A stretch of 64,000 nt of DNA. Origin: Candidatus Fervidifonticultor secundus. GTDB lineage: Bacteria > Sysuimicrobiota > Sysuimicrobiia > Sysuimicrobiales > Humicultoraceae. The notes under the pieces were generated by a model. It had not been told where the DNA came from, ran no database searches, and saw only the letters and a list, made by a program, of their open reading frames with translations. Positions 1 through 64,000 of the stretch are shown in pieces. The stretch lies in the NCBI GenBank assembly GCA_031459385.1, contig JAVKIP010000003.1, forward strand, positions 96,001 to 160,000. Reading direction: 5' to 3'. Within the stretch, counting starts at the first letter, position 1; each line of letters opens with the position of its first letter. The translations under genes were made by a program, and so were the position numbers.

Positions 1-104
1 CCGGGACGGCCGCGGCGCTGAGCGTGCAGGCCGGGGTGCCCCCGCGGGCCGTGGACGTGGCCCGGCTCCAGACGGCGATCCGCTCCGCCGGCGGCCTCTG
101 CTGA
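1..104 (+). CDS. 3' end of a probable FAD-dependent oxidoreductase (partial)
   Basis: Frame 3 reads GTAAALSVQAGVPPRAVDVARLQTAIRSAGGLC*, a typical C-terminus of this family. Confidence 0.6.
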   Translation, partial: GTAAALSVQAGVPPRAVDVARLQTAIRSAGGLC

Positions 105-381
105 GCGTGCCGCACGCGGGACGACCGCACCGTCTCCCCCTGGACCACCGGATCGTCAGCTTCGGATTCGCGCCCCGCGAATCTCGTCGCCCGTGTGACG
201 TCGTCACCGTCAGACCGTGGTTCCTACGCTGGGGGCCAGCACGACCAACGGAGGGGATCATGAGGCGCACCATGCCCAAGACCGGCCGGGCTGACATCCC
301 GCACGGCCGTCTGATGCTGCCCGTCCCGGCGGGTGGGGCCACGAGGTCCGCAGACGGGTGGGCCCCTGACGTGACCGCCTC

Positions 382-428
382 TTGACAGAAGCTCCCAGTT
401 CGGGTACGTAGGTGATAACGTTTTCACC
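382..428 (+). promoter_or_regulatory. sigma70-type -35 plus LacI-family-like operator upstream of the TRAP operon
   Basis: TTGACA at 382-387; near-perfect palindrome GGTGATAACGTTTTCACC at 411-428 with central CG. Confidence 0.6.
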
Positions 429-478
429 ATTCGGTATCACTTTCTTCTCGGCTGGGCAGGACGCATTCGACAGGGGAG

Positions 479-1471
479 GTGAGCGGTGTGCGGCTGCGGT
501 ATGCGGCAGTAGCGCTCGTGTCCCTGGTGCTGGTGACCGCAGGCGGGCCGGTGGGCGCGGCCGTCCTGCTTCGATGGGGAGAGGTACTGCCGGCCGACCA
601 TCCGTCGGTCCAGATGGTGTATCGCGTCGCCAGGCGGGTCGCTGAGGCGACCCAGGGGCGCGTGACCATCCAGGTGTTTCCCGCGGGCCAGCTGGGGAGC
701 ACCAGGGACCAGATCGAGAACGTGATCCTGGGGACCCAGCACATGACCACCGAGGGCGCGGCCGCCATCAGCCAGTTTGTGCCGGCGCTGGGCGTCATCG
801 AGGCGCCGTACATCTGGCGTGACGTGGCCCACCTGGCGAAGGTCATGGAAGGGCCCGTCGGGCAGGAGCTCTCACGCCAGCTCGTGGAGAAGGCTGGCAT
901 TCGCGTCCTGGGGACCACCTACTACGGCGTGCGCCATCTGACGACGTCAACCAAGCCCGTCCGTACGGTGGCGGACATGCGCGAGTTCAAGCTCCGGGTA
1001 CCGGAGAACGACGTCTTCCTGGCCATGGCGCGCGCCTGGGGAGCCAAACCCACGCCTATGGCCTTCGGGGAGCTGTACCTCGCCCTCAAGCTGGGAGTCG
1101 TCGACGGGCAGGAGAATCCGCTGCCCACCATCGACTCAGGGAAGTTCTACGAGGTGCAGAAGTACCTGGTACTGACCGGCCACATTCTCACCCCGCGGTT
1201 GGTCCTGATCAACGAGCGCTCGTTCCGCACCCTCCTTAGCGCCACAGACCAGGCGGCGCTGGTGGAGGCCGTCGCTGAAGGCATCGCCTGGCAGAACCAG
1301 CAAATTCAGGTCCTGGAGGGCACGCTGACGGGAAAGTTCAGGCGGGCGGGGATGGAGATCCTCCAGCCCGACGTGGAGTCGTTCCGGCGGCCGGTTGTGT
1401 CGGCGCTCCCCGCGCAATTCGAGTCCCGGTGGGGCGCGGGGCTCTATCAGCGCATCGCCGCCGCCCGATAG
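479..1471 (+). CDS. dctP: TRAP transporter substrate-binding protein
   Basis: Signal peptide; FPAGQLG, KLRVP and GVVDGQENP motifs. Confidence 0.93.
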   Translation: MSGVRLRYAAVALVSLVLVTAGGPVGAAVLLRWGEVLPADHPSVQMVYRVARRVAEATQGRVTIQVFPAGQLGSTRDQIENVILGTQHMTTEGAAAISQFVPALGVIEAPYIWRDVAHLAKVMEGPVGQELSRQLVEKAGIRVLGTTYYGVRHLTTSTKPVRTVADMREFKLRVPENDVFLAMARAWGAKPTPMAFGELYLALKLGVVDGQENPLPTIDSGKFYEVQKYLVLTGHILTPRLVLINERSFRTLLSATDQAALVEAVAEGIAWQNQQIQVLEGTLTGKFRRAGMEILQPDVESFRRPVVSALPAQFESRWGAGLYQRIAAAR

Positions 1472-1496
1472 CGCATCTCGACATTCTGCCGGGGCG

Positions 1497-1991
1497 GTGC
1501 CGGTGCCCGCGCTCAGGCGGTTCAACGCCAGCCTGGACCGGTGCGTGAGCGCGGCGGCGGTGGCGTGCTTCGCGGCCATCTTTGCCGTCGTGCTCGTCCA
1601 GATCGTGTTCCGCTACGTCCTTAAGGCCCCGCTGGTGTGGACGGAGGAGGCGGCCCGCTATCTCTATATCTGGACCTGCTACCTCGGGGGCGCGATGGCG
1701 TACCGGCGAGGCCAGCACATCGTGATCGAGGTCCTCCTCAAGCGCGTCTTCCTGCGGGCGGCGACGGCCGCCCGCGTCGCGGGCCAGCTGCTGGCCGGTG
1801 CCTTCTTTCTGACCCTGACCGTGCAGGGCGCGCGTCTGGTGATGCGCACGGGCTCTGTCCTGGCCATCACGCTGCCGCTGGCGTGGTCGGTCATCTACGC
1901 CGCCGCGCCGCTGACGGCCGCTGTGATGTTCTTCCAGACCCTGGAGATGCTGGGTGACGCGCTGATCGGATCGCGCAGGCGCGAGCGGTGA
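1497..1991 (+). CDS. dctQ: TRAP transporter small permease
   Basis: QIVFRYVL...WTEEAARY motif, 4 TM segments; GTG start approximate. Confidence 0.9.
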   Translation: MPVPALRRFNASLDRCVSAAAVACFAAIFAVVLVQIVFRYVLKAPLVWTEEAARYLYIWTCYLGGAMAYRRGQHIVIEVLLKRVFLRAATAARVAGQLLAGAFFLTLTVQGARLVMRTGSVLAITLPLAWSVIYAAAPLTAAVMFFQTLEMLGDALIGSRRRER

Positions 1992-3268
1992 CACCGACCG
2001 CGCTCATGGGCGTGTGGCTGGCCCTGGTGGTCCTGGGGATGCCGATCTTCCTGAGCCTCGGTGTTGCCAGCCTGGGCTACCTCTGGGTCCACGGCGACGT
2101 CCTGCTCGCCGTGCCGCAGCGGCTGACCGCCGCGGCTAACTCCTTCACGCTGCTGGCCGCGCCCTTTTTCATGCTCGTCGGACTGGCGATGAACACGGCC
2201 GGCGTCACCCAGCGCATCTACCAGTTCGCCGAAGGCCTCACCGGCTGGCTGCGCGGCGGCCTGGCGCACGTGAACGTGGTCGGCAGCGTGATCTTCGCCG
2301 GGATGTCGGGATCGGCCGTCGCCGACGCTGCCGGATTGGGCGCCATCGAGATCAAGGCCATGACCGACGAAGGATACGAGCGCGAATTCGCCGCCGCGGT
2401 CACCGCGGCGTCGGCGACCATCGGCCCGATCATCCCGCCCAGCGTGCCGCTCCTCTTCTACGGCGTCCTGGCCGATACGTCTATCGGGCGCCTGTTTCTC
2501 GGCGGCCTGGTCCCAGGGTTGCTGATGGCCGCCCTCCTGATGGTCATGGTGGCCTGGATGAGCCACCGCCGTGGCTACCGGGCCCACCCCTTCCCGGGCA
2601 TCCGGGAGATGACGCACCGCACCTGGCGCGCCGCCCCTTCCCTGCTGACGCCGGCCCTGCTCCTTGGTGGAATGCTCGGCGGCGTCTTCACGCCGACGGA
2701 AGCGGCGTTCGTCGCCGCCGCCTATGCGCTGGTGCTCGGGCTCGTGGTGCACCGTGAGTTGCGCTGGCGCGACGTCCCCCGGCTCTTTCGGGAGACCGTC
2801 GAGACCAACGGGGTCGTCCTGCTGCTGGTCATGGCCTCGTCGCTGTTCGGGTGGGTGCTGACCCGGGCGCAGCTCCCCCAGCAGCTCGGCGCCTGGTTCC
2901 TGGCGGCCTCCACGGACCCGCTGGTCGTGCTCCTGCTCATCAACCTCTTCCTCCTGGTGGTGGGGTGCTTCATGGAGGCGCTGGCGGCGCTGGTGATCCT
3001 GGTTCCGCTGTTTCTACCCGTCATCAAGACGCTGGGGATCGACCCGGTACACTTCGGCGTCCTGATGGTCCTGAACCTCATGATCGGGACCCTCACGCCG
3101 CCGATCGGCATCGTCCTGTTTGTCGTCTCGCGGGTGGCCAACCTGCCCTTCGAGGCCGTGGTCCGATCCACGCTGCCCTTCCTGGTGCCTCTGGTGTGCG
3201 TGCTCCTGCTCATCACGGTGTTCCCGGACCTGGTCTTGTTCGTGCCGCGGCTGGTCCTGGGCCCCTGA
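1988..3268 (+). CDS. dctM: TRAP transporter large permease
   Basis: FAGMSGSAVADAA, IIPPS, GIDPVHFG and TPPIG motifs. Confidence 0.95.
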   Translation: MTPTALMGVWLALVVLGMPIFLSLGVASLGYLWVHGDVLLAVPQRLTAAANSFTLLAAPFFMLVGLAMNTAGVTQRIYQFAEGLTGWLRGGLAHVNVVGSVIFAGMSGSAVADAAGLGAIEIKAMTDEGYEREFAAAVTAASATIGPIIPPSVPLLFYGVLADTSIGRLFLGGLVPGLLMAALLMVMVAWMSHRRGYRAHPFPGIREMTHRTWRAAPSLLTPALLLGGMLGGVFTPTEAAFVAAAYALVLGLVVHRELRWRDVPRLFRETVETNGVVLLLVMASSLFGWVLTRAQLPQQLGAWFLAASTDPLVVLLLINLFLLVVGCFMEALAALVILVPLFLPVIKTLGIDPVHFGVLMVLNLMIGTLTPPIGIVLFVVSRVANLPFEAVVRSTLPFLVPLVCVLLLITVFPDLVLFVPRLVLGP

Positions 3269-3350
3269 TCAGTGGCCCGGCGGCGTCGTCTGGAATCAGG
3301 CGTGCCCGGCCTGCCCGACTCGCCCGGGACCTGACCCCAGGCACGGCCGG

Positions 3351-4664
3351 TCACCCGCCCTCGGCCAGCAGCACCTCCAGCAGGCGGTCGGCCGCCCGGC
3401 GCATGAACGCGGCCACCTCCTCCGGGGCCTGGGGATCCGGCTCATCCGGCCCCGGGTTGAGCACCGCCGTGGCGTAGAACTCCAAAAACGGCGAGATGCT
3501 CTTGAAGGGGTAGAGGACGTAGACTTTCTTCCCCGTGGTGTGGGCGTGCACCATCTCCGAGAGCACGCCGAACGACATCTGGCTGGTGGGGTAGAACACC
3601 ACGTTCAGGTCGGACTGGTCGATCAGGCGCAGGTCGCGCACCACGGTGGCCCGCCCCAGGGCCAGACGCGTGCGATCGTCGAGGCGCTGCGCCCAGCGGC
3701 GCAGGTGCTGCAGCGACCCGGCCCAGGCCTCCAGCTCCGCGCGCTGCTCGGCCGGGAACTGCCGGACGAACTCCTCCTCGTCGAGCTGGCCGAACGCCGC
3801 CGCCTCCTCGTCCCTCACCGACAGGGGGTCGAAGACCACGAAGTGCTGGCGCAGGCGCTCGCCGAACTGGCGGGCCAGGGCGATCAGGTCGGCCTGCCCC
3901 TCGCGGCGCAGGTTGGTGATGGGGTAGCCTAGGTAGACGCAACGCCTTTTTTTGCAGATGAGGTCGACGAGGGTCCAGACCGGCTCGTCGTGCGCGATCA
4001 GGTAGTGCGGCACGCGCTCGTAGGCGGCGAACATCTTGGAGACGAACACCTCCTGCTCCTGCCAGGCGATCAGGTCGCTCGCCTCCAGCTTGCCGCGCCA
4101 CTGGTCGGTCTCCTCCAGGCGCCGGTGGATCTGGTAGACGCTGTCGACCAGCGTGATGTAGAAGATGCCCTCGGGTCGGACCGGCGGTGCGAGGCGCAGG
4201 CCGGGCAGCGTCTCCTGCACCGCCCCTGCCTCGGCCGGCTGGCGGCGCCGGGTCTCGTCGAAGAGCAGCTTGAGGTAGTGGGTGTCCAGACCGGGGATCA
4301 GGTGCCCCTTCCACCAGAAGCAGGCGTGGGTCACCAGAATCGTGCACAGGTCCGGCTCCCACAGCGCGGGGTCGTTCACGACCTCGGTGAAGACGATAGC
4401 CCGCAGCTCCTGCAACGCCTCGGGCGACATGTCGAGGATCGTCTCGGTGCGCACGTCCAGCCCCAGGTCGCGGGCCCGCTCCAGCATCCGGCCGCCCAGG
4501 TCCACGGCGCGCAGGCGGCGGATCGGCCAGACCCAGCGCCCCGCGCGCAGCTCCTGCTGGATGCGCCGGTTCCCCTCCTCGACGACGCGGGCCAGGTAGC
4601 CCGGGGCGCCGCCGACGTCGCGGAGCTTGCCGGTGCCCGAGATGCCCGTGGCGATGACGATCAC
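3351..4664 (-). CDS. Fusion of an archaeal-adenylate-kinase-like P-loop domain and a nucleoside 2-deoxyribosyltransferase-like domain
   Basis: N-terminal TGISGTGK and LVTHA; C-terminal RDLRLIDQSD...SFGVLSEMVHA...GKKVY. Confidence 0.6.
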   Translation of the reverse strand: MIVIATGISGTGKLRDVGGAPGYLARVVEEGNRRIQQELRAGRWVWPIRRLRAVDLGGRMLERARDLGLDVRTETILDMSPEALQELRAIVFTEVVNDPALWEPDLCTILVTHACFWWKGHLIPGLDTHYLKLLFDETRRRQPAEAGAVQETLPGLRLAPPVRPEGIFYITLVDSVYQIHRRLEETDQWRGKLEASDLIAWQEQEVFVSKMFAAYERVPHYLIAHDEPVWTLVDLICKKRRCVYLGYPITNLRREGQADLIALARQFGERLRQHFVVFDPLSVRDEEAAAFGQLDEEEFVRQFPAEQRAELEAWAGSLQHLRRWAQRLDDRTRLALGRATVVRDLRLIDQSDLNVVFYPTSQMSFGVLSEMVHAHTTGKKVYVLYPFKSISPFLEFYATAVLNPGPDEPDPQAPEEVAAFMRRAADRLLEVLLAEGG

Positions 4665-4681
4665 CGCGTCACCTCACGGCG

Positions 4682-5809
4682 TCAGGCCGTGACCTCGTAG
4701 CGGCGGATCAGGTCCCAGTTCAGGTCGAGCCCGAGCCCCGGGCTCGCGGGCAGCGCCAGCATGCCGCGCCGCGGCGCGGGGAACGGCTGCACGAAGATGT
4801 CGCGCAGGGCGTTGGGCGCGTAGAAGTACTCGTAGGTGGAGACGTTCGGGAGCGCCGCGGCCAGGTGCAGCGACGCCAGGTGCGCGACCCCGCCGGAGAA
4901 CCCCGTGTGGGGCGCCACCCGCAGGTTGTAGGCGTGGGCCAGCGCCGCGGCCCGGCGGGCACCGACGAAGCCGCCGATGCGCGCGATCTCGGGCTGCAAG
5001 ATGTCCACCGCCCGCCGCTCGATCAGGTCGCGGAACCCGAAGACTCCGAACTCCGACTCGCCGCACGCCAGCGGGATCGTCGTGCGCTGCCGCAACAACG
5101 CGTAGCCGGAGAGGTCGTCGGGCGGCACGGGCTCCTCCAGCCAAGCGACGTCCAGGGGCTCCAGCTGCCGGGCCACCCGGACCGCGGTGGCCGCGTCGTA
5201 GGCACCGTTGGCGTCCAGCATGATCTCCACCTCGGGTCCCACGGCCTCCCGCACGGCGCGCACCGACGCCACATCGGCCCGCAGCCCCCCGAGGGCCGGC
5301 GGCCGGCCGATCTTGACCTTGATGGCGACGTGCCCGGCGGCGGCCTGGGCCGCGGCCTCGGCCGCCATCTGCTCGATCGGCGCGAAGTAGACCGACGAGG
5401 CGTAGCACCGCACCTCGGTCCGCCCGGCGCCGCCCAGGAACTTGTACAGGGGCACCCCGGCGGCGCGCGCCAGCAGGTCGTGGAGCGCGATGTCGATGCC
5501 ACTCAACGCCTCGAAGACGAACCCGCGGTAGTGCCCCCAGCGCCGCAGCTGCTCGAAGAGCAGGTCCCACAGCCCCTCGAGGTCGCGCGGGTCGCGGCCC
5601 AGCACCAGCGGCGCCATCAGGTGGTGGATGGCGGTCGTGACAACCTCGGGGGCCTTGCGGGCGATCGCCTCGCCCCACCCTACATGGCCGTCGTCGGTGC
5701 GCACCTCGACGAGTGTGGCCGTAAACGTCCCGAACGCGCCGATCCCGAACAGCAACGGCCGGTCCAGGGCGGCGGACAGCGTGTAGGTCTTGACAGACGC
5801 GATCTTCAC
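4682..5809 (-). CDS. Mandelate racemase/muconate lactonizing enzyme family enolase
   Basis: GWGE, SGIDIALHDL, KxK, DAN, WLEEP, GE and PGLG motifs. Confidence 0.92.
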   Translation of the reverse strand: MKIASVKTYTLSAALDRPLLFGIGAFGTFTATLVEVRTDDGHVGWGEAIARKAPEVVTTAIHHLMAPLVLGRDPRDLEGLWDLLFEQLRRWGHYRGFVFEALSGIDIALHDLLARAAGVPLYKFLGGAGRTEVRCYASSVYFAPIEQMAAEAAAQAAAGHVAIKVKIGRPPALGGLRADVASVRAVREAVGPEVEIMLDANGAYDAATAVRVARQLEPLDVAWLEEPVPPDDLSGYALLRQRTTIPLACGESEFGVFGFRDLIERRAVDILQPEIARIGGFVGARRAAALAHAYNLRVAPHTGFSGGVAHLASLHLAAALPNVSTYEYFYAPNALRDIFVQPFPAPRRGMLALPASPGLGLDLNWDLIRRYEVTA

Positions 5810-5867
5810 CGGCGCTCCTCACCTTCCCGGGCGACGCCCTGTGGGCCTGGCCGGGCGCCGCCCCATG

Positions 5868-6623
5868 CTAGCGGAACAGGTCTTCCTCCTCCGGCCGCAC
5901 GAGCTCCGCTGCGCGTCCCGTGCCGCGGTAGTCGAGCCCGCGGATCAGCACGAGCGGCGTCCCCTCGGCGGCCTGCCCCTGGAGGAGGTTCGCCAGCGCC
6001 GCGCACTCATCCGCCACGGCCTCCATCGACACCCGCAGCACGTACCCGTAGCGGTCCTCCTCGCCGATATACGAGCGCAGGACGGTGAGGCCCGCCGCCC
6101 CGATCGCGGTGCCCGTGGTCCCCTGCCTGAACGGCCGCCCATGGCTGTCGTTGACGACAACCGCGACGTCTGCGCCGAACGCCTCCTCCAGCCCGGTCCG
6201 GATGCGCGCCGCAGCCGCATCCGGATCGGCCGGCAGCAGCGCCACGACGTGCTCGCCGAGGCCCACGTTCGAATGGTCCACGCCCGCGTTGGCGCACACG
6301 AAGCCCAGCCGGTGCTCGGCGATGATCAACCCCGGCCGCACGCGGCGGATGGCCCTCGACTCGCGCAGGATCACCTCCACCAGCCGGGGATCCTTCTTCG
6401 CCTCCTCCGCCAGGGCCAGCGCCTGCGGCGAGGGGGTCACCGTGCGCAGGTCGACGACACGCCCGTCGGCCTTGGAGACCACCTTGTGGGCCACCACGAC
6501 GACATCGCCAGCGACCGGCACCAGGCTAGCACCGCGCAGCGCGGCCACGATCGCCCCGATGAGGTCGTCGCCCGGCCGGATGTCGGGAAACGGCTCGGGC
6601 GCCCACGCCAGGACGGTCTTCAT
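5868..6623 (-). CDS. cofE: Coenzyme F420-0:L-glutamate ligase
   Basis: PGDDL, KVVSKA, ANAGVDHSN, DSHGRPFRQG and DLFR motifs. Confidence 0.92.
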   Translation of the reverse strand: MKTVLAWAPEPFPDIRPGDDLIGAIVAALRGASLVPVAGDVVVVAHKVVSKADGRVVDLRTVTPSPQALALAEEAKKDPRLVEVILRESRAIRRVRPGLIIAEHRLGFVCANAGVDHSNVGLGEHVVALLPADPDAAAARIRTGLEEAFGADVAVVVNDSHGRPFRQGTTGTAIGAAGLTVLRSYIGEEDRYGYVLRVSMEAVADECAALANLLQGQAAEGTPLVLIRGLDYRGTGRAAELVRPEEEDLFR

Positions 6624-6698
6624 CGTGCCAGGATGGTGGGCATCGGCCCACGACCGTCGTCATCGGGCAGGACCGCGGTCATCGCTCCACGTCGGTCC

Positions 6699-7373
6699 TC
6701 ATGGTGCAGGCCCGGCCAGCCGCGGGCGCGGCCGCGCGCCGGGGGGCAGGTGCGCGATGCGGATGCCCAGGTGCCGGCGGCCGTACCGCACGTTCAGGTT
6801 GATGACGAGCACGGCCAGCGCCTCCAGCGTCGGCGCCCAGCGCAGGCCCCCGGCGTCCACTCCACGCGCGCCGACGGACGCGATGATGTTCATCACCACT
6901 GCCTTGGCCCCGTCGTCATCGCCGCAGACCAGCACGTCCTGGTCGAGCGGGCGACCGACCTCGGCCAGCAGGCGCGCGGAGACCGAGTGGAACGCCGCCA
7001 CCACCCGCGCCCGGGGCGCCAGACGCTGCGTCTCCTGGGCGCACGAGCCGTCGGGCGGCGGCGCGTAGGTCAGGCCGGCACCCAGGGGCACCACGGCGTC
7101 TACCACGACCTTGTCGGCCAGCAGCGGGGCGAGGTCCCTGACCAGGGCCGCGTGTCCCTCGTGGGGGCACGCGACGATCACCACGTCGGCCTCGCGAGCC
7201 GCGTCGGCGTTGGCGGCGCCTCGCGCGTTGGCGAGCCCCAGGCGCGCGGCCACCTCCTGGCCCCGCGCGGCAGAGCGCGAGCCCAGCACGACGTCGTGCC
7301 CGGCCGCGCACAGGCGCAGGGCCAGCCCGTGGCCCAGATCCCCGGTGCCGCCCAGGATGCCGACGCGCGTCAC
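6699..7373 (-). CDS. npdG: NADPH-dependent F420 reductase
   Basis: GILGGTGDLGHGLA, GSR, VVAAFH, DVLVCGDD, NLNVRY; adjacent to cofE. Confidence 0.88.
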   Translation of the reverse strand: MTRVGILGGTGDLGHGLALRLCAAGHDVVLGSRSAARGQEVAARLGLANARGAANADAAREADVVIVACPHEGHAALVRDLAPLLADKVVVDAVVPLGAGLTYAPPPDGSCAQETQRLAPRARVVAAFHSVSARLLAEVGRPLDQDVLVCGDDDGAKAVVMNIIASVGARGVDAGGLRWAPTLEALAVLVINLNVRYGRRHLGIRIAHLPPGARPRPRLAGPAP

Positions 7374-8635
7374 CCGGGTGGCTCCGGCGCGGCGATCGCC
7401 AGCGTGTAAGCGTCGGTGGGGAACCGGCGCATGGCCGCCACGACGTCGTCGCGGGCGATCCCCTCGACGAGCGCCGGATACCGCTCGAGGTAATCGAGGC
7501 CGAGACCGTAGAGCTCGATCTCCGCCAGGGCCTGGGCGATGCCCTGGTTGGTCTCCAGCCGCACGGCCATCGACCCGACCAGGTAGCGCCGCGCGTCGGC
7601 CAGTTCCTCCTCGGTCGGGCCGTCGCCCGCCAGGCCGGCGATCTCGGTCAGAATGGCCTCCACCGCGCGCTCGAGGTTGGCCGGATTGACGCCCGCCCGC
7701 ACCCACCACGGCCCCGCCAGCAGGCCCGCGCGCAGGTCGCTGAAGGCGTAGTACGCGATGCCCTGCCGCTCACGCACGTGCTCGCCGATGCGGCCCATCA
7801 TGCCGAGCTGGCCGAGGAGCAGGTTCGCCATCATCGCGGCGTAGTAGCCGGGGGCGGTCCGGCTGATGCCGACGGTCCCCAGCACCAGGTCGGCCTGCGT
7901 CTTGCCCGGCAGGGTCACCTCCTGGCGCTGCGGCGCCGGGGGACGCGCCGGCTCGGGCACGGCCGGCAGCGCCCAGGGCGCGCCCGCCGGCCACGCCTCG
8001 AACCGCGCGGCCGCCAGGTCGGCAGTCCGTCCGGCGTCCACGTCGCCGACGATGGCAAGCGCCGTGGCCTGCGGGGTCACGTAGCTGCGGTGAAAGGCGT
8101 GCAGGTCCTGGGGCAGGAGCGCCGCCAGCACCGTCTCCTCGCCGTCCGGCGCCTGGCTGTGGGGATGCGCGGGCGGGAACGCCAGCCGCCGGAACAAACG
8201 CTCGGCGGCGTGCCGCGTGTCCAGGGCGTTCACCCGTGCCGCAGTGATCAGCTGCCCGCGCACCTTCTCCACCTCGTCCGGGGCATACGCAGGCGCCATC
8301 AGCACGTCAGCGGCCAGGTCCAGCCAGGTTCCCAGGTCGTCCGGAAGCGCCCGGCCGCCGATGGAGGTGGTCTCGAGGCCCGGCGCCACGACCAGCGTGG
8401 CCCCGAGGCCATCCAGTTCCTCTGCCAGTTGTCGTGCGGTGCGGCGGTGCGTGCCGTGCATCAGCGCCACCCCGGCGAGGCGTCCCAGCCCAGGGCGATC
8501 GCCGTCGAAGATCCCGCCCGCCCGGACGAACCCCGCCACGGCGACGGAGCCGCTGCCCGGCGTGGCGCGCACCAGCACCACCAGGCCGTTGCGCAGCACC
8601 ATCCGCCTGATCGTGGCGGCGGCAACCGGTATCAC
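7370..8635 (-). CDS. M16 peptidase, non-catalytic subunit
   Basis: LRNGL, VRERQGIAYY; no HxxEH motif; paired with a catalytic subunit. Confidence 0.88.
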   Translation of the reverse strand: MIPVAAATIRRMVLRNGLVVLVRATPGSGSVAVAGFVRAGGIFDGDRPGLGRLAGVALMHGTHRRTARQLAEELDGLGATLVVAPGLETTSIGGRALPDDLGTWLDLAADVLMAPAYAPDEVEKVRGQLITAARVNALDTRHAAERLFRRLAFPPAHPHSQAPDGEETVLAALLPQDLHAFHRSYVTPQATALAIVGDVDAGRTADLAAARFEAWPAGAPWALPAVPEPARPPAPQRQEVTLPGKTQADLVLGTVGISRTAPGYYAAMMANLLLGQLGMMGRIGEHVRERQGIAYYAFSDLRAGLLAGPWWVRAGVNPANLERAVEAILTEIAGLAGDGPTEEELADARRYLVGSMAVRLETNQGIAQALAEIELYGLGLDYLERYPALVEGIARDDVVAAMRRFPTDAYTLAIAAPEPPG

Positions 8636-9945
8636 GCCGCCGCCTGGCGCGCGACGCCGGCGTCGGGCAGGTACCAGCCGACGGTGCGCCGCAGCGGCGT
8701 CAGGTACACCCGGGCCACGCGCACGACGTCGTCTGCCGTGGCACGGGCCACGCCCTGGGCGATAGCCGCGAGCCGCTCCGGCCGGTCCACGATCGCGTAC
8801 GCGCCCAGCGCCAGCGCCCGGCGGAAGACGCCGTCCCGGAGGTAGACGAACTGGGCCTGCGCCTGGCGCTGGACGCGTGCCATCTCCCCGGCAGACGGCG
8901 GATGGGTCTGCAGCCTGCGTAGCTCGGCCTCCACCGCGGCCTCGACGGCGGCGGGCTCCACCCCCGTCCGGACCGTGACGCTGATGCGCAACAGCGTGGG
9001 TTCGATGCTGGGGGTCAATCCCGAGCTGACCTCGGTCGCGAGCCCGCGGTCCACCAGGGCCCGGTACAGGCGGCTGCTGCGCCCGCCCGCGTTGCCATCG
9101 AAGGGCACGGCGCTCTTGAAGCCCGACAGCACGCCGTCCAGCACCATCAGCGCGGGCAGGTCGGGGTGGTCGGCGGCCGGCACGTGGAAGGCCATCTGCA
9201 GGTACGCGGTCGCACCCCCGGGCCGGCGCAGGGTGACGCGCCGCTCGCCCTCCTGGGCGGGCTCGGATGACCGCACGGGCGGGGGCGGCGGCCCCGGCGG
9301 GAGGGGGCCAAACGCCTCGGCGACCATGGCCTGTGCGTGTGCAACGTCCACGTCGCCCACCAGCACCGCCAGCGCGTTGCCCGGATGGTAGTACGTGCGG
9401 TAGTGCGCGTACAACTCGTCCCGCGTCATCGCCAGCAGGTCGGCCTTCCATCCGATGACCGGCTGCCGGTAGGGATGGACCTTGAACGCCAGCGCTTCCA
9501 CCTCTTCCCGCAGGGAATAGGTGGGAAAGTTCTCCTGCCCCTCGCGCTCGGCGACGATCACCGTGCGCTCGGCCGCCACCACCTCGGGATCGAACAGCGT
9601 GTTGACCATGCGGTCGGCCTCAAGGCGCACCGCCGTCTCGATGTGGGCAGCCGGCAACACCTCGAAGTACGCGGTGTAGTCCTTCCACGTGAAGGCGTTC
9701 CACCGCCCGCCCAGCCGGTCGATCAGCCGGGTCAGCGTCCCGGCGGGATGGGCCGGCGTGCCCTTGAAGAGCATGTGCTCCACCCAGTGGGAGATCCCGG
9801 TGCGCCCGGGGGTCTCGTTGCGGCTGCCGACGCGGTACCAGACCCAGAACGTGGCCACCGGCGCGGTCCGCACCTCCTGCGCGAGCAGACGGAGGCCGTT
9901 GGGCAATGTAGTGACGGCGACATCGTGCATCGGTTCACGCTCCAT
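8632..9945 (-). CDS. M16 (pitrilysin family) zinc peptidase, catalytic subunit
   Basis: GSRNE...GISHWVEHMLFKGT (HxxEH), NAFT, SSRLY. Confidence 0.93.
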   Translation of the reverse strand: MEREPMHDVAVTTLPNGLRLLAQEVRTAPVATFWVWYRVGSRNETPGRTGISHWVEHMLFKGTPAHPAGTLTRLIDRLGGRWNAFTWKDYTAYFEVLPAAHIETAVRLEADRMVNTLFDPEVVAAERTVIVAEREGQENFPTYSLREEVEALAFKVHPYRQPVIGWKADLLAMTRDELYAHYRTYYHPGNALAVLVGDVDVAHAQAMVAEAFGPLPPGPPPPPVRSSEPAQEGERRVTLRRPGGATAYLQMAFHVPAADHPDLPALMVLDGVLSGFKSAVPFDGNAGGRSSRLYRALVDRGLATEVSSGLTPSIEPTLLRISVTVRTGVEPAAVEAAVEAELRRLQTHPPSAGEMARVQRQAQAQFVYLRDGVFRRALALGAYAIVDRPERLAAIAQGVARATADDVVRVARVYLTPLRRTVGWYLPDAGVARQAAA

Positions 9946-10079
9946 GTACCTTCGCGGCCCGTGGGCGCCGGCCGCGCAAGACCCGGTAGATTTCGGTCCA
10001 CTCCCAGGGAGCCCCTGCCCGGGATCCCGACCCGGCGGTGCCGAGGAATCGCCCACGGGCGTTCCGTATTCCCGATGCG

Positions 10080-10886
10080 ATGCAGACGCTGCGCGCAGCC
10101 GCCGTGGATCGCTACCGCCGCGGGCTCCTGCGGCGCTACCGGATCCGCACGCGCCGCCAGGCCCTCCGCTTCATCGAGGCCCTGGGCTTCTGCTACGCCT
10201 TCACCGCGGGGCCCGGCGCGATCCCGGGGCTGTTCGACGTGCTGGCGACCCGGAGCAGCGACCGCATGTGGACCTGGGCCTGGCAGTGGAAGGACGAGCT
10301 GGTCGCGCGCCGGGAGGTCCACTACGGCAAGGTGCTGCGGCGGAAACCGGCCTACGTCTCGCTGGCGCTGCTGCCGGCGTTCTACGCCCTCTCCGGCAAC
10401 GTCGGCGAGCCTGACGATCACCTCCAGCACTTCCGGGAGGGCCGCCTGAGCCTGCTGGCGCGCGCGCTCTACGAGGCGATCCTGGCCGACGGGCCGCTGT
10501 CCACGTGGGCGCTCCGGCGGCGCTTCGTCGCCCGCGCGGAGAGCGGGACGCGCTTCCACCGCGCCCTGGACGACCTGCAGGCACTGCTCCTCATCGCCAA
10601 GGTCGGCGAGGAGGAACAGTGGCGGGGCGGCTTCCGCTGGGACGCGTTCCACCGCTGGCAGCCCGGGGCAGTGCGCGCAGCCGCCCGGCTCTCCGCCGAG
10701 GATGCCGCCGCGCGAATCCTCGATCGCTACGTGCGCATCGTGGGCGCAGCCACGCCACCCGCCATCGCCCAGGCCTTCGGCTGGACCCCTGGGCTGGTCG
10801 AGCGCGCAGCCGCGCGGGTGCGCCTGGCGCCCGTCGTCGTCGACGGCCAGCCGTGCTGGACACAGCAGGAGCTCTGGGGCCAGTAG
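10080..10886 (+). CDS. AlkZ/YcaQ-like winged-helix DNA-binding or glycosylase-like protein
   Basis: WQWKDEL...YGKVLRRK, wHTH-like segment GPLSTWALR...ALDDLQ; upstream of dinB. Confidence 0.55.
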   Translation: MQTLRAAAVDRYRRGLLRRYRIRTRRQALRFIEALGFCYAFTAGPGAIPGLFDVLATRSSDRMWTWAWQWKDELVARREVHYGKVLRRKPAYVSLALLPAFYALSGNVGEPDDHLQHFREGRLSLLARALYEAILADGPLSTWALRRRFVARAESGTRFHRALDDLQALLLIAKVGEEEQWRGGFRWDAFHRWQPGAVRAAARLSAEDAAARILDRYVRIVGAATPPAIAQAFGWTPGLVERAAARVRLAPVVVDGQPCWTQQELWGQ

Positions 10887-10921
10887 GGAGATAGACCCGA
10901 ACACCGCGAAACAGCCCCGCG

Positions 10922-12037
10922 ATGGCGCCGGCGGCCCGCACCATCCTGCACGTGGACATGGACGCCTTCTTCGCAGCCGTGGAACAGTTGCGCAGACCTG
11001 AGCTGCGGGGGACGCCCGTGGTGGTCGGGGGACGCGGCGACCCGCGCCAGCGCGGTGTCGTTTCCACGGCGTCGTACGAGGCCAGGCCGTACGGCATCCG
11101 GTCCGGCATGCCGCTGCGCACCGCCTACCGACTGTGCCCGCACGCGGTCTTCCTGCCCGTGGACGTCGCCGCCTACCGCGCCGTCGCGGCGCGGTTTCAC
11201 GCCATCCTGCGCGAGACTGGAGCCCGCGTCGAGCCGCTGGGCCTCGACGAGGCGTTTCTGGACTGCACCGGGCTGCCAGATGCCGGGGAGGTCATCGCCC
11301 GGCGGATCAAGGAACGCATCAGGAGGGAGCTGCAGCTCACGGCCTCGGTCGGCGTAGGCCCGAACAAGCTGCTGGCCAAGATCGCCTCGGGCCTGCACAA
11401 GCCCGACGGCCTGACCGTCATCGACCAGAACGACGTGCCAGCGCGGCTGGGGCCGCTGCCGGTCACGGCGCTGCCGGGCGTGGGGCCCAAGACCGCCGCG
11501 GCCCTGGCCGAGCGGTTCCAGGTGCGAACCGTGGCCGACCTGGCCGCGCTGCCGCTGGGGGCCCTGCAGGACGCGTTCGGGCCCCACCACGGCCGCTCCC
11601 TGTACGAGATGGCGCGCGGTCAGGACGAGAGCCCGGTGGTCACCGACTGGGCGCCGCGCTCGGTGAGCCGCGAGCGCACGTTTCAGGTCGACCTGCGCCG
11701 GCCCGAGACGATCCGCCGCGCCATTGCGGCCCTGGCCCGACAGGTGGCCGACGATCTCCGCACCGAGGCCTACCGCGCGGCCACGGTGACGCTCAAGGTG
11801 CGGTTCGACACGTTCCGCACGCTCACGCGATCGCGCACCCTGGCCGCGCCCACCGACGACCCCGCCGTGCTGGGCCGTACGGCGCTGGACCTGCTCGCGC
11901 GGGTGACCGTCGACCGGCCCGTGCGGCTGCTGGGCGTGCGGGCCGCGAAGCTCACCCCTTCCGGCGCCGCGCCTGCCGGCGACGCCACGGCGCCGCAGCA
12001 ACGGCTACCCCTCCCGCCGGTCAGGTCAGGCTCCTGA
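10922..12037 (+). CDS. dinB: DNA polymerase IV
   Basis: HVDMDAFFAAVE, SYEAR, LDEAFLD, NKLLAKIAS, KPDG. Confidence 0.96.
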   Translation: MAPAARTILHVDMDAFFAAVEQLRRPELRGTPVVVGGRGDPRQRGVVSTASYEARPYGIRSGMPLRTAYRLCPHAVFLPVDVAAYRAVAARFHAILRETGARVEPLGLDEAFLDCTGLPDAGEVIARRIKERIRRELQLTASVGVGPNKLLAKIASGLHKPDGLTVIDQNDVPARLGPLPVTALPGVGPKTAAALAERFQVRTVADLAALPLGALQDAFGPHHGRSLYEMARGQDESPVVTDWAPRSVSRERTFQVDLRRPETIRRAIAALARQVADDLRTEAYRAATVTLKVRFDTFRTLTRSRTLAAPTDDPAVLGRTALDLLARVTVDRPVRLLGVRAAKLTPSGAAPAGDATAPQQRLPLPPVRSGS

Positions 12038-12494
12038 CGGCGTCTTCCACCGCCGCGTAGTCGGGCTCGGTGCCCTGGGCGGGCGCGACCCACTTCCACC
12101 GCACCACGCCGGTGCGGTCGACCACGAACACCGACCGCCACGCCACGCCCGGCAACAGCCCTCCCCAGAAGTTCGGGTCCTCGACGCCGAACGCCTTGAC
12201 CGCCTGGCGGTTGAAGTCGGACAGCAGCGTGAAGGTCAGCCCGTGCTGGTCGGCAAAGGCCTTCTGCGCCAGCGGCGAATCGACGCTGATGCCCACCACC
12301 TGCGCGTCCAGCGCATTGAACGTCGCCAGACTGTCGCGGACGGCGCACATCTCTTTGGTACACGTGCTGGTGAACGCCCCGGGGAAGAAGAGTAGCACGG
12401 TGGGCTTCCCCAGCAACGCGCGGAGGTTGACCGCCTTGCGATCGGCGCTGACCAGCGTGACGTCCGGTATGGCCTGCCCCACCTCGACTGCCAC
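12021..12494 (-). CDS. Peroxiredoxin (AhpC/TSA family)
   Basis: FFPGAFTSTCTKEMC, GISVDS, LLSDFN; GGAGG before GTG at 12494. Confidence 0.92.
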   Translation of the reverse strand: MAVEVGQAIPDVTLVSADRKAVNLRALLGKPTVLLFFPGAFTSTCTKEMCAVRDSLATFNALDAQVVGISVDSPLAQKAFADQHGLTFTLLSDFNRQAVKAFGVEDPNFWGGLLPGVAWRSVFVVDRTGVVRWKWVAPAQGTEPDYAAVEDAVRSLT

Positions 12495-12550
12495 TTGCGA
12501 CACCTCCGATCCTGTGGCTCGACGGGTCGATACGGCGGAGAACGGCTCGC

Positions 12551-12587
12551 AGTGATTCACTATGGGAAAGCGGCCCGAGCCCGTCAA
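12551..12587 (-). promoter_or_regulatory. Promoter of the peroxiredoxin gene with an overlapping palindrome
   Basis: TTGACG-N17-CATAGT on the minus strand; palindrome AGTGA-T-TCACT at 12551-12561. Confidence 0.45.
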
Positions 12588-12733
12588 GTGCCGGCCGGCG
12601 GCGTGGCAGGAATCGACCCTCGCGCGCCCCAATAAGGATACCGCGCCGTGCCGGATCCCGTCACGTCTTCGCCGCGCGGCTGGCCACGCCGGCTCTGTAC
12701 GTCGCCGACCACCGGCCTTGACAGGAGGACCAC

Positions 12734-13870
12734 ATGCTCGGTCGCAGCTACCGCCTGCCGTTCCGGCTGCTGGGCATCCCGCTGCGCCTCGATCCGACGT
12801 TCCTGATCGTCCTGCCGCTGCTGGCCTGGCTCATCGGCAGCCGCGTCAGCGTCTACGTCCGGATGTTCCGCCTGCCCGTGGACTCTGCGGCCCTGGAGCA
12901 GGGCGTCATGCCCTACGTGCTGGGGTTGGTGGCTGCGGTGGGCCTGTTCGCCAGCGTGCTCGTCCACGAACTGGGTCATGCCGTCGTGGGCCGCGCCTAT
13001 CACGCACGGGTGCGCAGCATCACCCTGTGGCTGCTGGGGGGCATGGCGCAGTTCGACGAGATCCCGCGCCGGCACGGCGCCGAGGCGGTCATCGCCGCCG
13101 CCGGCCCGGCCACCAGCCTGCTCGTCGCGGCCGCCTGCCGGCTGGTGGCGGCGCTCCTCCCGCGGGATGCGGCCGCCGGGCAGTTCGTCGTCGGCTACCT
13201 GACCTACACCAACGTCGCCCTGGCGATCTTCAACCTCCTTCCGGCGTTGCCGCTGGACGGGGGTCGCATCCTGCGGTCGCTGCTGGGCCTGCGCCTGCCG
13301 CACCTGCGGGCCACCCAGGTGGCCGCCGCCATGAGCCGCGGGCTGGCGGTGGCCCTGGGCCTGTTCGGCTTCCTGAGCGGCAACCTGTTCCTGCTGCTGG
13401 TCGCCTTCTTCATCTACGTGGCCGTCGCAGGAGAGACCCAGCACGCGCTGATCGCCGAGATGCTGCAGGACGTGCCGGTGGCGGACGTCATGACGCGCGA
13501 GGTCCGGACCGTGGCCGCCGACATGCGCGTCGCCGACCTGCTCCAGCAGATGCTGCGCGAGCGCCACCTCGGCTATCCCGTCGTCGACCGGGCCGGCCAC
13601 CTGGTGGGCATGGTGGACCTGGCCGACCTGCAGGGCACGACGCCGGAGGCCCGGGTCGAGCAGGTCATGTCCCACGAGATCGGGACGATCGCCCCGACGG
13701 CGACGGCCCTCGACGCGTTCCTGCGGATGAGCCGGCGGAACTTCGGGCGGCTGGTCGTCGTCGGCCGGGACCGGGAACTCGTCGGCATCCTCAGCAAGAC
13801 CGACCTCATCCGGGCGATTCAGATCCGCCTGATCGTGGCGGGGATGCCGGCCGAGCCGGCGGCGGGCTGA
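12734..13870 (+). CDS. Site-2 (M50) metalloprotease with a CBS pair
   Basis: HELGH, AAAGP, FNLLPALPLDGG; C-terminal CBS domains. Confidence 0.95.
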   Translation: MLGRSYRLPFRLLGIPLRLDPTFLIVLPLLAWLIGSRVSVYVRMFRLPVDSAALEQGVMPYVLGLVAAVGLFASVLVHELGHAVVGRAYHARVRSITLWLLGGMAQFDEIPRRHGAEAVIAAAGPATSLLVAAACRLVAALLPRDAAAGQFVVGYLTYTNVALAIFNLLPALPLDGGRILRSLLGLRLPHLRATQVAAAMSRGLAVALGLFGFLSGNLFLLLVAFFIYVAVAGETQHALIAEMLQDVPVADVMTREVRTVAADMRVADLLQQMLRERHLGYPVVDRAGHLVGMVDLADLQGTTPEARVEQVMSHEIGTIAPTATALDAFLRMSRRNFGRLVVVGRDRELVGILSKTDLIRAIQIRLIVAGMPAEPAAG

Positions 13871-13914
13871 GCGCGGGCAAGGAACGGGTCGCGGCCGGCC
13901 GAACCTCCCCTGCG

Positions 13915-14889
13915 ATGCCTGCGGCCGTACCGTTCCGTGTCACGGTCCTGCGCGACGGCGAGATCATCGTCGATCCGCCCGAACCCCTGGACGTCCTGGC
14001 ACGCCGGGACGGGCAGGTGCTGTGGATCGACGGCACCAGCCCTGCGCCCGAGGCGCTGGCGCCCCTGGCGGCGCTCTTCGACTTGCACCCGCTGGCAGTC
14101 GAGGATGCCCTCAAGCGTCGCCAGCGGCCGAAGGTCGAGGACTACGAGCGGTACCTCTTCATCACCACCCACGCGGCCCGCCTCCGCGCCCACGCCGTCG
14201 CCCTGGATGAGATCGACGTCTTCTTCGGCCGCGGGTTCGTCATCACGGTGCACGACGGCGCCGCGCCGGTGCTGGAGGAGGTACGGCGGCGGCTGGCCCA
14301 GGCTCCGGCGGAGCTGCGCAGTGCCGACGGCTACCTGCTCTACGTTCTGCTGGATACGGCCGTCGATACGTTCTTCCCGGTCCTGGACTCGCTGGATGCC
14401 TCCACGGAGCGTTTGGAGGACACCCTCTTCACCCGGCCGGGCCCGAAGACCATGGACCGGCTCTTCCAGGCCAAACGGGCGCTGCTCCACCTGCGCCGCG
14501 TGGCCGCGCCGCAGCGGGACGCGATGAACGTCCTCCTGCGCCACGACCTGCCGCTGGTGGCGCCGGCGCTGCGGGCGTACTTCCGCGATGTGTACGACCA
14601 CCTGGTGCGCATCACCGAGCAGATCGACACGCACCGGGACCTGCTGGCGGGCGCGCTGGATGTCTACCTCAGCCTGACCAGCAACCGCCTCAACGAGGTC
14701 ATGAAGGTCCTGACGGTGATCACGGCGGTGTTCGCGTCGCTGGCGGTGATCTCGGGCATCTATGGCATGAACTTCCAGCGCGCCTATCCGCCCTTCGACT
14801 GGCCCTGGGGGTTCCCGGCCGCCCTGGGCCTCATGGCGGCAAGTGTTATCATCATGCTGGCGTTGTTCCGGCGCTTGCGATGGCTCTGA
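13915..14889 (+). CDS. corA: Magnesium/cobalt transporter CorA
   Basis: [27 protein letters not shown]. Confidence 0.95.
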
Positions 14890-16277
14890 GCGACGGCCCT
14901 CACGCGCTCCCGGCGACCCGACCCGGCGGGTTCGGCTACGTGACGCCCGAGAACGTGGCGTTGCTGGTCGACCTCTACGAGCTCACCATGGCCGACAGCT
15001 ACCTGCGCCACGGCATGAACGACCGGGCCACGTTCGACCTCTTCGTCCGGGCACTGCCGCCCAACCGGGCGTTCCTGGTCAGCGCCGGCCTGGACGGGGT
15101 GCTGGCCTACCTGGAGGGCCTGCGCTTCTCGGACGACGCCATCGGCTACCTGCGCGGCCTGCACCTGTTCAGCGACGCCTTCCTGGACTACCTGCGGGCG
15201 TTCCGCTTCACCGGCGATGTGCGGGCGATCCCGGAAGGCGAGATCTTCTTCCCGCCCGAGCCGATCCTGGAGGTCACGGCCCCGCGCATCGAGGCGCAGG
15301 TCATCGAGACGTTCCTGCTGAACGCCACCAACGTCCAGGTCATGGTGGCCAGCAAGGCGGCGCGGGTGGTGCTGGCCGCGCGCGGCCGCGCCGTGGCCGA
15401 CTTCTCGCCCCGCCGCGACCACGGGACGGACGCTGCGTTGAAGGCGGCGCGGGCTGCCTACCTGGCGGGCTGCACCAGCACCTCCAACGTCCTGGCCGGC
15501 ATGGTCTACGGCATCCCGGTCACGGGCACCATGGCCCATTCCTACGTCATGTCCTTCTCGGACGAACTGACGGCCTTCCGGGCCTTCGCGCGGGACTTCC
15601 CGCACAACACCGTGCTGTTGATCGACACCTACGACACCATGCAGGGGGTGGCCAACGCCATTATCGTGGCCGGGGAGATGGCCGCGCGCGGCAGCCGGCT
15701 GCGCGGAGTGCGCATCGACAGCGGTGACCTGGTGGCGCAGAGCCGGGCCGTGCGGGCCGCGCTGGACGCCGCGGGGCTGCGCGAGGTGCAGATCATCCTC
15801 ACCGGCGATCTCAACGAGTACCGGATCGCCGAGCTGCTGGACCAGGGCGCGGCCGCCGACGCCTTCGGGGTCGGCACCGAGCTCGGCACCTCGGCGGACG
15901 CCCCGAGCCTGGGCGGCGTGTACAAGCTGGTAGAGGACGAGAAGGGCTTTCGGATCAAGCTGAGCACTGGGAAGGCCACGCTGCCGGGCCGCAAGCAGGT
16001 GTGGCGGAAGCTGGACGCCGACGGGCAGCCCATCGCCGATGTCATCGCGCTGCACGACGAGCCTCCGCCACCGGAGCACACGCCGCTGCTGGTGCCGGTG
16101 ATGCAGGGCGGGCGGCGGCTGTGGGCCGAACCGCTGGCGGCGATCCGGCAGCGGTGCACCCAGCGTCTGGCCACGCTGCCCGAGGAGCTGCGGAGCCTGG
16201 AGGACGCGATGCGCTACCCGGTGGCGGCGAGCGCGGCGCTGCTGGAACTGCGCGATCGCATGTGGCGCCAGGGCTAG
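14880..16277 (+). CDS. pncB: Nicotinate phosphoribosyltransferase
   Basis: DLYELTM, GTMAHS, LIDTYD, VRIDSGD, FGVGT, VYKL. Confidence 0.96.
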
Positions 16278-16377
16278 CCGGCCTCGACGCGCTCCAGCAC
16301 CCGCACCATCGGTCGGGCGGGCGGCTCGCGCCCCACGCAGGAACAGCCCGCGGCGAACCCGTACTTAGCGGAGAGCC

Positions 16378-17211
16378 GTGGCCGACGTCACCATCGCACC
16401 GCTCAAGGAGCCCGCAGCGCTCCGGCAGGTCGAGGATCTCCAGATGCAGATCTGGGGGATGCCCGAACGCGAGGTCGTGCCCGTGCACCAGCTGGTGGCC
16501 GCCGTCGGCGCCGGCGGCGTCGTGCTGGGCGCCTTCGAGGCGGACGGGACGCTGGTGGGGTTCTGCTACGGGTTCCCGGCCTGGCGGGAGGGCCGGCCCC
16601 TCTTCTACTCGCACATGGCCGGGGTGGTGGGAGGCCGGCAGCTGCAGGACATCGGCTTCCGGTTGAAGCTGGCGCAGCGGCAGGCGGCGCTGGATGCCGG
16701 CTTCGACCACATGGTCTGGACCTACGACCCGCTGCAGAGCGTCAACGCCCGCTTCAACCTGCACAAGCTGGGCGTGACCGCGCAGCGCTACTTCGTCAAC
16801 TACTACGGCGAGATGCCCGATCAGCTGAACCGTGGCCTGGAGAGCGACCGCTTCGAGGTCGACTGGGCGCTGCGGTCGCCCCGGGTCGAGGCCGCCGCCG
16901 CTGGCCGGCCGGTGGAGCGCGACTGGGGCGACGCGCCGCGCGCCCTGGAGGCCGTGCCGCACCCGGCGGGCGTCGCGCCGCGCGCGCCGGCGCTGGACCT
17001 GGCGGCGCCGGTGCTCTTCGTCGAGATCCCCACCGACTTCACCGCGGTCCGGAGCCGGGACCGCGGGCTGGCGCAGGCCTGGCGGCTGGCCACGCGCCAG
17101 GTCTTCCCGCACTATTTCGCCCGCGGGTACCGGGCGGTCGACTTCCTCCTGCGCCCGGACGACCGGCTCCGCGGCGACTATGTGTTGGTCGGAGGCGCCC
17201 ATGCGGATTGA
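16378..17211 (+). CDS. GNAT acyltransferase (D-amino acid N-succinyltransferase-like)
   Basis: YSHMAGV, WTYDPLQSVNARFNL, NYYG, SDRF; overlaps the OSBS/NSAR gene. Confidence 0.85.
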   Translation: MADVTIAPLKEPAALRQVEDLQMQIWGMPEREVVPVHQLVAAVGAGGVVLGAFEADGTLVGFCYGFPAWREGRPLFYSHMAGVVGGRQLQDIGFRLKLAQRQAALDAGFDHMVWTYDPLQSVNARFNLHKLGVTAQRYFVNYYGEMPDQLNRGLESDRFEVDWALRSPRVEAAAAGRPVERDWGDAPRALEAVPHPAGVAPRAPALDLAAPVLFVEIPTDFTAVRSRDRGLAQAWRLATRQVFPHYFARGYRAVDFLLRPDDRLRGDYVLVGGAHAD

Positions 17212-18325
17212 GGCCGTCGACCTCTACCAGGTCGAGATGCCGCTGCGGTGGCCGTTCGAGACGTCGTTCGGCCGCTCGACCGCCAAGGTCTGCGTGCTGG
17301 TGCGCCTGCTGGCCGACGGCCTCGAGGGGTGGGGCGAGGCCCCGGTGGATCACGCGCCGCTGTACAACGAGGAAACGGTGGAGACCGCGTGGGCCGTGCT
17401 CGAGCGGTTCCTGCTGCCCCCCCTGCTGGGACAGCCCGCCCCGGCCCCGCGCGCCTTCGCCAAGCAGGTGGCCCACATCCGCCGCCACCACATGGCCAAG
17501 GCGGCGGTCGAGGCGGCGCTGTGGGACCTTCACGCCCGGGCCCAGGGCGTGCCGCTGGCGCGGCTGCTGGGCGGGGTCCGCGACCGGGTACCGGTGGGCG
17601 TCAGCCTGGGCATCGAGCCCACGGTGGACGCGCTGCTGGACCGCGTTGAGCGGTTCCTCGCCCTGGGCTACCGCCGCATCAAGATCAAGATCAAGCCGGG
17701 GTGGGTGCTGGAACCGGTGGAGGCGGTCCGGCGGCGGTTCGGCCCCGTGCAGCTCCAGGTGGACGCCAACTCGGCCTTTTCCCTGGCGGACGCGCCGCTG
17801 CTGCGGGCGCTGGACGACTACGACCTCCTCTTGATCGAGCAGCCGCTGGAGGAGGACGACATCGTCGACCACGCCAAGCTCCAGGCGCAGCTGCGCACTC
17901 CCATCTGCCTGGACGAGTCCATTGTGCACGCCCGCGCGGCGCGCGCGGCGCTGGAGCTGCGGGCATGCCGGGTGATCAACATCAAGCAGGCGCGGGTGGG
18001 CGGCCTGGCGGAGGCGGCGGCGACCCACGACCTCTGCCAGAGCCACGGCGTACCGGTCTGGTGCGGCGGCATGCTGGAGACCGGGCCCGGCCGCGCGGCC
18101 AACCTGGCGCTGGCGTCGCTGCCCAACTTCACGCTGCCCGGCGATATCTCGGCCAGCGATCGGTACTTCGACGAGGACCTGATCGACCCCCCGGTGGTGC
18201 TGAACGCCGACGGGACGATCACGGTGCCGGCCGGTGCGGGCCTGGGCGTGCACGTGGTGGGAGAGCGCGTGGAGCGGTACGCGGTGCGCCGGGCCAGGGT
18301 CGCAGCCCCCGGGGTCCGCGCCTGA
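17201..18325 (+). CDS. menC: o-succinylbenzoate synthase / N-succinylamino acid racemase
   Basis: FETSFG, RIKIKIKPG, VDAN, IEQP, CLDES, WCGGMLE, PGDISAS. Confidence 0.9.
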   Translation: MRIEAVDLYQVEMPLRWPFETSFGRSTAKVCVLVRLLADGLEGWGEAPVDHAPLYNEETVETAWAVLERFLLPPLLGQPAPAPRAFAKQVAHIRRHHMAKAAVEAALWDLHARAQGVPLARLLGGVRDRVPVGVSLGIEPTVDALLDRVERFLALGYRRIKIKIKPGWVLEPVEAVRRRFGPVQLQVDANSAFSLADAPLLRALDDYDLLLIEQPLEEDDIVDHAKLQAQLRTPICLDESIVHARAARAALELRACRVINIKQARVGGLAEAAATHDLCQSHGVPVWCGGMLETGPGRAANLALASLPNFTLPGDISASDRYFDEDLIDPPVVLNADGTITVPAGAGLGVHVVGERVERYAVRRARVAAPGVRA

Positions 18326-18408
18326 CGGATGACGATGATCCTGGCACGCCGGCAGCCGACGCGCGTTGCAGCGGGCGGTCGCAGGGCGCGCACCGGGAGG
18401 GACGCACG

Positions 18409-19287
18409 ATGCGCACACGGTGGATGATGGTGCTGGCGGTGGTGGTCATGGCGGTGCCCGGGCTGGCGCAGGCCGGCCCCGCGCCGCAGAAGCTGGTGCT
18501 GGGCATGGTGCCCTCCCGAGAGATCGGGCGGATGATGGAGAACCTGGTGCCCCTCTCGCGGATGCTGACCGAGCGGATCGGGCTGCCGGTGGAGCCCTAC
18601 GTGGCCACCAACTTCACCGGCCTGATCGAGGCCATGGGGACCGGCAGGGCTGACATCGGCATCTTCGGGCCGTTCGCGCTGGTCCTGGCCGAGGAGCGGC
18701 ACAAGGTGCGGATCATCGCCAAGTCCATCCGCCGCAGCCGGGGGGCGTTCGTGACCAGTTACCACGCGGCCATCAACGTCCGGGTGGACAGCCCCTACCA
18801 GCGACTGGCCGACCTCAAGGGTGCCCGCTTCGCCTTCGTGGACCCGGCCTCCACATCCGGGTACCTCTTCCCGTACATGATGCTCCTGGACGCCGGCGTC
18901 AACCCGGAGCGCGACCTGAAGGTCATCTTCGCGGGATCCCACGATGCGGCCGTGGTGGCTGTCTACAAGAAGGACGTCGATGCCAGCGCCACTCACGACA
19001 ACGCCATTCCCGACATCAGACGTGAGATTCCCGACGTCGACCGGGTGGTCAGGATCCTGGTCCGGAGCGCACCGATCCCCAACGACGGCGTGGCGGTCCG
19101 CCGCGGGCTGGCCGACGACCTGGTGGGGAAGATCCAGGAGGCGTTCGTCGACCTGGGCAAGCACCCCGAGGGCGTCAAGCTGCTGGATGCGCTGTACAAC
19201 GTGGTGGGCTACGCCAGGTCCGACGGCACCGAGTTCGCCATCATCCGCCGCACCTACCAGCTGATGCGGGACAAGATCCGCATTTGA
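18409..19287 (+). CDS. phnD: Phosphonate/phosphite ABC transporter substrate-binding protein
   Basis: Signal peptide; FVDPASTSGYLFP, AGSHDA, IPND. Confidence 0.9.
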   Translation: MRTRWMMVLAVVVMAVPGLAQAGPAPQKLVLGMVPSREIGRMMENLVPLSRMLTERIGLPVEPYVATNFTGLIEAMGTGRADIGIFGPFALVLAEERHKVRIIAKSIRRSRGAFVTSYHAAINVRVDSPYQRLADLKGARFAFVDPASTSGYLFPYMMLLDAGVNPERDLKVIFAGSHDAAVVAVYKKDVDASATHDNAIPDIRREIPDVDRVVRILVRSAPIPNDGVAVRRGLADDLVGKIQEAFVDLGKHPEGVKLLDALYNVVGYARSDGTEFAIIRRTYQLMRDKIRI

Positions 19288-19289
19288 GG

Positions 19290-20084
19290 ATGCCGCCGGC
19301 CTCGCCGGTGCCGCAGATCGAGCTGCGCGGGGTCTCGGTCGCGTTCCCGGGCGGCGTGCAGGCCCTGCGCGGCGTCGACCTGGCGGTCGATCGCGGCGAG
19401 TTCGTGGCCATCGCGGGCCTCTCGGGCGCGGGGAAGTCCACCCTCCTGCGCACCATCAACCGCCTGGTGGAGCCCTCCGCCGGCCGGGTGTTCTTCGAGG
19501 GTGAGGACCTGACTGCCGCGCCGCCGGCACGGCTGCGGGAGGTGCGGGCGCAGATCGGCATGATCTTTCAGACCTTCAACCTGGTCAAGCGCGCCTCCGT
19601 CCTCCACAACGTCCTGTGCGGACGTGTGGCCCGCCTGTCCACGCTGCGGGCGGTGCTGGGATGGTTTCGCCGCCAGGACCTGGAGCTGGCCCACGCGGTG
19701 CTCCACAAGCTGGAGATCGGCGACAAGGCCTTCGTGCGTGCTGACGCCCTGAGCGGCGGGCAACAGCAGCGGGTGGGCATCGCCAGGGCGCTGGCCCAGC
19801 AGCCCACGGTCCTGCTGGCCGACGAGCCGGTGGCCTCCCTCGACCCCCCGACGTCGCACCTGGTGATGCGCGACCTGCGCCGCATCAACCGAGAGGACGG
19901 CATCACCGTCCTTGTCAGCCTGCACTTCGTGGACCTGGCGCGCAGCTACGCCGACCGCATCGTGGGCCTGCGGGCCGGCGCGGTGGTCTTCGACGGTCCG
20001 GCCGCTGGCGTCGACGAGCCCACCTTCCGGCACATCTACGGCCGACCGCTGCGGGCCGAGGACTTCCGGGATGCCGAGGGCTAA
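19290..20084 (+). CDS. phnC: Phosphonate ABC transporter ATPase
   Basis: GLSGAGKST, LSGGQQQRV, LADEPVASLDP. Confidence 0.93.
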   Translation: MPPASPVPQIELRGVSVAFPGGVQALRGVDLAVDRGEFVAIAGLSGAGKSTLLRTINRLVEPSAGRVFFEGEDLTAAPPARLREVRAQIGMIFQTFNLVKRASVLHNVLCGRVARLSTLRAVLGWFRRQDLELAHAVLHKLEIGDKAFVRADALSGGQQQRVGIARALAQQPTVLLADEPVASLDPPTSHLVMRDLRRINREDGITVLVSLHFVDLARSYADRIVGLRAGAVVFDGPAAGVDEPTFRHIYGRPLRAEDFRDAEG

Positions 20085-20832
20085 GGCCAGGCTGGCGCTG
20101 GGGGTGCTCCTGGTCGGCGCCCTCTACACCTGGAGCATCGTCGGGCTGCGGGCCTATCCGGCCACGGTGTGGGCGGGGCTCCCGGTCTTCCTGCGGCTGT
20201 TCGCGGACATGGTGCCGCCCAACCTGGCGATCCTGCCGGCGCTGGTCGATCCCCTCGTCCAAACGCTCCAGATCGCGTTCGTGGGCACCGCGCAGGGCGC
20301 GGTGCTGGCGGTCCCGCTCATCCTGCTGGCAGCCCGGAACGTGACCCGCGCGCCGTGGCTGTACCTCGCCGCACGGGGGCTGTTGAACCTCCTGCGCACC
20401 ATCCCCGACCTCCTCTACGCTGCCGTGCTGGTGGCTGCGGTGGGCATCGGGCCCTTTGCGGGCATCCTGGCCCTTACCATCTTCTCGCTGGCCGTGATCG
20501 CCAAGCTCACCAGCGAAAGCCTGGAAGCCATCGACCCGGGACCGCTCGAGGCGCTGGAGGCTGCCGGCGCCACCCGCCTGACCATGGTCCGCTTTGCCGT
20601 CATCCCGCAGATCCTGCCGGTCTACCTCAGTTACACGTTGTTCGTCTTCGAGATCAACATCCGGGTCTCGTTCGTGCTGGGGCTCGTCGGCGCCGGCGGC
20701 ATCGGGCAAACGTTGAACACCACCCTCCAGCTGTTCCGTTACCAGAGTGCCCTCACCATCATCCTGGTCATGCTGGCCATCGTGATCGCCATCGATACGG
20801 GCAGTGCCCGGCTCCGGCAGGTACTGACGTAA
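20071..20832 (+). CDS. phnE: Phosphonate ABC permease
   Basis: RTIPDL, GPLEALEAAGA, LGLVGAGGIG. Confidence 0.92.
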   Translation: MPRAKARLALGVLLVGALYTWSIVGLRAYPATVWAGLPVFLRLFADMVPPNLAILPALVDPLVQTLQIAFVGTAQGAVLAVPLILLAARNVTRAPWLYLAARGLLNLLRTIPDLLYAAVLVAAVGIGPFAGILALTIFSLAVIAKLTSESLEAIDPGPLEALEAAGATRLTMVRFAVIPQILPVYLSYTLFVFEINIRVSFVLGLVGAGGIGQTLNTTLQLFRYQSALTIILVMLAIVIAIDTGSARLRQVLT

Positions 20833-20836
20833 GCCG

Positions 20837-21622
20837 ATGCGGTCCGCCGCTGCCGGGCCGCTGGTCCCGCCGGGCCGCTGGAAGACGTGGGCCGGCCTGG
20901 CGGCGTTCGCCCTGGCCTACCTGTGGGCCATCCAGCGGGTCGAGATCAGCGCCGCGCGCCTGGTGGGGGGCCTCCCCCTGCTGGCCCGCATCCTGGGCCT
21001 GATGTTGTCGCCGGACTGGTCCTGGCTGGGCCGATCGGTGGCCGGCATGGCCGTCTCGGTCCAGATCGCGGTGCTGGGCACCACCACCGGGATGGTCCTG
21101 GCCGTCCCCCTGGCGTTCGTGGCCGCGGCGAACATCGGCCGGCCTGCCGCCAGCCTGGTGGGCAAGCAGCTGCTGAATCTCATCCGGACGTTCCCGGAGA
21201 TCATCCTGGCGGTGTTCTTCGTGGCAGCGTACGGGCCGGGGCCCCTGGCGGGCATGATGGCCATCGGCCTGCACTCGTCCGGCAGCCTCGGCAAGCTCTA
21301 CGCCGAGGTGGTGGAGACCATCGACCCCGGGCCCCTGGAGGCCCTGCGGGCCGCCGGCGCGACCCGGTGGAGGGTCTTCCGTTTCGCAGTGCTCCCCCAG
21401 GTGCTGCCGGAGTTCCTGGCCCTCTCCCTCTACCGGCTCGAGATCAATGCCCGCGCCGCCTCGGTGCTGGGCCTGGTGGGCGCCGGCGGCATCGGGACGC
21501 TGCTGGTGCAGGCGCTGCAGTTCCGCCGGTGGGAGGTGGTCGGTGTGGCCCTGCTCGTCATCGTCGTCGCCGTCGTTGTCATCGACACCGTCAGCGCCGC
21601 GCTGCGACGGCGGCTGGTCTGA
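20837..21622 (+). CDS. phnE: Phosphonate ABC permease (second copy)
   Basis: RTFPE, GPLEALRAAGA, LGLVGAGGIG. Confidence 0.92.
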   Translation: MRSAAAGPLVPPGRWKTWAGLAAFALAYLWAIQRVEISAARLVGGLPLLARILGLMLSPDWSWLGRSVAGMAVSVQIAVLGTTTGMVLAVPLAFVAAANIGRPAASLVGKQLLNLIRTFPEIILAVFFVAAYGPGPLAGMMAIGLHSSGSLGKLYAEVVETIDPGPLEALRAAGATRWRVFRFAVLPQVLPEFLALSLYRLEINARAASVLGLVGAGGIGTLLVQALQFRRWEVVGVALLVIVVAVVVIDTVSAALRRRLV

Positions 21623-21641
21623 GTCAGCCGCAGGACGGCCC

Positions 21642-24398
21642 TCACGGCCCCGTCGCCTGGCGCAGCTCCTCCAGCAGGGCGCCCAACCGCTCCATCTCGC
21701 GGCCGTAGCCGGTCAGGTCGCCGGCCCGCAGCCGCTCCTGCGCGCGGCGGTAGGTGGCCAGCGCGTCCGCCGCCAGGACACGGGCCCGATCCGAGGTCAC
21801 GCCGCCCGGTGTTGCGCCAGACGGGGGCCCGGCCGCACTGCCCGGAGCCGGGCCGGATGGCGCGGCCGCGGCGCCTGCATCCGGCGGGGCCGGGCGCCCT
21901 GGCGGCTGCGTCCCGAACAACGCAGCCAACGCCTCGTCCAGCGTGGGGGCCATGACGATGCGCGCGCCGCTGATGGCGATGATGCGCTTCAGCTCCGGCA
22001 ACTGGCTGCGCTCCGCCTGCAGGTACAGGGGCTCCACGTAGAGCAGCCCCTCCTCGATGGGGATGACCAGCAGGTTGCCGCGGATCACCTGCGAGCCCTG
22101 CTGGTTCCACAACGAGAGCTGCTGGGAGATGAACGGATCCTGATCGATGCGCGACTCGACCTGCAGCGGGCCGAACACCGTCCGCGCCTTGGGGAACCGG
22201 TAGACGACCAGCTGGCCGTAGTGCGGTGGATCGTTGCGGGCGGCCATCCAGGCGATCAGGTTCTCGCGGCCGGCCGAGACCAGGGGCAGGATCAGCACGA
22301 ACTCAGGGGCGGAGCCTTCCGCCAGGCGCATCGTGACGTAATAGGGCTCCATGCGGATCGTCTCGTTGCCGAAGATCTCCCGCGGGATCGCCCACACATC
22401 CTCCCGGTTGTAGAAGACCTGCGGATCGCGCATGTGGTACGTGGCGTACACCTGCGCCTGGACCTCGAACAGGTCCACCGGGTACCGCAGGTGGGCGGCG
22501 ATCGCGGGCGGCATCTGCGTCGCCGGCCGGAACAGCTCCGGGAAGACGGCGGCCAGCGTCCGCAGGATGGGCTCGTCGGGCTGCACCGCATAGAACGTCA
22601 CCGCGCCGTCGTAGGCGTCCACGACGACCTTGACGCTGTTGCGCATGTAGTTCACGTCGCCAAACGGCGCCGCGTACGGGTAGCGGCCGGTGACGGTATA
22701 GGCGTCGATCACCCAGACGAGCCGGCCGTCGGCCACCACCAGGTAGGGGTCGCGATCGTAGCGCAGGAAGGGCGCGATGCGCGCCACGCGCTGCGTGATC
22801 TGCCGCGCGAAGAGCAGGCGGCTCCCGGCGTGGATGTCGGTGGACAGTGCCAGCTTCAGGTCGCCGAACCGGTAAGCGAGCGCCAGGCGGGGCAGGTACC
22901 CCAGACGGATGCCCCCTTTGCCTGCGTAACGCGTGTACGCGTTGTCGTCGCCCTGCGGGTAGTCGAACTCGCGCACGCGGGTGTTGACCACGACGTAGTC
23001 GGTGGTCAGCTCGCCGTAGTAGATCTCGGGCCGGGTGACGACGATCCCGCGGACTGTCTGCAGGGGGATGTCGCGGACGAAGAATTCGGGCATCCCCTCT
23101 TCCGAGATCTCGTTCACCGGGCTCATGACGAGCCCATAGCCGTGCGTGTAGACCAGGTGGCGGTTGACCCAGTTCCGGGCCTGCGGGGGCAGCTGGGCGG
23201 TCGCCAGCTCGCGGGCGGCCAGCATCACCTGCCGCGGCCGGCCGTTGATGACGTACCGGTCGATGTCCACGTCGGAGAAGACGTAGTAACGGCGGAAGCT
23301 CTGCAGCTGGCCATAGGCGCGCAGCAGCGGGCGGTAGTCCCACAGGCGGACGTTCTCCACCGTGGCGCGGTTGCGGGCGATGGCCGAGGCCTCCAGCGGC
23401 GCGGTGGGGAACTCGCGCTCGCGCACCCCCTCGAGCCCGAAGGCGCGCAGCGTGGACGCCACGGCATGCCGGATGTACGGCGTCTCCGCCGTGAGCTCGT
23501 TGGGCCGTACGCGCACCGCCTGCACGAAGCCCGGGTAGACCACCAGGCCCACCGCCCACGCGGCCACGATCAGGAACACGGTGGCCAGGGCGAACCGCAC
23601 GGTACGCAGCCAGGCGTTGGCCACGAGCAGCAGGCCGCAGGCGGCGAAGAGCACCGTCAACACCCGCAGGGCCGGCAGCACCGCGTGCACGTCGGTGTAG
23701 GAGGCCCCGAACGCCGCCCCCCGCGTCGAGTAGAGCAGGTCGAACCCATCAAGCCAGAACCCGGCGCCCCGCACCAGCACCGCAGCGCCGAGCAGCAGCG
23801 AGAGGTGCGCGCGGACCCCCGGCGGGGCCACCCACACCCCGCGCAGCATCAGCCGCCCGTACGCCGACGCGTAGCCCACCGCTGCGCCGGCAGTGAGCAC
23901 CACCAGCCAGGCGAACAACCCGTCGGCGATGAGCCGGTAGACCGGGAGCCGGAACACGTAGAAGCCCACGTCACGGCCGAAGAGCGGGTCGACCTGGCCG
24001 AACGGCGTCGCGCGCAGGAACTGCTGGAGGGCCACCCACTCCCGCGAGGCCGCGATCCCACCCGCCGCAGCGACGGCCACGAGCGCCCATCCCCACCAGC
24101 CGGTGGGCCCCCGCCGCGGGCGTACCCCCCGGTAGCGGCCGCCGCCACGGTCGATCAGTTCCAGCACCTCGGCGCGGCTGGCGCGGAGCACGGGACGCAG
24201 GTTGACGTACGCCAGCCCCCAGAGCACGCCACCGACCACGACGGCCACTGCCAGTCGGGAGATCAGCGGCACCCAGAAGACCCGCACATAGCCGACCTCG
24301 TGGAACCACAGCCAGTCCGTGTACCACCGGGCCAGCGCGGGCCCCAGGATCAGGAAGACGATGACGAGCGCCCACAGCAGCCACCGCAGTCGAGGCAT
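21642..24398 (-). CDS. UPF0182 family membrane protein
   Basis: YTDWLWF, DPLFG.D.GFY.F.LP, NVRLWD, HLVYTHGYG, NYMRNSVK, GNLLVIP. Confidence 0.93.
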   Translation of the reverse strand: MPRLRWLLWALVIVFLILGPALARWYTDWLWFHEVGYVRVFWVPLISRLAVAVVVGGVLWGLAYVNLRPVLRASRAEVLELIDRGGGRYRGVRPRRGPTGWWGWALVAVAAAGGIAASREWVALQQFLRATPFGQVDPLFGRDVGFYVFRLPVYRLIADGLFAWLVVLTAGAAVGYASAYGRLMLRGVWVAPPGVRAHLSLLLGAAVLVRGAGFWLDGFDLLYSTRGAAFGASYTDVHAVLPALRVLTVLFAACGLLLVANAWLRTVRFALATVFLIVAAWAVGLVVYPGFVQAVRVRPNELTAETPYIRHAVASTLRAFGLEGVREREFPTAPLEASAIARNRATVENVRLWDYRPLLRAYGQLQSFRRYYVFSDVDIDRYVINGRPRQVMLAARELATAQLPPQARNWVNRHLVYTHGYGLVMSPVNEISEEGMPEFFVRDIPLQTVRGIVVTRPEIYYGELTTDYVVVNTRVREFDYPQGDDNAYTRYAGKGGIRLGYLPRLALAYRFGDLKLALSTDIHAGSRLLFARQITQRVARIAPFLRYDRDPYLVVADGRLVWVIDAYTVTGRYPYAAPFGDVNYMRNSVKVVVDAYDGAVTFYAVQPDEPILRTLAAVFPELFRPATQMPPAIAAHLRYPVDLFEVQAQVYATYHMRDPQVFYNREDVWAIPREIFGNETIRMEPYYVTMRLAEGSAPEFVLILPLVSAGRENLIAWMAARNDPPHYGQLVVYRFPKARTVFGPLQVESRIDQDPFISQQLSLWNQQGSQVIRGNLLVIPIEEGLLYVEPLYLQAERSQLPELKRIIAISGARIVMAPTLDEALAALFGTQPPGRPAPPDAGAAAAPSGPAPGSAAGPPSGATPGGVTSDRARVLAADALATYRRAQERLRAGDLTGYGREMERLGALLEELRQATGP

Positions 24399-24491
24399 GA
24401 CCCACCCGCCCCTCCGCGTTCCTCGTGCGCCGGTCCGCCGCAGCGTGCCGGCGCCCGGCCCCGACCGCCCCGCGCCCGCAGAGCCGGGCGT

Positions 24492-24521
24492 TTGACCCTG
24501 CCTGCGGAGGACCGGTATAAT
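24492..24521 (+). promoter_or_regulatory. sigma70-type promoter
   Basis: TTGACC-N18-TATAAT upstream of the DUF59 gene. Confidence 0.6.
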
Positions 24522-24564
24522 GAAACGAACCCTGCGGCCCGGGGCCGGTGCGAAGGAATTCGCG

Positions 24565-24882
24565 ATGGAGGACGCAATCACCCGCGAGCGCGTCGTCGAG
24601 GTCTTGAAGACGGTCTTCGACCCGGAGATCCCCGTGAACATCTGGGATCTGGGGTTGATCTACGACCTGCGCATCGACGGCGAGAACGTCGGCATCACGA
24701 TGACCCTGACCGCACCCGGCTGCCCCGTGGGTCCGATGATCGCCGCCGAGATCGAGAACAAGCTACAGGCGATCGGCGCCGAGGCTGTCACTGTGGAGTT
24801 CGTCTGGACCCCGCCGTGGACGACCGACAAGGTGACCGACGAAGGCCGGCTGCAGCTCCAGACGATGGGCATTCCCGTCTAG
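24565..24882 (+). CDS. Metal-sulfur cluster assembly factor (DUF59/SufT-like)
   Basis: DPEIPVNIWDLGLIY, TLTAPGCP, PPW. Confidence 0.92.
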   Translation: MEDAITRERVVEVLKTVFDPEIPVNIWDLGLIYDLRIDGENVGITMTLTAPGCPVGPMIAAEIENKLQAIGAEAVTVEFVWTPPWTTDKVTDEGRLQLQTMGIPV

Positions 24883-24977
24883 CCGCCCGGCCGGTCCGCC
24901 GCGCCGTCGACCGCAGCCTGCCAGGAGGCGCGCCATCACCGTAGACGGCATCCCGTTGGCCCTCGTGGAGGACCGCG

Positions 24978-25499
24978 GTGCCTGACCGACCGCGGCAGGG
25001 CAAGGGCCGACCGCGGTCTCCACAGGCCGTGGCGGCGCGGCGTCCCAGCCCCGCGCCGTGGGCCGCCGCCGCCGTCGCGCTCGTGGCCGTGGTGGGAGTG
25101 CTGGTGGTGCTGGGGAGCCGGCCGGCGCCGCGCCTCCCGCGCATCGGAGACCACTGGCACGCGCCGTTCCGGGTCGTGCTGTGCGGCGAGCGCACGCCGC
25201 CGCTGCCGCCGTCGCCGGGCAACGTCCACACCCACGGCGACGACGTCATCCACATCCATCCTGCCCTGCCCGAGGAGGCAGGCCGCAACGCGACCCTGGG
25301 CGCCTTCCTGCGCAGCGTCGGCATGCAGGTGACCGAGACGTCCCTCACAGTGCGCGGCGTGACCTACACCACCGGTGACCGCTGTCCCGACGGCCGCACC
25401 GGGCGCGTGGCCGTGCTGGTGAACGGGAAGCCCATCCAGAAGGTCGACGCCTACGCGCCGGCAGACGGCGACCAGATCGAGTTCCGGTTCGGCCCGTGA
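24978..25499 (+). CDS. Membrane-anchored His-motif hypothetical protein
   Basis: One TM segment, then DHWHA...CG...VHTHGDDVIHIHP. Confidence 0.7.
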   Translation: MPDRPRQGKGRPRSPQAVAARRPSPAPWAAAAVALVAVVGVLVVLGSRPAPRLPRIGDHWHAPFRVVLCGERTPPLPPSPGNVHTHGDDVIHIHPALPEEAGRNATLGAFLRSVGMQVTETSLTVRGVTYTTGDRCPDGRTGRVAVLVNGKPIQKVDAYAPADGDQIEFRFGP

Positions 25500-25930
25500 G
25501 CCTCCGCGGGCGGCCGCGCCTCCCGTCGACCGGGGTCTTCCTGCTGGCCGCTGTCCTCCTGGCGGCGGCGTGCAGCCGCGCGCGCGGGCAGGCGCTGGGC
25601 GACCTCCGCTTCTTCCCCGGTGCCACCGTGGTGGGCACCGCCGCATTCGTCGGCGAAGCCTACGGGTTTCCCCGCGCCGCCTGGGAGCAGGTCGAGCTCC
25701 GCTCCGAGGCGCGCTACGAGCAGGTGCGCGACTTCTACCAGCGGTTGCAGATCGGGGGCTGGACGGGCACGTTCGAGAGCGAGACGCGCAAGAGTGACGG
25801 CCGGCGCTACACGCGCTACCTCGTGGACAGCCGCCGCCAGCGCTTCTACGTCGTCGTCGTGGAAGAACGGCGGCGCGCCCACGACGTCGCGATCCTGCTG
25901 CGGCGGGGCCGCGGCCAGGGCCGCCCCTGA
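25496..25930 (+). CDS. Hypothetical lipoprotein
   Basis: Lipobox-like LAAAC after a hydrophobic stretch; overlaps the upstream stop codon. Confidence 0.65.
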   Translation: MSLRGRPRLPSTGVFLLAAVLLAAACSRARGQALGDLRFFPGATVVGTAAFVGEAYGFPRAAWEQVELRSEARYEQVRDFYQRLQIGGWTGTFESETRKSDGRRYTRYLVDSRRQRFYVVVVEERRRAHDVAILLRRGRGQGRP

Positions 25931-25988
25931 GCGCCGGGGACGCCCGCGGCTGTTGCCATCGCGCGGGGGCGCATGCTATGCTCCACCC

Positions 25989-26140
25989 ATCGACCACCGT
26001 GTCCAGGTGGCTGACGAGAAAGGAGGTGAGGCCGACGATGAAACCGCAGACCCCGGCCCACCGGTGGAGGATGTCCCGGTAGCGACCCCGCGCACGCGCG
26101 GGAGGCGTCCTGGCTCGGTGGGCCGGGGCGCTTTTCTTTT
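25989..26140 (+). ncRNA. Candidate structured small RNA carrying a 14-aa sORF (26038-26082)
   Basis: Promoter-like TTGCCA-N18-TATGCT; AGAAAGGAGGTGA; 13-bp perfect stem 26051-26063/26116-26128; T-rich tail. Confidence 0.5.
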
Positions 26141-26256
26141 GGGCCCAGACCGCGCTCGGGCTGCGCCCCCGCGGCAGGAGTTCGGGCGCGCCACCGCGTA
26201 TCACCGCGCAAGCGGGTCGCCCCGACCGTGGGCCCGACAGCGTCGCACACCCGATC

Positions 26257-27657
26257 GTGACGACACATCGCGCCTCGCGACGCCCCCTGAATGTCTCTGG
26301 GCTGCTGGTCGGCCTAGCCGTCCTCCTCTGCCCGCGCCCCGCGCATGCCGTCACCCCGGCGCGTCTGCTCGACGTCCAGTGGTCGTCCAGCGGGCCGGCT
26401 GTCTATGTCGTGACACGGCTCGCGGGTGCCGTCCGGTACCGCACTACGACCGTCGCGGGGACCGTTGTCGTGGACCTGTGGACCGTGGAAGGCCAGGCCG
26501 ACCGCGTCGTGGCCGTTGGCCACGGGGCCGTGGACCAGGTCATGATACGCCGCCTGACGCCCGAGGTGATCCGGCTGGAGATCGGACTGCGGGGACCCGC
26601 ACGGTACAGGGTCTACACCGGCACCGACCGTCTGACCGTCGCGGTCTTTCCGCCGGCGTGGAGCAGCGTGCCGCTTCCTCAGAGTGTGGCGTACGAGCGG
26701 TTGCGCGTCCCCAGCGGTGCGCGCCACGCCACCGTCCACGTGGTGACGCTGGACCCGCAGGCGCTGGAGATCCGCCCGGCGCTGGGCGGCGTGGTCGTCA
26801 AGGCCACCGAGCCGACCAGCCTGGCCGCCACGCGGCTGGCAGCGGTGGCGGCGATCAACGGCTCGTACTACTCGCACGCAGGGCTGCCCCTGGGGCTGAT
26901 CGTCATCAACGGCCGCATTCTTTCGGCGCCGCTCGAGCGCCGCGCGGTCTTCGCCGTCGACCGTGCGGGCCGGCCCTGGATCGGCGAGACGGCCTTCAGC
27001 GGTCGCGTCGTCACCGACACGGGGCTCGCGGTGCCCATCTCCGCCATCAACCGGCCGCCGCGGTGGAACGGCCTGGCGCTCTACACGCCGGAGTTCGGCC
27101 CGCTGACGCCCCCGCAAGCGTTGCTGGCCATCGTCCGGGAGGATCGTGTCGTCTCGTTCACACGCGGCCGCCCGGTGATTCCTCCGGACGGCTACGCGCT
27201 GGCCGCCGCAGAGTCGCAGCAGGCGATGCTGCAGGACATCCGGATCGGCCAGCCGCTTCTCCTGCACCTCGGCCTCAGCCCTGACGGGATCAAGCACGCG
27301 CTGCAGGGCGGGCCGCGCCTGGTGCGCGACGGCCGCGTGGACATCCCGTACGCATGGGAGCGCTTCTCGCCGGCCTTCTTCCGCGTCCGCACGGCGCGGT
27401 CGGCGGTGGCGATCACGCGGGCCGGCAAGGTGCTGTTCGTCACCGTAGACCGGCCCGGGCACGGCAGCGCCGGGATGGACCTGGCGGGCTTGGCGGCGCT
27501 GCTGGTGCGGCTCGGCGCGCGCGACGCCATGAACCTCGACGGCGGCGGCTCCGCGACGCTGGTCGTCGGCGGGCGCGTGGTGAGCGCCCTCCCCCACGGC
27601 GGCGAGCGCACCGTCTCGTCGGTGCTGGTCGCCCTCCCCCGACCCGACGAGCCGTAG
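26257..27657 (+). CDS. Exported phosphodiester glycosidase (NAGPA/DUF2233) family protein
   Basis: AAINGSYY, GGPRLV, ARSAVA, AMNLDGGGS. Confidence 0.9.
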   Translation: MTTHRASRRPLNVSGLLVGLAVLLCPRPAHAVTPARLLDVQWSSSGPAVYVVTRLAGAVRYRTTTVAGTVVVDLWTVEGQADRVVAVGHGAVDQVMIRRLTPEVIRLEIGLRGPARYRVYTGTDRLTVAVFPPAWSSVPLPQSVAYERLRVPSGARHATVHVVTLDPQALEIRPALGGVVVKATEPTSLAATRLAAVAAINGSYYSHAGLPLGLIVINGRILSAPLERRAVFAVDRAGRPWIGETAFSGRVVTDTGLAVPISAINRPPRWNGLALYTPEFGPLTPPQALLAIVREDRVVSFTRGRPVIPPDGYALAAAESQQAMLQDIRIGQPLLLHLGLSPDGIKHALQGGPRLVRDGRVDIPYAWERFSPAFFRVRTARSAVAITRAGKVLFVTVDRPGHGSAGMDLAGLAALLVRLGARDAMNLDGGGSATLVVGGRVVSALPHGGERTVSSVLVALPRPDEP

Positions 27658-27838
27658 CCTGCCCGCGCACGCCCACGGAACACTCGCGCCCGCCTCCGAC
27701 GTTACGTGGATGTTGCAGGATCTCTGGTAGTGTCATCTCGTGGCGTCGTGTCCGGCCCCGCGGCTGCACCGGCCATGGCGCCGCCGGGTAGGTACACGAC
27801 CTCGGACAGCGACATCTGGCTGGAGGGCAACCGGGCGC

Positions 27839-28576
27839 GTGCGCTATCCTCCCAAGCGCCAGGACGCCGAGTTTCTGGACACGCCGGGACAGGATCCGCG
27901 GGAGTTCGCGGGGCTGCTGGCGGCCGTGCGCCGCACCAACCGCTGGTACGGTGGCTACACGCTCGTCACCCGGTATCTGGAGCGCTTCGTGGCGCTGCTG
28001 CCCCGACGCCCCCTGACCGTGCTCGATGTCGCCACCGCCTCTGCCGACGTGCCGGCGGTCATGGCCGCCTGGGCCCGCCGGCGGCGGGTGCCGCTGCGCG
28101 TGATCGCCCTCGACAGGAGCCCCGAGATCCTGGCCGCGGCGCGGGGGATCGTGCGCCCCTGGCCCGAGATCGCGCTGGTGCGCGGCGACGCCCTGGCCCT
28201 GCCGTGCCCCGACCGGAGCGTGGACATCGTGACGTGCGCCCTGGCGCTGCACCACTTCACCTTTGACGCCGCGGCCCGCGTGTTGCACGAGATCGCACGC
28301 GTCGCGCGCAGCGGCTTCGTGGTCAACGACGTGCTGCGCTCGTGGCCCGCGTACCTGGGCGCCCTGGCCGATGTCTGGCTCCTCTCCCGCAACCGGCTGG
28401 CCCGGCACGACGGCCCGCTGTCGGTGTTGCGCGCGTTCACCTGGCCCGAAGTGCACGCGCTGGCGGCGGCGGCCGGCCTGCGCGACGTGGAGATCCGCCG
28501 TCACCGGTTGCAGCGGGTCGTGCTGGTGCGGTGGCCCGGCGGCGCCGTGCCGGATGCGCCGCGAGGTGCGCGCTGA
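27839..28576 (+). CDS. SAM-dependent methyltransferase
   Basis: VLDVATASAD, DIVTCALALHHF, HDGPLSVLRAF. Confidence 0.88.
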   Translation: MRYPPKRQDAEFLDTPGQDPREFAGLLAAVRRTNRWYGGYTLVTRYLERFVALLPRRPLTVLDVATASADVPAVMAAWARRRRVPLRVIALDRSPEILAAARGIVRPWPEIALVRGDALALPCPDRSVDIVTCALALHHFTFDAAARVLHEIARVARSGFVVNDVLRSWPAYLGALADVWLLSRNRLARHDGPLSVLRAFTWPEVHALAAAAGLRDVEIRRHRLQRVVLVRWPGGAVPDAPRGAR

Positions 28577-29748
28577 TGGACGCCGACGTGATCGTCGTCG
28601 GCGCGGGGCCTGCGGGCAGTGCCACCGCGCTGGGGCTCGCGCGAGCCGGCTGGCGCGTCCTCATCGTGGACCGCGCGGTCTTTCCACGGTTCAAGCCCTG
28701 CGGCGAGTACCTGAACCCAGCGGCCGTGGCCGCGCTGGACCGGCTCGGGCTGGGCGGCGAGGTCGCGGCGGCCGGCGCGTCCCTGTCGGGGATGTTCGTC
28801 GCCGGGCCGGACGGCGCGGCGTTCTGGGCGCCGTTCCCCTCCGGGCGCGGGCTGCTGGTGCCGCGGGCGCGGCTGGACGCGCTGCTGCTGGCGGCGGCGG
28901 CGCGCGCGGGCGTGCGCGTCATGGAAGGATGCCGGGTCGATGCGGCGCACCCTGGCCCGGCACCGACGGTGGGGGTGCGGTGCAGCGGCCGGAGCCTGCG
29001 CCTCGCCGCCCGCCTCGTGGTGGGCGCCGACGGCCTGCGGTCGGCCGTCGCGCGGTGGGCCGGCCCGTTGCGCCCGGCTGCGGGCGCCCGGTACACCGTG
29101 GGCGCGTACTTCGAAGGGTTGCGGGTCGCGGGGCCGCGGGGCGACCTCCATCTCGGCACCGCCTGCTACGCGGGCGCCGCGATCTACGGCGGGGGCGCGG
29201 GCAACGTCGTCGCCGCCGTGCCGGTGGCCTGGCTGCGCGCGCGCCGCGCGGCCGATGGAGCCTTCGCCGCGGCCGTAGCCGCGCTGCCGCTGCTGGCGCC
29301 CATGCTCGCGGGCGCCCGCCGGGTCTCGCCGTTCGCCGCCGTCGGCCCCCTGGGCTTCACGCGCCGTCCGGCCATCGCCGATGGCCTGCTCCTGGTCGGC
29401 GACGCCGCCGGCACGATCGACCCGATGACCGGGGAGGGCATCGCGCTGGCCCTGCGGGGGGCTGAGCTCGCGGTCGCGATCGCCGGGGCTGCGCTGGCCA
29501 CCGGGCCGGCGACCCGGCGGGCGCTAGTCGAATACGAGCGGGCACGCGCGCGCGCCTTCGGCGACACCTGGCGCGCGAGCCGGCTGCTCCAGTGGCTCGT
29601 GCGGCGCCCCCGCCTGCTCCCCAGGCTCGTGCGGCGGCTGGCAGCCCGCCCGCCGCTGGCGGCCGCGGTGCTCGGGGCCGTCAGCGAGGTGCGGCCGGCA
29701 GCCGACCTGCTGACGCCCCGCCGCCTCCTGGAACTGGTGACGCCCTGA
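28576..29748 (+). CDS. FAD-dependent oxidoreductase (geranylgeranyl reductase-like)
   Basis: VVGAGPAG, FPRFKPCGE, GADG, GDAAGTIDPMTGEGI. Confidence 0.9.
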   Translation: MDADVIVVGAGPAGSATALGLARAGWRVLIVDRAVFPRFKPCGEYLNPAAVAALDRLGLGGEVAAAGASLSGMFVAGPDGAAFWAPFPSGRGLLVPRARLDALLLAAAARAGVRVMEGCRVDAAHPGPAPTVGVRCSGRSLRLAARLVVGADGLRSAVARWAGPLRPAAGARYTVGAYFEGLRVAGPRGDLHLGTACYAGAAIYGGGAGNVVAAVPVAWLRARRAADGAFAAAVAALPLLAPMLAGARRVSPFAAVGPLGFTRRPAIADGLLLVGDAAGTIDPMTGEGIALALRGAELAVAIAGAALATGPATRRALVEYERARARAFGDTWRASRLLQWLVRRPRLLPRLVRRLAARPPLAAAVLGAVSEVRPAADLLTPRRLLELVTP

Positions 29749-30197
29749 TGCGCCTGACGCACCGCATCGTGATCGCCGCGCCGTTCGAGGCGGTCTTCGC
29801 CCTCGCGCGGGACGTCGAAGCCTGGACCACCCTGCTCCCCGAGTACCGCTGGTGCCGGGTGCTGGAGCGCGCGCCGGGCCGGCTGGTCTTCGCGATGGGC
29901 GGGTGGGTCCGCGGCTGGCCGGCGCGCTGGCTGGCCGTGCAGGAGACCGATCCGGCGCACGGCCGCATCACCTTCCGCCACATCGGCGGGCTCACGACGG
30001 GCATGCACGTCGAGTGGCGGCTCGCGCGCGCCGGCGACGCCGTCCGGGTCGAGATCGTCCACGACCTGGTGCTGCGGTGGCCGCTCGTCGGCCGCTGGGT
30101 CAGCGATCGGATCGTGGGGCCGCTCTTCATCGACCATATCGCCCGTCGGACCCTGGCCGCGGTGAAGGCGCGTGCGGAGGCCGCGGCGAGCGGGTAG
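29748..30197 (+). CDS. SRPBCC / polyketide cyclase family protein
   Basis: IAAP...F.LA.DVE.W..LLP START-like pattern; translationally coupled to the upstream gene. Confidence 0.85.
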   Translation: MRLTHRIVIAAPFEAVFALARDVEAWTTLLPEYRWCRVLERAPGRLVFAMGGWVRGWPARWLAVQETDPAHGRITFRHIGGLTTGMHVEWRLARAGDAVRVEIVHDLVLRWPLVGRWVSDRIVGPLFIDHIARRTLAAVKARAEAAASG

Positions 30198-30201
30198 CGC
30201 C

Positions 30202-31443
30202 ATGCCACATCGCGTGGCGGTCACCGGCATCGGCGCGATCACGCCCATCGGACACGGCGCCGGGGGCCTGTTCGAAGGGATCGTGGCCGGCCGGCCGGGT
30301 GTCCGGCTGGTGGAGCGGTTCGACGCCTCGGCGTTCGGCAGCCGCGTGGCAGCCGAGGTCGCCGACTTCGACCCGCTCCAGCACCTCGACACCAGACAGG
30401 CGCGCCGGCTGGACCGCTTCGCACAGTTCGCGGTCGTCTGCGGCCGTCAGGCCGCGGCCGATGCGGGCCTCACCCTGGATACCCTGGACCGCGAGCGGGC
30501 CGGCGTCTTCATCGGCACCGCGCTGGGCGGCGCAGCCTTTGCGGAGGAGCAGCACCACGTCTACCTGCGGGAAGGGATCCGCCGGGTCCGGCCGACCCTG
30601 GCGCTGTCGGTCTTCGGCGGCGCCGCGTCCTGCAACATCGCCATCGACCTGGGGCTGACCGGGCCCACCAGCGCCAACACCGATTCGTGCGCGTCGGGCA
30701 CCATTGCCATCGGCGAGGCGGCGCGGCTGATTCGCAACGGCGAGGCGGACCTCATGCTGGCCGGCGGCGTGGAGGTGCCGCTGACGCCCATGATCTTCGG
30801 TGCCTTCGACCTGATCCGGGCCATGTCCACGCGCAACGACGCGCCCGCCGCGGCGTGCCGGCCGTTCGACCGGGGCCGCGACGGCTTCGTGATGGGCGAG
30901 GGCGCCGCGGTGCTGGTGCTGGAGCGCCTCGAGCACGCCCTGGCCCGCGGCGCCCGGGTCTACGGTGAGGTATTGGGCTACGCGTCGACCAACGACGCCT
31001 ACCACATGACGGCACCCCTGCCCGACGGCGCTCAGGCGATCCGCGCGATGCGCCTCGCGCTGCAGGACGCCGGGCTGGCACCCGAGCAGATCGATCACAT
31101 CAACGCCCACGCCTCCTCGACGCCGCTCAACGACCCCACCGAGACCCGGGCGATCAAGGCGGTCTTCGGCCCGCACGCCGCGCGGGTGCCGGTCAGCGGC
31201 ACCAAGTCGATGCACGGTCACGCGCTGGGGGCCTCCGGCGCCATCGAAGCGGCCATCTGCATGCTGGCGCTGGCGCGCGACTACCTGCCGCCCACGATCA
31301 ACCTCGACGATCCCGACCCCGAGTGCGACCTCGACTACGTCCCCCACCGGGGCCGGTGGCAGCGGGTCCGGCACGTGATGAGCACCTCGTTCGGCTTCGG
31401 CGGCATCAACGCGGTCCTGGTGTTCGGACGGGTGGGGGCGTAG
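30202..31443 (+). CDS. fabF: Beta-ketoacyl-ACP synthase II family
   Basis: VAVTGIG, DSCASG (catalytic Cys), RDGFVMGEG, NAH, KSMHGH, SFGFGG. Confidence 0.88.
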   Translation: MPHRVAVTGIGAITPIGHGAGGLFEGIVAGRPGVRLVERFDASAFGSRVAAEVADFDPLQHLDTRQARRLDRFAQFAVVCGRQAAADAGLTLDTLDRERAGVFIGTALGGAAFAEEQHHVYLREGIRRVRPTLALSVFGGAASCNIAIDLGLTGPTSANTDSCASGTIAIGEAARLIRNGEADLMLAGGVEVPLTPMIFGAFDLIRAMSTRNDAPAAACRPFDRGRDGFVMGEGAAVLVLERLEHALARGARVYGEVLGYASTNDAYHMTAPLPDGAQAIRAMRLALQDAGLAPEQIDHINAHASSTPLNDPTETRAIKAVFGPHAARVPVSGTKSMHGHALGASGAIEAAICMLALARDYLPPTINLDDPDPECDLDYVPHRGRWQRVRHVMSTSFGFGGINAVLVFGRVGA

Positions 31444-31559
31444 CCGCGCGCAGGATCCCGCCGATCGGACAACGAATATTACTACTCAACAGTTGCATAC
31501 GGGCTGCTCATCTGCGTGACTCTGGTGTTCCTTGCGGCAGGGGCCGAGGAGGTACTGTC

Positions 31560-32251
31560 ATGCAGAGCCAACGGGGACGTCTGGTGCTGGTCGTGCTGTG
31601 CGCGGCCGGGCTGGCCGCCGGCGTACAGGCGGGGGTCGTCGCGCAGGACCTCACCCCCATGGACCGCCGGGACTGAAGACGGGCGACCGGTGGGTCTTCT
31701 CCTGGAAGGACTCCCGGGGGCAGACCGGGCGGGGTGTGTGGACCGTGGCCCGCCTCGACGACTTCGAGGGCACGCGGGCCTACTTCATCGAGCGCACCAA
31801 TGAATGGACGACGCCGCAAGGGCAACGGCGGAGCAGCCGCGATGTGCAGATCCGCGATCTCGAATGGAACTACATCGGCCGGCTCAATGAGCAACGGCAT
31901 CCCGTGTTCCGGCGGAAGATGGCGTACATGAGGTAGCCCCTGACGCCGGGCGCGCAGTGGGAGACGGAAGGCGCCTACGAGTTCCTGAACCAGGGAATCT
32001 GGACGAAGCGGCAGAGCAAGATGTTCGTCCACGTGAAAGGCGTAGAGGATGTCACTACTCCGGCGGGCGCCTTCCGGAGCTACCGCCTCTACGCCATCTG
32101 GCGATGGTTCAGCGATGCCGGCACGGCGCTCGGCCACGCCGAGACCGAGGACTGGCTCTCGCCGCAGGTGCGGTTCTTCGTCATGGGGAGAACCAAAGAG
32201 GGCACCTACACCTCGGAGTACGAGCTCGCAGAGTACCACCTGACGCCGTGA
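31560..32251 (+). pseudogene. Disrupted gene for an exported beta-rich protein (1-nt frameshift near 31663 plus in-frame TAG at 31934)
   Basis: SD GAGGAGG and signal peptide in one frame; LKTGDRW... continues in another frame, through the TAG into PLTPGAQW...EDVTTPAGAF. Confidence 0.75.
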
Positions 32252-32258
32252 GGGCTTC

Positions 32259-32753
32259 GTGACCTCCGGGGGCGACCACCCTGGCGCGCGCAGCGCACCC
32301 GTAGTCTTCACCCTGGGTACCAGCACGCGTACATCCGAGGAGTTCGTCGCCTGCTGCCGCGCCTTCGGGATAACCCGCGTCGTCGACGTCCGGCGGTTCC
32401 CGACCAGCCACAAGTACCCACAGTTCGTCCGCGAGGCCTTTGCAACGTTCCTCCGCGACGCCCAGATCGACTACGCGCACCTCGGGCCCACCCTTGGCGG
32501 CTATCGGACCGGCGGGTATGAGACGTACATGGCCACCGCGGCGTTCCGCGAGGGCCTGGCGGAACTCGAGCGGCTCGCGCGTGCGGCGCCCACCGCCGTC
32601 GTCTGCAGCGAGCGGCTGCCGTGGCGCTGCCACCGGCGCTTCATCGCGCGGGCCCTCGAGGCCCGCGGGTGGCGGGTCGTGCACGTCATCGAGCCGGACC
32701 CCGTGTGGACCCCCGAGCCCGCCGCCACGCCTTTCAACGGCTCTGCGCCGTAG
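32259..32753 (+). CDS. DUF488 family protein
   Basis: FTLGTSTR, VVDVRRFP, LGGYR, CSE...CHRR. Confidence 0.88.
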   Translation: MTSGGDHPGARSAPVVFTLGTSTRTSEEFVACCRAFGITRVVDVRRFPTSHKYPQFVREAFATFLRDAQIDYAHLGPTLGGYRTGGYETYMATAAFREGLAELERLARAAPTAVVCSERLPWRCHRRFIARALEARGWRVVHVIEPDPVWTPEPAATPFNGSAP

Positions 32754-32771
32754 GTAGCCCGCGGTCGCCGG

Positions 32772-34091
32772 CTACAGCCGCGCCACCTGCGGCGCACCCA
32801 GCGCGACCAGCCCCGCCACAGCGACGACCACCGCGCCGCCCAGCGCCAGCGCCGCGCCGACGCCGATGGCCCCGGCCAGCGCGCCCAGTGGCAGCGTGCC
32901 GAGCGCGAACATGCCGAAGGTGACCATCCCGTAGAGCCCCATGATGCGGCCGCGCTGCTCGGGCCGCACCGTCGTCTGCAGCACTGTGTTGGCCGCAGCC
33001 AGGGCCACAGCCTGAGCGGTGCCGACGGTCACGAGCAGGGCGACCGACAGCAGGAACCACCGGGACAACGCGACGAGCACTACCAGCGTCCCCATGGCCG
33101 CTCCGGCGCGCAGGAGCAGCCGGCCCCGCGGGGCGTCGCCCAGCGCGCCGATCGCGAAGACCGCCAGCACGGTGCCGATGCCCGGTGCGGCCTGGAGCAC
33201 GCCCAGCCCCTGCGGCCCGACGCCCAGGACCTCGCGGGCCATCGCGGGCATCAGCCGGATGTACGGCCGGCCGAAGAAGCTCACCACCGCTACCAGCCCC
33301 AGCACCGCGAGCACATGGCGGTGCCGCACCAGCAGCGCCAGCCCCTCACGGATGTCCTGGCCGACGGACTCGCGGGCCTGGCTCTGCCGGGGCGGGACCT
33401 GCATGCGGAGCAACGCCGCCAGCACGGCGATGTACGTGAGGGCGTTGGCGAAGAAGCACCCGGCCACGCCGACCGTGGCGATGACCACGCCGCCGATGGA
33501 CGGGCCGATGATGCCGGATCCGTTGAACGCCATGGAGTTGAGGCTCACCGCGGCCATCAGGTGGCGCTCCCCGACCAGGCTCGGCACCATCGACTGCCGC
33601 GCGGGCATGTCGAACGAGTTGGCGAACGAGTTGAACGCGCCGATCACCAGGACGTGCCACACCTGGATGCGCCCCGTGACCGCCAGCACGCCGAGCAACG
33701 TGGCCGAGGCCATGAGCGCCGCGTTGGTGACCAGGAGCACCATGCGCCGGTCGAGCCGGTCGGCGGCCACCCCGCCCAGGAAGGCGAACAGCAGCCGGGG
33801 CACGGCCTGCACGAGCCCCAGGAGTCCCAGGTAGACGGGCGCGCGGGTCAGATCGTCGATCAGGTAGCCCAGGGCGGTGAACTGCATCCACGACCCGACG
33901 TGGGAGATGAGCAGACCGCTCCAGAGCAGCCGGTAGTTGCGCAGGCGAAGGAGCGCGAACGCCGCGCGCGGGTCGCGCCGGCGGCCGGGGACAGCCGGCG
34001 CCGCGACCGCGACATCGCCGGGCGCCGACGCCGCGGCTGCGACATCGCCGGGGGCCGACGCCGCGGCCGGCGCGAGTTCGCTATCGGCCAT
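32772..34091 (-). CDS. MFS transporter
   Basis: NYRLLWSG, GGVAADRLDRR, PARQS, RGRIMG. Confidence 0.92.
   Translation of the reverse strand: MADSELAPAAASAPGDVAAAASAPGDVAVAAPAVPGRRRDPRAAFALLRLRNYRLLWSGLLISHVGSWMQFTALGYLIDDLTRAPVYLGLLGLVQAVPRLLFAFLGGVAADRLDRRMVLLVTNAALMASATLLGVLAVTGRIQVWHVLVIGAFNSFANSFDMPARQSMVPSLVGERHLMAAVSLNSMAFNGSGIIGPSIGGVVIATVGVAGCFFANALTYIAVLAALLRMQVPPRQSQARESVGQDIREGLALLVRHRHVLAVLGLVAVVSFFGRPYIRLMPAMAREVLGVGPQGLGVLQAAPGIGTVLAVFAIGALGDAPRGRLLLRAGAAMGTLVVLVALSRWFLLSVALLVTVGTAQAVALAAANTVLQTTVRPEQRGRIMGLYGMVTFGMFALGTLPLGALAGAIGVGAALALGGAVVVAVAGLVALGAPQVARL
34009..34068. repeat. Two 30-bp tandem copies encoding a repeated AAASAPGDVA-like peptide in the MFS N-terminus
   Basis: gcgacatcgccggg(c/g)gccgacgccgcggc(t/c) occurs twice. 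Confidence 0.85.
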
Positions 34092-34117
34092 GGGGCACCC
34101 TGGGGGGTGGGGGCCGC

Positions 34118-34693
34118 TCACCAGGGTGAGGAGTAGCGCTCTTCCTTCCACGGGTCGCCGCGCATGTGGTACCCGTTGCGCTCCCAGAAACCGGCGCGAT
34201 CCGACGCCACGAGCTCGAGACCGCGGACCCATTTGGCGCTCTTCCAGAAGTAGAGGCGGGGCACCACCAGGCGCAGGGGCCATCCGTGCTCGGGCGTCAG
34301 GTCCCTGCCGTCCGCCCGCCACGCGAAGAGCGCGTCGTCGGCCTGCAGGTACTCGAGGGGCAGGTTGGTCTCGTAGCCCTGCTCGGCGTGCACCATGACG
34401 AACCTGGCCTCAGGCCGGGGCGCCGCCAGCCCCAGCACGGTCCTCGCGGCGACGCCCTCGAAGACCACGCCCAACCGGCTCCATGCGGTCACGCAGTGGA
34501 TGTCGCAGGTGAGGACGGTGGTCGGCAGCGCCCGGAACTCCTCGTAGGAAAGGGTGACCGGCTGCTCGACGAGCCCGAACAGCCGGAAGTCCCAGCGGAG
34601 GGGATCGAACTGCGGGATGCTGCCGTAGTGCAGGACCGGCCACTTCTCGGTTACGTACTGCCCGGGCGGCACGCGCCCGGCGCTCTGCCGCAT
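34118..34693 (-). CDS. Sulfite oxidase-like molybdopterin oxidoreductase
   Basis: PPGQY, DIHCVTAWS, HGWPLRL, YFWKSAKW, GFWERNGYH. Confidence 0.92.
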   Translation of the reverse strand: MRQSAGRVPPGQYVTEKWPVLHYGSIPQFDPLRWDFRLFGLVEQPVTLSYEEFRALPTTVLTCDIHCVTAWSRLGVVFEGVAARTVLGLAAPRPEARFVMVHAEQGYETNLPLEYLQADDALFAWRADGRDLTPEHGWPLRLVVPRLYFWKSAKWVRGLELVASDRAGFWERNGYHMRGDPWKEERYSSPW

Positions 34694-34766
34694 CGCCAAC
34701 CTCCTCATCGGACCTCATGGGCCCCGGTGTTCTGAACCTGTCTTCCACGCCTATATGAAACACCCG

Positions 34767-35348
34767 TCAGGATCGCGGCGTCACGGGCCGTGCGTTGCAG
34801 AAGCGCATGGCGGCCTGCGGGCCGTCGCGCACCCACTGCACGATCCCCTCGACCGCGCGCGCAACCGCGTCGTCGAGCCGCGCGCGCTCCTCGGGCGTGG
34901 GCCGCTCGAGCACGTAGTCTGCAGGGTCCATCCCGGCCGGCGGCCGCCCGATGCCCACCCGCAGGCGCGGAAAGGCCGTCGTGCCCAGCGCCTCGATCAC
35001 CGACTGGAGACCGTTGTGCCCGCCGGCGCTGCCCTGCTCGCGAAAGCGGATCGTCCCCGGCGGCAGGTCGAGGTCGTCGTACACGACCAGCAGGTGTGCG
35101 AGGGCGATCCGGTGGCGGCGGCGCAGATCGGCCACGGCCGGCCCGGCCACGTTCATGTAGGTCTCGGGCCACGCCAGCAGCACGCGCTGCCCCGCGACCG
35201 TCCCCCCTCCGGTCGTCGCCCGGCCGTCCCTGGCGTCCAGCCGAATGCCGCAGGCCGCCGCGAGATGCTCGACGACCTCCCGGCCCATGTTGTGCCGCGT
35301 GCCGCGGTACCGGCGCCCGGGATTCCCCAGACCGACGATGAGTCGCAT
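34767..35348 (-). CDS. pth: Peptidyl-tRNA hydrolase
   Basis: LIVGLGNPG, TRHNMG, TYMN, GGHNGL, RLRVGIGRP. Confidence 0.97.
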   Translation of the reverse strand: MRLIVGLGNPGRRYRGTRHNMGREVVEHLAAACGIRLDARDGRATTGGGTVAGQRVLLAWPETYMNVAGPAVADLRRRHRIALAHLLVVYDDLDLPPGTIRFREQGSAGGHNGLQSVIEALGTTAFPRLRVGIGRPPAGMDPADYVLERPTPEERARLDDAVARAVEGIVQWVRDGPQAAMRFCNARPVTPRS

Positions 35349-35428
35349 GCAACCAGGAGCACGCAGACCGGCAGGCCACCGCGTGCCGTGCACGATCGGG
35401 CGCGCCGGGGGCCAGCAGGGCTGCGGGA

Positions 35429-36097
35429 CTACCGCCCGGGCCCGGGCGTCTTCTCGGTGGGCGCCGCGCCAGGCGCCGCGGGCACGCCGGGCGCGGCAGG
35501 CGCCGCCTCGGGAGCCGCCGCCGGGGCTTCCTCGTGCACGCGTGGTGCGACCACGGTCACGACTACCTCTTCCGGCGGGGTCAGGAGCCTGACGCCCTCA
35601 GGCGGCGTCAGGTCGCTCGCGTGCAGCGACCGCCCGACACCCAGAGCGCTGATGTCCACCTCGAGGCTGTCGGGAATCTGCGTCGGCAGACACTCGACGA
35701 GCGCCTCCCGCAGGTGGTGCTCCACCACACCGCCTTCGGCGACGCCTTTCGGGACGCCCTTGAGCACGATCGGCACGTGGGCCTGCAGAGTCGCGCTGAG
35801 CGACACCGCGCAGAAGTCGACGTGAATCGGCTCGTGTCGGAAGAGGTCGCGCTGGACCTCTTTCACCATGACCGTGGCGGGTTCGCCGTTGCCCGCCACC
35901 TCCAGGTCGATGAGGACGTTCAACCCCGCATGGGTGCGCAGCACGGCGTTCAGCGCCCTGGCGTCCACTGCGAGCGGCCTCGGTGCGCGGCCGTGCCCGT
36001 ACAGCACCCCGGGGACCATGCCCTGCCGCCGCAGCGCGCGGGCCACCCCCTTGCCCACCCCGGCGCGCGCCTGCGCCTTCAGCGCCACCCGTTCCAT
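35429..36097 (-). CDS. rplY: 50S ribosomal protein L25/Ctc
   Basis: GKGVARALRRQG.VPGVLYG, HVDF, adjacent to pth. Confidence 0.96.
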   Translation of the reverse strand: MERVALKAQARAGVGKGVARALRRQGMVPGVLYGHGRAPRPLAVDARALNAVLRTHAGLNVLIDLEVAGNGEPATVMVKEVQRDLFRHEPIHVDFCAVSLSATLQAHVPIVLKGVPKGVAEGGVVEHHLREALVECLPTQIPDSLEVDISALGVGRSLHASDLTPPEGVRLLTPPEEVVVTVVAPRVHEEAPAAAPEAAPAAPGVPAAPGAAPTEKTPGPGR

Positions 36098-36152
36098 CGC
36101 CAGCTCCCTCCGACACGCAACAGGCCCCGGCTCCGGGGCCCGAACGCTGTGT

Positions 36153-36180
36153 ATTATAGCACGCACCCTCTGCCTCGCAA
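36153..36180 (-). promoter_or_regulatory. rplY promoter
   Basis: TTGCGA-N16-TATAAT with extended TG; 8-bp hairpin at 36123-36140 in the leader. Confidence 0.65.
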
Positions 36181-36283
36181 GGGAACCGCACGCGGCCCCC
36201 CGACACGCGCCCGTCGCCGTGCCGCGAGCAGCAGGCCGTGCTGGCCGCCGCCCGATGCCCTGCGAGTGTGTTATCGTGGGGCC

Positions 36284-37252
36284 ATGACGCCCGTGCACTG
36301 GCTTGCCGACGATCTCGTCCTCATCGATACGCTCTACCACGAGACCGAGCGGGCGGTCGGCGCGTATCTCCTGCTCGGCCGCCGGCCCGCGCTCATCGAG
36401 ACCGGTCCTGCCTCCAGGGTCGAGACGCTCCTGGCGGGCGTGCGCGCTGCCGGTCTCGACCCCGCCGCGCTGCAGGCGGTGGCCGTCACGCACATCCACC
36501 TCGACCACGCCGGCGCCGCCGGCGCGCTGGTGCGCCGCTTCCCCCACCTGGAGGTGTACGTGCACCCGATCGGTGCGCCGCACCTTGCCGATCCGTCGCG
36601 GCTGGTGGCGAGCGCCGGCCGGCTGTACGGCGACCGGCTCGGCCCGCTCTTCGGGGACGTGGTCCCCGTGCCGGCCGACCGCATCCGCCCGCTGGACGAC
36701 GGTACGGCGGTGGCGCTGGGCTCGCGCCGGCTGGTCGCTCTGGCGTCGCCGGGCCACGCCCGCCACCATCTCGTCTACCACGACGCGGCTCGCGGAGAGC
36801 TGTTCACCGGCGACGCGGCCGGCGTGGCGCTGCCCGGGAGGCGCGCCGTGCGGGCGCCCACGCCGCCGCCGGAGCTCGATATCCCCGCATGGCTGCAGAC
36901 CCTCGAGCGGCTGCGCACCCTGCGCCCGCGGCGGCTGCTGCTCACCCACTTCGGCCCCCACGACTGGGCCGACGGCCTGCTGGCGACGCTGGCGGCGCAG
37001 CTGCAGACGCTCGAACGCCTAGCGCTCGAGGCGGTAGATGCCGGGCTGGACGAGCCGTCCGCGCTGGCCCGACTCGCGCGCGCCGTCGCGGGCAGCGGGC
37101 AGGATCAGGCGAGCGCGGCAGCCGCGGAAGACCGCGCAGGTGCGGCAGGCCAGGGCGCGGGCAGCGACGCCGAGCGGCTCGAGGTGATCATGGCCTCGTG
37201 GCAGAGCGCACAGGGGCTGTTGCGGTACGCGCGGACGCGCCGGGAGCGCTGA
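36284..37252 (+). CDS. MBL-fold metallo-hydrolase
   Basis: THIHLDHAG, PGHARHH, FTGD, THFG. Confidence 0.92.
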   Translation: MTPVHWLADDLVLIDTLYHETERAVGAYLLLGRRPALIETGPASRVETLLAGVRAAGLDPAALQAVAVTHIHLDHAGAAGALVRRFPHLEVYVHPIGAPHLADPSRLVASAGRLYGDRLGPLFGDVVPVPADRIRPLDDGTAVALGSRRLVALASPGHARHHLVYHDAARGELFTGDAAGVALPGRRAVRAPTPPPELDIPAWLQTLERLRTLRPRRLLLTHFGPHDWADGLLATLAAQLQTLERLALEAVDAGLDEPSALARLARAVAGSGQDQASAAAAEDRAGAAGQGAGSDAERLEVIMASWQSAQGLLRYARTRRER

Positions 37253-37277
37253 GACATCCCGCCCGTGTGACCCTGCC

Positions 37278-39383
37278 TCAAAACCGGGGGTTATCGTACC
37301 AGCGGTCGATGATCTGATAGGCTGCTCGCAGGAACCGGGCATCCACGCCGCCCCCGGGGTCGAGGACGTACCCGACGCCCTGGTTGATGTGGATGTACTG
37401 GCCCAGCAGCGCCCCGGTGAACTCGCCCGCCTGGTTGATGCTGATGTTGGCCCTCGGGGCGAAAACCACTGCCGACACCCGGTTCTCCTGATCCCACCAG
37501 ATGGACGCGACGCCGGTCTCCTCGTACGACGGGTCGCTGGCGCAGCTCAGCACCTGGATGCGGTCCCCCGGCCAGACGAGCAGCGCGCCCGGCTTGGTGT
37601 CGTCCACGCCGAACCACGACCGCTGCCCCAGACGGAACGTCCTCCCCACGTGGAAGTACACTTTTCCTCTCCCGGAGATGGCCAGGACCGCGTCCCGCTC
37701 GAAGATGACGCTGGTGGCATGGATGTGCAGTTCGGCCGCGGGGTTGTCCGGCGTGCTGATCGTCATCCGCTGCCCGGCCCCCGGATGCACCTCATCGTAG
37801 CGGAGTTCCTTCACCAGGCCCTCGGCCTCGCTGTGCACGATGCGCAGCGGCGCATCGTTGTTCGGGTCTGGGCTCGGCGTGCACGGGGGCGGCACGAACG
37901 GCGCGCACAGGACCTCCCGCACGTGCTCCCGCACCACGCCGTCGACCTGCGCGGCACAGCCCTGCGAGCAGTTCACGTCGCGCCCTGCGAAGGCGTTGCC
38001 GAAGATCGCGCGCGGCTCGGCGTAGATGACCGCCGTATCGGCGACCTTGTCGATATACCCTCGCTCGACGACCGAGGGGTTGGGGTTCAGATCGTCGAGC
38101 TGGTCGTTCCTCGGCGCGATCTCCGCGACGAACCGCCACGGCGCATTCGGCGTGCCGTCTTCCCTGCGCCGGTAGATGCGCCGCTTGAGCACGGTGGCGC
38201 TCTCGGGAATGCCGGTGAGCTTCGTGTACTGGCCGTTCAGGTCCAGTGGACCGGCGGCGGGGCTCGCGGGGCTGCTCCCCACGGACTCGATCTCGGCGGT
38301 CGTGGAACCCGGGTAGCGGTACACGTACGTGACCTTGTACGTGTAGCGGCCAGTCAGTCCCGGGGGCCGGACCGGCGGGTCGGCGGGAGCGGCCGCCGGC
38401 GCGCTCGCCGGCGCGGGCGGGCTGGGCGCCGTGGGGATCTGATGGATGAGCTCGCCGTCGACCCGCGTGTCGAGGTAGGTCTGCGTGCTATTGTCCGGAA
38501 TCTCGCCCACGAAGAACCACGGCCCCGTCGCCGCCTGCCCCGCGCGGGTTCTGTAGACTCTCCGCTTGACGATCGCCGCGGCGCCCAGAGGGATATTCGT
38601 CAGGGACCCGCTCTGGTTCGACAGCGCGACCGCGCCCGTCGCCGGGCTGCCGGCAGACTCGGCGCCGGCTGCGGTCACAAAGGTGACCTTCCAGGAGTAG
38701 GTGCCGGTCAGCCCGCGCGGCGCCTCGTCAGGGTCGATGGCGGTGGGCGTAAACCCGGCAGCGCCGGGGGGCGCCGCGAGGTCGTCGTCCCTCGCCTGGA
38801 TGGTCCCCGGGTTGCGCCGTGGCCCCGCAACGGAGATGTCCCGATTGCTGGCCACATCGGCGGTGACAGACGTACCCTGGTCGAGCCGGACGCCCCGCCG
38901 GCCGCAGAACCCGCCGAACGCATCGCCGCCCGGCGGCGAGCGCCGCACCCATACCTCGATCCGACGCCGAGCGCGCCCGACGCTGCTGGTGGCGATGACG
39001 TGCCGCACCTCGTTGTCCTGACAGCCTGTGGCTCCGGGCGCGGCGCCGTCGGTGCACCGCACGGCGACCTGGAACACCCCTGGACCGAATGCGATGGGTG
39101 TTCCCGACCCCGTCCAGCACTCGTCGTTGGAATGGTTCGGGGCGCACACCCAGGGCGGAGTGGTCTGCACGGCCCGGTCGTAGAGCTGCGAAATCGCGTA
39201 GGCGACGCCGGCCTCCGCCACGTTCAGCGTCTGGATCGCGAGACGGTTGGCCACCGCGCCGTGCAGGTCGCTCATGACCACCGAGAACACGCCGATGCCC
39301 ATGAGCCCGACGAGGAGCGAGGTCACGAGCACGAGGGGAAGGGCGAAGCCTGGCTCCCTCCGCAGCCGGCGACACGTCACCAT
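37278..39383 (-). CDS. Cassette 1: PilX-N-type large pilin/adhesin with two inserted Ig-like repeats
   Basis: G|FALPL (no E5), AEAGVAYA, Cys-rich, C-terminal RWYD. Confidence 0.8.
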   Translation of the reverse strand: MVTCRRLRREPGFALPLVLVTSLLVGLMGIGVFSVVMSDLHGAVANRLAIQTLNVAEAGVAYAISQLYDRAVQTTPPWVCAPNHSNDECWTGSGTPIAFGPGVFQVAVRCTDGAAPGATGCQDNEVRHVIATSSVGRARRRIEVWVRRSPPGGDAFGGFCGRRGVRLDQGTSVTADVASNRDISVAGPRRNPGTIQARDDDLAAPPGAAGFTPTAIDPDEAPRGLTGTYSWKVTFVTAAGAESAGSPATGAVALSNQSGSLTNIPLGAAAIVKRRVYRTRAGQAATGPWFFVGEIPDNSTQTYLDTRVDGELIHQIPTAPSPPAPASAPAAAPADPPVRPPGLTGRYTYKVTYVYRYPGSTTAEIESVGSSPASPAAGPLDLNGQYTKLTGIPESATVLKRRIYRRREDGTPNAPWRFVAEIAPRNDQLDDLNPNPSVVERGYIDKVADTAVIYAEPRAIFGNAFAGRDVNCSQGCAAQVDGVVREHVREVLCAPFVPPPCTPSPDPNNDAPLRIVHSEAEGLVKELRYDEVHPGAGQRMTISTPDNPAAELHIHATSVIFERDAVLAISGRGKVYFHVGRTFRLGQRSWFGVDDTKPGALLVWPGDRIQVLSCASDPSYEETGVASIWWDQENRVSAVVFAPRANISINQAGEFTGALLGQYIHINQGVGYVLDPGGGVDARFLRAAYQIIDRWYDNPRF

Positions 39384-39400
39384 CGTGCGCACCTCGCCTT

Positions 39401-40039
39401 CTATGGCCCGCGTAGGCTGACGACCGTCTGGTACGTCTGCCGCTCGGGCGGCCGCCCTGCGGCCGATGCCGCCTCCACGGTCATCGTGATCCTCAGCGAG
39501 TGGACCTGCCGGCGATCGGCGGTCACGTTGCCGTCCCGATCGAGGTAGACGAACCCGCCCCCACTCTGCACGATGGGTGGGGTGAGGGCGATGCGGCTGG
39601 GATCCGGGGCGGTCCGGGTGGTGACCTCGTCGGTGCACGGCTCCACTTCCTCGGGGCGGGTCTCCTGATAGAGCGTCTGGTTCTCCACGTAGTACACGTA
39701 GCGCAGTCGATCGTCGGGAGGTGCGCCGGGTGGGGACCGGTCCTCGAGGATGGCGTGGAAGGCCAGCCGCTGGCCGAATCCGTTGCCGGTGCCGATGACC
39801 AGGAAGCCCTCGGGGCAGGGCCGGTCGGCGTCGTAGTTCACCTGGCGCACCCGGTCGGCCAGCCACGCCATGGCCTGCCGTGCGCGCTCCTGGTCCGAGA
39901 CCCGGGCGTGGACGATGAACCGCCCCCTGATGACGGCGCTGAGCAGCAGGTAGAGGCTGCTCACGACCAGCGCGGCGATGGCTAGGCTGGAGACCAGCTC
40001 GATCAGGGTCAGGCCCTCGGCGCGGCGCAGCAGCTTCAC
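39401..40039 (-). CDS. Cassette 1: PilW-like minor pilin
   Basis: G|LTLIE prepilin motif. Confidence 0.85.
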   Translation of the reverse strand: MKLLRRAEGLTLIELVSSLAIAALVVSSLYLLLSAVIRGRFIVHARVSDQERARQAMAWLADRVRQVNYDADRPCPEGFLVIGTGNGFGQRLAFHAILEDRSPPGAPPDDRLRYVYYVENQTLYQETRPEEVEPCTDEVTTRTAPDPSRIALTPPIVQSGGGFVYLDRDGNVTADRRQVHSLRITMTVEAASAAGRPPERQTYQTVVSLRGP

Positions 40040-40560
40040 GGCGGGCACCGTCCGGTGAAGATCTCCGCAACGTACGTCGTGGTGGAGGCGTCCGGCGGGT
40101 ACACATCCGGGTCTGGCCGCGGTCCGGGCCCCCAATCGGTCTTGTAGTAGTACACGGTGACGCGCTGCATCGCGGGCCCCGCCGGCTCGACCTCCACGTA
40201 CCCTGCGTCGGGAGCCGTCCCGGCCCGGCCCTCGACCACGGCCGGCAGCGCCGGTTCGCCCCGCAGCGTCGGATGCGGGACCTTCCAGCCCGGTTCGGGC
40301 AGCGGGGAGCACAGACGCCGCAGGAACTCGATCTCCCCCTGCATCCACAGGGTGGCTGCGCTGCGATCCTGGGACTGCTGGCGAGTGATGGTCAGGCTGC
40401 CGACGATCGCGCCCATCATGAGCGGTGTCGCCAGCCCCAGGATCAGCATCGTGACGAGCAACTCGACCAGCGTGAAGCCCCCGCGCCCAGACCAGGACGC
40501 GAGGGCCCTCGCCGTGGCTGCGGGTGCCCTATCCACAGTCGGACGGTCGCCGCGTGTCAT
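40036..40560 (-). CDS. Cassette 1: PilV-like minor pilin
   Basis: G|FTLVE, WMQGEIEFLR. Confidence 0.85.
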   Translation of the reverse strand: MTRGDRPTVDRAPAATARALASWSGRGGFTLVELLVTMLILGLATPLMMGAIVGSLTITRQQSQDRSAATLWMQGEIEFLRRLCSPLPEPGWKVPHPTLRGEPALPAVVEGRAGTAPDAGYVEVEPAGPAMQRVTVYYYKTDWGPGPRPDPDVYPPDASTTTYVAEIFTGRCPP

Positions 40561-41083
40561 CGGTGATCGCTCCGGTCTGCGCCGCCACGCAGATGTGGTA
40601 GGCCTTGCCTGTCAGGCTGCTGCGCACCCTGAGGGTCCCGCCGGCCTGCGGAATGCCCGTGGGGTCCCAGGCGAGCGCGGCCGGCAGGGACGACCATTCG
40701 ACATCGGCGGGGAAGCAGTAGCGCTTGATCACGGCCGCCGCCTGCGCAATCGTGTACGACGGTCGGTCGACGCATGCCGGATCGCTGGCCGCGAACGTCA
40801 CATCGACGTCGGCGCGGCGCGTCAGCGCTTCCTGCTGGGCGACGCGCAGATCGGACGCCAGGGTGCGCGCCACGGCCAGCGCGCGCTGGTTGCTCTGGTA
40901 GTTGCGGTACGAGGGCAGGCTGAGCCCGAGGACGACGCCCGCCAGCGCGAGGACGAGCACGGTCTCCAGATACGAGACACCACGCTGACCCCTGTAGGGA
41001 ACCGCCGCCCCGCCCATCGGCGCCGACGCCTGCGCTCGGCCCTCGCGCGCCGAGCGCCGCTCAGAATCACGAAGAGAGCGCAT
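40529..41083 (-). CDS. Cassette 1: FimT/GspH-like minor pilin
   Basis: G|VSYLE, LASDLRVAQQEA, C-terminal QTGAI. Confidence 0.85.
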   Translation of the reverse strand: MRSLRDSERRSAREGRAQASAPMGGAAVPYRGQRGVSYLETVLVLALAGVVLGLSLPSYRNYQSNQRALAVARTLASDLRVAQQEALTRRADVDVTFAASDPACVDRPSYTIAQAAAVIKRYCFPADVEWSSLPAALAWDPTGIPQAGGTLRVRSSLTGKAYHICVAAQTGAITDDTRRPSDCG

Positions 41084-41090
41084 CCGCGCG

Positions 41091-41182
41091 GCCCTCTTCG
41101 GTAGCCCGGCCGACCCGCCGACACAGCCGGGTCCCGCAGCTTTGCGCCCCCGGATCGCTCCGGGGTCAGCCCGTTCGGAGGT
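41091..41182 (-). ncRNA. c-di-GMP-I (GEMM-I) riboswitch upstream of cassette 1
   Basis: GGGC-TGA-CCCCGGA-GCGA-TCCGGGG-GCGCAAAG-P3-CTACCGAAGAGGG. Confidence 0.85.
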
Positions 41183-41290
41183 GTCGGCTCGAACCTTCCC
41201 TGCAAGCTCCCTGGACCTTCACCGGAGGTGCCCCACCGCCGGCGAAGGGTTGTGAGTGTTCTCCAGGCCGGCGAGAACTCCTCCTGACGA

Positions 41291-41350
41291 TCCCCTGGGC
41301 GATTTGCCCCGGGGTGAAGGTCCCCGGGGTGATGTTCCCCTGCGGGGCTC
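41291..41350. repeat. Three to four degenerate 15-bp tandem units (consensus TCCCCnGGGTGA)
   Basis: tcccctgggcgattt / gccccggggtgaagg / tccccggggtgatgt / tcccctgcggggctc. Confidence 0.55.
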
Positions 41351-41945
41351 AGTCCGGAACCTTCTCGGGCCCCCTGTTCCGGTAGGCGTTGATGAACGCC
41401 ACGATCCGGCCCTCGTCGTAGGCGTCGAGCGTCAACAGCCGCTCCCAGGCCGCCACGGCAATGGCGCGGTCGTTCTGCGGCCGCGGCGTCAGGATGACCT
41501 TGCTGCGATACCGCCCCACCAGCTCTTCCAGCTTCTCCACCAGCGCGGTGTCCTTCGGATCCCGGTAGGAGATCCAGATGCCGCCGTGTTCCAGGTTGTG
41601 AACGACGATCTCGTCGGGGATCGGCTCGCGATGGACGCCCCAGGGCGCCACCTGGTTCCCGGTGTGCCAGCCAGAGGTGGGCGGGTTGGAGTTGTATGGC
41701 GGGTGCGGTTGGCCCAGCGCGATGTGCTGTCGGCCCTGACCCGGGATGCGGTCGCCCGGGCCGGGGCGCAGCGCCGACCAGACGATGAGCGCCACCAGCA
41801 CGACCGCACCCGCCGCCACGCTGCCGTAGACCGTGACCTGCCGCCTGCGCCGGCGCGTCTGCTCCTGCCGCTGGGCCTGGCGCCGGGCCTCGCGGGCGGC
41901 TTCCCGACGCTGGTGCTTGGCTTCTCGCGCGGTGGACCCGGCCAT
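41349..41945 (-). CDS. DUF3105 family membrane-anchored protein
   Basis: YNSNPPTSGWH, VHNLEHGGI, AAW. Confidence 0.9.
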   Translation of the reverse strand: MAGSTAREAKHQRREAAREARRQAQRQEQTRRRRRQVTVYGSVAAGAVVLVALIVWSALRPGPGDRIPGQGRQHIALGQPHPPYNSNPPTSGWHTGNQVAPWGVHREPIPDEIVVHNLEHGGIWISYRDPKDTALVEKLEELVGRYRSKVILTPRPQNDRAIAVAAWERLLTLDAYDEGRIVAFINAYRNRGPEKVPD

Positions 41946-42183
41946 GAGGACGCTCCCTGAGCCTTCCCCCAGAGCCTGCAGGGGAGTTCTTCGATCGTGG
42001 TGTAATCTTCCCGCCGGCGCGCCTGGCGCACGGCGGTGGACCTGGCACGCTCCCTAGTCTAGCAGTTGCGTCAAGGGCCGGCACTGTCGCCTGGCGGCCT
42101 GGATCGCTTCGGCCACAGGCACTGAGGGACCGACTGGGATGCACCGCCGGTGGGCACTGTTGCTATGGAGCAGGAGTCGCGAC

Positions 42184-42275
42184 GTCCTCCGACAATGGCC
42201 ACCCCGGAGCGATCCGGGGGCGCAAAGTCCCAGGGCCCGCGCGATCCGCGGGCTGGCTGCACTGCCGAAGAGGGC
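42184..42275 (+). ncRNA. c-di-GMP-I (GEMM-I) riboswitch upstream of cassette 2
   Basis: CCTCCGACAATGGC-CA-CCCCGGA-GCGA-TCCGGGG-GCGCAAAG-P3-CTGCCGAAGAGGG. Confidence 0.85.
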
Positions 42276-42324
42276 GACGTGTGAGTCATGCCAGGGCACA
42301 CGCGCTGGCTCGGAGGCGAGGACC

Positions 42325-42867
42325 ATCACGTCCAGGGCGCGAGACGGATTCACCCTGCTGGAAACCCTGATCGTTGTGGCGGTGCTGGGCCTGCTCCTGG
42401 GCTTCTCTGTGCCCCTCTACCGCGGCTCCCTGGCCGACCGCGCCGTCTGGAACGCCGCCTTTCAGGTCCAGAACGACCTCCGGCTGGCGCAGCAGGTCGC
42501 CCTCGCCAGGGCAGGGCGCGGGCCGAGGGTGGAGCTGTGCTTCCTGAGCGCGAACCATGACGCCGGCTACGAGATCTACACGGTGGACTACACCGACCGG
42601 TTTGCGCGGACGGGCGCGGTGATCGGCCAGACGGTGAAGGTCGTCAGGGCCGGCGAGGCCTTCCGCACCGGCCTCGACGTGGACGTGGAGGCAGGGGCAA
42701 CGCAGGCCTGCCTGGCCGGTGGCGGCAGACCGGCACTGGTCTACCTGAGCACGGGCAGCCCGACGTTTGCCACCGAGCGGCGCATCACCCTTACCTATCA
42801 GGGCCGCTCGCGGTGCGTCACGATCACCCCCACGACGGGCCGCGCCACGGCGGGGCGGTGTCCGTGA
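42325..42867 (+). CDS. Cassette 2: FimT/GspH-like minor pilin (start codon uncertain)
   Basis: G|FTLLE, DLRLAQQ, TTGRA; no in-frame ATG/GTG/TTG between riboswitch and cleavage site; in-frame ATC at 42325 after GGAGG. Confidence 0.75.
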   Translation: MTSRARDGFTLLETLIVVAVLGLLLGFSVPLYRGSLADRAVWNAAFQVQNDLRLAQQVALARAGRGPRVELCFLSANHDAGYEIYTVDYTDRFARTGAVIGQTVKVVRAGEAFRTGLDVDVEAGATQACLAGGGRPALVYLSTGSPTFATERRITLTYQGRSRCVTITPTTGRATAGRCP

Positions 42868-43418
42868 GGGCGGTCCGTGGCAGCCGGACCGGCCCTCCCC
42901 GACTGCGCGCCGCCGGCTTTACCACCTTCGAGGTCCTGCTGGCCGCCGTGGTGGTGGCGCTCGTGGTGGCGTTCACGATCCGGGTGGTTGTCGCGACACT
43001 GGGGCTCGTGGGAAGTTCCGAGCGGGACCCGCAGCACGGCGCGCGCGCCCGGTCGCAGGCGACCGAGTGGATCCAGGCAGCGATCGAATACAGCCGGGCC
43101 GTCGGGTTCGACGCGCTGCGCAGGGCGCCGACGTGCGCTGCGCTGACCGCGCTGTCGCCATGTCACTTCTGGATTCCGCCGGCGGTCGACAGCGCGGATA
43201 GGCCGTTCGACCTGGGGCCGGCGCTGCCTTCTGGCTTCGACTGCGGCCATGTGCAACTGGCGCAGTGGAGCGCCAGCCCGCCGCCCGGCGGCGATCTCGA
43301 CAACCTGCTGTCGCTGACCGTGGAGGTCTACCGGTCCCGCACGTCCTGCGACGCCGGCGGGACCGGGCAGGCGTTCATGACCGCTCAGACCGCCATCGCC
43401 AGGCGGCAGGGACCGTAG
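42864..43418 (+). CDS. Cassette 2: PilV-like minor pilin
   Basis: G|FTTFE, WIQAAIEYSR. Confidence 0.82.
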   Translation: MRAVRGSRTGPPRLRAAGFTTFEVLLAAVVVALVVAFTIRVVVATLGLVGSSERDPQHGARARSQATEWIQAAIEYSRAVGFDALRRAPTCAALTALSPCHFWIPPAVDSADRPFDLGPALPSGFDCGHVQLAQWSASPPPGGDLDNLLSLTVEVYRSRTSCDAGGTGQAFMTAQTAIARRQGP

Positions 43419-43432
43419 ACGAGGAACCGGGC

Positions 43433-44023
43433 GTGGTCAGGGCGACCGGCCGGGTGCGCGAGCGGGGCATGACCCTGATGGATGTGGTGGTGGGCCTGGC
43501 GCTCATGACCGTCGCGGCCCTGGGGATCTTCGCCGGCTTCAAGGGCGCGCTCACCGGCTGGACCGTGGCCCAGCAGGTCACCGCGGAATCCCACAACGCG
43601 CGCTTCGTGCTCGAGTACGTGGCGCGGCTGCTCCGGATGGCCGGGAACGAGTACGCCGGCGGTCCGCCGCTGGCCGTGACGAACCCAGACGAGGTCGTCT
43701 TCCTGGGCAACGTGGACGACGACCCGCAGGTGGAGTGCTACAGCATCTACCGCGACGGGCAGGGCGTCGTCCGCATCTTCGCGATGGAGCTGGGGGGCGC
43801 GGACCCGCCGCCGGCGGCGTGCACCGGCGCCCGGGCCGCGGGAGCGGGCCAGCCGCTGACGACCCAGGTCGAGGCGCGGAACATCACCGTGGAAGACCTG
43901 CGGCTCTCGTACAGCCCGACGGTGCTGCCGCGACGGGTGACGCTCGAGATCCGCGTGCGCGGGGTCGGCTCACCCGGACCGTTGACGATGTCCACCCAGG
44001 TGTTCTTGCGCGCAGGACAGTAG
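43433..44023 (+). CDS. Cassette 2: PilW-like minor pilin
   Basis: G|MTLMD (Asp at +5), NARFVLE...LRMAG. Confidence 0.82.
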   Translation: MVRATGRVRERGMTLMDVVVGLALMTVAALGIFAGFKGALTGWTVAQQVTAESHNARFVLEYVARLLRMAGNEYAGGPPLAVTNPDEVVFLGNVDDDPQVECYSIYRDGQGVVRIFAMELGGADPPPAACTGARAAGAGQPLTTQVEARNITVEDLRLSYSPTVLPRRVTLEIRVRGVGSPGPLTMSTQVFLRAGQ

Positions 44024-44034
44024 GGGGCGAGCCC

Positions 44035-45831
44035 ATGGGACGCGAGGCGCACACCCACGGCGCGCACGGGCACGGCCCGCACGCACGCCGCGGGCGGGGC
44101 GAGCGGGGCACCGCGATGCTGATGGCCCTGGTGGTGGTCCTGATCCTGGCCCTGCTGACCATCGCCCTGGCCAACGTCGCCGTCACCGAGTACTCCACGG
44201 CCGCCGCGCTGGATCGCAGCCTAAAGGCCCTGATCGGCGCCGAAGGGGCGGGCGAGGCCCTCATCGCGTTCCTGCGCACCCAGGCAGACTGGACAAACCT
44301 GGCAACCACCGGTGGCTGGACGAACGGCAGCCTGCCCGCCGCCCTCCGGCAGGGCACGCTGCCGGGCAGCGACGTCAGCTATGAGATTCGCGTGCGCCAC
44401 CTGTCCGGCCCGGGTTACGATCCGGCGGTCAACATCCTGGTGCGGGTCGTGGGCGAGGCGCGCGGACAGAGCCGGGCCGTCGAGTTCCTGCTGCACAGGG
44501 TGGGCCCGGCAGACTTCATCTTCTATTCGGTAGACAACGTGGACATCTGCTCGATCGCGGGCGGCGGCAGCCTGCAGTTCCACGGCTCGGCCTACTTCCA
44601 GGCCGATCTGTGTCTCAAGGGGGGCGCCGAGTCGGGCTTCTACAACGACCGCCCGGTGTCCACGGCGCACCGCGACGCCAACGGGAACCAGCTCTTCCTC
44701 AACCATCTGTACGTGCAGGGCAACCTGGACGGCACCGGCAACCCCTCCATCGGGACCGCCTCGCAGCACTACTTCTTCCTGCACGTGGCCGGGACGCTTA
44801 CCAACAGCAACAAGTTCTTCTATGACAACTTCGACCGGAACGTGAAAGACCCGTTCTATCCCGCCGTGGTGCAGATCGTCGCGCAGGCCGCCAGCAACCC
44901 GGCCAATGCGGGGCGACAGCAGGGCACACAGATGGAGCTGGCCATCTGCGAGTACAACCCGGCCGGCAACACGTGGGCGAAGGTCTACACCCCGAACCTG
45001 AGCCTGCAGGCCGGCAAGGTCTTCTACCTGCCGCGCCCTACGGTCGAGACCGGCTACTGGCTCGCGGACACGAGCCCCTGCCCGAACTCCGGGACACTCC
45101 CCGACGCGGTCCGCGCCTCGTCGCTCTACGCCCTCTACTGGGACGGACGGTCGAGCCCGGCCAGCGGGACCAGCAACCTGGTGATCCCGGTGTCCGACCG
45201 GCCGATCTACGTGCCGGGGAAAGTGCTGCACGGGCAGAACGTCCGGTTCGAGGGCAAAGGGCAGATCGTGGCAGCCAACCAGCCCGGAGCCGGCGTCAGG
45301 CTCGCCGACGGCACGCGGGTGGCGGTAGCCGCGCAGAGCACGTGTGCCTGGAACCTGGACGACCCCACCGCTGCCAACGCCACCGGCAACGACTGCGGGG
45401 ACAGCAACAATGCGGGCTACTGGGTCAGAGCGAAGGTCTCGCCATGCCGCCAGCCCCCGGGGCCGGGGCCGTTCGCCAACGACAACCCCGCCTCGACGTT
45501 CGTCCGGCGCTATGGCGCCAACGCCGCCGGCGATGTGGTCGTGTTCGTCGTCAACGGGAGTGCCGGGTCGCGGCTGAACGCCAACGCCTGCGACCAGGAG
45601 ATGAACCTGATGGCCGTCGTCGGCGACGCGGCCTCGAGCGCAGGCTTCCGGATGGCCTACAAGCTGCAGTGGTACGGCGTGTTGATGACCAGGCAGATGC
45701 GCCTGGGACAGGTGCCCGACTTCTGGCAGATGCCGGATACGTTCGGCGAGCTCCCCGGCTGGATGAAGAACATCCTGCTCGGGCAGAACTCCGGGGTGGT
45801 CCGCGTGGAGCGCTGGCGGGAGCTCTTCTAA
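44035..45831 (+). CDS. Cassette 2: PilX-N-type large pilin/adhesin
   Basis: G|TAMLM, AEGAGE, Cys/Asn-rich, C-terminal RWRELF. Confidence 0.8.
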   Translation: MGREAHTHGAHGHGPHARRGRGERGTAMLMALVVVLILALLTIALANVAVTEYSTAAALDRSLKALIGAEGAGEALIAFLRTQADWTNLATTGGWTNGSLPAALRQGTLPGSDVSYEIRVRHLSGPGYDPAVNILVRVVGEARGQSRAVEFLLHRVGPADFIFYSVDNVDICSIAGGGSLQFHGSAYFQADLCLKGGAESGFYNDRPVSTAHRDANGNQLFLNHLYVQGNLDGTGNPSIGTASQHYFFLHVAGTLTNSNKFFYDNFDRNVKDPFYPAVVQIVAQAASNPANAGRQQGTQMELAICEYNPAGNTWAKVYTPNLSLQAGKVFYLPRPTVETGYWLADTSPCPNSGTLPDAVRASSLYALYWDGRSSPASGTSNLVIPVSDRPIYVPGKVLHGQNVRFEGKGQIVAANQPGAGVRLADGTRVAVAAQSTCAWNLDDPTAANATGNDCGDSNNAGYWVRAKVSPCRQPPGPGPFANDNPASTFVRRYGANAAGDVVVFVVNGSAGSRLNANACDQEMNLMAVVGDAASSAGFRMAYKLQWYGVLMTRQMRLGQVPDFWQMPDTFGELPGWMKNILLGQNSGVVRVERWRELF

Positions 45832-45976
45832 CCTTATCACTCGCAGGTAGCAGACGCCCGGGCGCCCGGCCGTGCCCTCCCGTCGTCGCCCCTCCCGCCC
45901 GGCTGGGCGGGTCTAGGACCGCGGTCTCCGGGGCATGACCCTCCCGGGGGGACTCCGGTCAGAGGAGTGGGATCGC

Positions 45977-46474
45977 GTGCGGTGCCTTTGGCAGGCGGCC
46001 TGGCGTGGCCACACAGCTCCGACGGCCGCCGGCGTCACAGTCCTGGAGCTCGGGGTCGCGCTGGGCCTGGGGGCGTTGCTCCTGGCCCTAGCGATGCCAC
46101 TGTACTTCGGCTTCGTGCGCGAGCGCCGGGTGGCCCGCGTGGCCGAGGACCTGGCCGGCCTGCTGCGCTTCGCACAGCAGCGGGCGGTGGCCCAGTCGGT
46201 CGACAGCTGCGGCGTGCAGGTCGTCACCCTGAGCTCCCGCGCCGAGGTCCGGCGGATCCCGCGGGAGGCGGACGGCGACTGCGCCGACCCGGTGACGATC
46301 CGGGTCGGCGAGCCGTACCCGCAGGGTGTCGCCGTGGCCGAGGTCACCGTCGAGTTCTCCAGTGCGGGATCCCTGGCCACGGGCAGCGCGACCTCGATCG
46401 GCATCGCCTCGGGGGGTCGCACGCGCACGGTGTCGGTGCAGGCCGCCACGGGAAGGGTGGAGATCACGCCATGA
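45977..46474 (+). CDS. Cassette 3: FimT/GspH-like minor pilin
   Basis: GAGGAG before GTG; G|VTVLE, LRFAQQRA, ATGRV. Confidence 0.82.
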   Translation: MRCLWQAAWRGHTAPTAAGVTVLELGVALGLGALLLALAMPLYFGFVRERRVARVAEDLAGLLRFAQQRAVAQSVDSCGVQVVTLSSRAEVRRIPREADGDCADPVTIRVGEPYPQGVAVAEVTVEFSSAGSLATGSATSIGIASGGRTRTVSVQAATGRVEITP

Positions 46475-47001
46475 CGCCGCGCAAGCCGGATGGCGGGTTC
46501 ACGCTGATCGAGGTGGTCATCGCCATGCTGCTGCTTGGCATCGTGGCGCTGGGGAGCAGCGGCGTGGTCCGGTCGCTGGGCCTGCTGGGGCGCTCGCAGA
46601 TCTCCAGCGACCGCCACGAGCGGCCCGCGCGGCTGCGCACGCTGGCCATGGAGTACATCCAGGCCGAACTGGAGTACCTGCAGAACCGCTCGTACTACGC
46701 CCTGCGCGACGCCTCGGCGTGCAACCCGCCCGGGGCGCCCACGCCGATCGCCGCGGCGCGCCGCGTCCCGAGCAGCTACCTGGACGCCAGCGAGCCTCGC
46801 CTGCCGGCCTCGTTCGCAGCGGCGGACATCATCATCACGACGGATCCGACCATCACCGCGCCGGCGTCCCCGCCCCTGGACTGCCGGCCCAGGGTCATGA
46901 GCGTCACCGTCTACCTGGCGCCCGGCGACCTGCCGGCTGTGCCCGGCGGCGCAGGCGGCACCCCCTTCATCCGCGGCGCCACGGCCCGGTCGTGGCGATA
47001 G
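46471..47001 (+). CDS. Cassette 3: PilV-like minor pilin
   Basis: G|FTLIE, YIQAELEYL. Confidence 0.85.
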   Translation: MTPRKPDGGFTLIEVVIAMLLLGIVALGSSGVVRSLGLLGRSQISSDRHERPARLRTLAMEYIQAELEYLQNRSYYALRDASACNPPGAPTPIAAARRVPSSYLDASEPRLPASFAAADIIITTDPTITAPASPPLDCRPRVMSVTVYLAPGDLPAVPGGAGGTPFIRGATARSWR

Positions 47002-47030
47002 CCACCGGACGCCGCCGGGAGGACGGAACG

Positions 47031-47666
47031 ATGCCACGGCACGCGACGCGGACGGCTGACCGGCGGGGCGAGCGGGCATTCACCGTGCTGGAAGTGCTGG
47101 TGGCGCTCAGCCTCTTCGGGGTGGTCCTGCTCACGGGCTTTGCGGCGTTCAACGCCAGCTACCGCGGTCTGGTGGCGGGCAAGGAGCTGGCCGACGAGCA
47201 CCAGAACGCGCGGCTGGTCCTGGAGTGGATCACCCGCCGGATTCGCCTTGCCGGCATCGGCGCGCCCCCCGGCACCACGGCCTTCTTCAGCGAAGCCGGT
47301 ACCAGCGCCCTGGCGTTCGTCGCCGATACCGACGCCGACGGGGTACTCGAGTGGCGCCGGTACTGCCTGGATGCCGCCGCAGGCGCGGTCCGCGAGCAGG
47401 TGCTCGAACCCGCACCCACCCCGCTGCCGTCCCCCGGCGACGCCTGCGCCGGCGCGACCATCACCTCCCAGGGGCTGCATGCGCTGCGCGTCTCCCTGCT
47501 GCAGTTCTCGTACTTCAACGGGCAGGAGGCGGCAACCAGCGCCCTGTCCCAGATCCGCCGGGTCCGGATCGTGCTGGGCCTGGACTCGAACCGCTCGGGC
47601 GCCTACGACGCCGCCCAGGACGTCACCTTCACGATGGACGCCGTGCTGCGGAACCCGCTCCAGTAG
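47031..47666 (+). CDS. Cassette 3: PilW-like minor pilin
   Basis: A|FTVLE, QNARLVLE...IRLAG, C-terminal LRN. Confidence 0.85.
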   Translation: MPRHATRTADRRGERAFTVLEVLVALSLFGVVLLTGFAAFNASYRGLVAGKELADEHQNARLVLEWITRRIRLAGIGAPPGTTAFFSEAGTSALAFVADTDADGVLEWRRYCLDAAAGAVREQVLEPAPTPLPSPGDACAGATITSQGLHALRVSLLQFSYFNGQEAATSALSQIRRVRIVLGLDSNRSGAYDAAQDVTFTMDAVLRNPLQ

Positions 47667-47701
47667 CGGGGACGCCGTCTGCCGCCGGAGGGCATGTGAC
47701 C

Positions 47702-49573
47702 ATGGACAGCGCGCGACCCACAACGTCGGTCAGGCGATCGCCCGGCGAGGCCGGGCTGGCGCTGGCCCTCGTGCTCTTGACCATCAACGTCATCCTGATC
47801 GTCACCGCGACCCTGGTGGCCATCGCGCTGAACGAGTACCAGGCCGCGGCTAGCGGCGAGCGGTCGCGCCAGGCATTTCAGCTGGCCGAGGCCGGGCTGG
47901 AGAAGGCGATCTACGAGCTAAAGCGCGACCTGGACTGGACCGACTCCGGCGCATCCGCAGCCGCCACCAGGAACCTCAACGACCCGCGGGAGTGGGCACC
48001 GCTGTGGGACGGGAGCGCGAACCTCGTCGACACGCCGTTCCCGGCGGGGGCGACGATCGGCGAGATCACCGTCGAGCTGTGCCGCGACGACAACTTCGGC
48101 GACGGCAACGGCTGCCCGGGCGTGCCCGCGCCGACCGTGGCCGGGTGCACCCCGAATGCCTGCATCTGGGTGCGGGCCACCGGGCGCATCCCCGGGCTGG
48201 CCGCGCGGCAGATCGAGTTCCTCCTGAGCCAGATGGCGCCGGGGTACGACCTGATCAACTACTCGGCGAGCCCCATCAACATCGGCGCCGGCGGCGGCGG
48301 CAACGGCAGTTTCATCCTCCACGGCTCGCTCTACATCGCCTCGTGCCTCGACCCCGACGGGGGCGGTCCCCAGCCGTGCGTGGGTCTCGTCATGCAGGGT
48401 GACGGCGCCATCCTCAACGACGTGCCGTATCCCACGCCGGGCGACCCGGACACCACCCCACCCTACAACAACAAGGTCTATGTGGTCGGTCAGATCCAGG
48501 GCCAGGGCAACTCGTGGCAGATCGGCCTGGACAGCCAGCCCATGCAGGGCGTCTATGCCACCCTGGGCTGGTCCAGCGGCTACGAGAACCAGATCGACGC
48601 GCTCGACAAGGGGACCGTGGTGCCATTTGTACCCTTCCCCGACCCCTCGAAGCTCTGTGAGCCGGGGGCCCCCGGCGATCCACCGCGGTGCCTAATGAAC
48701 CGGCTCAACCTGCCACCGGCCGACGGCGGCATCACGCCCATCAACGCCGACCTGGCGTACGTCTGCACGGCCGCCACCTGCACCACTGCGGCCTCGTGGA
48801 CGCCGGTGTACATCCGGGGGCCCCTGGCCGACCCCCTCACGCCGCTGCGGCTCTCGGCGAACAACCCGACGCGCACCCGGGTCGTGATTCCCGACCGCAA
48901 CCCCGACGGCTCGCCGGCGGTGAACTGCACGACGACGCCGTCGACGTGCAATGTCGCCGCCGGGACCGGCAGCGTGAACGGGTCGGGGAACTTCTCCCTG
49001 GTCTACAACGGCTACGCGGGCGCCGGCCAGGTGAACCTGTGGACGCAGTCCGGGGCCGATGCCTTCATCCACACCACCAAGCACGTTCGGATCGACGGCG
49101 ACGTGCGCTACGCCGGCCGCACGACGTTCCTGATCGAGAACGCCGACGACGTGGGCGCGGCGATGCCGGCACTGGAGATCCGCGGGTCGGTCACGCCGCT
49201 GTGCCGGGCCAGCCAGACCACCTGCGCCCAGACGTTCGGTCAGGCCAACGGGGACACCTACGCGTTCGCGGTCGGCCCCAAGTGCACGGGCGCGCCGCCC
49301 AGCGGTTCGCTGGTCTGCACGCCGACCGGGGGCGGCGTCTACGTCCGGGGGTCGGGGATCGAGCTGAACCTGGTGGTGCTGGCCCACGGGACGCTCAAGA
49401 ACGACAACCCGCAGACCTGGTACGGCATGTTCATCGCGGGCCTGCTGGACTGGGACAACAACCCGTCCATCTATCCCGTGGCCAACCTGAAGGCGAACCT
49501 CCCGCCCGGCATCGCTCCGCTGGCCAAGCCGGGGTTCGGGCTGCAGATCACGCGATGGCGCGAGGTCTTTTAG
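47702..49573 (+). CDS. Cassette 3: PilX-N-type large pilin/adhesin
   Basis: G|LALAL, AFQLAEAGLEKA, Cys-rich, C-terminal RWREVF. Confidence 0.82.
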   Translation: MDSARPTTSVRRSPGEAGLALALVLLTINVILIVTATLVAIALNEYQAAASGERSRQAFQLAEAGLEKAIYELKRDLDWTDSGASAAATRNLNDPREWAPLWDGSANLVDTPFPAGATIGEITVELCRDDNFGDGNGCPGVPAPTVAGCTPNACIWVRATGRIPGLAARQIEFLLSQMAPGYDLINYSASPINIGAGGGGNGSFILHGSLYIASCLDPDGGGPQPCVGLVMQGDGAILNDVPYPTPGDPDTTPPYNNKVYVVGQIQGQGNSWQIGLDSQPMQGVYATLGWSSGYENQIDALDKGTVVPFVPFPDPSKLCEPGAPGDPPRCLMNRLNLPPADGGITPINADLAYVCTAATCTTAASWTPVYIRGPLADPLTPLRLSANNPTRTRVVIPDRNPDGSPAVNCTTTPSTCNVAAGTGSVNGSGNFSLVYNGYAGAGQVNLWTQSGADAFIHTTKHVRIDGDVRYAGRTTFLIENADDVGAAMPALEIRGSVTPLCRASQTTCAQTFGQANGDTYAFAVGPKCTGAPPSGSLVCTPTGGGVYVRGSGIELNLVVLAHGTLKNDNPQTWYGMFIAGLLDWDNNPSIYPVANLKANLPPGIAPLAKPGFGLQITRWREVF

Positions 49574-49613
49574 GGGTCTAGGGCGGCCCGGAAACGGGCA
49601 AAGAGTTCCAGGG

Positions 49614-49707
49614 CTCCTCCGACAAAGGCTACCCCGGAGCGATCCGGCGGGCGCAAAGCTCCAGAACCCGGGTTCTCCCAGGTTGGCTGAGCTACCGAAG
49701 AGGGGAG
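49614..49707 (+). ncRNA. c-di-GMP-I (GEMM-I) riboswitch upstream of cassette 4
   Basis: CTCCTCCGACAAAGGC-TA-CCCCGGA-GCGA-TCCGGCGG-GCGCAAAG-P3-CTACCGAAGAGGGGAG. Confidence 0.87.
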
Positions 49708-49711
49708 AGTT

Positions 49712-50236
49712 GTGGGAACTGCCTTCTGCAGAGCCACGCGCACGGGCTCGAGCCCGTCCGCTCCGCACCGCACGCGCCGAATCCCACACGGTGCTCGTCA
49801 GGCGCCCTCTGGGCGCTGGCAGGCCGGGTACACGGTCCTGGAGCTGCTCATCGTCTCGGCGATCGGCCTGCTGGTGCTGTCGTTCGGGGTCGGCAGCATC
49901 AGCCGGGCCATGGCCCGCGAGGAGCTGGATGGCTGGGCCCGGGCCATCGCCGTCGAACTCACGGCCGCCCAGCAGGCGGCCATGACGCGCCGGACCAGCG
50001 TCACGGTGTCGTTCCAGAACAACGCCTTCATCGTGGTGGCCAGCGGCGGCGGCACGCTGCGCGCGCAGGACCTGCCGTCCCACATCAGCTTCGGCGCCAC
50101 GCTGCAGACGGTGACGTTCGACCGGCGGGGGGTGCCAGGCGGCGCGTCCTCCGTATCGCTGACGAGCACGCGCGCCGGGAAGACCTACACCATCACGATC
50201 CAGCCCAACACGGGACGGGTGACCGCAGATGGCTGA
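49712..50236 (+). CDS. Cassette 4: FimT/GspH-like minor pilin
   Basis: G|YTVLE, ELTAAQQAA, FDRRG, NTGRV. Confidence 0.85.
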   Translation: MGTAFCRATRTGSSPSAPHRTRRIPHGARQAPSGRWQAGYTVLELLIVSAIGLLVLSFGVGSISRAMAREELDGWARAIAVELTAAQQAAMTRRTSVTVSFQNNAFIVVASGGGTLRAQDLPSHISFGATLQTVTFDRRGVPGGASSVSLTSTRAGKTYTITIQPNTGRVTADG

Positions 50237-50666
50237 CCGCCCGCGCGCCCGCCGCGCCAGCGGCGGGTTCACCCTGATCGAGGTCGTCGTCGCCATGGCC
50301 GTGCTCTCCCTGGTGGCCACCACCGCGCTGGGCGGGCTGCTGTTCACCATGACCCAGACCCGGCGCGGCTTCGACCGGGCCCAGGCCGCGGCATGGGTCC
50401 AGGCCGAGCTGGACTTCCTGCGCACCATGGGGTACGGGCTGGCGCCGGGGACGCGCACTGTGCCCACTGACGGCTATCTGGCCAACAGCGACCTGCAGGA
50501 ACCGCGGATTCCCGACGGGTTCGACCGGGCCGAGATCGTCGTCGAGGACCTCACCGGCAGCCTGGGCATTCCCCTGAAGTCCATGACGGTGCGCCTGTAC
50601 CAGACGCCGACCTCCCCGCCCTACACGATCCTCGTCACGTATGTGGCGAACTTCGACTACCCGTGA
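50229..50666 (+). CDS. Cassette 4: PilV-like minor pilin
   Basis: G|FTLIE, WVQAELDFLR. Confidence 0.87.
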   Translation: MADRPRARRASGGFTLIEVVVAMAVLSLVATTALGGLLFTMTQTRRGFDRAQAAAWVQAELDFLRTMGYGLAPGTRTVPTDGYLANSDLQEPRIPDGFDRAEIVVEDLTGSLGIPLKSMTVRLYQTPTSPPYTILVTYVANFDYP

Positions 50667-51376
50667 GCGGACCAGCGATGCGCCGGCCTGGGGCAGCACG
50701 GCACGGACAGGCGGGGATCTCCCTCGTCGAGGTCATGGTGGCCATGGTCATCATGACGGTCGTCATCGGGACGATCGCGACGCTGGTGGGCGCGTCGGTC
50801 CGCAGCAAGATGATCGTGGCCAGCCGGTCCTCCGACACGGAGACGGCACGCCAGACGCTGGAGATGATGTCCGAGCGGCTGCGCAACGCGGGGCTGAACA
50901 TCGACCCTGCGGCCCAGCCCGACCGCTGCGACGACATGGTCGTGGCCAAGGACCCGGCCCTGCGGCCGACGGCGACCCAGCTCTACGTGGCCGGCGAGAT
51001 CTTCAACTCGAACACGACCGCGGGCGACCAGGTGATCGTGCTGGGCTACCGGCTCACCGGCGGCCGGATCGTCGAGGACCGCAGCGCGTGCGGCGTATGG
51101 GCTCCGACGACCAGCGATGTCTCGAACCCCGGGATCACGGTGACGAGCCTGCTCTTCCGGTACTTCGGCTCAAGCGGCGGCGAGATCACCGTACCCACAA
51201 CCGACGAGGAGGCGATCCGGAGCATCCGCGTGGTGCAGATCAGCCTCACGGTCCGGGCCGAGGAGGGACGGTCGGGCGCCCAGATCCAGCGCTTCAGCCG
51301 GCAGGTGATGCTGCGCAACCCCCGGCCGGACCGCAGTGGCTGGCTGCCGCCGGCCGGATGGGAGACGAATCCATGA
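50663..51376 (+). CDS. Cassette 4: PilW-like minor pilin
   Basis: G|ISLVE, ARQTLE...LRNAG, MLRN. Confidence 0.85.
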   Translation: MSGPAMRRPGAARHGQAGISLVEVMVAMVIMTVVIGTIATLVGASVRSKMIVASRSSDTETARQTLEMMSERLRNAGLNIDPAAQPDRCDDMVVAKDPALRPTATQLYVAGEIFNSNTTAGDQVIVLGYRLTGGRIVEDRSACGVWAPTTSDVSNPGITVTSLLFRYFGSSGGEITVPTTDEEAIRSIRVVQISLTVRAEEGRSGAQIQRFSRQVMLRNPRPDRSGWLPPAGWETNP

Positions 51377-52782
51377 AAAGAGGCACGATGCGGCCCGCCG
51401 GCGCCGGGCGCCTGCGCCGCACGCCGGCGGGCGGCCAGGCTGGCGCGGCGCTGCTCTCGGTGGTGCTCTTCCTGCTGCTGATCCTGATGGTCACGGTGGG
51501 TGTCATGGCGGTGGTCCGCAGCGACCTGGCGGCCGGCATCCGCCAGCAGCAGGCCGTGCAGGTCTTCAACGTGGCGGAGGCGGGCGTGCACTACGCCATC
51601 GCGCGCCTGCAGACCTCTGGGGCGAACCGGTACGACGGGGCCACGGTCCCCATCACCGACGGCAGCACCACCATCGGGACCGCCACCATCCAGGTCCGCT
51701 GCCTGGACGGCACCCTCCCGAGCGCCAGCGCCTGCAACGGTGCCGAGCCGGCCTACCGGCGGATCGCCTCCACCGGAACGCTCACGGTGGCAGGACCCCG
51801 TCGGGTGGTGACGGCGGTGGTCGAGGGCACGACCTCAGTGACACGGACCTACGCGGTGTGCGCCTACGACGCCCTGACCCTCGACCAGCAGGTGACGGTC
51901 TACGGGTCGGTGGGCACCAACGGCATTATGACGCTCAGCGGGCCCAACAACCTCAACCGTGCGGCGATCTGCGACTCCACCCCGGGCGGGCTGGGCGGCC
52001 GGTGCGGCACGCCCAATCCCGCACCCGCCAGCTCGTTCACGGCCGGCGCCTCCGCCGTGGGGACCATCACGTGCAACGGGGGCGGCTGTGCCAACCAGGT
52101 GGAAGGGCCGACGACACCCAACCAGCCGGCCGGGTCGGTATGCCCGACGGTCACGCTCCCGGGCTGGGGGCCCCCGGGCACCACGCCCCTGTCGGTGCCC
52201 CTCGGCAGCACGGTGTTCGCCAACCCCGCCACCAACTACGGCTCCGTGACGCTGGCGGATACGCCCGGCAACCCCAACCCCTGCCCGTCGGACCCCGCGC
52301 AGCGCGCCACGCTGGTGCTGGACGCGGGCAGCGACCCCACCGCGACGGTCACGTTCCAGATGGCCACGCTGTCGGTCGGCAAGTGCGCCCGCGTCGAGAT
52401 CCGCGGGCAGGGGAAGGTCGAACTGCGGTTGCTCGCGCCGACCACCACGGCGCTGCGCACCGTCCAGCGCTCGGTCCTGGGGACCACCTCGCAGACCGTC
52501 GGCAGCGAGGTGGCCGTGGAGGGCCACCGGTTCACGGTCAAGGTGGTGTCCACCCACTCGACCGCCGCCGTCGACTTCAACCAGTCGGGCTTGATCGCCG
52601 GCACGTTCATCGTGCCCAACGGCGGGTTCCACCTGGACCAGGCACAGATCACCAACGGCGCGATCCTGGCGAGGGCCGTCGACTTCGACCAGGGCACCAC
52701 CTTCACGTGGGACCCGCGGTCGATCATCGGCGACCAGGTCTACGGCGACTTTCGCCGGCTGCGAGCCTGGAAGGACCAGTAG
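51373..52782 (+). CDS. Cassette 4: PilX-N-type large pilin/adhesin
   Basis: G|AALLS, VAEAGVHYA, Cys/Thr-rich, C-terminal AWKD. Confidence 0.82.
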   Translation: MKRGTMRPAGAGRLRRTPAGGQAGAALLSVVLFLLLILMVTVGVMAVVRSDLAAGIRQQQAVQVFNVAEAGVHYAIARLQTSGANRYDGATVPITDGSTTIGTATIQVRCLDGTLPSASACNGAEPAYRRIASTGTLTVAGPRRVVTAVVEGTTSVTRTYAVCAYDALTLDQQVTVYGSVGTNGIMTLSGPNNLNRAAICDSTPGGLGGRCGTPNPAPASSFTAGASAVGTITCNGGGCANQVEGPTTPNQPAGSVCPTVTLPGWGPPGTTPLSVPLGSTVFANPATNYGSVTLADTPGNPNPCPSDPAQRATLVLDAGSDPTATVTFQMATLSVGKCARVEIRGQGKVELRLLAPTTTALRTVQRSVLGTTSQTVGSEVAVEGHRFTVKVVSTHSTAAVDFNQSGLIAGTFIVPNGGFHLDQAQITNGAILARAVDFDQGTTFTWDPRSIIGDQVYGDFRRLRAWKDQ

Positions 52783-52830
52783 GCGCCCGAGAGGGGCCCG
52801 GCGCACACGCCGGGTGACGCCGCGCCCGCG

Positions 52831-53442
52831 TCACCCGGCGTTGTGTTTGTCGCCGGTCCCGCGTCCTGTGCCCCGAGGCGAAGGAGAGCGCCGCGCGCTA
52901 TCGACAGCCGTTGTGGCGGGCGGCGATCCGGATCGGATGGGTCGCAGACGGCCCGTCGCGAACCGCTCCCGCGCTTCCGCTACTAGCCGCCAGGCCTCGG
53001 GGGCCGGAGCCCAGCCGTAGATCTCGACCGCCTTCTCCTCCAGGGTCTTGTACACGGTGAAGAAGTGCTCGACCTCTTTCAGGAAGTGGGGCGGCACGCC
53101 GTTCAGGTCGGTGACGTCCGCAAAGCGCGGGTCACCCACGGGCACCGCCAGGATCTTCTGGTCGACGCCCTTCTCGTCCCGCATGTTCAGGACGCCGATG
53201 GGTCGTACCTCGACCAGGCACCCCGGGAACGTTGGCTCGTAGGTGAAAATCAGGACGTCCAGGTGGTCGCCGTCCTCCGCCAGGGTCTCCTCAATGAACC
53301 CGTAGTCGGCCGGGTAGTGCAGCGGCGAGTAGAGCACGCGGTCCAGGCGCAGCCGGCTGGCGGCGGCATCCCATTCGTACTTGTTGCGGCTGCCTCGCGC
53401 GATCTCCACCAACGCCCAGACGGTAGGCCCGGGCCGCGACAT
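52831..53442 (-). CDS. ppa: Family I inorganic pyrophosphatase
   Basis: EIARGSRNKYE, LDRVL, YGFI, DGDHLD, YKTLE. Confidence 0.95.
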   Translation of the reverse strand: MSRPGPTVWALVEIARGSRNKYEWDAAASRLRLDRVLYSPLHYPADYGFIEETLAEDGDHLDVLIFTYEPTFPGCLVEVRPIGVLNMRDEKGVDQKILAVPVGDPRFADVTDLNGVPPHFLKEVEHFFTVYKTLEEKAVEIYGWAPAPEAWRLVAEARERFATGRLRPIRSGSPPATTAVDSARRSPSPRGTGRGTGDKHNAG

Positions 53443-53444
53443 GC

Positions 53445-53855
53445 TCACCCTCTCGCCTCCTCCACCGCGGCCAGGGTCTGGGCCAGCGCGGCCACCCGAC
53501 GCCCCAGCTCGTCGCGGACCGCGCGGTAGCCCTCGAGCCCGCCGCCAGCGGGGTTGGGCAGCGGCCAGTGCTCGCTGCGTACGCCCGGCACCACCGGGCA
53601 GGCCTCCTCCGCGCACAGCCCCACGATCAGGGCCACGTCGGGGCCCAGCGCCGCCTCCAGGGCCACGGGCCGATGCTGGCTGATGTCGAGGCCGACCTCG
53701 CGCATCGCCTCCACCGCTTCCGGACGCACGCGCTCGCCGGGTTCCGTGCCCGCGGAACCCGCCCGCCAGCCAGCCGGCGCCACCGCGTTGAACAGCGCGG
53801 CGGCCATCGGCGAGCGGGCGGTGTTGTGATGTCAGACGAACAGGACGCGCGGCAT
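53445..53855 (-). CDS. arsC: LMW-PTP-family arsenate reductase with in-frame TGA at the catalytic Cys (candidate selenoprotein, otherwise a pseudogene)
   Basis: MPRVLFV[TGA 53832-53834]HHNTARSPMA; SAGTEP; CAEEACP; GGAG SD upstream. Confidence 0.75.
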
Positions 53856-53958
53856 GGCTCCAGGATACCACAGGCCCGCGGCTACGCCCCGCCCGGCCGC
53901 ACGGTGACACGGTGACAGGGACGCCCGGAGGGCCTAGCATCGAGGTGGAGGGGGTGCG

Positions 53959-54720
53959 ATGCTGCTCGCGCTGGACATCGGCAACACCAACGTCAAGCTC
54001 GGGGCATTCCGAGGATCGGAGCTACTGGCGACCTGGCGGGTCGCGACCGATGCGCGGCGGACGCCGGATGAGTACGCGGCGCTGGTGGCAGCGCTGCTGG
54101 GCATGCGTGGGATGACCCCGGCGCGGGTGGAGCGGGTGGTGCTGTGCAGTGTCGTGCCGCCGCTCACCGCAGTGTTTCGCGAGGTTGCGCGCGACGTGTT
54201 TGGCGCGGTCCCGCTGGTCGTCGGCGAGAACGTCGAGACCGGGCTGCGCGTGCTCTACGACCCGCCCTCCGACGTCGGGGCCGACCGGCTGGTGGCGTCG
54301 ACCGCGGCCTACCGGCGCCTGGGCGGACCGGTGATCGTGGTGGAGTTCGGAACCGCCACGGTGTTCGACGCGGTCTCGGATGCCGGCGAGTACCTCGGCG
54401 GCGCCATCCACCCTGGCCTCCAGCTGGCGGCTGAGGCCCTGTTCACGGGCACCTCCCAGCTTCGTCGCATCGAGCTGCGTCGGCCGGCGGCGGCCATCGG
54501 CCGCACGACAATTGCCGCGATCCAGTCCGGGGTGGTGCTGGGACACGTCGGCATGGTCGAGGGCATGGTTGCGCGGTTCCGGCGCGAGGTGGGCGAGCGC
54601 GCCCAGGTGGTGGCCACGGGCGGGCTCGCGCGGCTGATCGCCGCAGAGACGCCCGTCTTCGCTGCCGTCGACGAGGACCTGATCCTGCACGGCCTGCGGC
54701 TCATCGCCGAGGCCACCTGA
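53959..54720 (+). CDS. coaX: Type III pantothenate kinase
   Basis: LDIGNTN, VGADR, FGTAT, YLGGAI, ATGG. Confidence 0.95.
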   Translation: MLLALDIGNTNVKLGAFRGSELLATWRVATDARRTPDEYAALVAALLGMRGMTPARVERVVLCSVVPPLTAVFREVARDVFGAVPLVVGENVETGLRVLYDPPSDVGADRLVASTAAYRRLGGPVIVVEFGTATVFDAVSDAGEYLGGAIHPGLQLAAEALFTGTSQLRRIELRRPAAAIGRTTIAAIQSGVVLGHVGMVEGMVARFRREVGERAQVVATGGLARLIAAETPVFAAVDEDLILHGLRLIAEAT

Positions 54721-54758
54721 CGGCGCCACGGCCGGCGCCGGGACGGGGGACGGCCAGC

Positions 54759-55982
54759 ATGCCCACGGTGCTCCACGGCAAACACATCGTCCTGGGGGTC
54801 ACGGGCAGCATCGCGGCTTTCAAAGCCGCCGACCTGGCGAGCAAGCTCACGCAGCACGGCGCAGCTGTGGACGTAGTGCTCACGCCGGACGCCGCCCGGT
54901 TCGTCACGCCGCTCACGTTCCAGGCCCTGACCCATCGCCCGGTCACCACCGACCTCTTCGACCCGCGGGCCGCGATCGCCATGGATCACGTGGCCCTGGC
55001 GCAGCGGGCCGACGTCATCGTCGTCTGCCCGGCGACGGCGCACACGCTGGCACGGCTGGCGCTGGGCCTGGCCGATGACGCGCTGGCGGCCACGGTGCTG
55101 GCTTCGCGCGCGCCGCTGGTGGTGGTTCCGGCGATGGACGCCCAGATGTTCGACCACCCGGCGGTGCAGGAGCACGTGGCGCGGCTGCACGCGCGGGGCG
55201 CCCGCATCGTCGGCCCCATGGAGGGTCGGCTCGCCTCGGGGCTGGTTGGCCGCGGGCGCATGGCCGAGGTTCCGGAGGTGCTGGGCCACCTGCGCGCGGT
55301 GCTCGGCGCGGCGACCGGGGACCTGCGGGGTACGACGATCGTGGTGACCGCAGGCGGCACGCGAGAGCCGCTGGACCCCGTGCGGGTGCTGACCAACCGG
55401 TCGTCGGGCAAGATGGGCTACGCGGTGGCCGAGGCGGCCAGGGATCGCGGGGCGCGCGCGATCCTGATCACCGCGCCGACGGCGCTCCCCGACCCGCCGG
55501 GCGTGGACGTCCGACGGGTGGAGACCGCCCTGGAGATGCGGGAGGCCGTCCTGGCGGCCTGCCGCGATGCCGACGCCCTGGTCATGACCGCGGCGGTGGC
55601 CGACTACCGCCCCGCGGCACCGGCCCCGCAGAAGGTGAAGAAGGGCGCGCCCACCTGGACCGTCGAGCTCGTGGAGACCCCCGACATCCTCACCGAGGCC
55701 GGCGCGGCCGCGCCGGCGCTGGTCCGGGTGGGCTTTGCCGCCGAGACGACGGACCTGGTGGCGGCCGCCCGCGCCAAACTGGTGCGCAAGGGGCTCGACC
55801 TGATCGCCGCCAACGACGTCTCGGCAGCCGGCAGTGGGTTCGGCGCCGACACGAACCGCCTGGTCCTCATCGATCGCGAGGGGCGGGTCGAGGACCTGCC
55901 CGTGCTCCCCAAGTTCGACGCCGCCTGGATCCTCCTGGACCGCGTCAGGGCCCTGCTGGCGTCTGGGTGGACGCGCCCCTAG
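54759..55982 (+). CDS. coaBC: Phosphopantothenoylcysteine decarboxylase/ligase
   Basis: GVTGSIAAFK, TAGGTRE.LDPVR.LTNRSSGKMG, AAVAD, GFAAET. Confidence 0.96.
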   Translation: MPTVLHGKHIVLGVTGSIAAFKAADLASKLTQHGAAVDVVLTPDAARFVTPLTFQALTHRPVTTDLFDPRAAIAMDHVALAQRADVIVVCPATAHTLARLALGLADDALAATVLASRAPLVVVPAMDAQMFDHPAVQEHVARLHARGARIVGPMEGRLASGLVGRGRMAEVPEVLGHLRAVLGAATGDLRGTTIVVTAGGTREPLDPVRVLTNRSSGKMGYAVAEAARDRGARAILITAPTALPDPPGVDVRRVETALEMREAVLAACRDADALVMTAAVADYRPAAPAPQKVKKGAPTWTVELVETPDILTEAGAAAPALVRVGFAAETTDLVAAARAKLVRKGLDLIAANDVSAAGSGFGADTNRLVLIDREGRVEDLPVLPKFDAAWILLDRVRALLASGWTRP

Positions 55983-56041
55983 CAGGGAACCGCCCGCGGC
56001 GATGGAATGCACACGTAGCCAGACCCAGGAGGACTCCCGGC

Positions 56042-56659
56042 ATGGCGTTGCGCCTGCTCCCCCGCGAGGAGATCTTCTTCGAGCTGTTCAACCAGGCGGC
56101 CGACAACGTGCTCGAAGCCGCCCGCAAGCTGCAGGAACTGCTGGACGACTACAGGGACGTCGAGTCCCGTGCGGCCGCGATCAAGGCCCTGGAGGACCGC
56201 GGCGACGAGCTCACCCACACCATCATCGACCGGCTCAACCGCACCTTCGTGGCGCCGCTGGACCGTGAGGACATCTTCGCGCTGGCCAAGCAGCTGGACG
56301 ACGTCCTGGACTGGATCGAGGCCTCATCGGCGCGCATGGCCATCTACCACATCGCGCGCGCCACGCCCGAGGCCCGCGAGCTGGGCCACATCATCGCCAG
56401 CGCCTGCCAGGCCATCGTCGAGGCGATCCGCGATCTCCGCCGGCTCGACCGGGTCGGCGCCACGCTCCGCGAGATCAACCGGCTCGAGAACCTGGCCGAC
56501 CATGTGCAGCGCGATGCCATCGCCAAACTGTTCGCCGCCGGCGGCGACCCCATCGAGATCATCAAGTGGAAAGAGGTCTACGAAACGCTGGAAGAGGCCA
56601 CCGACCAGGCCGAGCATGTCGCGCACCTGCTCGAGGGCATGCAGGCCAAGCATCTCTAG
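56042..56659 (+). CDS. DUF47 phosphate transport regulator
   Basis: LEDRGD, TFVAPLDREDI, IKWKEVYE; upstream of pit. Confidence 0.92.
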   Translation: MALRLLPREEIFFELFNQAADNVLEAARKLQELLDDYRDVESRAAAIKALEDRGDELTHTIIDRLNRTFVAPLDREDIFALAKQLDDVLDWIEASSARMAIYHIARATPEARELGHIIASACQAIVEAIRDLRRLDRVGATLREINRLENLADHVQRDAIAKLFAAGGDPIEIIKWKEVYETLEEATDQAEHVAHLLEGMQAKHL

Positions 56660-56697
56660 GAGGCGCCGCTGGCTGGCCGGCCGTCCCCCCCTCGCTG

Positions 56698-57693
56698 ATG
56701 CCGACCGTCCTCCCCCTGGGGTTGCTGCCCGTCCTGGTGCTGGTGCTGGCCGCCGAGTTCGTCAACGGGTGGACCGACGCGCCCAACGCCATCGCCACGG
56801 TGGTCTCCACCCGGGTCCTGACGCCGTCAGTGGCGGTCGTCGTCGCCACGGTCCTCAACGTGGTCGGCGTGATGTCGGGCACCGCCGTGGCCGCCACCAT
56901 CGGCACGGGGATCGTGCGGGCCGACGTCATCGACCCGGTCACCATCGCGGCGGCCATGACGGCCATCGTCATCTGGAGCACGCTGGCATGGCTGCGCGGG
57001 CTGCCGACCAGCGAGAGCCACGCGCTGGTCGCCTCGCTGGCCGGCGCCGGCCTGGCCACCGCCGGGCCCGCCGCCCTGCTGTGGGACGGCTGGCGCAAGG
57101 TGCTGCTCGGCCTGGGCTTCTCGACCCTGCTGGGCTTCGCCGGCGGCTTCCTGTTGATGCTCACGATCAGCTGGCTGTTCCGGCGCACGCCGCTGGGAGC
57201 GGTCCGCCGGCTGTTCGGGCGGCTGCAGATCCTGTCGGCAGGCTTCATGGCCTTCAGCCACGGCAGCAACGACGGGCAGAAGTTCATGGGGGTCTTCGTC
57301 CTGACGCTGGTGCTGGGGGGTGTGCTGCCGGAGTTCCGGATCCCCTTCTGGGTGATCGTGCTGTGCGCGCTGACCATGGGGCTGGGCACGGCCCTCGGGG
57401 GCTGGCGCATCGTGCACACCATGGGCATGCGGCTGACCAAGCTGGAGCCCTTCCAGGGCTTCTCCGCCGAAACGGCGGCCGCCACGGCCATCGAGGCGGC
57501 CAGCCGGCTGGGCATTCCGGTCAGCACGACCCACACGATCAACACCGCCATCATGGGGGTCGGGGCGACCCGCCGCCTGTCCGCGGTGCGCTGGGGCGTG
57601 GGTCTGGAGATTGTGACCGCGTGGATCCTCACGTTTCCGGTCTGCGCGCTCGTGGCCGCCGTGGTCGCGCGGTGCCTGCGGGCCGTGTTCTGA
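56698..57693 (+). CDS. pit: Inorganic phosphate transporter
   Basis: NGWTDAPNAIAT, PTSESH, HGSNDGQK, PVSTTH. Confidence 0.94.
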   Translation: MPTVLPLGLLPVLVLVLAAEFVNGWTDAPNAIATVVSTRVLTPSVAVVVATVLNVVGVMSGTAVAATIGTGIVRADVIDPVTIAAAMTAIVIWSTLAWLRGLPTSESHALVASLAGAGLATAGPAALLWDGWRKVLLGLGFSTLLGFAGGFLLMLTISWLFRRTPLGAVRRLFGRLQILSAGFMAFSHGSNDGQKFMGVFVLTLVLGGVLPEFRIPFWVIVLCALTMGLGTALGGWRIVHTMGMRLTKLEPFQGFSAETAAATAIEAASRLGIPVSTTHTINTAIMGVGATRRLSAVRWGVGLEIVTAWILTFPVCALVAAVVARCLRAVF

Positions 57694-57718
57694 GCGCCAG
57701 AGCGGCGCGCTCGTTTAA

Positions 57719-58852
<1,134 letters not shown>

Positions 58853-59026
58853 CGCCGTACCTCCTGATACTGGCCCGGGAATACCGGGCCGGGATTGAGC
58901 CGGCAGCTGCGCGTGCCCTCCGGTTCTACCCGGCCTGGCGGGAACTCCAACCGCGGACACACGAAACGGGCGATGCCGCCATGTGCACCGCCCGTTTCTG
59001 AAGACGCAACGATGACGACCGCTTCC

Positions 59027-59055
59027 ACTATAACAGGGAACTGGGAACTGCGCAA
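59027..59055 (-). promoter_or_regulatory. Promoter of the helicase gene
   Basis: TTGCGC-N17-TATAGT with extended TG on the minus strand. Confidence 0.55.
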
Positions 59056-59286
59056 TGCCTTGGATCGCTGGCTTCCTGGAGTTCTTCCTGAGCGTGCCGC
59101 TCGCAGAACTCCAGCGGGTCAGGATATGGTGCAGCGGGCGCGGCGGGCCCGGCAGCCGCGGGCACAGCCGCTGCTGCCGAGCGTGGGGACCCCGTGGCCA
59201 GGTATCCTAGGACATTGCGGCCATCATACGTATTGTTAGTACATCCCCTGTCCGTTCCAAGGGATTCGGCCGATGATACTGGCAGG

Positions 59287-59811
59287 ATGGAACGCGCGGT
59301 GCGGCAGCTCATGCGGGTCGGGAACAGCACGGCCGTGACCCTGCCTCCGGGGCGCCTGGCGTTCCTGGGGCTGGACCGCGGGTCGCTCGTGGAGATCCGG
59401 GATGGCCTCGGAGGCCTCCTGGTCCGGCCGGTTGGCCTGTGGGCGCTGCCGGCGGCAAGGGAGTCGGGCCGTGGCAGCGCCCACACCGCTGCGGCGCTCG
59501 CCCAGGACTTTCGGATGGCCCTGACGTCCATCTACGGGCGGCGTCTCCAAACCGTGCACCGGGAACATCCCACCGCCGGAGAAGTGCGGTTTTGGGTGGT
59601 ACTCGACCGGATCGACGACTACGCCGCCGAGATTGAGCGGACGGGAGAGCTGGTGGCCACGCTGTCTGTCATCCACGGGCTCACGGTGAGCCGCGTCTTC
59701 GTCCCAGCACAGGCGTGGAGCCGCTGGAAGCGGCGAGTTGGACACCGGATGGAGCCCCTGCAACGTCTCGCCGGCGACGATCGGCGTGCGGCACGTGGAG
59801 AGCACGCGTGA
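59287..59811 (+). CDS. AbrB/MazE DNA-binding domain fused to a degenerate MNT-like domain
   Basis: RVGNSTAVTLP...GLDRGSLVEI; C-terminal half has an MNT-like layout (IYGRRL...FWVVLD...GLTVS) without GS or DxD. Confidence 0.6.
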   Translation: MERAVRQLMRVGNSTAVTLPPGRLAFLGLDRGSLVEIRDGLGGLLVRPVGLWALPAARESGRGSAHTAAALAQDFRMALTSIYGRRLQTVHREHPTAGEVRFWVVLDRIDDYAAEIERTGELVATLSVIHGLTVSRVFVPAQAWSRWKRRVGHRMEPLQRLAGDDRRAARGEHA

Positions 59812-60356
59812 GGCGTGACACACAACGACTCCTCGACCGCGCCTGGCGGACGTTCCTGGGAGCGCGCATGGTGGCTCGCCGGGGCAACGGGGATCTCGTC
59901 GCGGTGCTGGCATACCGGGCAATGGAAACCGTCGCCCGGGCGCTGTTGGTCCAGCAGCAGATCTACTGCGGGGCCTCAGACGACGTGCGCGAGCAGTTCA
60001 CGCGCCGGCTGGTCGGCGAAGATGCGCGCACCCGGCGATGGCTCCAGTGGATGCTGGACGCGCGCGACATGTGCGCGCAGGCAGAGGTCGAGGGGGATGC
60101 GCCCATCAGCGACGATGCAGCCCGCAGGCTGATCGAACGGGCAGGGACCATGGTGCGCGAGGCCCGCGACGCCCTCTGGCTCGATGCGGCGCGACGTCGC
60201 GGCAGTCTGCTCCTCGATCCGCGCCCGGCTACAGGAGGGGATCCTCCTCTCGAACCTCGACCCGCGCCAGGTCCACCCCTGCTGCCTCCAGCAACGACCG
60301 TGCCAGGGGATCGGGGTAGTCGCCAGCAAACACGACGCGCCGGATCCCGGCGTTGA
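59808..60356 (+). CDS. HEPN-like domain protein (degenerate)
   Basis: LDRA...A...G....AYRAME..ARALL helical HEPN pattern; GTGA overlap with the upstream gene. Confidence 0.55.
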   Translation: MRRDTQRLLDRAWRTFLGARMVARRGNGDLVAVLAYRAMETVARALLVQQQIYCGASDDVREQFTRRLVGEDARTRRWLQWMLDARDMCAQAEVEGDAPISDDAARRLIERAGTMVREARDALWLDAARRRGSLLLDPRPATGGDPPLEPRPAPGPPLLPPATTVPGDRGSRQQTRRAGSRR

Positions 60357-60696
60357 GGAGCATCTTGGCACAGGTCAGGCATGGCTGGTGTGTCACGTAG
60401 ATGGCGGCGCCGTTGATGCTGACCCCGTGGTAGGCGGCCTGGATCACGCAGTTCATCTCCGCGTGAATGCACAGGCAGGTGTCGTGCCCGGTACCCGACG
60501 GCACCGGGCCGGCGCAGCGGGCGCAGCCTCCATCTCCGCAGTTGGGGACGCCGCGGGGCGTGTCGTTGTACCCCGTGGAGAGCACCATCCGGTCCTTGAC
60601 GATGACGGCTCCCACCCGCCGCCGCCGACACGTCGACCGGCTCGAGGCGAGGTGGGCGATTCGCATGAAGTACTCATCCCAGGATGGCCGCATCAT
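60229..60696 (-). CDS. dCMP deaminase (ComEB-like)
   Basis: RPSWDEYFM, RSTC..R.VGAVIV, HAE, PCLTC. Confidence 0.93.
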   Translation of the reverse strand: MMRPSWDEYFMRIAHLASSRSTCRRRRVGAVIVKDRMVLSTGYNDTPRGVPNCGDGGCARCAGPVPSGTGHDTCLCIHAEMNCVIQAAYHGVSINGAAIYVTHQPCLTCAKMLLNAGIRRVVFAGDYPDPLARSLLEAAGVDLARVEVREEDPLL

Positions 60697-60737
60697 CGAT
60701 CCCCCTCCGGCCTCTGCGCAGCCAGCGCGCAACGCCG

Positions 60738-62516
60738 CTACCCGCCCCCAGGGGTTCGCGACGTGGTGCGGCGATTTCCCCGCGGCTCACTCACCGGAGG
60801 CGCGCCGGCCAGCACCTCGAACCCCAGCGCGGCCCCGCGGGCCACGAAGTACTCGATCTCCTCGGTCCGGGTGCGGTCGCCCAGGCTCACGCGGTCGTAT
60901 GCCCGCTCGAGCCCGATGATCACCGTCTCGGCCAGACACGCTGGCACCTTGCCCGGGCCGTAGCCGAAGTCGAGCTGCCCTCCCGGGGTCCCGGGAAGGC
61001 GCACGACCCCCCCGGCCACCACCTCGACCCCCTCCACAGCGGCCACGGCCGGATGCACGTCAGGTGGACGTCCCAGGTCGATGAGCAGCGCGCCAGGCTT
61101 CACGTGCTCGGGGTACACCACGGGCGTCGGCTCGGAGGTGGCCGCAAAGATCACGTCGGCATCGCGCAGGGCAGCGTATGCGGTCGTGGCGTCGACCTGG
61201 AGCCCCGGATGCCGCCGCGCCAGCAACTCCCGGGACCGCTCGAGCCGGTCCTGGTGGCGGCCGAGCATCACCAGGCGCCGCACGTGCCCGGCGACGGCCC
61301 GGCAGATGCCGAAGCCGACCACGCCGCTGGCGCCGACCACGGCCGCTGTCACCTCCGCGGGATCGACGCCGCGCAGGCGCAGCCGCTCCAGTACGAAGGG
61401 CACGACCATCTTCACTGTCCCGGCCGTGTAGGCGCCGCCGTTGGTGATGGCGATCGGCGAGCGGGCCTGGACGTCGGTCCCCTTGTTGCCGACCACCGAC
61501 CAGTACGCGCCCAGCCCCAGCACCGTGGCACCGAGGTTGGCGGCCAGCTGTGCCGCCTCCACCGCCCGCCGCACCGCCAGGTCCGGCTCGGCCTGGATCT
61601 GGTCGGGGAACAGCGGCACGCCGATGAGGTAGACGCGCACCCGCCGGCCGTCGGCTGTGACGATCGGGTGCACATCGTCCACCTTCATGGGCCGCACGTG
61701 GCGCGCCAGCAGCCGCAGCGTCCGCTCGGTCACCACGCCGCGCCGGTAGAGCGGCTCGAGCCAGCCGAACCGCCGGGCCTGCCAGAAGTCGGCCGCCGTC
61801 ATGGGGTGAATCAGGAACGCGCAGACCGCGTCCTCGCCGGGGCGGCCAGGCAGCGGCAGGCGCTCGTGCACCCGCGGCTCGGTCCCGTCGGCGATCCTGG
61901 CCAGGTGTTCCTTGTAGTTCCAGAGAGTGACCAGCGCGTAGGCCAACGCGCCTGCCACGTAGGGCACCGGCGCACGCGTGAGCGCCAGCAGTGCGGGTAG
62001 GGTGGCGGAGGCCAGCACTGTGGCGAGCGAGAGAAACCCCCACCGACCCCATGCGAACCGGGGGAAGCCCAGCGTTATCGCCGCCACGAGCGCCGGGATG
62101 ACCACTGCGGCCCCTGCGATCCCGCCTGCGGCGGCCAGCGCACCCAGCGCGCCGGCGGCGGCGACCACCCCTTTCACCCGCACGCCGGCCGGTGGCGGCA
62201 GGAAGACCTGCGGCGACCGGGCGTGACTGACCAGGAGCACGGCGACCGCCAGCACGAGCCCCCAGCCCCCGACCCCGAGCCACGACGCCACGAGCACCGC
62301 CAGCGCGCCCTTGGCCAGATCCAGGGCGGCGGCCAGGGCAACCGTGCGGGCGCCGGCCGCCGCCAGGACGCCGTGGAGGCCCAGGTTGTGCGGCGAGTAC
62401 CGCCGCACGTCCATGCCCCCCAACCACCGGCCCGCCAGGTACCCGGTGGGGACGGCCCCCAGGACTGCGGCGGCGAGTGCGGCCAGCAACGTCGCGCCCA
62501 GTGGGGACGCCATCAC
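60738..62516 (-). CDS. Fusion of a PlsY-like membrane domain and an acyl-ACP-reductase-like NAD(P)-binding domain
   Basis: N-terminal LGAVPTGY, DVR, NLG, DLAKG, KGV, RIADGTE; C-terminal AFLIHP, GLGA, ITNGGAYT, VVGASG, ACLAET. Confidence 0.78.
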   Translation of the reverse strand: MMASPLGATLLAALAAAVLGAVPTGYLAGRWLGGMDVRRYSPHNLGLHGVLAAAGARTVALAAALDLAKGALAVLVASWLGVGGWGLVLAVAVLLVSHARSPQVFLPPPAGVRVKGVVAAAGALGALAAAGGIAGAAVVIPALVAAITLGFPRFAWGRWGFLSLATVLASATLPALLALTRAPVPYVAGALAYALVTLWNYKEHLARIADGTEPRVHERLPLPGRPGEDAVCAFLIHPMTAADFWQARRFGWLEPLYRRGVVTERTLRLLARHVRPMKVDDVHPIVTADGRRVRVYLIGVPLFPDQIQAEPDLAVRRAVEAAQLAANLGATVLGLGAYWSVVGNKGTDVQARSPIAITNGGAYTAGTVKMVVPFVLERLRLRGVDPAEVTAAVVGASGVVGFGICRAVAGHVRRLVMLGRHQDRLERSRELLARRHPGLQVDATTAYAALRDADVIFAATSEPTPVVYPEHVKPGALLIDLGRPPDVHPAVAAVEGVEVVAGGVVRLPGTPGGQLDFGYGPGKVPACLAETVIIGLERAYDRVSLGDRTRTEEIEYFVARGAALGFEVLAGAPPVSEPRGNRRTTSRTPGGG

Positions 62517-62541
62517 GCCCGCCCCGTCACACCGCGTCCGG

Positions 62542-63171
62542 CTACTTCGTCCCGAACAGGCGGTCCCCGGCGTCGCCCAGGCCGGGCACGATGTAGCCCT
62601 TCTCGTTCAGGTGACTGTCCACCGCGGCAGTATAGATGGCCACGTCCGGGTGCGTGCGGTGCACCTTCTCGATGCCCTCGGGAGCGGCGATGATCGCCAT
62701 GACCTGGATGCGGCGACAGCCGGCGCGCTTGAGGGTGTCGATGGCAGCCACGGTGGAGCCCCCGGTCGCCAGCATCGGATCGAGGATCATCGCCTGGCGC
62801 TCGGCGATGTCGGGCGGCAACTTGACGAAGTAGCTCACGGGCTGCAGGGTGTCGTGCTCGCGGTAGATGCCGATGTGCCCCACCCGGGCCGTGGGCATCA
62901 GACGCATGATGCCGTTCTCCATGATGAGCCCTGCCCGCAGGATCGGCACCACGGCGATCTCCTGCCCTGCGATCGACCACCCCGTGGTCCTCGCCAGCGG
63001 CGTCTCGACGTCGACCTCGCGGACCGGGTGGGACCGCGTCGCCTCGAACGCCATGAGCATGGCCAGCTCCTCGGTGAGCTCCCGGAACTCCTTGTGCCCG
63101 GTGCGCCGGTCGCGCAGGATCGTCAGCTTGTGCCTGATGAGCGGGTGGTCGAACACGTGCAGATCGCGCAC
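62542..63171 (-). CDS. upp: Uracil phosphoribosyltransferase
   Basis: [41 protein letters not shown]. Confidence 0.97.
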
Positions 63172-63267
63172 GATGTGCCTCCTCTCGTCGCGGGCCCGGC
63201 AGGCAGGCCGCCGCGGCCCACCGAAGATTCACCATAACACACCCGTACAGCCTCCCGGGAGGCCACC

Positions 63268-64000
63268 ATGGCGCTGGCCGCACAGGACCCTGAACTCTAC
63301 ACCTGGCTGGAGCGCGAGCGCGCGCGCCAGCGCGACGGCGTCGAGCTGATCCCCTCGGAGAACTACGCGTCGCCGGCGGTGCTGGAGGCGATGGGATCGG
63401 TCCTCACCAACAAGTACTCGGAGGGCTACCCCGGGCGCCGCTACTACGGCGGCAACGAGGTCGTGGACGAGATCGAGCGGCTCGCCCAGCGCCGGGCGCA
63501 GCAGCTCTTCGGGGTGCCCCACGTCAACGTGCAGCCCTACTCCGGCAGCCCGGCCAACCTGGCCGTCTACCTGGCCACCTGCCAGCCCGGCGACGTGATC
63601 ATGGGCCAGAACCTGCCCGACGGCGGCCACCTGACCCACGGGTGGAAGGTGAGCGCCACCGGCATCTTCTACCGCAGCGTGCCCTACCACGTGCGGCCCG
63701 ACGGCTACATCGACTTGGAGGAGGTGCGCCAGCTGGCGCAGGCACAGCGGCCGCGGCTGCTCTGGTGCGGGGCGACCGCCTACGTGCGCGAGTTCCCCTT
63801 CGCCGCCCTGGCGGAGGTCGCGAACGAGGTCGGCGCCTACTTCGCCGCCGACATCGCCCACATCGCCGGTCTCGTCGCCGGCGGAGTGCACCCGAGCCCG
63901 GTGCCCCACGCGCACATCGTGACCACCACCACCCACAAGACGCTGCGCGGCCCGCGTGGGGCGATGATCATGGTGACCGAACGTGGCCTGGCCAAGGATC
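63268..64000 (+). CDS. glyA: Serine hydroxymethyltransferase (5' part, runs off the window)
   Basis: [42 protein letters not shown]. Confidence 0.97.

Follow-up and report, generated by a model that had tools for sequence, protein, structure and literature searches.

Among the closest described systems, Synechocystis has two core minor-pilin complexes, Com and EPS, each bearing a solenoid and both served by one shared machine (PMC13759059). When several tip complexes compete for a shared pilus machine, how one of them is picked is an open question, addressed here through a 64,000-nucleotide stretch of DNA from the uncultured hot-spring bacterium Candidatus Fervidifonticultor secundus, hereafter the window. 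The sequence-only reading of this DNA proposed a switchboard of pilus tips; the concept is not new, such a build being already described for Thermus ComZ (PMC6561018) and cyanobacterial PilX (PMC13759059). Solenoid-capped alternative tips are known from cyanobacteria, and riboswitch-led pilus operons from Geobacter and C. difficile. For control of minor-pilin sets by a riboswitch (or riboswitch plus sigma factor) per cassette, as for pili in this lineage, our search found no paper, most subscription journals and supplements lying outside it.

The window contains four FimT–PilV–PilW–giant PilX cassettes, A on the minus strand and B, C and D on the plus strand. These four co-inherited minor-pilin sets likely (at a probability of roughly 0.62) represent alternative priming/tip complexes on one T4aP machine, each under its own mix of predicted SigF-like promoter and c-di-GMP-type riboswitch. 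The features of the locus are:

37278..39383, minus strand: A4, giant PilX-like, 701 aa, with a DUF7305-like solenoid part and two tandem inserted modules of ~115 aa
39401..40048, minus strand: A3, PilW-like
40036..40560, minus strand: A2, PilV-like
40529..41083, minus strand: A1, FimT/GspH-like minor pilin (Pfam GspH), starting at ATG 41083 or at the ATG that follows 66 nt downstream
41071..41099, minus strand: terminator-like stem sharing the 3' P1 strand of aptamer A, its tail weak with 4 U in 9 positions, predicted to act as an ON switch
41097..41181, minus strand: c-di-GMP-I aptamer of cassette A (RF01051, 43.0 bits)
41349..41945, minus strand: DUF3105 membrane protein gene, outside the cassettes
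42132..42156, plus strand: predicted SigB/F-type promoter of cassette B
42187..42269, plus strand: c-di-GMP-I aptamer of cassette B (RF01051, 47.3 bits), predicted translational ON
42325..42867, plus strand: B1, FimT-like, likely ATC start
42864..43418, plus strand: B2, PilV-like
43433..44023, plus strand: B3, PilW-like
44035..45831, plus strand: B4, giant PilX-like, 598 aa
45911..45935, plus strand: predicted SigB/F-type promoter of cassette C, which has no aptamer
45977..46474, plus strand: C1, FimT-like
46471..47001, plus strand: C2, PilV-like
47031..47666, plus strand: C3, PilW-like
47702..49573, plus strand: C4, giant PilX, 623 aa, modelled as a ComZ-like pilin with a beta-solenoid
49576..49600, plus strand: predicted SigB/F-type promoter of cassette D
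49617..49699, plus strand: c-di-GMP-I aptamer of cassette D (RF01051, 43.1 bits), predicted translational OFF
49712..50236, plus strand: D1, FimT-like
50229..50666, plus strand: D2, PilV-like
50663..51376, plus strand: D3, PilW-like
51373..52782, plus strand: D4, giant PilX-like, 469 aa, DUF7305-type
52807..52841, plus strand: intrinsic terminator-like site at the end of B-C-D

The fourfold gene order claimed from the sequence alone holds for all 16 ORFs, as do their class III signal peptides (G/A, then a hydrophobic run); the first 21 mature residues have a mean hydropathy of 1.96-2.88. Of the 12 small pilins, 11 have E5 and B3 has D5 instead; all four large PilX proteins lack E5. The first gene of every cassette scores above the Pfam GspH cut-off, profile searches gave weak GspI/J/K matches among the cassette pilins, and the Verru_Chthon four-gene cassette models (TIGR02596/98/99/2600) reached at best 33.7 against a cut-off of 70, the others far less. 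In the large proteins the terminal W-x-D/E motif was confirmed (RWYD, RWRE, RWRE and AWKD), as were the lengths; the claim of divergent bodies went too far, since B4 and C4 match at 27% over 304 aa, and A4 and D4 have a DUF7305-like C-terminal part in common. At 1.3-2.6% Cys, compared with 0.72% in the proteome, these proteins are only moderately, not markedly, Cys-rich.

No ATG, GTG or TTG occurs in the B1 frame from aptamer to cleavage site, leaving ATC 42325 as the sole candidate start. A frameshift or assembly error there, an idea prompted by an out-of-frame GTG at 42281, was rejected because no difference or indel falls at the site among those listed: contigs X1 and X2 cross it with 0 and 1 differences, X3 crosses it with its 4 listed differences elsewhere, and the listed pieces of X4 miss it. 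Positions 36494-53280 are contiguous, with 0 and 1 differences, in two of the four runs compared, all from one study that is possibly the source study. For C1 we favour GTG 45977 as the start, since ATG 45935 overlaps a promoter-like motif. The DUF3105 gene sits between cassettes A and B, and none was seen next to A or B cassettes in the relatives inspected. Inspection of the window gene list by eye agreed with the earlier statement that the window holds no recombinase; no recombinase or transposase stood out.

Cassettes are inherited and exchanged between congeners as units. When arrays were compared in relatives, two congeners carried different arrays at the same site, and the nearest relative in another genome belonged to the same cassette type for 33/34 FimT, 34/34 PilV and 34/34 PilW proteins, where chance predicts about 6.6 (these, like all cross-genome counts given here, include kin and are hence non-independent observations). 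The genome has a core minor-pilin set besides the four tandem ones, and across the lineage giant PilX proteins fall into nine or more sequence types.

Fold modelling and fold search covered one of the four giant proteins, C4. Its model has a helix at 16-75 and strands at 121-178, then an insert, and the last strand at 613-622, which places a beta-solenoid between the penultimate and last pilin strands. The best fold match is Thermus ComZ 6QVI (Z 23.5, 411 aligned, rmsd 12.5), followed by ice-binding solenoids (Z 12-13) and GspK (Z 9.8), while PDB sequence searches with the C4 alignment returned chance matches only. The structure-atlas neighbours of B4 and D4 are PilX_N/DUF7305 proteins, with TM about 0.5-0.6, and a single-protein scan of the genome contigs with B4 gave no match. 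Most A4 homologs carry one inserted module where A4 carries two; the module matches PDB 8JOV (E 9e-5), and DUF7305 scored below its cut-off in 30 of 31 A4 homologs. The predicted fold suggests an adhesin role for the giant PilX proteins, and each cassette would assemble, on a type IVa pilus machine, its own priming/tip complex, whose cap is a PilX predicted to contain a beta-solenoid.

Such a machine is encoded elsewhere in the genome, where we located, on contig C10, PilB, three PilT above cut-off, one PilC and one PilD. T4aP hallmarks are present in the class III signal peptides, PilT, a PilM above cut-off, a secretin and the prepilin peptidase. The one PilQ, whose model score is under its cut-off, is the secretin at the pil locus, and the other secretin belongs to a Tad-like locus. 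The PilY1 model PF05567 had no match in the genome and was equally silent in control genomes. Could the sets instead be T2SS-like pseudopilin tips (GspHIJK), or primers of secretion pistons or short endopili, a second PilB-like ATPase perhaps taking part? That ATPase exists (54% identity), the GspH and weak GspI/J/K matches point the same way, and PilB is under the PilB-model cut-off yet over that of GspE. This reading is nonetheless quite improbable, given single PilC/GspF and PilM matches, no third secretin, three PilT motors, and ComZ rather than GspK as top fold of C4. Pseudopilins tied to separate secretion systems were one refuting case named beforehand, and in this genome, 97.6% complete, no dedicated T2SS platform, ATPase or secretin was found.

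The GEMM-I aptamers reported ahead of cassettes A, B and D exceed the RF01051 gathering threshold of 35 bits and are the sole Rfam matches in the window. As read off the RF01051 alignments, all three retain G20, A47 and C92, which we take to be ligand-pocket positions in Vc2 numbering. Each has a GCGA loop with gapped receptor positions, the AAA bulge is replaced by CAC, UAC or UGAC, and other aptamers of the lineage also lack a consensus tetraloop receptor. Because they score 43-47 bits, where four other aptamers of the genome reach 58-68, with a changed bulge and no consensus receptor, some window aptamers may be weak or decaying.

The GCGA loop and missing 11-nt receptor presumably resemble those of Geobacter aptamers, which counts in favour of 3',3'-cGAMP rather than c-di-GMP as the ligand, tip choice being otherwise unchanged. 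GEMM-Ib cGAMP riboswitches have A at position 20, and the Hypr GGDEF signature has Ser/Thr where others have Asp. Neither was found: G20 occurs in 3/3 aptamers and Asp in those GGDEF matches (4/7) that have a GHxxG motif, GGEEF cyclases carrying GHxxGD. PilB, moreover, has an MshE-type c-di-GMP motif above cut-off. Small P2 changes can shift selectivity (PMC9262584), but of all the readings we give cGAMP the slimmest chance, and the sequences point to c-di-GMP as the probable ligand.

Folding predicts that the aptamers act in different directions. The terminator stem of A forms with P 0.95 without the aptamer constraint and 0.00 with it, and among nine analysable pilin aptamers the bound fold excludes a terminator in six, the reverse occurring in none. 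In B, the 5' aptamer strand 42186-42192 and the SD region 42310-42316 have complementary sequences, with SD-blocking pairing predicted at 0.21-0.94 depending on transcript length and temperature. The SD of D for GTG 49712 falls within the 3' P1 strand of its aptamer and is only 0.35-0.48 open in the predicted ligand-free fold. The predicted polarity is ON for A (terminator), ON for B (anti-SD) and OFF for D. Our survey of start codons and SDs behind aptamers took in 17 aptamers. A simpler first assumption, SD masking by each of the three aptamers, was abandoned because the GAAGAGG strand also occurs in non-pilin aptamers and is covered in both states in A.

A second layer, missing from the sequence-only reading, is the promoter-like motif G[TA]CT[AG]-N15-GGG[CT]A, which stands ahead of cassettes B, C and D, of pilA and pilT, and of a sigma gene of the SigB/F type. 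It has 28 intergenic matches at spacer 15 versus 4-11 at other spacers, and stands before 21/40 cassettes versus 7/240 shifted-spacer controls and 12/487 random genes; a sigma-70 promoter scan gave 0 sites. Of three SigB/F-type sigma paralogs in the genome, only the aptamer-led one has the motif upstream. That sigma, which we infer to read the motif, scores 177 against a TIGR02980 cut-off of 234, and its gene is preceded by a c-di-GMP-I aptamer at 27/30 loci and by the motif at 13/29. The sigma gene is probably OFF at high ligand; equilibrium folding gives its terminator in either state, and the nascent antiterminator exceeds 0.5 in only 10/20.

Control is predicted to have two layers, sigma promoter plus aptamer: A would be ON, B would combine sigma with ON, C would depend on sigma only and D would combine sigma with OFF. 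A rise in c-di-GMP would move output from D and C via B to A without DNA rearrangement, and with a different mix per cassette the level of the signal could decide which pilus tip the cell uses. The switchboard proposed beforehand is supported as to alternative tips on a shared machine and a cap fused to PilX, and is incomplete as to cyclic dinucleotide level as sole control. A stronger version, tentative and on balance doubtful, makes the locus a decoder at the RNA level, in which the concentration of a single second messenger sets an ordered choice between the four tips. One scaffold would be rewired as terminator ON in A, translational ON in B gated by a ligand-shut sigma (intermediate levels only), translational OFF in D and sigma alone in C, the promoter-aptamer heads serving as fixed sockets for swapped cassettes.

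The wiring is labile: an aptamer lies directly upstream of 15/35 FimT-led cassettes (12/31 leaving out the present genome) and of 0/26 core-type PilX loci, so that 20/35 cassettes lack an adjacent aptamer, and 19/40 lack the motif. These orthologous cassettes without aptamers, the low aptamer scores and the ATC start required by B1 would also suit tip complexes that are switched together, or have partly decayed aptamers, with four tips co-expressed and substrate range widened without choice. B, C and D share an orientation, and no convincing terminator was found between them. Each plus-strand cassette nevertheless has its own motif, aptamer pocket positions are intact, and D keeps aptamer, SD and in-frame start in 3/3 congeners, which makes co-expression unlikely. 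Since the putative controls are short RNA elements acting in cis and a promoter that can be defined, the input-output curve of each cassette can be measured with reporters, without culture of the organism. The giant PilX types with matched partners lend themselves to comparative work on how cognate tips assemble and on the ligand specificity of the solenoids, and the lineage also offers a predicted riboswitch-controlled pilus sigma regulon.

Several described systems share parts of this arrangement. Thermus thermophilus ComZ with PilA1-3 (PDB 6QVI; PMC6561018) has the fold topology of C4 and combines three small pilins with one large solenoid pilin, but is a single locus, serves competence and is 18% identical to C4. 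The minor-pilin/PilY1 clusters of Myxococcus xanthus (PMC9109919; see also PMC7541494 and PMC8833165) likewise provide several differentially transcribed tip sets per machine; there the adhesin is a separate PilY1 under HsfBA two-component control, and the abstract of PMC9109919 mentions no riboswitch. In the GEMM-I ON switch of Geobacter metallireducens pilM, aptamer and terminator are mutually exclusive via the 3' P1 strand, a mechanism also predicted here for A and for five cassettes of relatives; that switch responds to cGAMP and stands before a single assembly operon, with no alternative tip sets described (PMC9262584). The C. difficile pilin operon also places pilin genes under a riboswitch, but with an aptamer of the c-di-GMP-II class, over a whole operon and with no alternative tips described (PMC11477304). 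The Synechocystis SigF-pilA1 regulon (PMC2532724) offers an autoregulated group-3 sigma that reads a pilin promoter of the form TAGGC ... GGTAA, which differs from the motif here, where the sigma gene has a c-di-GMP-I aptamer ahead of it. The Com and EPS sets of Synechocystis (PMC13759059) resemble the present cassettes in their FimT-PilV-PilW-PilX composition, the solenoid before the last pilin strand, the general lack of PilY1 and differing regulation by second messengers. Synechocystis has two conserved sets under CRP-family regulators, whereas here four tandem sets accompany a core set, are exchanged between congeners and each have an aptamer/promoter head of their own.

The window holds 16 prepilin genes that fall into four cassettes, each running FimT/GspH-like, PilV-like, PilW-like and giant PilX-like (genes 1 to 4), an order already recognised in the sequence-only reading and borne out here:

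41083-37278, minus strand, cassette A
42325-45831, plus strand, cassette B
45977-49573, plus strand, cassette C
49712-52782, plus strand, cassette D

The best paralog of each cassette gene is the gene holding the same position in another cassette. That three cassettes follow c-di-GMP-I (RF01051) aptamers was upheld by Rfam, which places them ahead of A, B and D; the whole genome has eight. Elsewhere in the window, a gene at 59287-59811, presumably small AbrB-like plus nucleotidyltransferase-like, and the next ORF (59715-60356), which from inspection of its sequence we take to be HEPN-like, are possibly a toxin-antitoxin pair. The sequencing runs listed for this DNA are hot-spring metagenomes, four of them from one study, and two may be its source. 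The words 'pili', 'pilus', 'riboswitch' and 'c-di-GMP' do not occur in the main text of the paper on the probable phylum, CSP1-3/Sysuimicrobiota (PMC11604079).

It had been proposed that the cassettes supply alternative tips to one shared machine, with pilB, pilC, pilD and pilT to be sought elsewhere. All four lie on contig C10, which carries pilB, pilT, pilC, the major pilin, two further pilT genes, pilMNO preceded by a core minor set (PilV, PilX, FimT), pilD and a PilQ-like secretin. The genome gives a single match each for PilC and PilM, and its other secretin belongs to a Tad-like locus, but there is a second PilB-like ATPase (54%); the sharing therefore holds for platform and secretin and not strictly for the motor. 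MshEN-like repeats occur in both ATPases, the second of which (locus L142, C10:16888-19068) has an N-terminal extension. PilY1 was not found in a search of the genome that had no working control. Among neighbouring observations, DnaB-helicase-like and MerR-type regulator genes head the pilB operon behind the promoter motif described below (L142:11367-13500, C10:19367-21500), and a response regulator is fused to an MshEN-like, Walker-A-less GspE-like domain at C9:60792-62780. In genus g1 PilW is missing from the core minor set (L036:2981-6059, L146, L147), and contigs C11 and C17 carry PilW-like orphans; in other genera a PilW is retained or the core set is duplicated.

The giant PilX-like protein C4 was modelled from a 30-sequence alignment (pLDDT 78.9, pTM 0.72) as a pilin helix followed by three strands, then a long insert, and at the end a strand that bears the terminal Trp motif. 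A search of 48,161 chains gave Thermus ComZ as the top match (Z 23.5, 411 aligned, rmsd 12.5 taken over both domains), followed by ice-binding solenoids (Z 12-13) and GspK (Z 9.8). Both ComZ (PMC6561018) and cyanobacterial PilX (PMC13759059) have a solenoid where the modelled C4 carries its insert. A W-x-D/E/Q motif lies within the final 16 residues of 94 of the 102 giant PilX-like proteins gathered, which would fit a role as the closing pilin strand. B4 is similar to C4 and to PilX_N clusters, the C-termini of A4 and D4 are DUF7305-like at scores below cut-off, and alignment of the A profile with the C profile is confined to the N-terminal ~150 columns. The inserted module is present twice in A4 and in 4 of 30 aligned homologs, and once in the remainder; this tandem module of variable copy number (window 38240-38720) has a match in a phage virion protein (PDB 8JOV) and weak ones in baseplate and flagellar-hook proteins. 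Two orphan PilX-like genes of ~430-460 aa (L144 and C56:13600-14919) represent a type with 24 members among relatives, none with an aptamer.

A PilX profile found matches in 40 of 41 genomes, 150 listed and 65 more beyond the list; 99 of the 116 new regions from the listed matches were taken, together with one own-genome region and 16 earlier ones. Giant PilX proteins formed nine clusters and one singleton. For 34 cassettes, the nearest other-genome relative was of the same PilX type for FimT in 33, PilV in 34 and PilW in 34, against a chance expectation of about 6.6 of 34, kin in this count not being independent. By these sequence comparisons the sets do not mix, and the cassettes are inherited as units. 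Same-site arrays, whose comparison among relatives had been suggested, differ between congeners: G002 has aptamer-C', C and aptamer-D with the same flanking hydrolase and pyrophosphatase genes, and G001 likely B then aptamer-D, spread across two contigs. Other genera have single cassettes or different pairs. The best match to B's promoter-plus-aptamer region is that of C' in G002, by one point only (45 vs 44), so that a head which stays while the cassette is swapped is a suggestion only.

With an aptamer model built from 13 of these aptamers, and additional Rfam scans on 56 of 115 loci, an aptamer was found immediately ahead of 15 of the 35 FimT-led cassettes that have 300 or more bases of upstream sequence, or of 12 of 31 when this genome is omitted; the count excludes cassettes in which no FimT was recognised and one whose upstream sequence was too short. 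By type, the aptamer is directly upstream in A 3/4, B 4/7, C 3/5, D 3/11 and others 2/8; one B case, scored at 421 bases with a mis-called first gene, is actually direct. Four further D cassettes come after aptamer-sigma-roadblock. No aptamer preceded core-type (0/26) or orphan-type (0/24) PilX loci, and the RF01051 background is 267 matches in 41 genomes, about 6.5 per genome. We also observed a c-di-GMP-II-GCG variant ahead of an uncharacterised gene that itself lies upstream of an orphan PilX (L029:11821-11906, G007) and tandem c-di-GMP-I aptamers ahead of a PilV-PilW pair (L051:3964-4280, G019). Rfam labels the aptamers of L055, L057, L065, L089, L059, L093, L118 and L030 c-di-GMP-I-GGC; those inspected read GCAAAG, as in ordinary class I.

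Reading upstream of the aptamers revealed a motif, G[TA]CT[AG]-N15-GGG[CT]A, with 28 intergenic occurrences genome-wide at spacer 15 vs 4-11 at spacers 10-14 and 16-20. It lies ahead of six of the eight aptamers and, in the window, before B, C and D but not A. In sense orientation it also stands ahead of the genes for the major pilin, a second pilin and pilT, ahead of the operon leading to pilB, and ahead of the gene that precedes pilQ, one GGDEF gene and a SigB/F-type sigma gene. With a matrix trained on sites outside the window, 21 of 40 cassettes reached a score of at least 10, a count that takes in the four in the window, vs 7 of 240 controls with shifted spacers and 12 of 487 random genes. 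The sigma gene is present in 37 of 41 genomes, accompanied by an aptamer at 27 of 30 loci and by the motif at 13 of 29; both sigma paralogs in this genome are without the motif. In Synechocystis, an autoregulated SigF reads the pilA1 promoter (PMC2532724), by analogy with which the aptamer-linked sigma likely reads the motif. A c-di-GMP-I aptamer, SigB/F-type sigma and roadblock gene adjoin the pilB locus at L142:7435-8866 (C10:15435-16869).

The ligand is likely c-di-GMP, since the window aptamers keep G20, which we take to be a ligand-discriminating position, and the specificity residue of the cyclases is Asp, presumably a mark of c-di-GMP synthesis. In the A leader the 3' strand of P1, the closing stem, is predicted to form a stem with a U tail of 4/9. 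Twelve pilin-linked aptamers were folded (A and 11 from other genera); in the nine analysable, the bound fold is predicted to disfavour the terminator in six and favour it in none. Ligand-bound aptamer would block the terminator and turn A on, the same design as the Geobacter pilM ON switch (PMC9262584). In B, a 7-base complementarity links the 5' P1 strand to the Shine-Dalgarno region before ATC 42325, and imposing the bound fold raises the predicted opening of that region from 0.00-0.51 to 0.64-0.81; binding would free this site and turn B on, a prediction sensitive to settings. In D the Shine-Dalgarno lies within P1, with an in-frame start immediately behind in 3/3 congeners; opening falls from 0.35-0.48 to 0.03-0.05, a drop partly built into the constraint, and bound P1 would hide the site and turn D off. 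Among sigma-gene aptamers (27 given, 25 parsed), 20 have a terminator-like hairpin, 19 of these clear of P1, and the nascent antiterminator exceeds 0.5 in 10 of 20 (0.97 in this genome). The predicted leader resembles the Cd1 OFF design, although at equilibrium the terminator is predicted to form in both states; the aptamer is probably an OFF switch. One difficulty is that, if high ligand shuts off the sigma, output from the promoters of the major pilin and pilB would drop as well; tip A would then have to rely on other promoters, on the motif-less pilin of contig C25 or on the second ATPase.

In the main texts searched, from outside the subscription journals, we found none that describes a set of tip cassettes with a separate riboswitch for each, or a pilus sigma controlled by a riboswitch. 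Each ingredient of cassette control has precedent, and the tip design and shared-machine idea are already in print; the proposed regulatory wiring is specific and open to direct testing. The window cassettes, with their predicted ComZ-type caps, would work like the cyanobacterial Com/EPS system (PMC13759059) and the Myxococcus minor-pilin clusters (PMC9109919).

Follow-up and report, generated by a model that had tools for sequence, protein, structure and literature searches.

A putative selenocysteine-containing ArsC-like protein of the LMW-PTP fold and a conserved two-helix RNA element as its candidate recoding signal

The window analyzed here is a stretch of 64,000 nucleotides from Candidatus Fervidifonticultor secundus (contig JAVKIP010000003.1, positions 96,001 to 160,000). 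Its minus strand carries a gene for an ArsC-like protein in which an in-frame UGA occupies the position of the catalytic nucleophile and would be read as selenocysteine (Sec). This gene (hereafter, the Sec gene, and its product the Sec protein) abuts ppa and lies close to genes for phosphate uptake:
53855..53445, minus strand: coding sequence of the putative Sec-containing ArsC-like protein (LMW-PTP fold), 136 codons plus a terminal TGA (Pfam LMWPc, 3.8e-20)
53858..53861, minus strand: GGAG, Shine-Dalgarno-like, 2 nt 5' of the ATG
53832..53834, minus strand: in-frame UGA, codon 8, putatively read as Sec, P-loop nucleophile of the motif U-x5-R-S, at the same column in every inspected Sec-clade copy
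53598..53615, minus strand: codons Cys81 to Cys86 (CAEEAC) with two putative resolving cysteines, invariant in 22 of 22 aligned rows
52831..53448, minus strand: ppa, family I inorganic pyrophosphatase (Pfam Pyrophosphatase, 8.4e-54), whose GTG (53448-53446) overlaps the stop codon of the Sec gene
55967..57693, plus strand: DUF47 (PhoU_div) and PHO4/Pit phosphate transporter pair, upstream and divergent, with coaX-coaBC in between

The ATG at 53855-53853 (minus strand) gives the N-terminus MPRVLFV-TGA-HHNTARS and, as the initial annotation had read it, is preceded by a Shine-Dalgarno-like sequence (GGAG, 53861-53858). The same annotation described a single TGA at the P-loop nucleophile of an otherwise intact ORF, and we confirmed this: the TGA lies at 53834-53832, the rest of the frame is open as far as the terminal TGA (53447-53445), the CAEEACP motif with Cys81 and Cys86 is present, and ppa abuts, with an alternative ppa start at ATG 53442. 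A start codon 5' of the TGA was also found in orthologues (ATG in 24 and GTG in 8), and its distance to the TGA is 7 codons in 24 of the 25 relatives' copies checked. In 27 of 32 orthologues, a Shine-Dalgarno-like tetramer is found no more than 20 nt 5' of the start, a count that has no background control and lends weak support. As anticipated, ORF callers truncate the Sec gene to a 120-aa product, and the database protein P0002 is such a short form. More than a thousand homologues are present in public databases, and of the 120 best matches, 118 cover at most 88% of the query; these closest homologues are N-terminally short and lack the catalytic residue, a systematic annotation error that our reading would correct.

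We analyzed the conservation of the TGA in 94 genomes of the phylum. It is kept in 43 of 43 site-covering matches at E ≤ 1e-34, which belong to 40 genomes of three families (f1, f2 and f4), in 20 of 20 matches at E ≤ 1e-44 (41 genomes), and in all 25 relatives' copies in which the column was inspected directly. The nucleophile codon of 80 homologous loci is TGA in 23 and TGC or TGT in 54, and a separate set of more distant homologues has TGC or TGT at 72 of 80 motif sites. The homologue comparison proposed in the initial annotation thus came out in favor of Sec: close relatives keep the TGA, and TGC or TGT is confined to homologues at a greater distance plus a single nested Cys form. The latter is the full-length protein P0019, which branches within the Sec clade in a tree that requires 2 label changes; its DNA was sought in a metagenome collection and not found there (best match 59%). 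A candidate second paralogue (G000:C33) was rejected: 3,275 nt of it are 100% identical to a contig of G043, a genome of a different genus, so that it is probably the result of mis-binning and not a second copy. The occurrence of TGA at the nucleophile column is more than chance.

The genome also contains the complete Sec machinery, the absence of which had been named as a refutation. The selA (549 bits) and selB (368 bits) genes are adjacent to each other, tRNA-Sec (64.5 bits) is located 2 kb from them on contig C12, and selD (388 bits) carries its own in-frame TGA (Sec-type); all 4 are above curated cut-offs. A GC3-based scan for the rest of the selenoproteome was abandoned because its strict filter lost the Sec gene itself and the relaxed version, with 766 candidates, was too noisy. 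We consider it very likely that the Sec gene is a real selenoprotein gene, and we infer that Sec is inserted at codon 8.

Two explanations would do without Sec. The TGA could be a true stop, making the locus a pseudogene or the gene of a 120-residue protein that starts at Met17 and has no nucleophile, the reading that gene callers and public databases adopt. We strongly disfavor it. Across three families, 40 genomes have retained the TGA together with the conserved codons preceding it; residues Phe6, Asn11, Ala13, Arg14 and Ser15 are invariant among 22 aligned rows, including the P-loop residues between the TGA and Met17, whereas 2 of the 22 have Ile in place of Met17, the presumed restart; the upstream start is conserved and often accompanied by a Shine-Dalgarno-like motif; and the constraint at the RNA level described below is centered on the TGA/P-loop region. 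Even less probable is that the UGA is decoded in another way (by an altered genetic code, by a suppressor tRNA or by readthrough with near-cognate Trp or Cys) or is an artifact of sequencing or assembly. Among stop codons UGA is the leakiest, and nothing specific speaks for either possibility. The Sec gene itself terminates in TGA, so that the UGA at codon 8 does not reflect a code change, and the single TGA of the f4 matches G069 and G073 (paralogue) is their terminal stop, so TGA functions as a stop here; the presence of all Sec machinery genes also argues against other decoding. Four Logan contig sets (all from one study, and three possibly the source itself) agree on the TGA with 0 differences and speak against an error, as do the independent assemblies of 39 other genomes that contain the TGA too.

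The mRNA downstream of the UGA was analyzed by counting RNA pairing and synonymous-site changes in 33 non-redundant orthologues. The elements considered are:
53814..53819, minus strand: P1 5' arm, offsets +15..+20, GCCCGC, codons Ala13-Arg14, synonymous sites frozen
53761..53766, minus strand: P1 3' arm, offsets +68..+73, GCGGGC, pairing with +15..+20
53779..53804, minus strand: inner hairpin at the Phe-Asn codons, offsets +30..+55, loop CUGUUCAA, variable among orthologues
53741..53758, minus strand: P2 hairpin (+76..+93) with a stem of 6 bp and the loop CGGGCA (53747-53752), the putative SelB-binding portion of the SECIS
The initial annotation had placed a coding-region SECIS in a GCC-GAU-GGC hairpin. 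This hairpin is present in the window, yet only 53.5% of its cells are paired among the 33 orthologues, its third pair is formed in 5 of them, and no covariation was detected. The RSPM change that was proposed to create its stem is a Pro16 variant found in only 5 of the 33 sequences and so cannot be the maker of the recoding signal. The idea of a coding-region element held up in another form, a conserved element of 2 helices, P1 and P2. P1 begins at 12 nt from the UGA and encloses a domain of 59 nt; 90.9% of its cells are paired, and its pair 17:71 is C-G in 27 sequences and G-C in 5 (5 compensatory sequences). P2 is paired in 98% of cells, with the loop consensus CGGGNA and a pair 77:92 that is CG in 21 sequences, GC in 8, AU in 2, UA in 1 and UG in 1 and unpaired in none. 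Slid controls for P1/P2 pairing did not exceed 45%, and an alternative partner of P1 at +60..+65 was weaker (72% paired). The codons Ser34 TCC, Ala35 GCG and Thr37 ACG are each invariant (33/33), and the 7 columns of lowest entropy among 53 four- or six-fold codon columns are all located within codons 7-37. P2 is largely specific to the TGA forms. Cys paralogues of the same phylum retain the SAGT residues with mixed codons; 13 of 15 rows make at most 3 of 5 P2 pairs, and 2 of the 15 make 4-5 of the 5 equivalent pairs.

Folding of the window RNA produced an MFE structure of two-domain shape that includes P2 (z = -3.33; 0 of 200 shuffles equally stable). When 32 orthologues were folded singly, the MFE structures of 18 showed 5 or all 6 P2 pairs and those of 23 a closed first domain. 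P2 alone has a median of -10.5 kcal/mol, and 30 of 32 sequences reach an MFE ≤ -7.5. The published bacterial SECIS model prescribes a loop of 3-9 nt, a stem of 4-16 bp, a G in loop positions 1-2, a distance of 16-37 nt from the UGA and an MFE ≤ -7.5. P2 agrees with the loop, stem and G rules but not with the spacing rule (its loop starts 79 nt after the UGA). The inner hairpin has its loop start at 36 nt from the UGA, which agrees with the spacing rule, but in the window, where its stem has 9 bp, it departs from the G rule. In this phylum, the SECIS of selD has loops CGUGC/GGUCC, a 7-bp stem and a loop start 32 nt after the UGA. FdhA was sought as a second comparator, and the molybdopterin-enzyme matches of the genome contain no in-frame TGA. 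A covariance model of P2 run against the whole genome scored the Sec gene at 37.5 bits, the duplicate contig at 36.5 and the next hit at 21.6; it identified no further convincing P2 copy downstream of an in-frame TGA, a result that is uninformative either way. P1/P2 is, on balance, probably the functional SECIS of the Sec gene, in which SelB would bind P2.

The Sec protein was modelled with AF2 (pLDDT 94.9), and Foldseek with this model returned ArsC 1JL3 and 1Y1L as the best structures (TM 0.82). Its 15 best PDB sequence matches are all LMW-PTP-fold arsenate reductases, and an alignment with pI258 ArsC matches the two proteins at the nucleophile, at each of the downstream cysteines and at the D/N site. 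We take the pI258 ArsC nucleophile and downstream cysteines to be Cys10, Cys82 and Cys89, and the aligned Asp to be its general acid Asp105. At this last position the window copy has Asn101, and the 22 rows contain N in 9, D in 11, S in 1 and G in 1. The NCBIfam ArsC equivalog scores were below the cut-offs (75.5 bits against 215, and 68.9 against 174.3, the curated cut-offs used here for thioredoxin-coupled LMW-PTP-type ArsC, TIGR02691/PRK13530). "Arsenate reductase" is only a family resemblance for the Sec protein. From the Sec-ArsC proposed in the initial annotation, the Sec gene truncated by callers was thus supported, whereas its naming as an arsenate reductase was not, given the scores below cut-off, the Asn in place of Asp and the phosphate context.

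The Sec gene and ppa are probably co-transcribed, and ppa is directly downstream of the Sec gene also in 4 other loci (L024, L026, L065 and L067). L026, L038 and L083 have the DUF47-PHO4/Pit pair next to the Sec gene in divergent orientation, and PHO4 is located upstream of the Sec gene also in L067, L082 and L072. Neighbors were assigned by conservation-ranked ORFs and Pfam; greedy ORF picking was discarded, having chosen antisense shadow ORFs. The recurrent neighbors are ppa, pstB-phoU and Pit/DUF47. Most loci have a phosphate-related neighborhood, and just one has an ars-related one (L075, with ArsP and a thioredoxin-fold protein). ACR3, ArsB and glutaredoxin-type ArsC were not seen in the genome, which is 97.6% complete. 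Of the 19 relatives that have a full Sec form, just 5 gave any ACR3 or ArsB match, and in G009 and G006 ACR3 adjoins a Cys-type ArsC paralogue and not the Sec form. The consistent link with pst, pit and ppa suggests a direct coupling of phosphate uptake to the handling of arsenate or another oxyanion.

The explanation that we favor overall, with somewhat more confidence than doubt, is a Sec-decoded ArsC-like enzyme that depends on P1/P2 for recoding and handles arsenate. Translation would start at ATG 53855, and the UGA at codon 8 would be decoded as Sec by the SelA, SelB, tRNA-Sec and SelD of the genome; P1 would fold 59 nt into a compact domain, and P2 directly after it would present the SelB-binding loop. 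The product would be a 136-residue enzyme of the LMW-PTP fold with Sec as P-loop nucleophile (U-H-H-N-T-A-R-S). Because the nucleophile and both cysteines align with those of pI258 ArsC, a three-step chalcogen relay is plausible. By analogy with thioredoxin-coupled ArsC, the selenolate would attack a tetrahedral oxyanion held in the P-loop, most likely arsenate; Cys81 would then attack the selenium, forming an Se-S bond and releasing the reduced product; and Cys86 would resolve this bond to produce a Cys81-Cys86 disulfide that thioredoxin would reduce. The disulfide cascade in the Sec protein is thus inferred from this analogy. Arsenate uptake goes through phosphate transporters, which makes the phosphate linkage compatible with arsenate handling, and the co-location with ppa and phosphate uptake genes suggests that the role may be to handle arsenate that enters by this route, outside a classical ars operon. 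Whether arsenate is the physiological substrate seems to us evenly balanced.

The recoding element and the substrate each have a competitor. The functional SECIS could be the proximal hairpin at +30..+55, with P1 and P2 kept for mRNA stability, ribosome pausing or competition with RF2. This hairpin is the sole structure at the canonical 16-37 nt, forms a strong 9-bp stem in the window and has 72% of its cells paired across orthologues, but its register shifts among orthologues and its covariation is no better than that of a +1 slid control; in a fixed register (+29..+58) it was likewise no better than slid controls. Furthermore, its loop is without any G where Leu21 is CUC or CUA (9 of 30 Leu codons), the G in the window is third and not first or second in the loop, its synonymous sites are not frozen while those of P1 and P2 are, and P2 is largely missing from the Cys paralogues. 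We regard the proximal hairpin as an unlikely SECIS and prefer P1/P2. A slightly stronger competitor, although also unlikely, is a genuine selenoenzyme whose substrate is not arsenate, with a function in phosphate metabolism or homeostasis (for example, a redox-gated phosphatase acting via a selenophosphate intermediate) or as a reductase of another oxyanion. A phosphate-metabolism role would explain why the Sec gene travels with ppa, pst/phoU and pit, and it fits the phosphate neighborhood of most loci with ars genes only at L075, the lack of ACR3 and ArsB in the genome and in 14 of the 19 Sec-form carriers, the association of ACR3 with the Cys paralogue instead, the scores below the NCBIfam ArsC cut-offs and the unconserved general-acid Asp. 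However, the nearest sequences and structures are all arsenate reductases, with true phosphatases far lower, and both resolving cysteines of the ArsC cascade, which a pure phosphatase would not need, are invariant. To our knowledge, Sec in known selenoenzymes serves redox chemistry, which counts against the phosphatase role.

The 2026 catalogue, which states 119 selenoprotein families, lists no LMW-PTP-fold family, and a selenoprotein of this fold was not found in it or in the older surveys consulted. No LMW-PTP entry occurs among the families of Haft and Tolstoy 2025 (PMC12013261) that the 2026 review table compiles, and the original may list more; the tables of the 2006 survey contain "ArsC-like" and "distant ArsC homolog" selenoproteins with no fold identifier. 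The catalogued Sec "arsenate reductase" families are TIGR00014/pfam03960 (UxxS) and NF041106/cd03032 (UxxC). They differ from the Sec protein in accession (pfam03960 and cd03032, not PF01451) and in motif, which here is U-x5-R (U-H-H-N) and not UxxS or UxxC. Pfam03960 is presumably the thioredoxin-like ArsC/Spx fold, and TIGR00014 and NF041106 are absent among the NCBIfam matches of the Sec protein at E ≤ 0.001. If true, our reading would extend the known selenoproteins by a family whose fold and chemistry (the phosphatase-type P-loop) have no catalogued Sec, in a widespread uncultivated phylum. If P1/P2 is the SECIS, bacterial SECIS elements can lie farther than 37 nt from the UGA, for which this locus offers a concrete testable case, and SECIS-based gene finders that assume this spacing could miss such genes. 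The joint claim, tentative and in our judgment somewhat less than evenly probable, is that the locus combines a new SECIS class (P2 79 nt 3' of the UGA, brought to the ribosomal mRNA entrance by P1 closing 59 nt) with the first natural selenoenzyme on a phosphatase-type C-x5-R P-loop, wired to phosphate acquisition and not to a classical ars operon.

Among known systems, the Sec protein shares its fold (TM 0.82-0.83) and the P-loop x-x5-R-S with Asn with the thioredoxin-coupled arsenate reductases, pI258 ArsC of S. aureus (1LJL/1JF8) and B. subtilis ArsC (1JL3), and its nucleophile and two downstream cysteines align with those of pI258 ArsC. Identity to these proteins is approximately 32-35%. 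The Sec protein differs from them in having Sec and not Cys as nucleophile, in its location outside an ars operon and in the Asn at the general-acid Asp in the window copy; the spacing of the resolving cysteines is C-x4-C, in contrast to their C-x6-C. The best PDB sequence match is the ArsC-like 1Y1L of Archaeoglobus fulgidus (6.3e-29; rmsd 1.7 A, 43% identity), which has the C-x4-C spacing in common (CEESSC) and Asn-Pro in place of Asp-Pro; its nucleophile is Cys, and it is a structural genomics entry that is uncharacterised going by its title. True phosphatases (YwlE arginine phosphatase, Wzb and bovine LMW-PTP) belong to the same superfamily with the same P-loop (Pfam LMWPc), but are weaker matches (E 1e-13 to 1e-6, compared with 1e-29) and, unlike the Sec protein, are without the two resolving cysteines. 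At the RNA level, P2 resembles the bacterial SECIS consensus in its 6-bp stem and in its loop of 6 nt, in which positions 2 and 3 are both G, and its loop follows the same G-[G/U] rule as that of selD in the phylum. It differs from both in lying 79 nt from the UGA, compared with 16-37 in the model and 32 in selD, and from the consensus in being preceded by a closed 59-nt domain, whose helix P1 begins at a distance of 12 nt from the UGA, similar to the 11 nt reported for E. coli.

The gene under study is read on the reverse strand of the window as a 136-codon frame that begins MPRVLFV-TGA-HHNTARSPMAAALFN... and is laid out as follows:

53855 (-): start ATG, preceded by GGAG at 53861-53858
53834-53832 (-): sole internal TGA
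53447-53445 (-): terminal TGA
53959-55982 (+): coaX (type III pantothenate kinase) and coaBC, divergent from the Sec gene

What the initial annotation had said of this coding sequence held: the ATG is SD-preceded, a single TGA stands where the C-x5-R-S P-loop has its nucleophile, the frame is otherwise open, the CAEEACP cysteine pair is intact, ORF callers shorten the product to 120 aa, and ppa follows directly. The read-through product falls in Pfam LMWPc (3.8e-20), with two further cysteines in CAEEACP; standard ORF calling returns the piece from Met17 and nothing longer, and the GTG of ppa overlaps the stop of the Sec gene. Because that stop is itself a TGA, a change of genetic code is argued against.

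The annotation had allowed that the genome might lack Sec machinery, but selA, selB, tRNA-Sec and selD are all present in G000, the genome of the window (59 contigs, 97.6% complete, 5.5% contamination):

G000:C12:151486-157010: selA, selB and tRNA-Sec
G000:C1:104038-104961: selD, itself a selenoprotein (CAG-U-ASK)

The selA (548.9 bits) and selB (367.6 bits) genes are neighbours, with tRNA-Sec (64.5 bits) 2 kb downstream of the pair, and selD (388.2 bits) contains an in-frame TGA of its own, set in the classic CAG-U-ASK context. All 40 selD matches, which represent 38 of the 41 genomes sampled in the phylum, carry a TGA, so the trait is phylum-wide.

It had also been considered that close relatives might all carry TGC or TGT, leaving the TGA as a private mutation or an error. 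Scans of the phylum, class and order, which all give the same 94 genomes, yielded 44 matches at E<=1e-34, and 43 of them, in 40 genomes of three families (f1, f2 and f4), carry a TGA; the remaining match begins at residue 23, with the TGA site outside it. Within a set of 41 genomes each of the 20 matches at E<=1e-44 has exactly one TGA, and the weaker matches (31-47% identity) are Cys forms. We checked the TGA column directly at 25 loci, at 23 of 80 species-representative loci and at one metagenome locus. In the species-representative set, which comprises the best 80 of 158 relatives, the 23 TGA forms all fall among the matches of 57-76% identity, with titles that include Candidatus Fervidifonticultor, Calidihabitans, Geohabitans, 'Armatimonadota bacterium', 'Bacillati bacterium ANGP1' and plain 'bacterium'. 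The main text of a 2024 paper names Fervidifonticultor, Calidihabitans and Geohabitans as Sysuimicrobiota (CSP1-3) MAGs and contains no 'selen-' word. Among the same best 80 of 158, the site is TGC/TGT in 54 loci that come from other bacterial and archaeal phyla, GAC in one locus, and without the motif in two; counted by motif site, the 79 metagenome loci listed give TGC 52, TGT 20, TGA 1, GGG 1 and no motif 6. Given the best 80 of 158 relatives and the metagenome matches listed, Sec forms may occur elsewhere as well. In a 159-row tree (a quick search over 134 columns, with many forks unresolved) the Sec label changes twice, one ancestor node unites all 33 non-redundant Sec rows with P0019, a Cys form (SH-aLRT 94), and a 14-row clade has an SH-aLRT of 95. 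As far as the sequences tell, the pattern reflects a single recoding from Cys to Sec and a single reversal. Two unpublished genomes, G019 and G010, enter the genome-scan, selD and ACR3/ArsB counts, and G019 contributes one TGA row; its copies were left out of the alignments, tree and RNA counts, and the conclusions are independent of both genomes.

The N-terminus upstream of the TGA is real. An ATG or GTG start precedes the TGA in 25 of 25 copies, seven codons before it in 24 and ten in locus L064, and the starts of 32 unique sequences are ATG in 24 and GTG in 8. Across 22 rows there is no variation at M1, F6, N11, A13, R14 or S15. A restart at Met17 is not universal, since residue 17 is Ile in 2 of these 22 rows. 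An SD-like tetramer, counted without a background control, lies within 20 nt upstream of the start in 27 of the 32 sequences. The protein databases mostly hold this gene in shortened form: among 1,030 homologues found in the 5.8 billion proteins searched, query coverage is at most 88% in 118 of the best 120, which, where named, go by 'arsenate reductase ArsC', 'arsenate reductase' or 'protein-tyrosine-phosphatase', and 11 of 13 proteins fetched begin past the TGA position, P0019 being a full-length Cys form. Another, P0100 (141 aa, 60% identical to the query), has an odd N-terminus starting MPTGLFGLVGNRARS and appears to cross the TGA region with other residues, unlike the DNA translations of the closest loci, L059 and L087. 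In a single hot-spring study, four Logan contig sets span 53400-53900 with 0 differences; the window itself may derive from three of these, and all are contigs, not reads, tied to the assembly, so independent support for the TGA comes from the other genomes.

Several copies were set apart. A second paralogue in the window's genome (G000:C33:1-3275, L023) was rejected: over 3,275 nt it matches a contig from another genus (G043:C35, L061) at 100% identity, it carries a Sec-ArsC-like gene of its own with ppa after it, and in view of the 5.5% contamination this contig is probably mis-binned. In the f4 matches of G069 and G073, the '1 TGA' scored is the stop that ends the gene. A Sec-form copy at L138:2501-2623 matches residues 1-41 only, TGA included, before running into unrelated sequence with stops, and could be broken or an assembly artefact. 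Two distant homologues are natural variants with neither Cys nor Sec at the catalytic position, the nucleophile codon being GAC (Asp) in L118 (position 2522) and GGG (Gly) in L250.

In a profile search of PDB sequences the arsenate reductase 1Y1L (A. fulgidus according to its Foldseek title), which carries CEESSC and ENP, ranked first (6.3e-29), followed by pI258 ArsC entries, with the phosphatases YwlE and Wzb weaker (1e-13 to 1e-6). The AF2 model has high confidence (pLDDT 94.9, pTM 0.90), and its best structural matches are the ArsC structure 1JL3, 1Y1L (rmsd 1.7 A, 43% identity) and pI258. Conserved residues of pI258 ArsC, which we take to be Cys10, Cys82, Cys89 and Asp105, align with the nucleophile, the two downstream cysteines and the D/N site of the Sec form. 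Counting against simple ArsC membership, the product scores far under the cut-offs of the NCBIfam ArsC models, and residue 101 is mixed (N 9, D 11, S 1 and G 1 in 22 rows).

We annotated conserved neighbours with Pfam (70 proteins and 3 more). The ppa gene lies immediately downstream of the Sec gene in the window, L024, L026, L065 and L067. Immediately upstream on the same strand are pstB-phoU in L065, phoU being upstream in L028 too; in L077 and L079 the pstB-phoU pair converges on the Sec gene, as phoU alone does in L068. A divergent PHO4/Pit and DUF47 pair occurs in L026, L038 and L083; the window has the pair 2 kb off, with coaX-coaBC in between, DUF47-Pit adjoining the Sec gene in other genera; PHO4 alone is upstream in L067, L082 and L072 (a C-terminal fragment). 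Downstream of ppa the window has a 713-aa ORF (50641-52782, +) with no Pfam match at E<=1e-5, whose N-terminal third is Arg/Gly/Asp-rich and of low complexity, followed by a hydrophobic segment. An ArsP permease and a thioredoxin-fold protein were found near the Sec gene in L075 only (Thioredoxin_3 and ArsP_1 families, 2909-4226 (-), after the Sec gene on the opposite strand), the sole arsenic-flavoured neighbourhood among those annotated. No ACR3, ArsB or pfam03960 ArsC was found in G000 (97.6% complete), and 5 of 19 full-Sec-form genomes have ACR3/ArsB matches (G002, weakly, G007, G009, G015 and G016). In G009 and G006, ACR3 adjoins a Cys-type LMW-PTP ArsC paralogue that shares 43-45% identity with the Sec form:

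G009:C90:9875-11364: ACR3 beside the Cys-type paralogue
G006:C241:5180-6147: ACR3 beside the Cys-type paralogue

In this phylum the classical Cys ars module and the Sec form seem to be kept separate, and, judged by neighbourhood and ACR3/ArsB distribution, the Sec form is not the ars-operon reductase here. Arsenate enters cells via Pit and Pst, which makes a phosphate-linked arsenate reductase plausible; we put the chances that arsenate is the substrate as even.

We compared the gene with catalogued selenoproteins. A 2026 review states 119 selenoprotein families or subfamilies (its Table 1); in the text searched, its arsenate-reductase entries are TIGR00014 ('Arsenate reductase', UxxS) and NF041106 ('Arsenate reductase-like', UxxC), with no LMW-PTP-fold selenoprotein family. 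By the Sargasso (COG1393) and GOS (pfam03960, cd03032) papers, those two entries lie outside PF01451, the word 'phosphatase' is nowhere in the BSepDB paper, and the 'ArsC-like' entries of a 2006 survey have no fold identifier. The texts examined on selenocysteine and ArsC report no LMW-PTP-fold form.

To characterize the RNA downstream of the UGA, we aligned 33 non-redundant Sec-form sequences, gap-free from the start codon to +110 (offsets counted from the UGA). The seven lowest entropies among 53 four-/six-fold codon columns fall at codons 34, 35, 37, 14, 7, 13 and 27; codons 34, 35 and 37 are TCC, GCG and ACG in 33/33 each, codon 14 is CGC in 32/33, and entropy is at least 0.75 bits at every such column past codon 37. 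A hairpin, P2 (76-81 with 88-93; loop CGGGNA), shows 98% pairing, and its pair 77:92, which links the third base of codon 33 with the Glu/Asp choice at codon 38, is CG in 21, GC in 8, AU in 2, UA in 1 and UG in 1 and never unpaired. A helix, P1 (15-20 with 68-73), is 90.9% paired, with pair 17:71 C-G in 27 and G-C in five sequences. Slid controls gave at most 45% pairing and, since related sequences may outscore shuffles without real structure, are with the Cys control the more telling comparisons. That control comprised 15 same-phylum Cys-paralogue rows (L051 anchored on another SAG), in which SAGT occurs at the same offset with mixed codons (Ser: AGC 6, TCG 4, TCC 3, TCT 1, AGT 1; Ala: GCC 8, GCG 5, GCA 2) and P2-equivalent pairs, of 5, number 4, 2, 2, 2, 2, 2, 5, 1, 2, 2, 2, 2, 3, 1 and 2; 48 Cys forms of other phyla have a mode of 2-3/5. 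Between 0 and +100 the window RNA forms, at -60 kcal/mol (z = -3.33, with 0/200 shuffles equally stable), a closed domain (+13..+71) and then a 9-bp hairpin (+73..+96), its closing helix a few nucleotides off the comparative P1 register. P2 alone has -7.0 to -15.9 kcal/mol (median -10.5), and single-sequence MFE folds contain at least 5/6 P2 pairs in 18/32 and close the first domain in 23/32. The GCC-GAU-GGC stem that the initial annotation had proposed as SECIS is unsupported as a recoding signal across orthologues, as is a fixed-register proximal hairpin (+29..+58).

The selD SECIS of the phylum is canonical in 28 sequences, with a 7-bp stem (+28..+46), from which L175 alone deviates, and loops CGUGC, CGUGU, GGUCC and GGUUC that start 32 nt after the UGA. 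The bacterial SECIS model in the 2026 review has a loop of 3-9 nt, a stem of 4-16 bp, a G within the first two bases of the loop, usually then G or U, a UGA-loop distance of 16-37 nt and an MFE of at most -7.5, and the E. coli SECIS is, according to a 2021 review, a 17-nt upper stem-loop 11 nt from the UGA. P2 satisfies the loop and stem rules of the model, but its loop begins 79 nt after the UGA, versus 16-37 nt. By closing +15..+73, P1 would provide structured RNA from 12 nt after the UGA, with P2 2 nt past P1, and this closure may be why a UGA-loop distance of 79 nt is tolerated.
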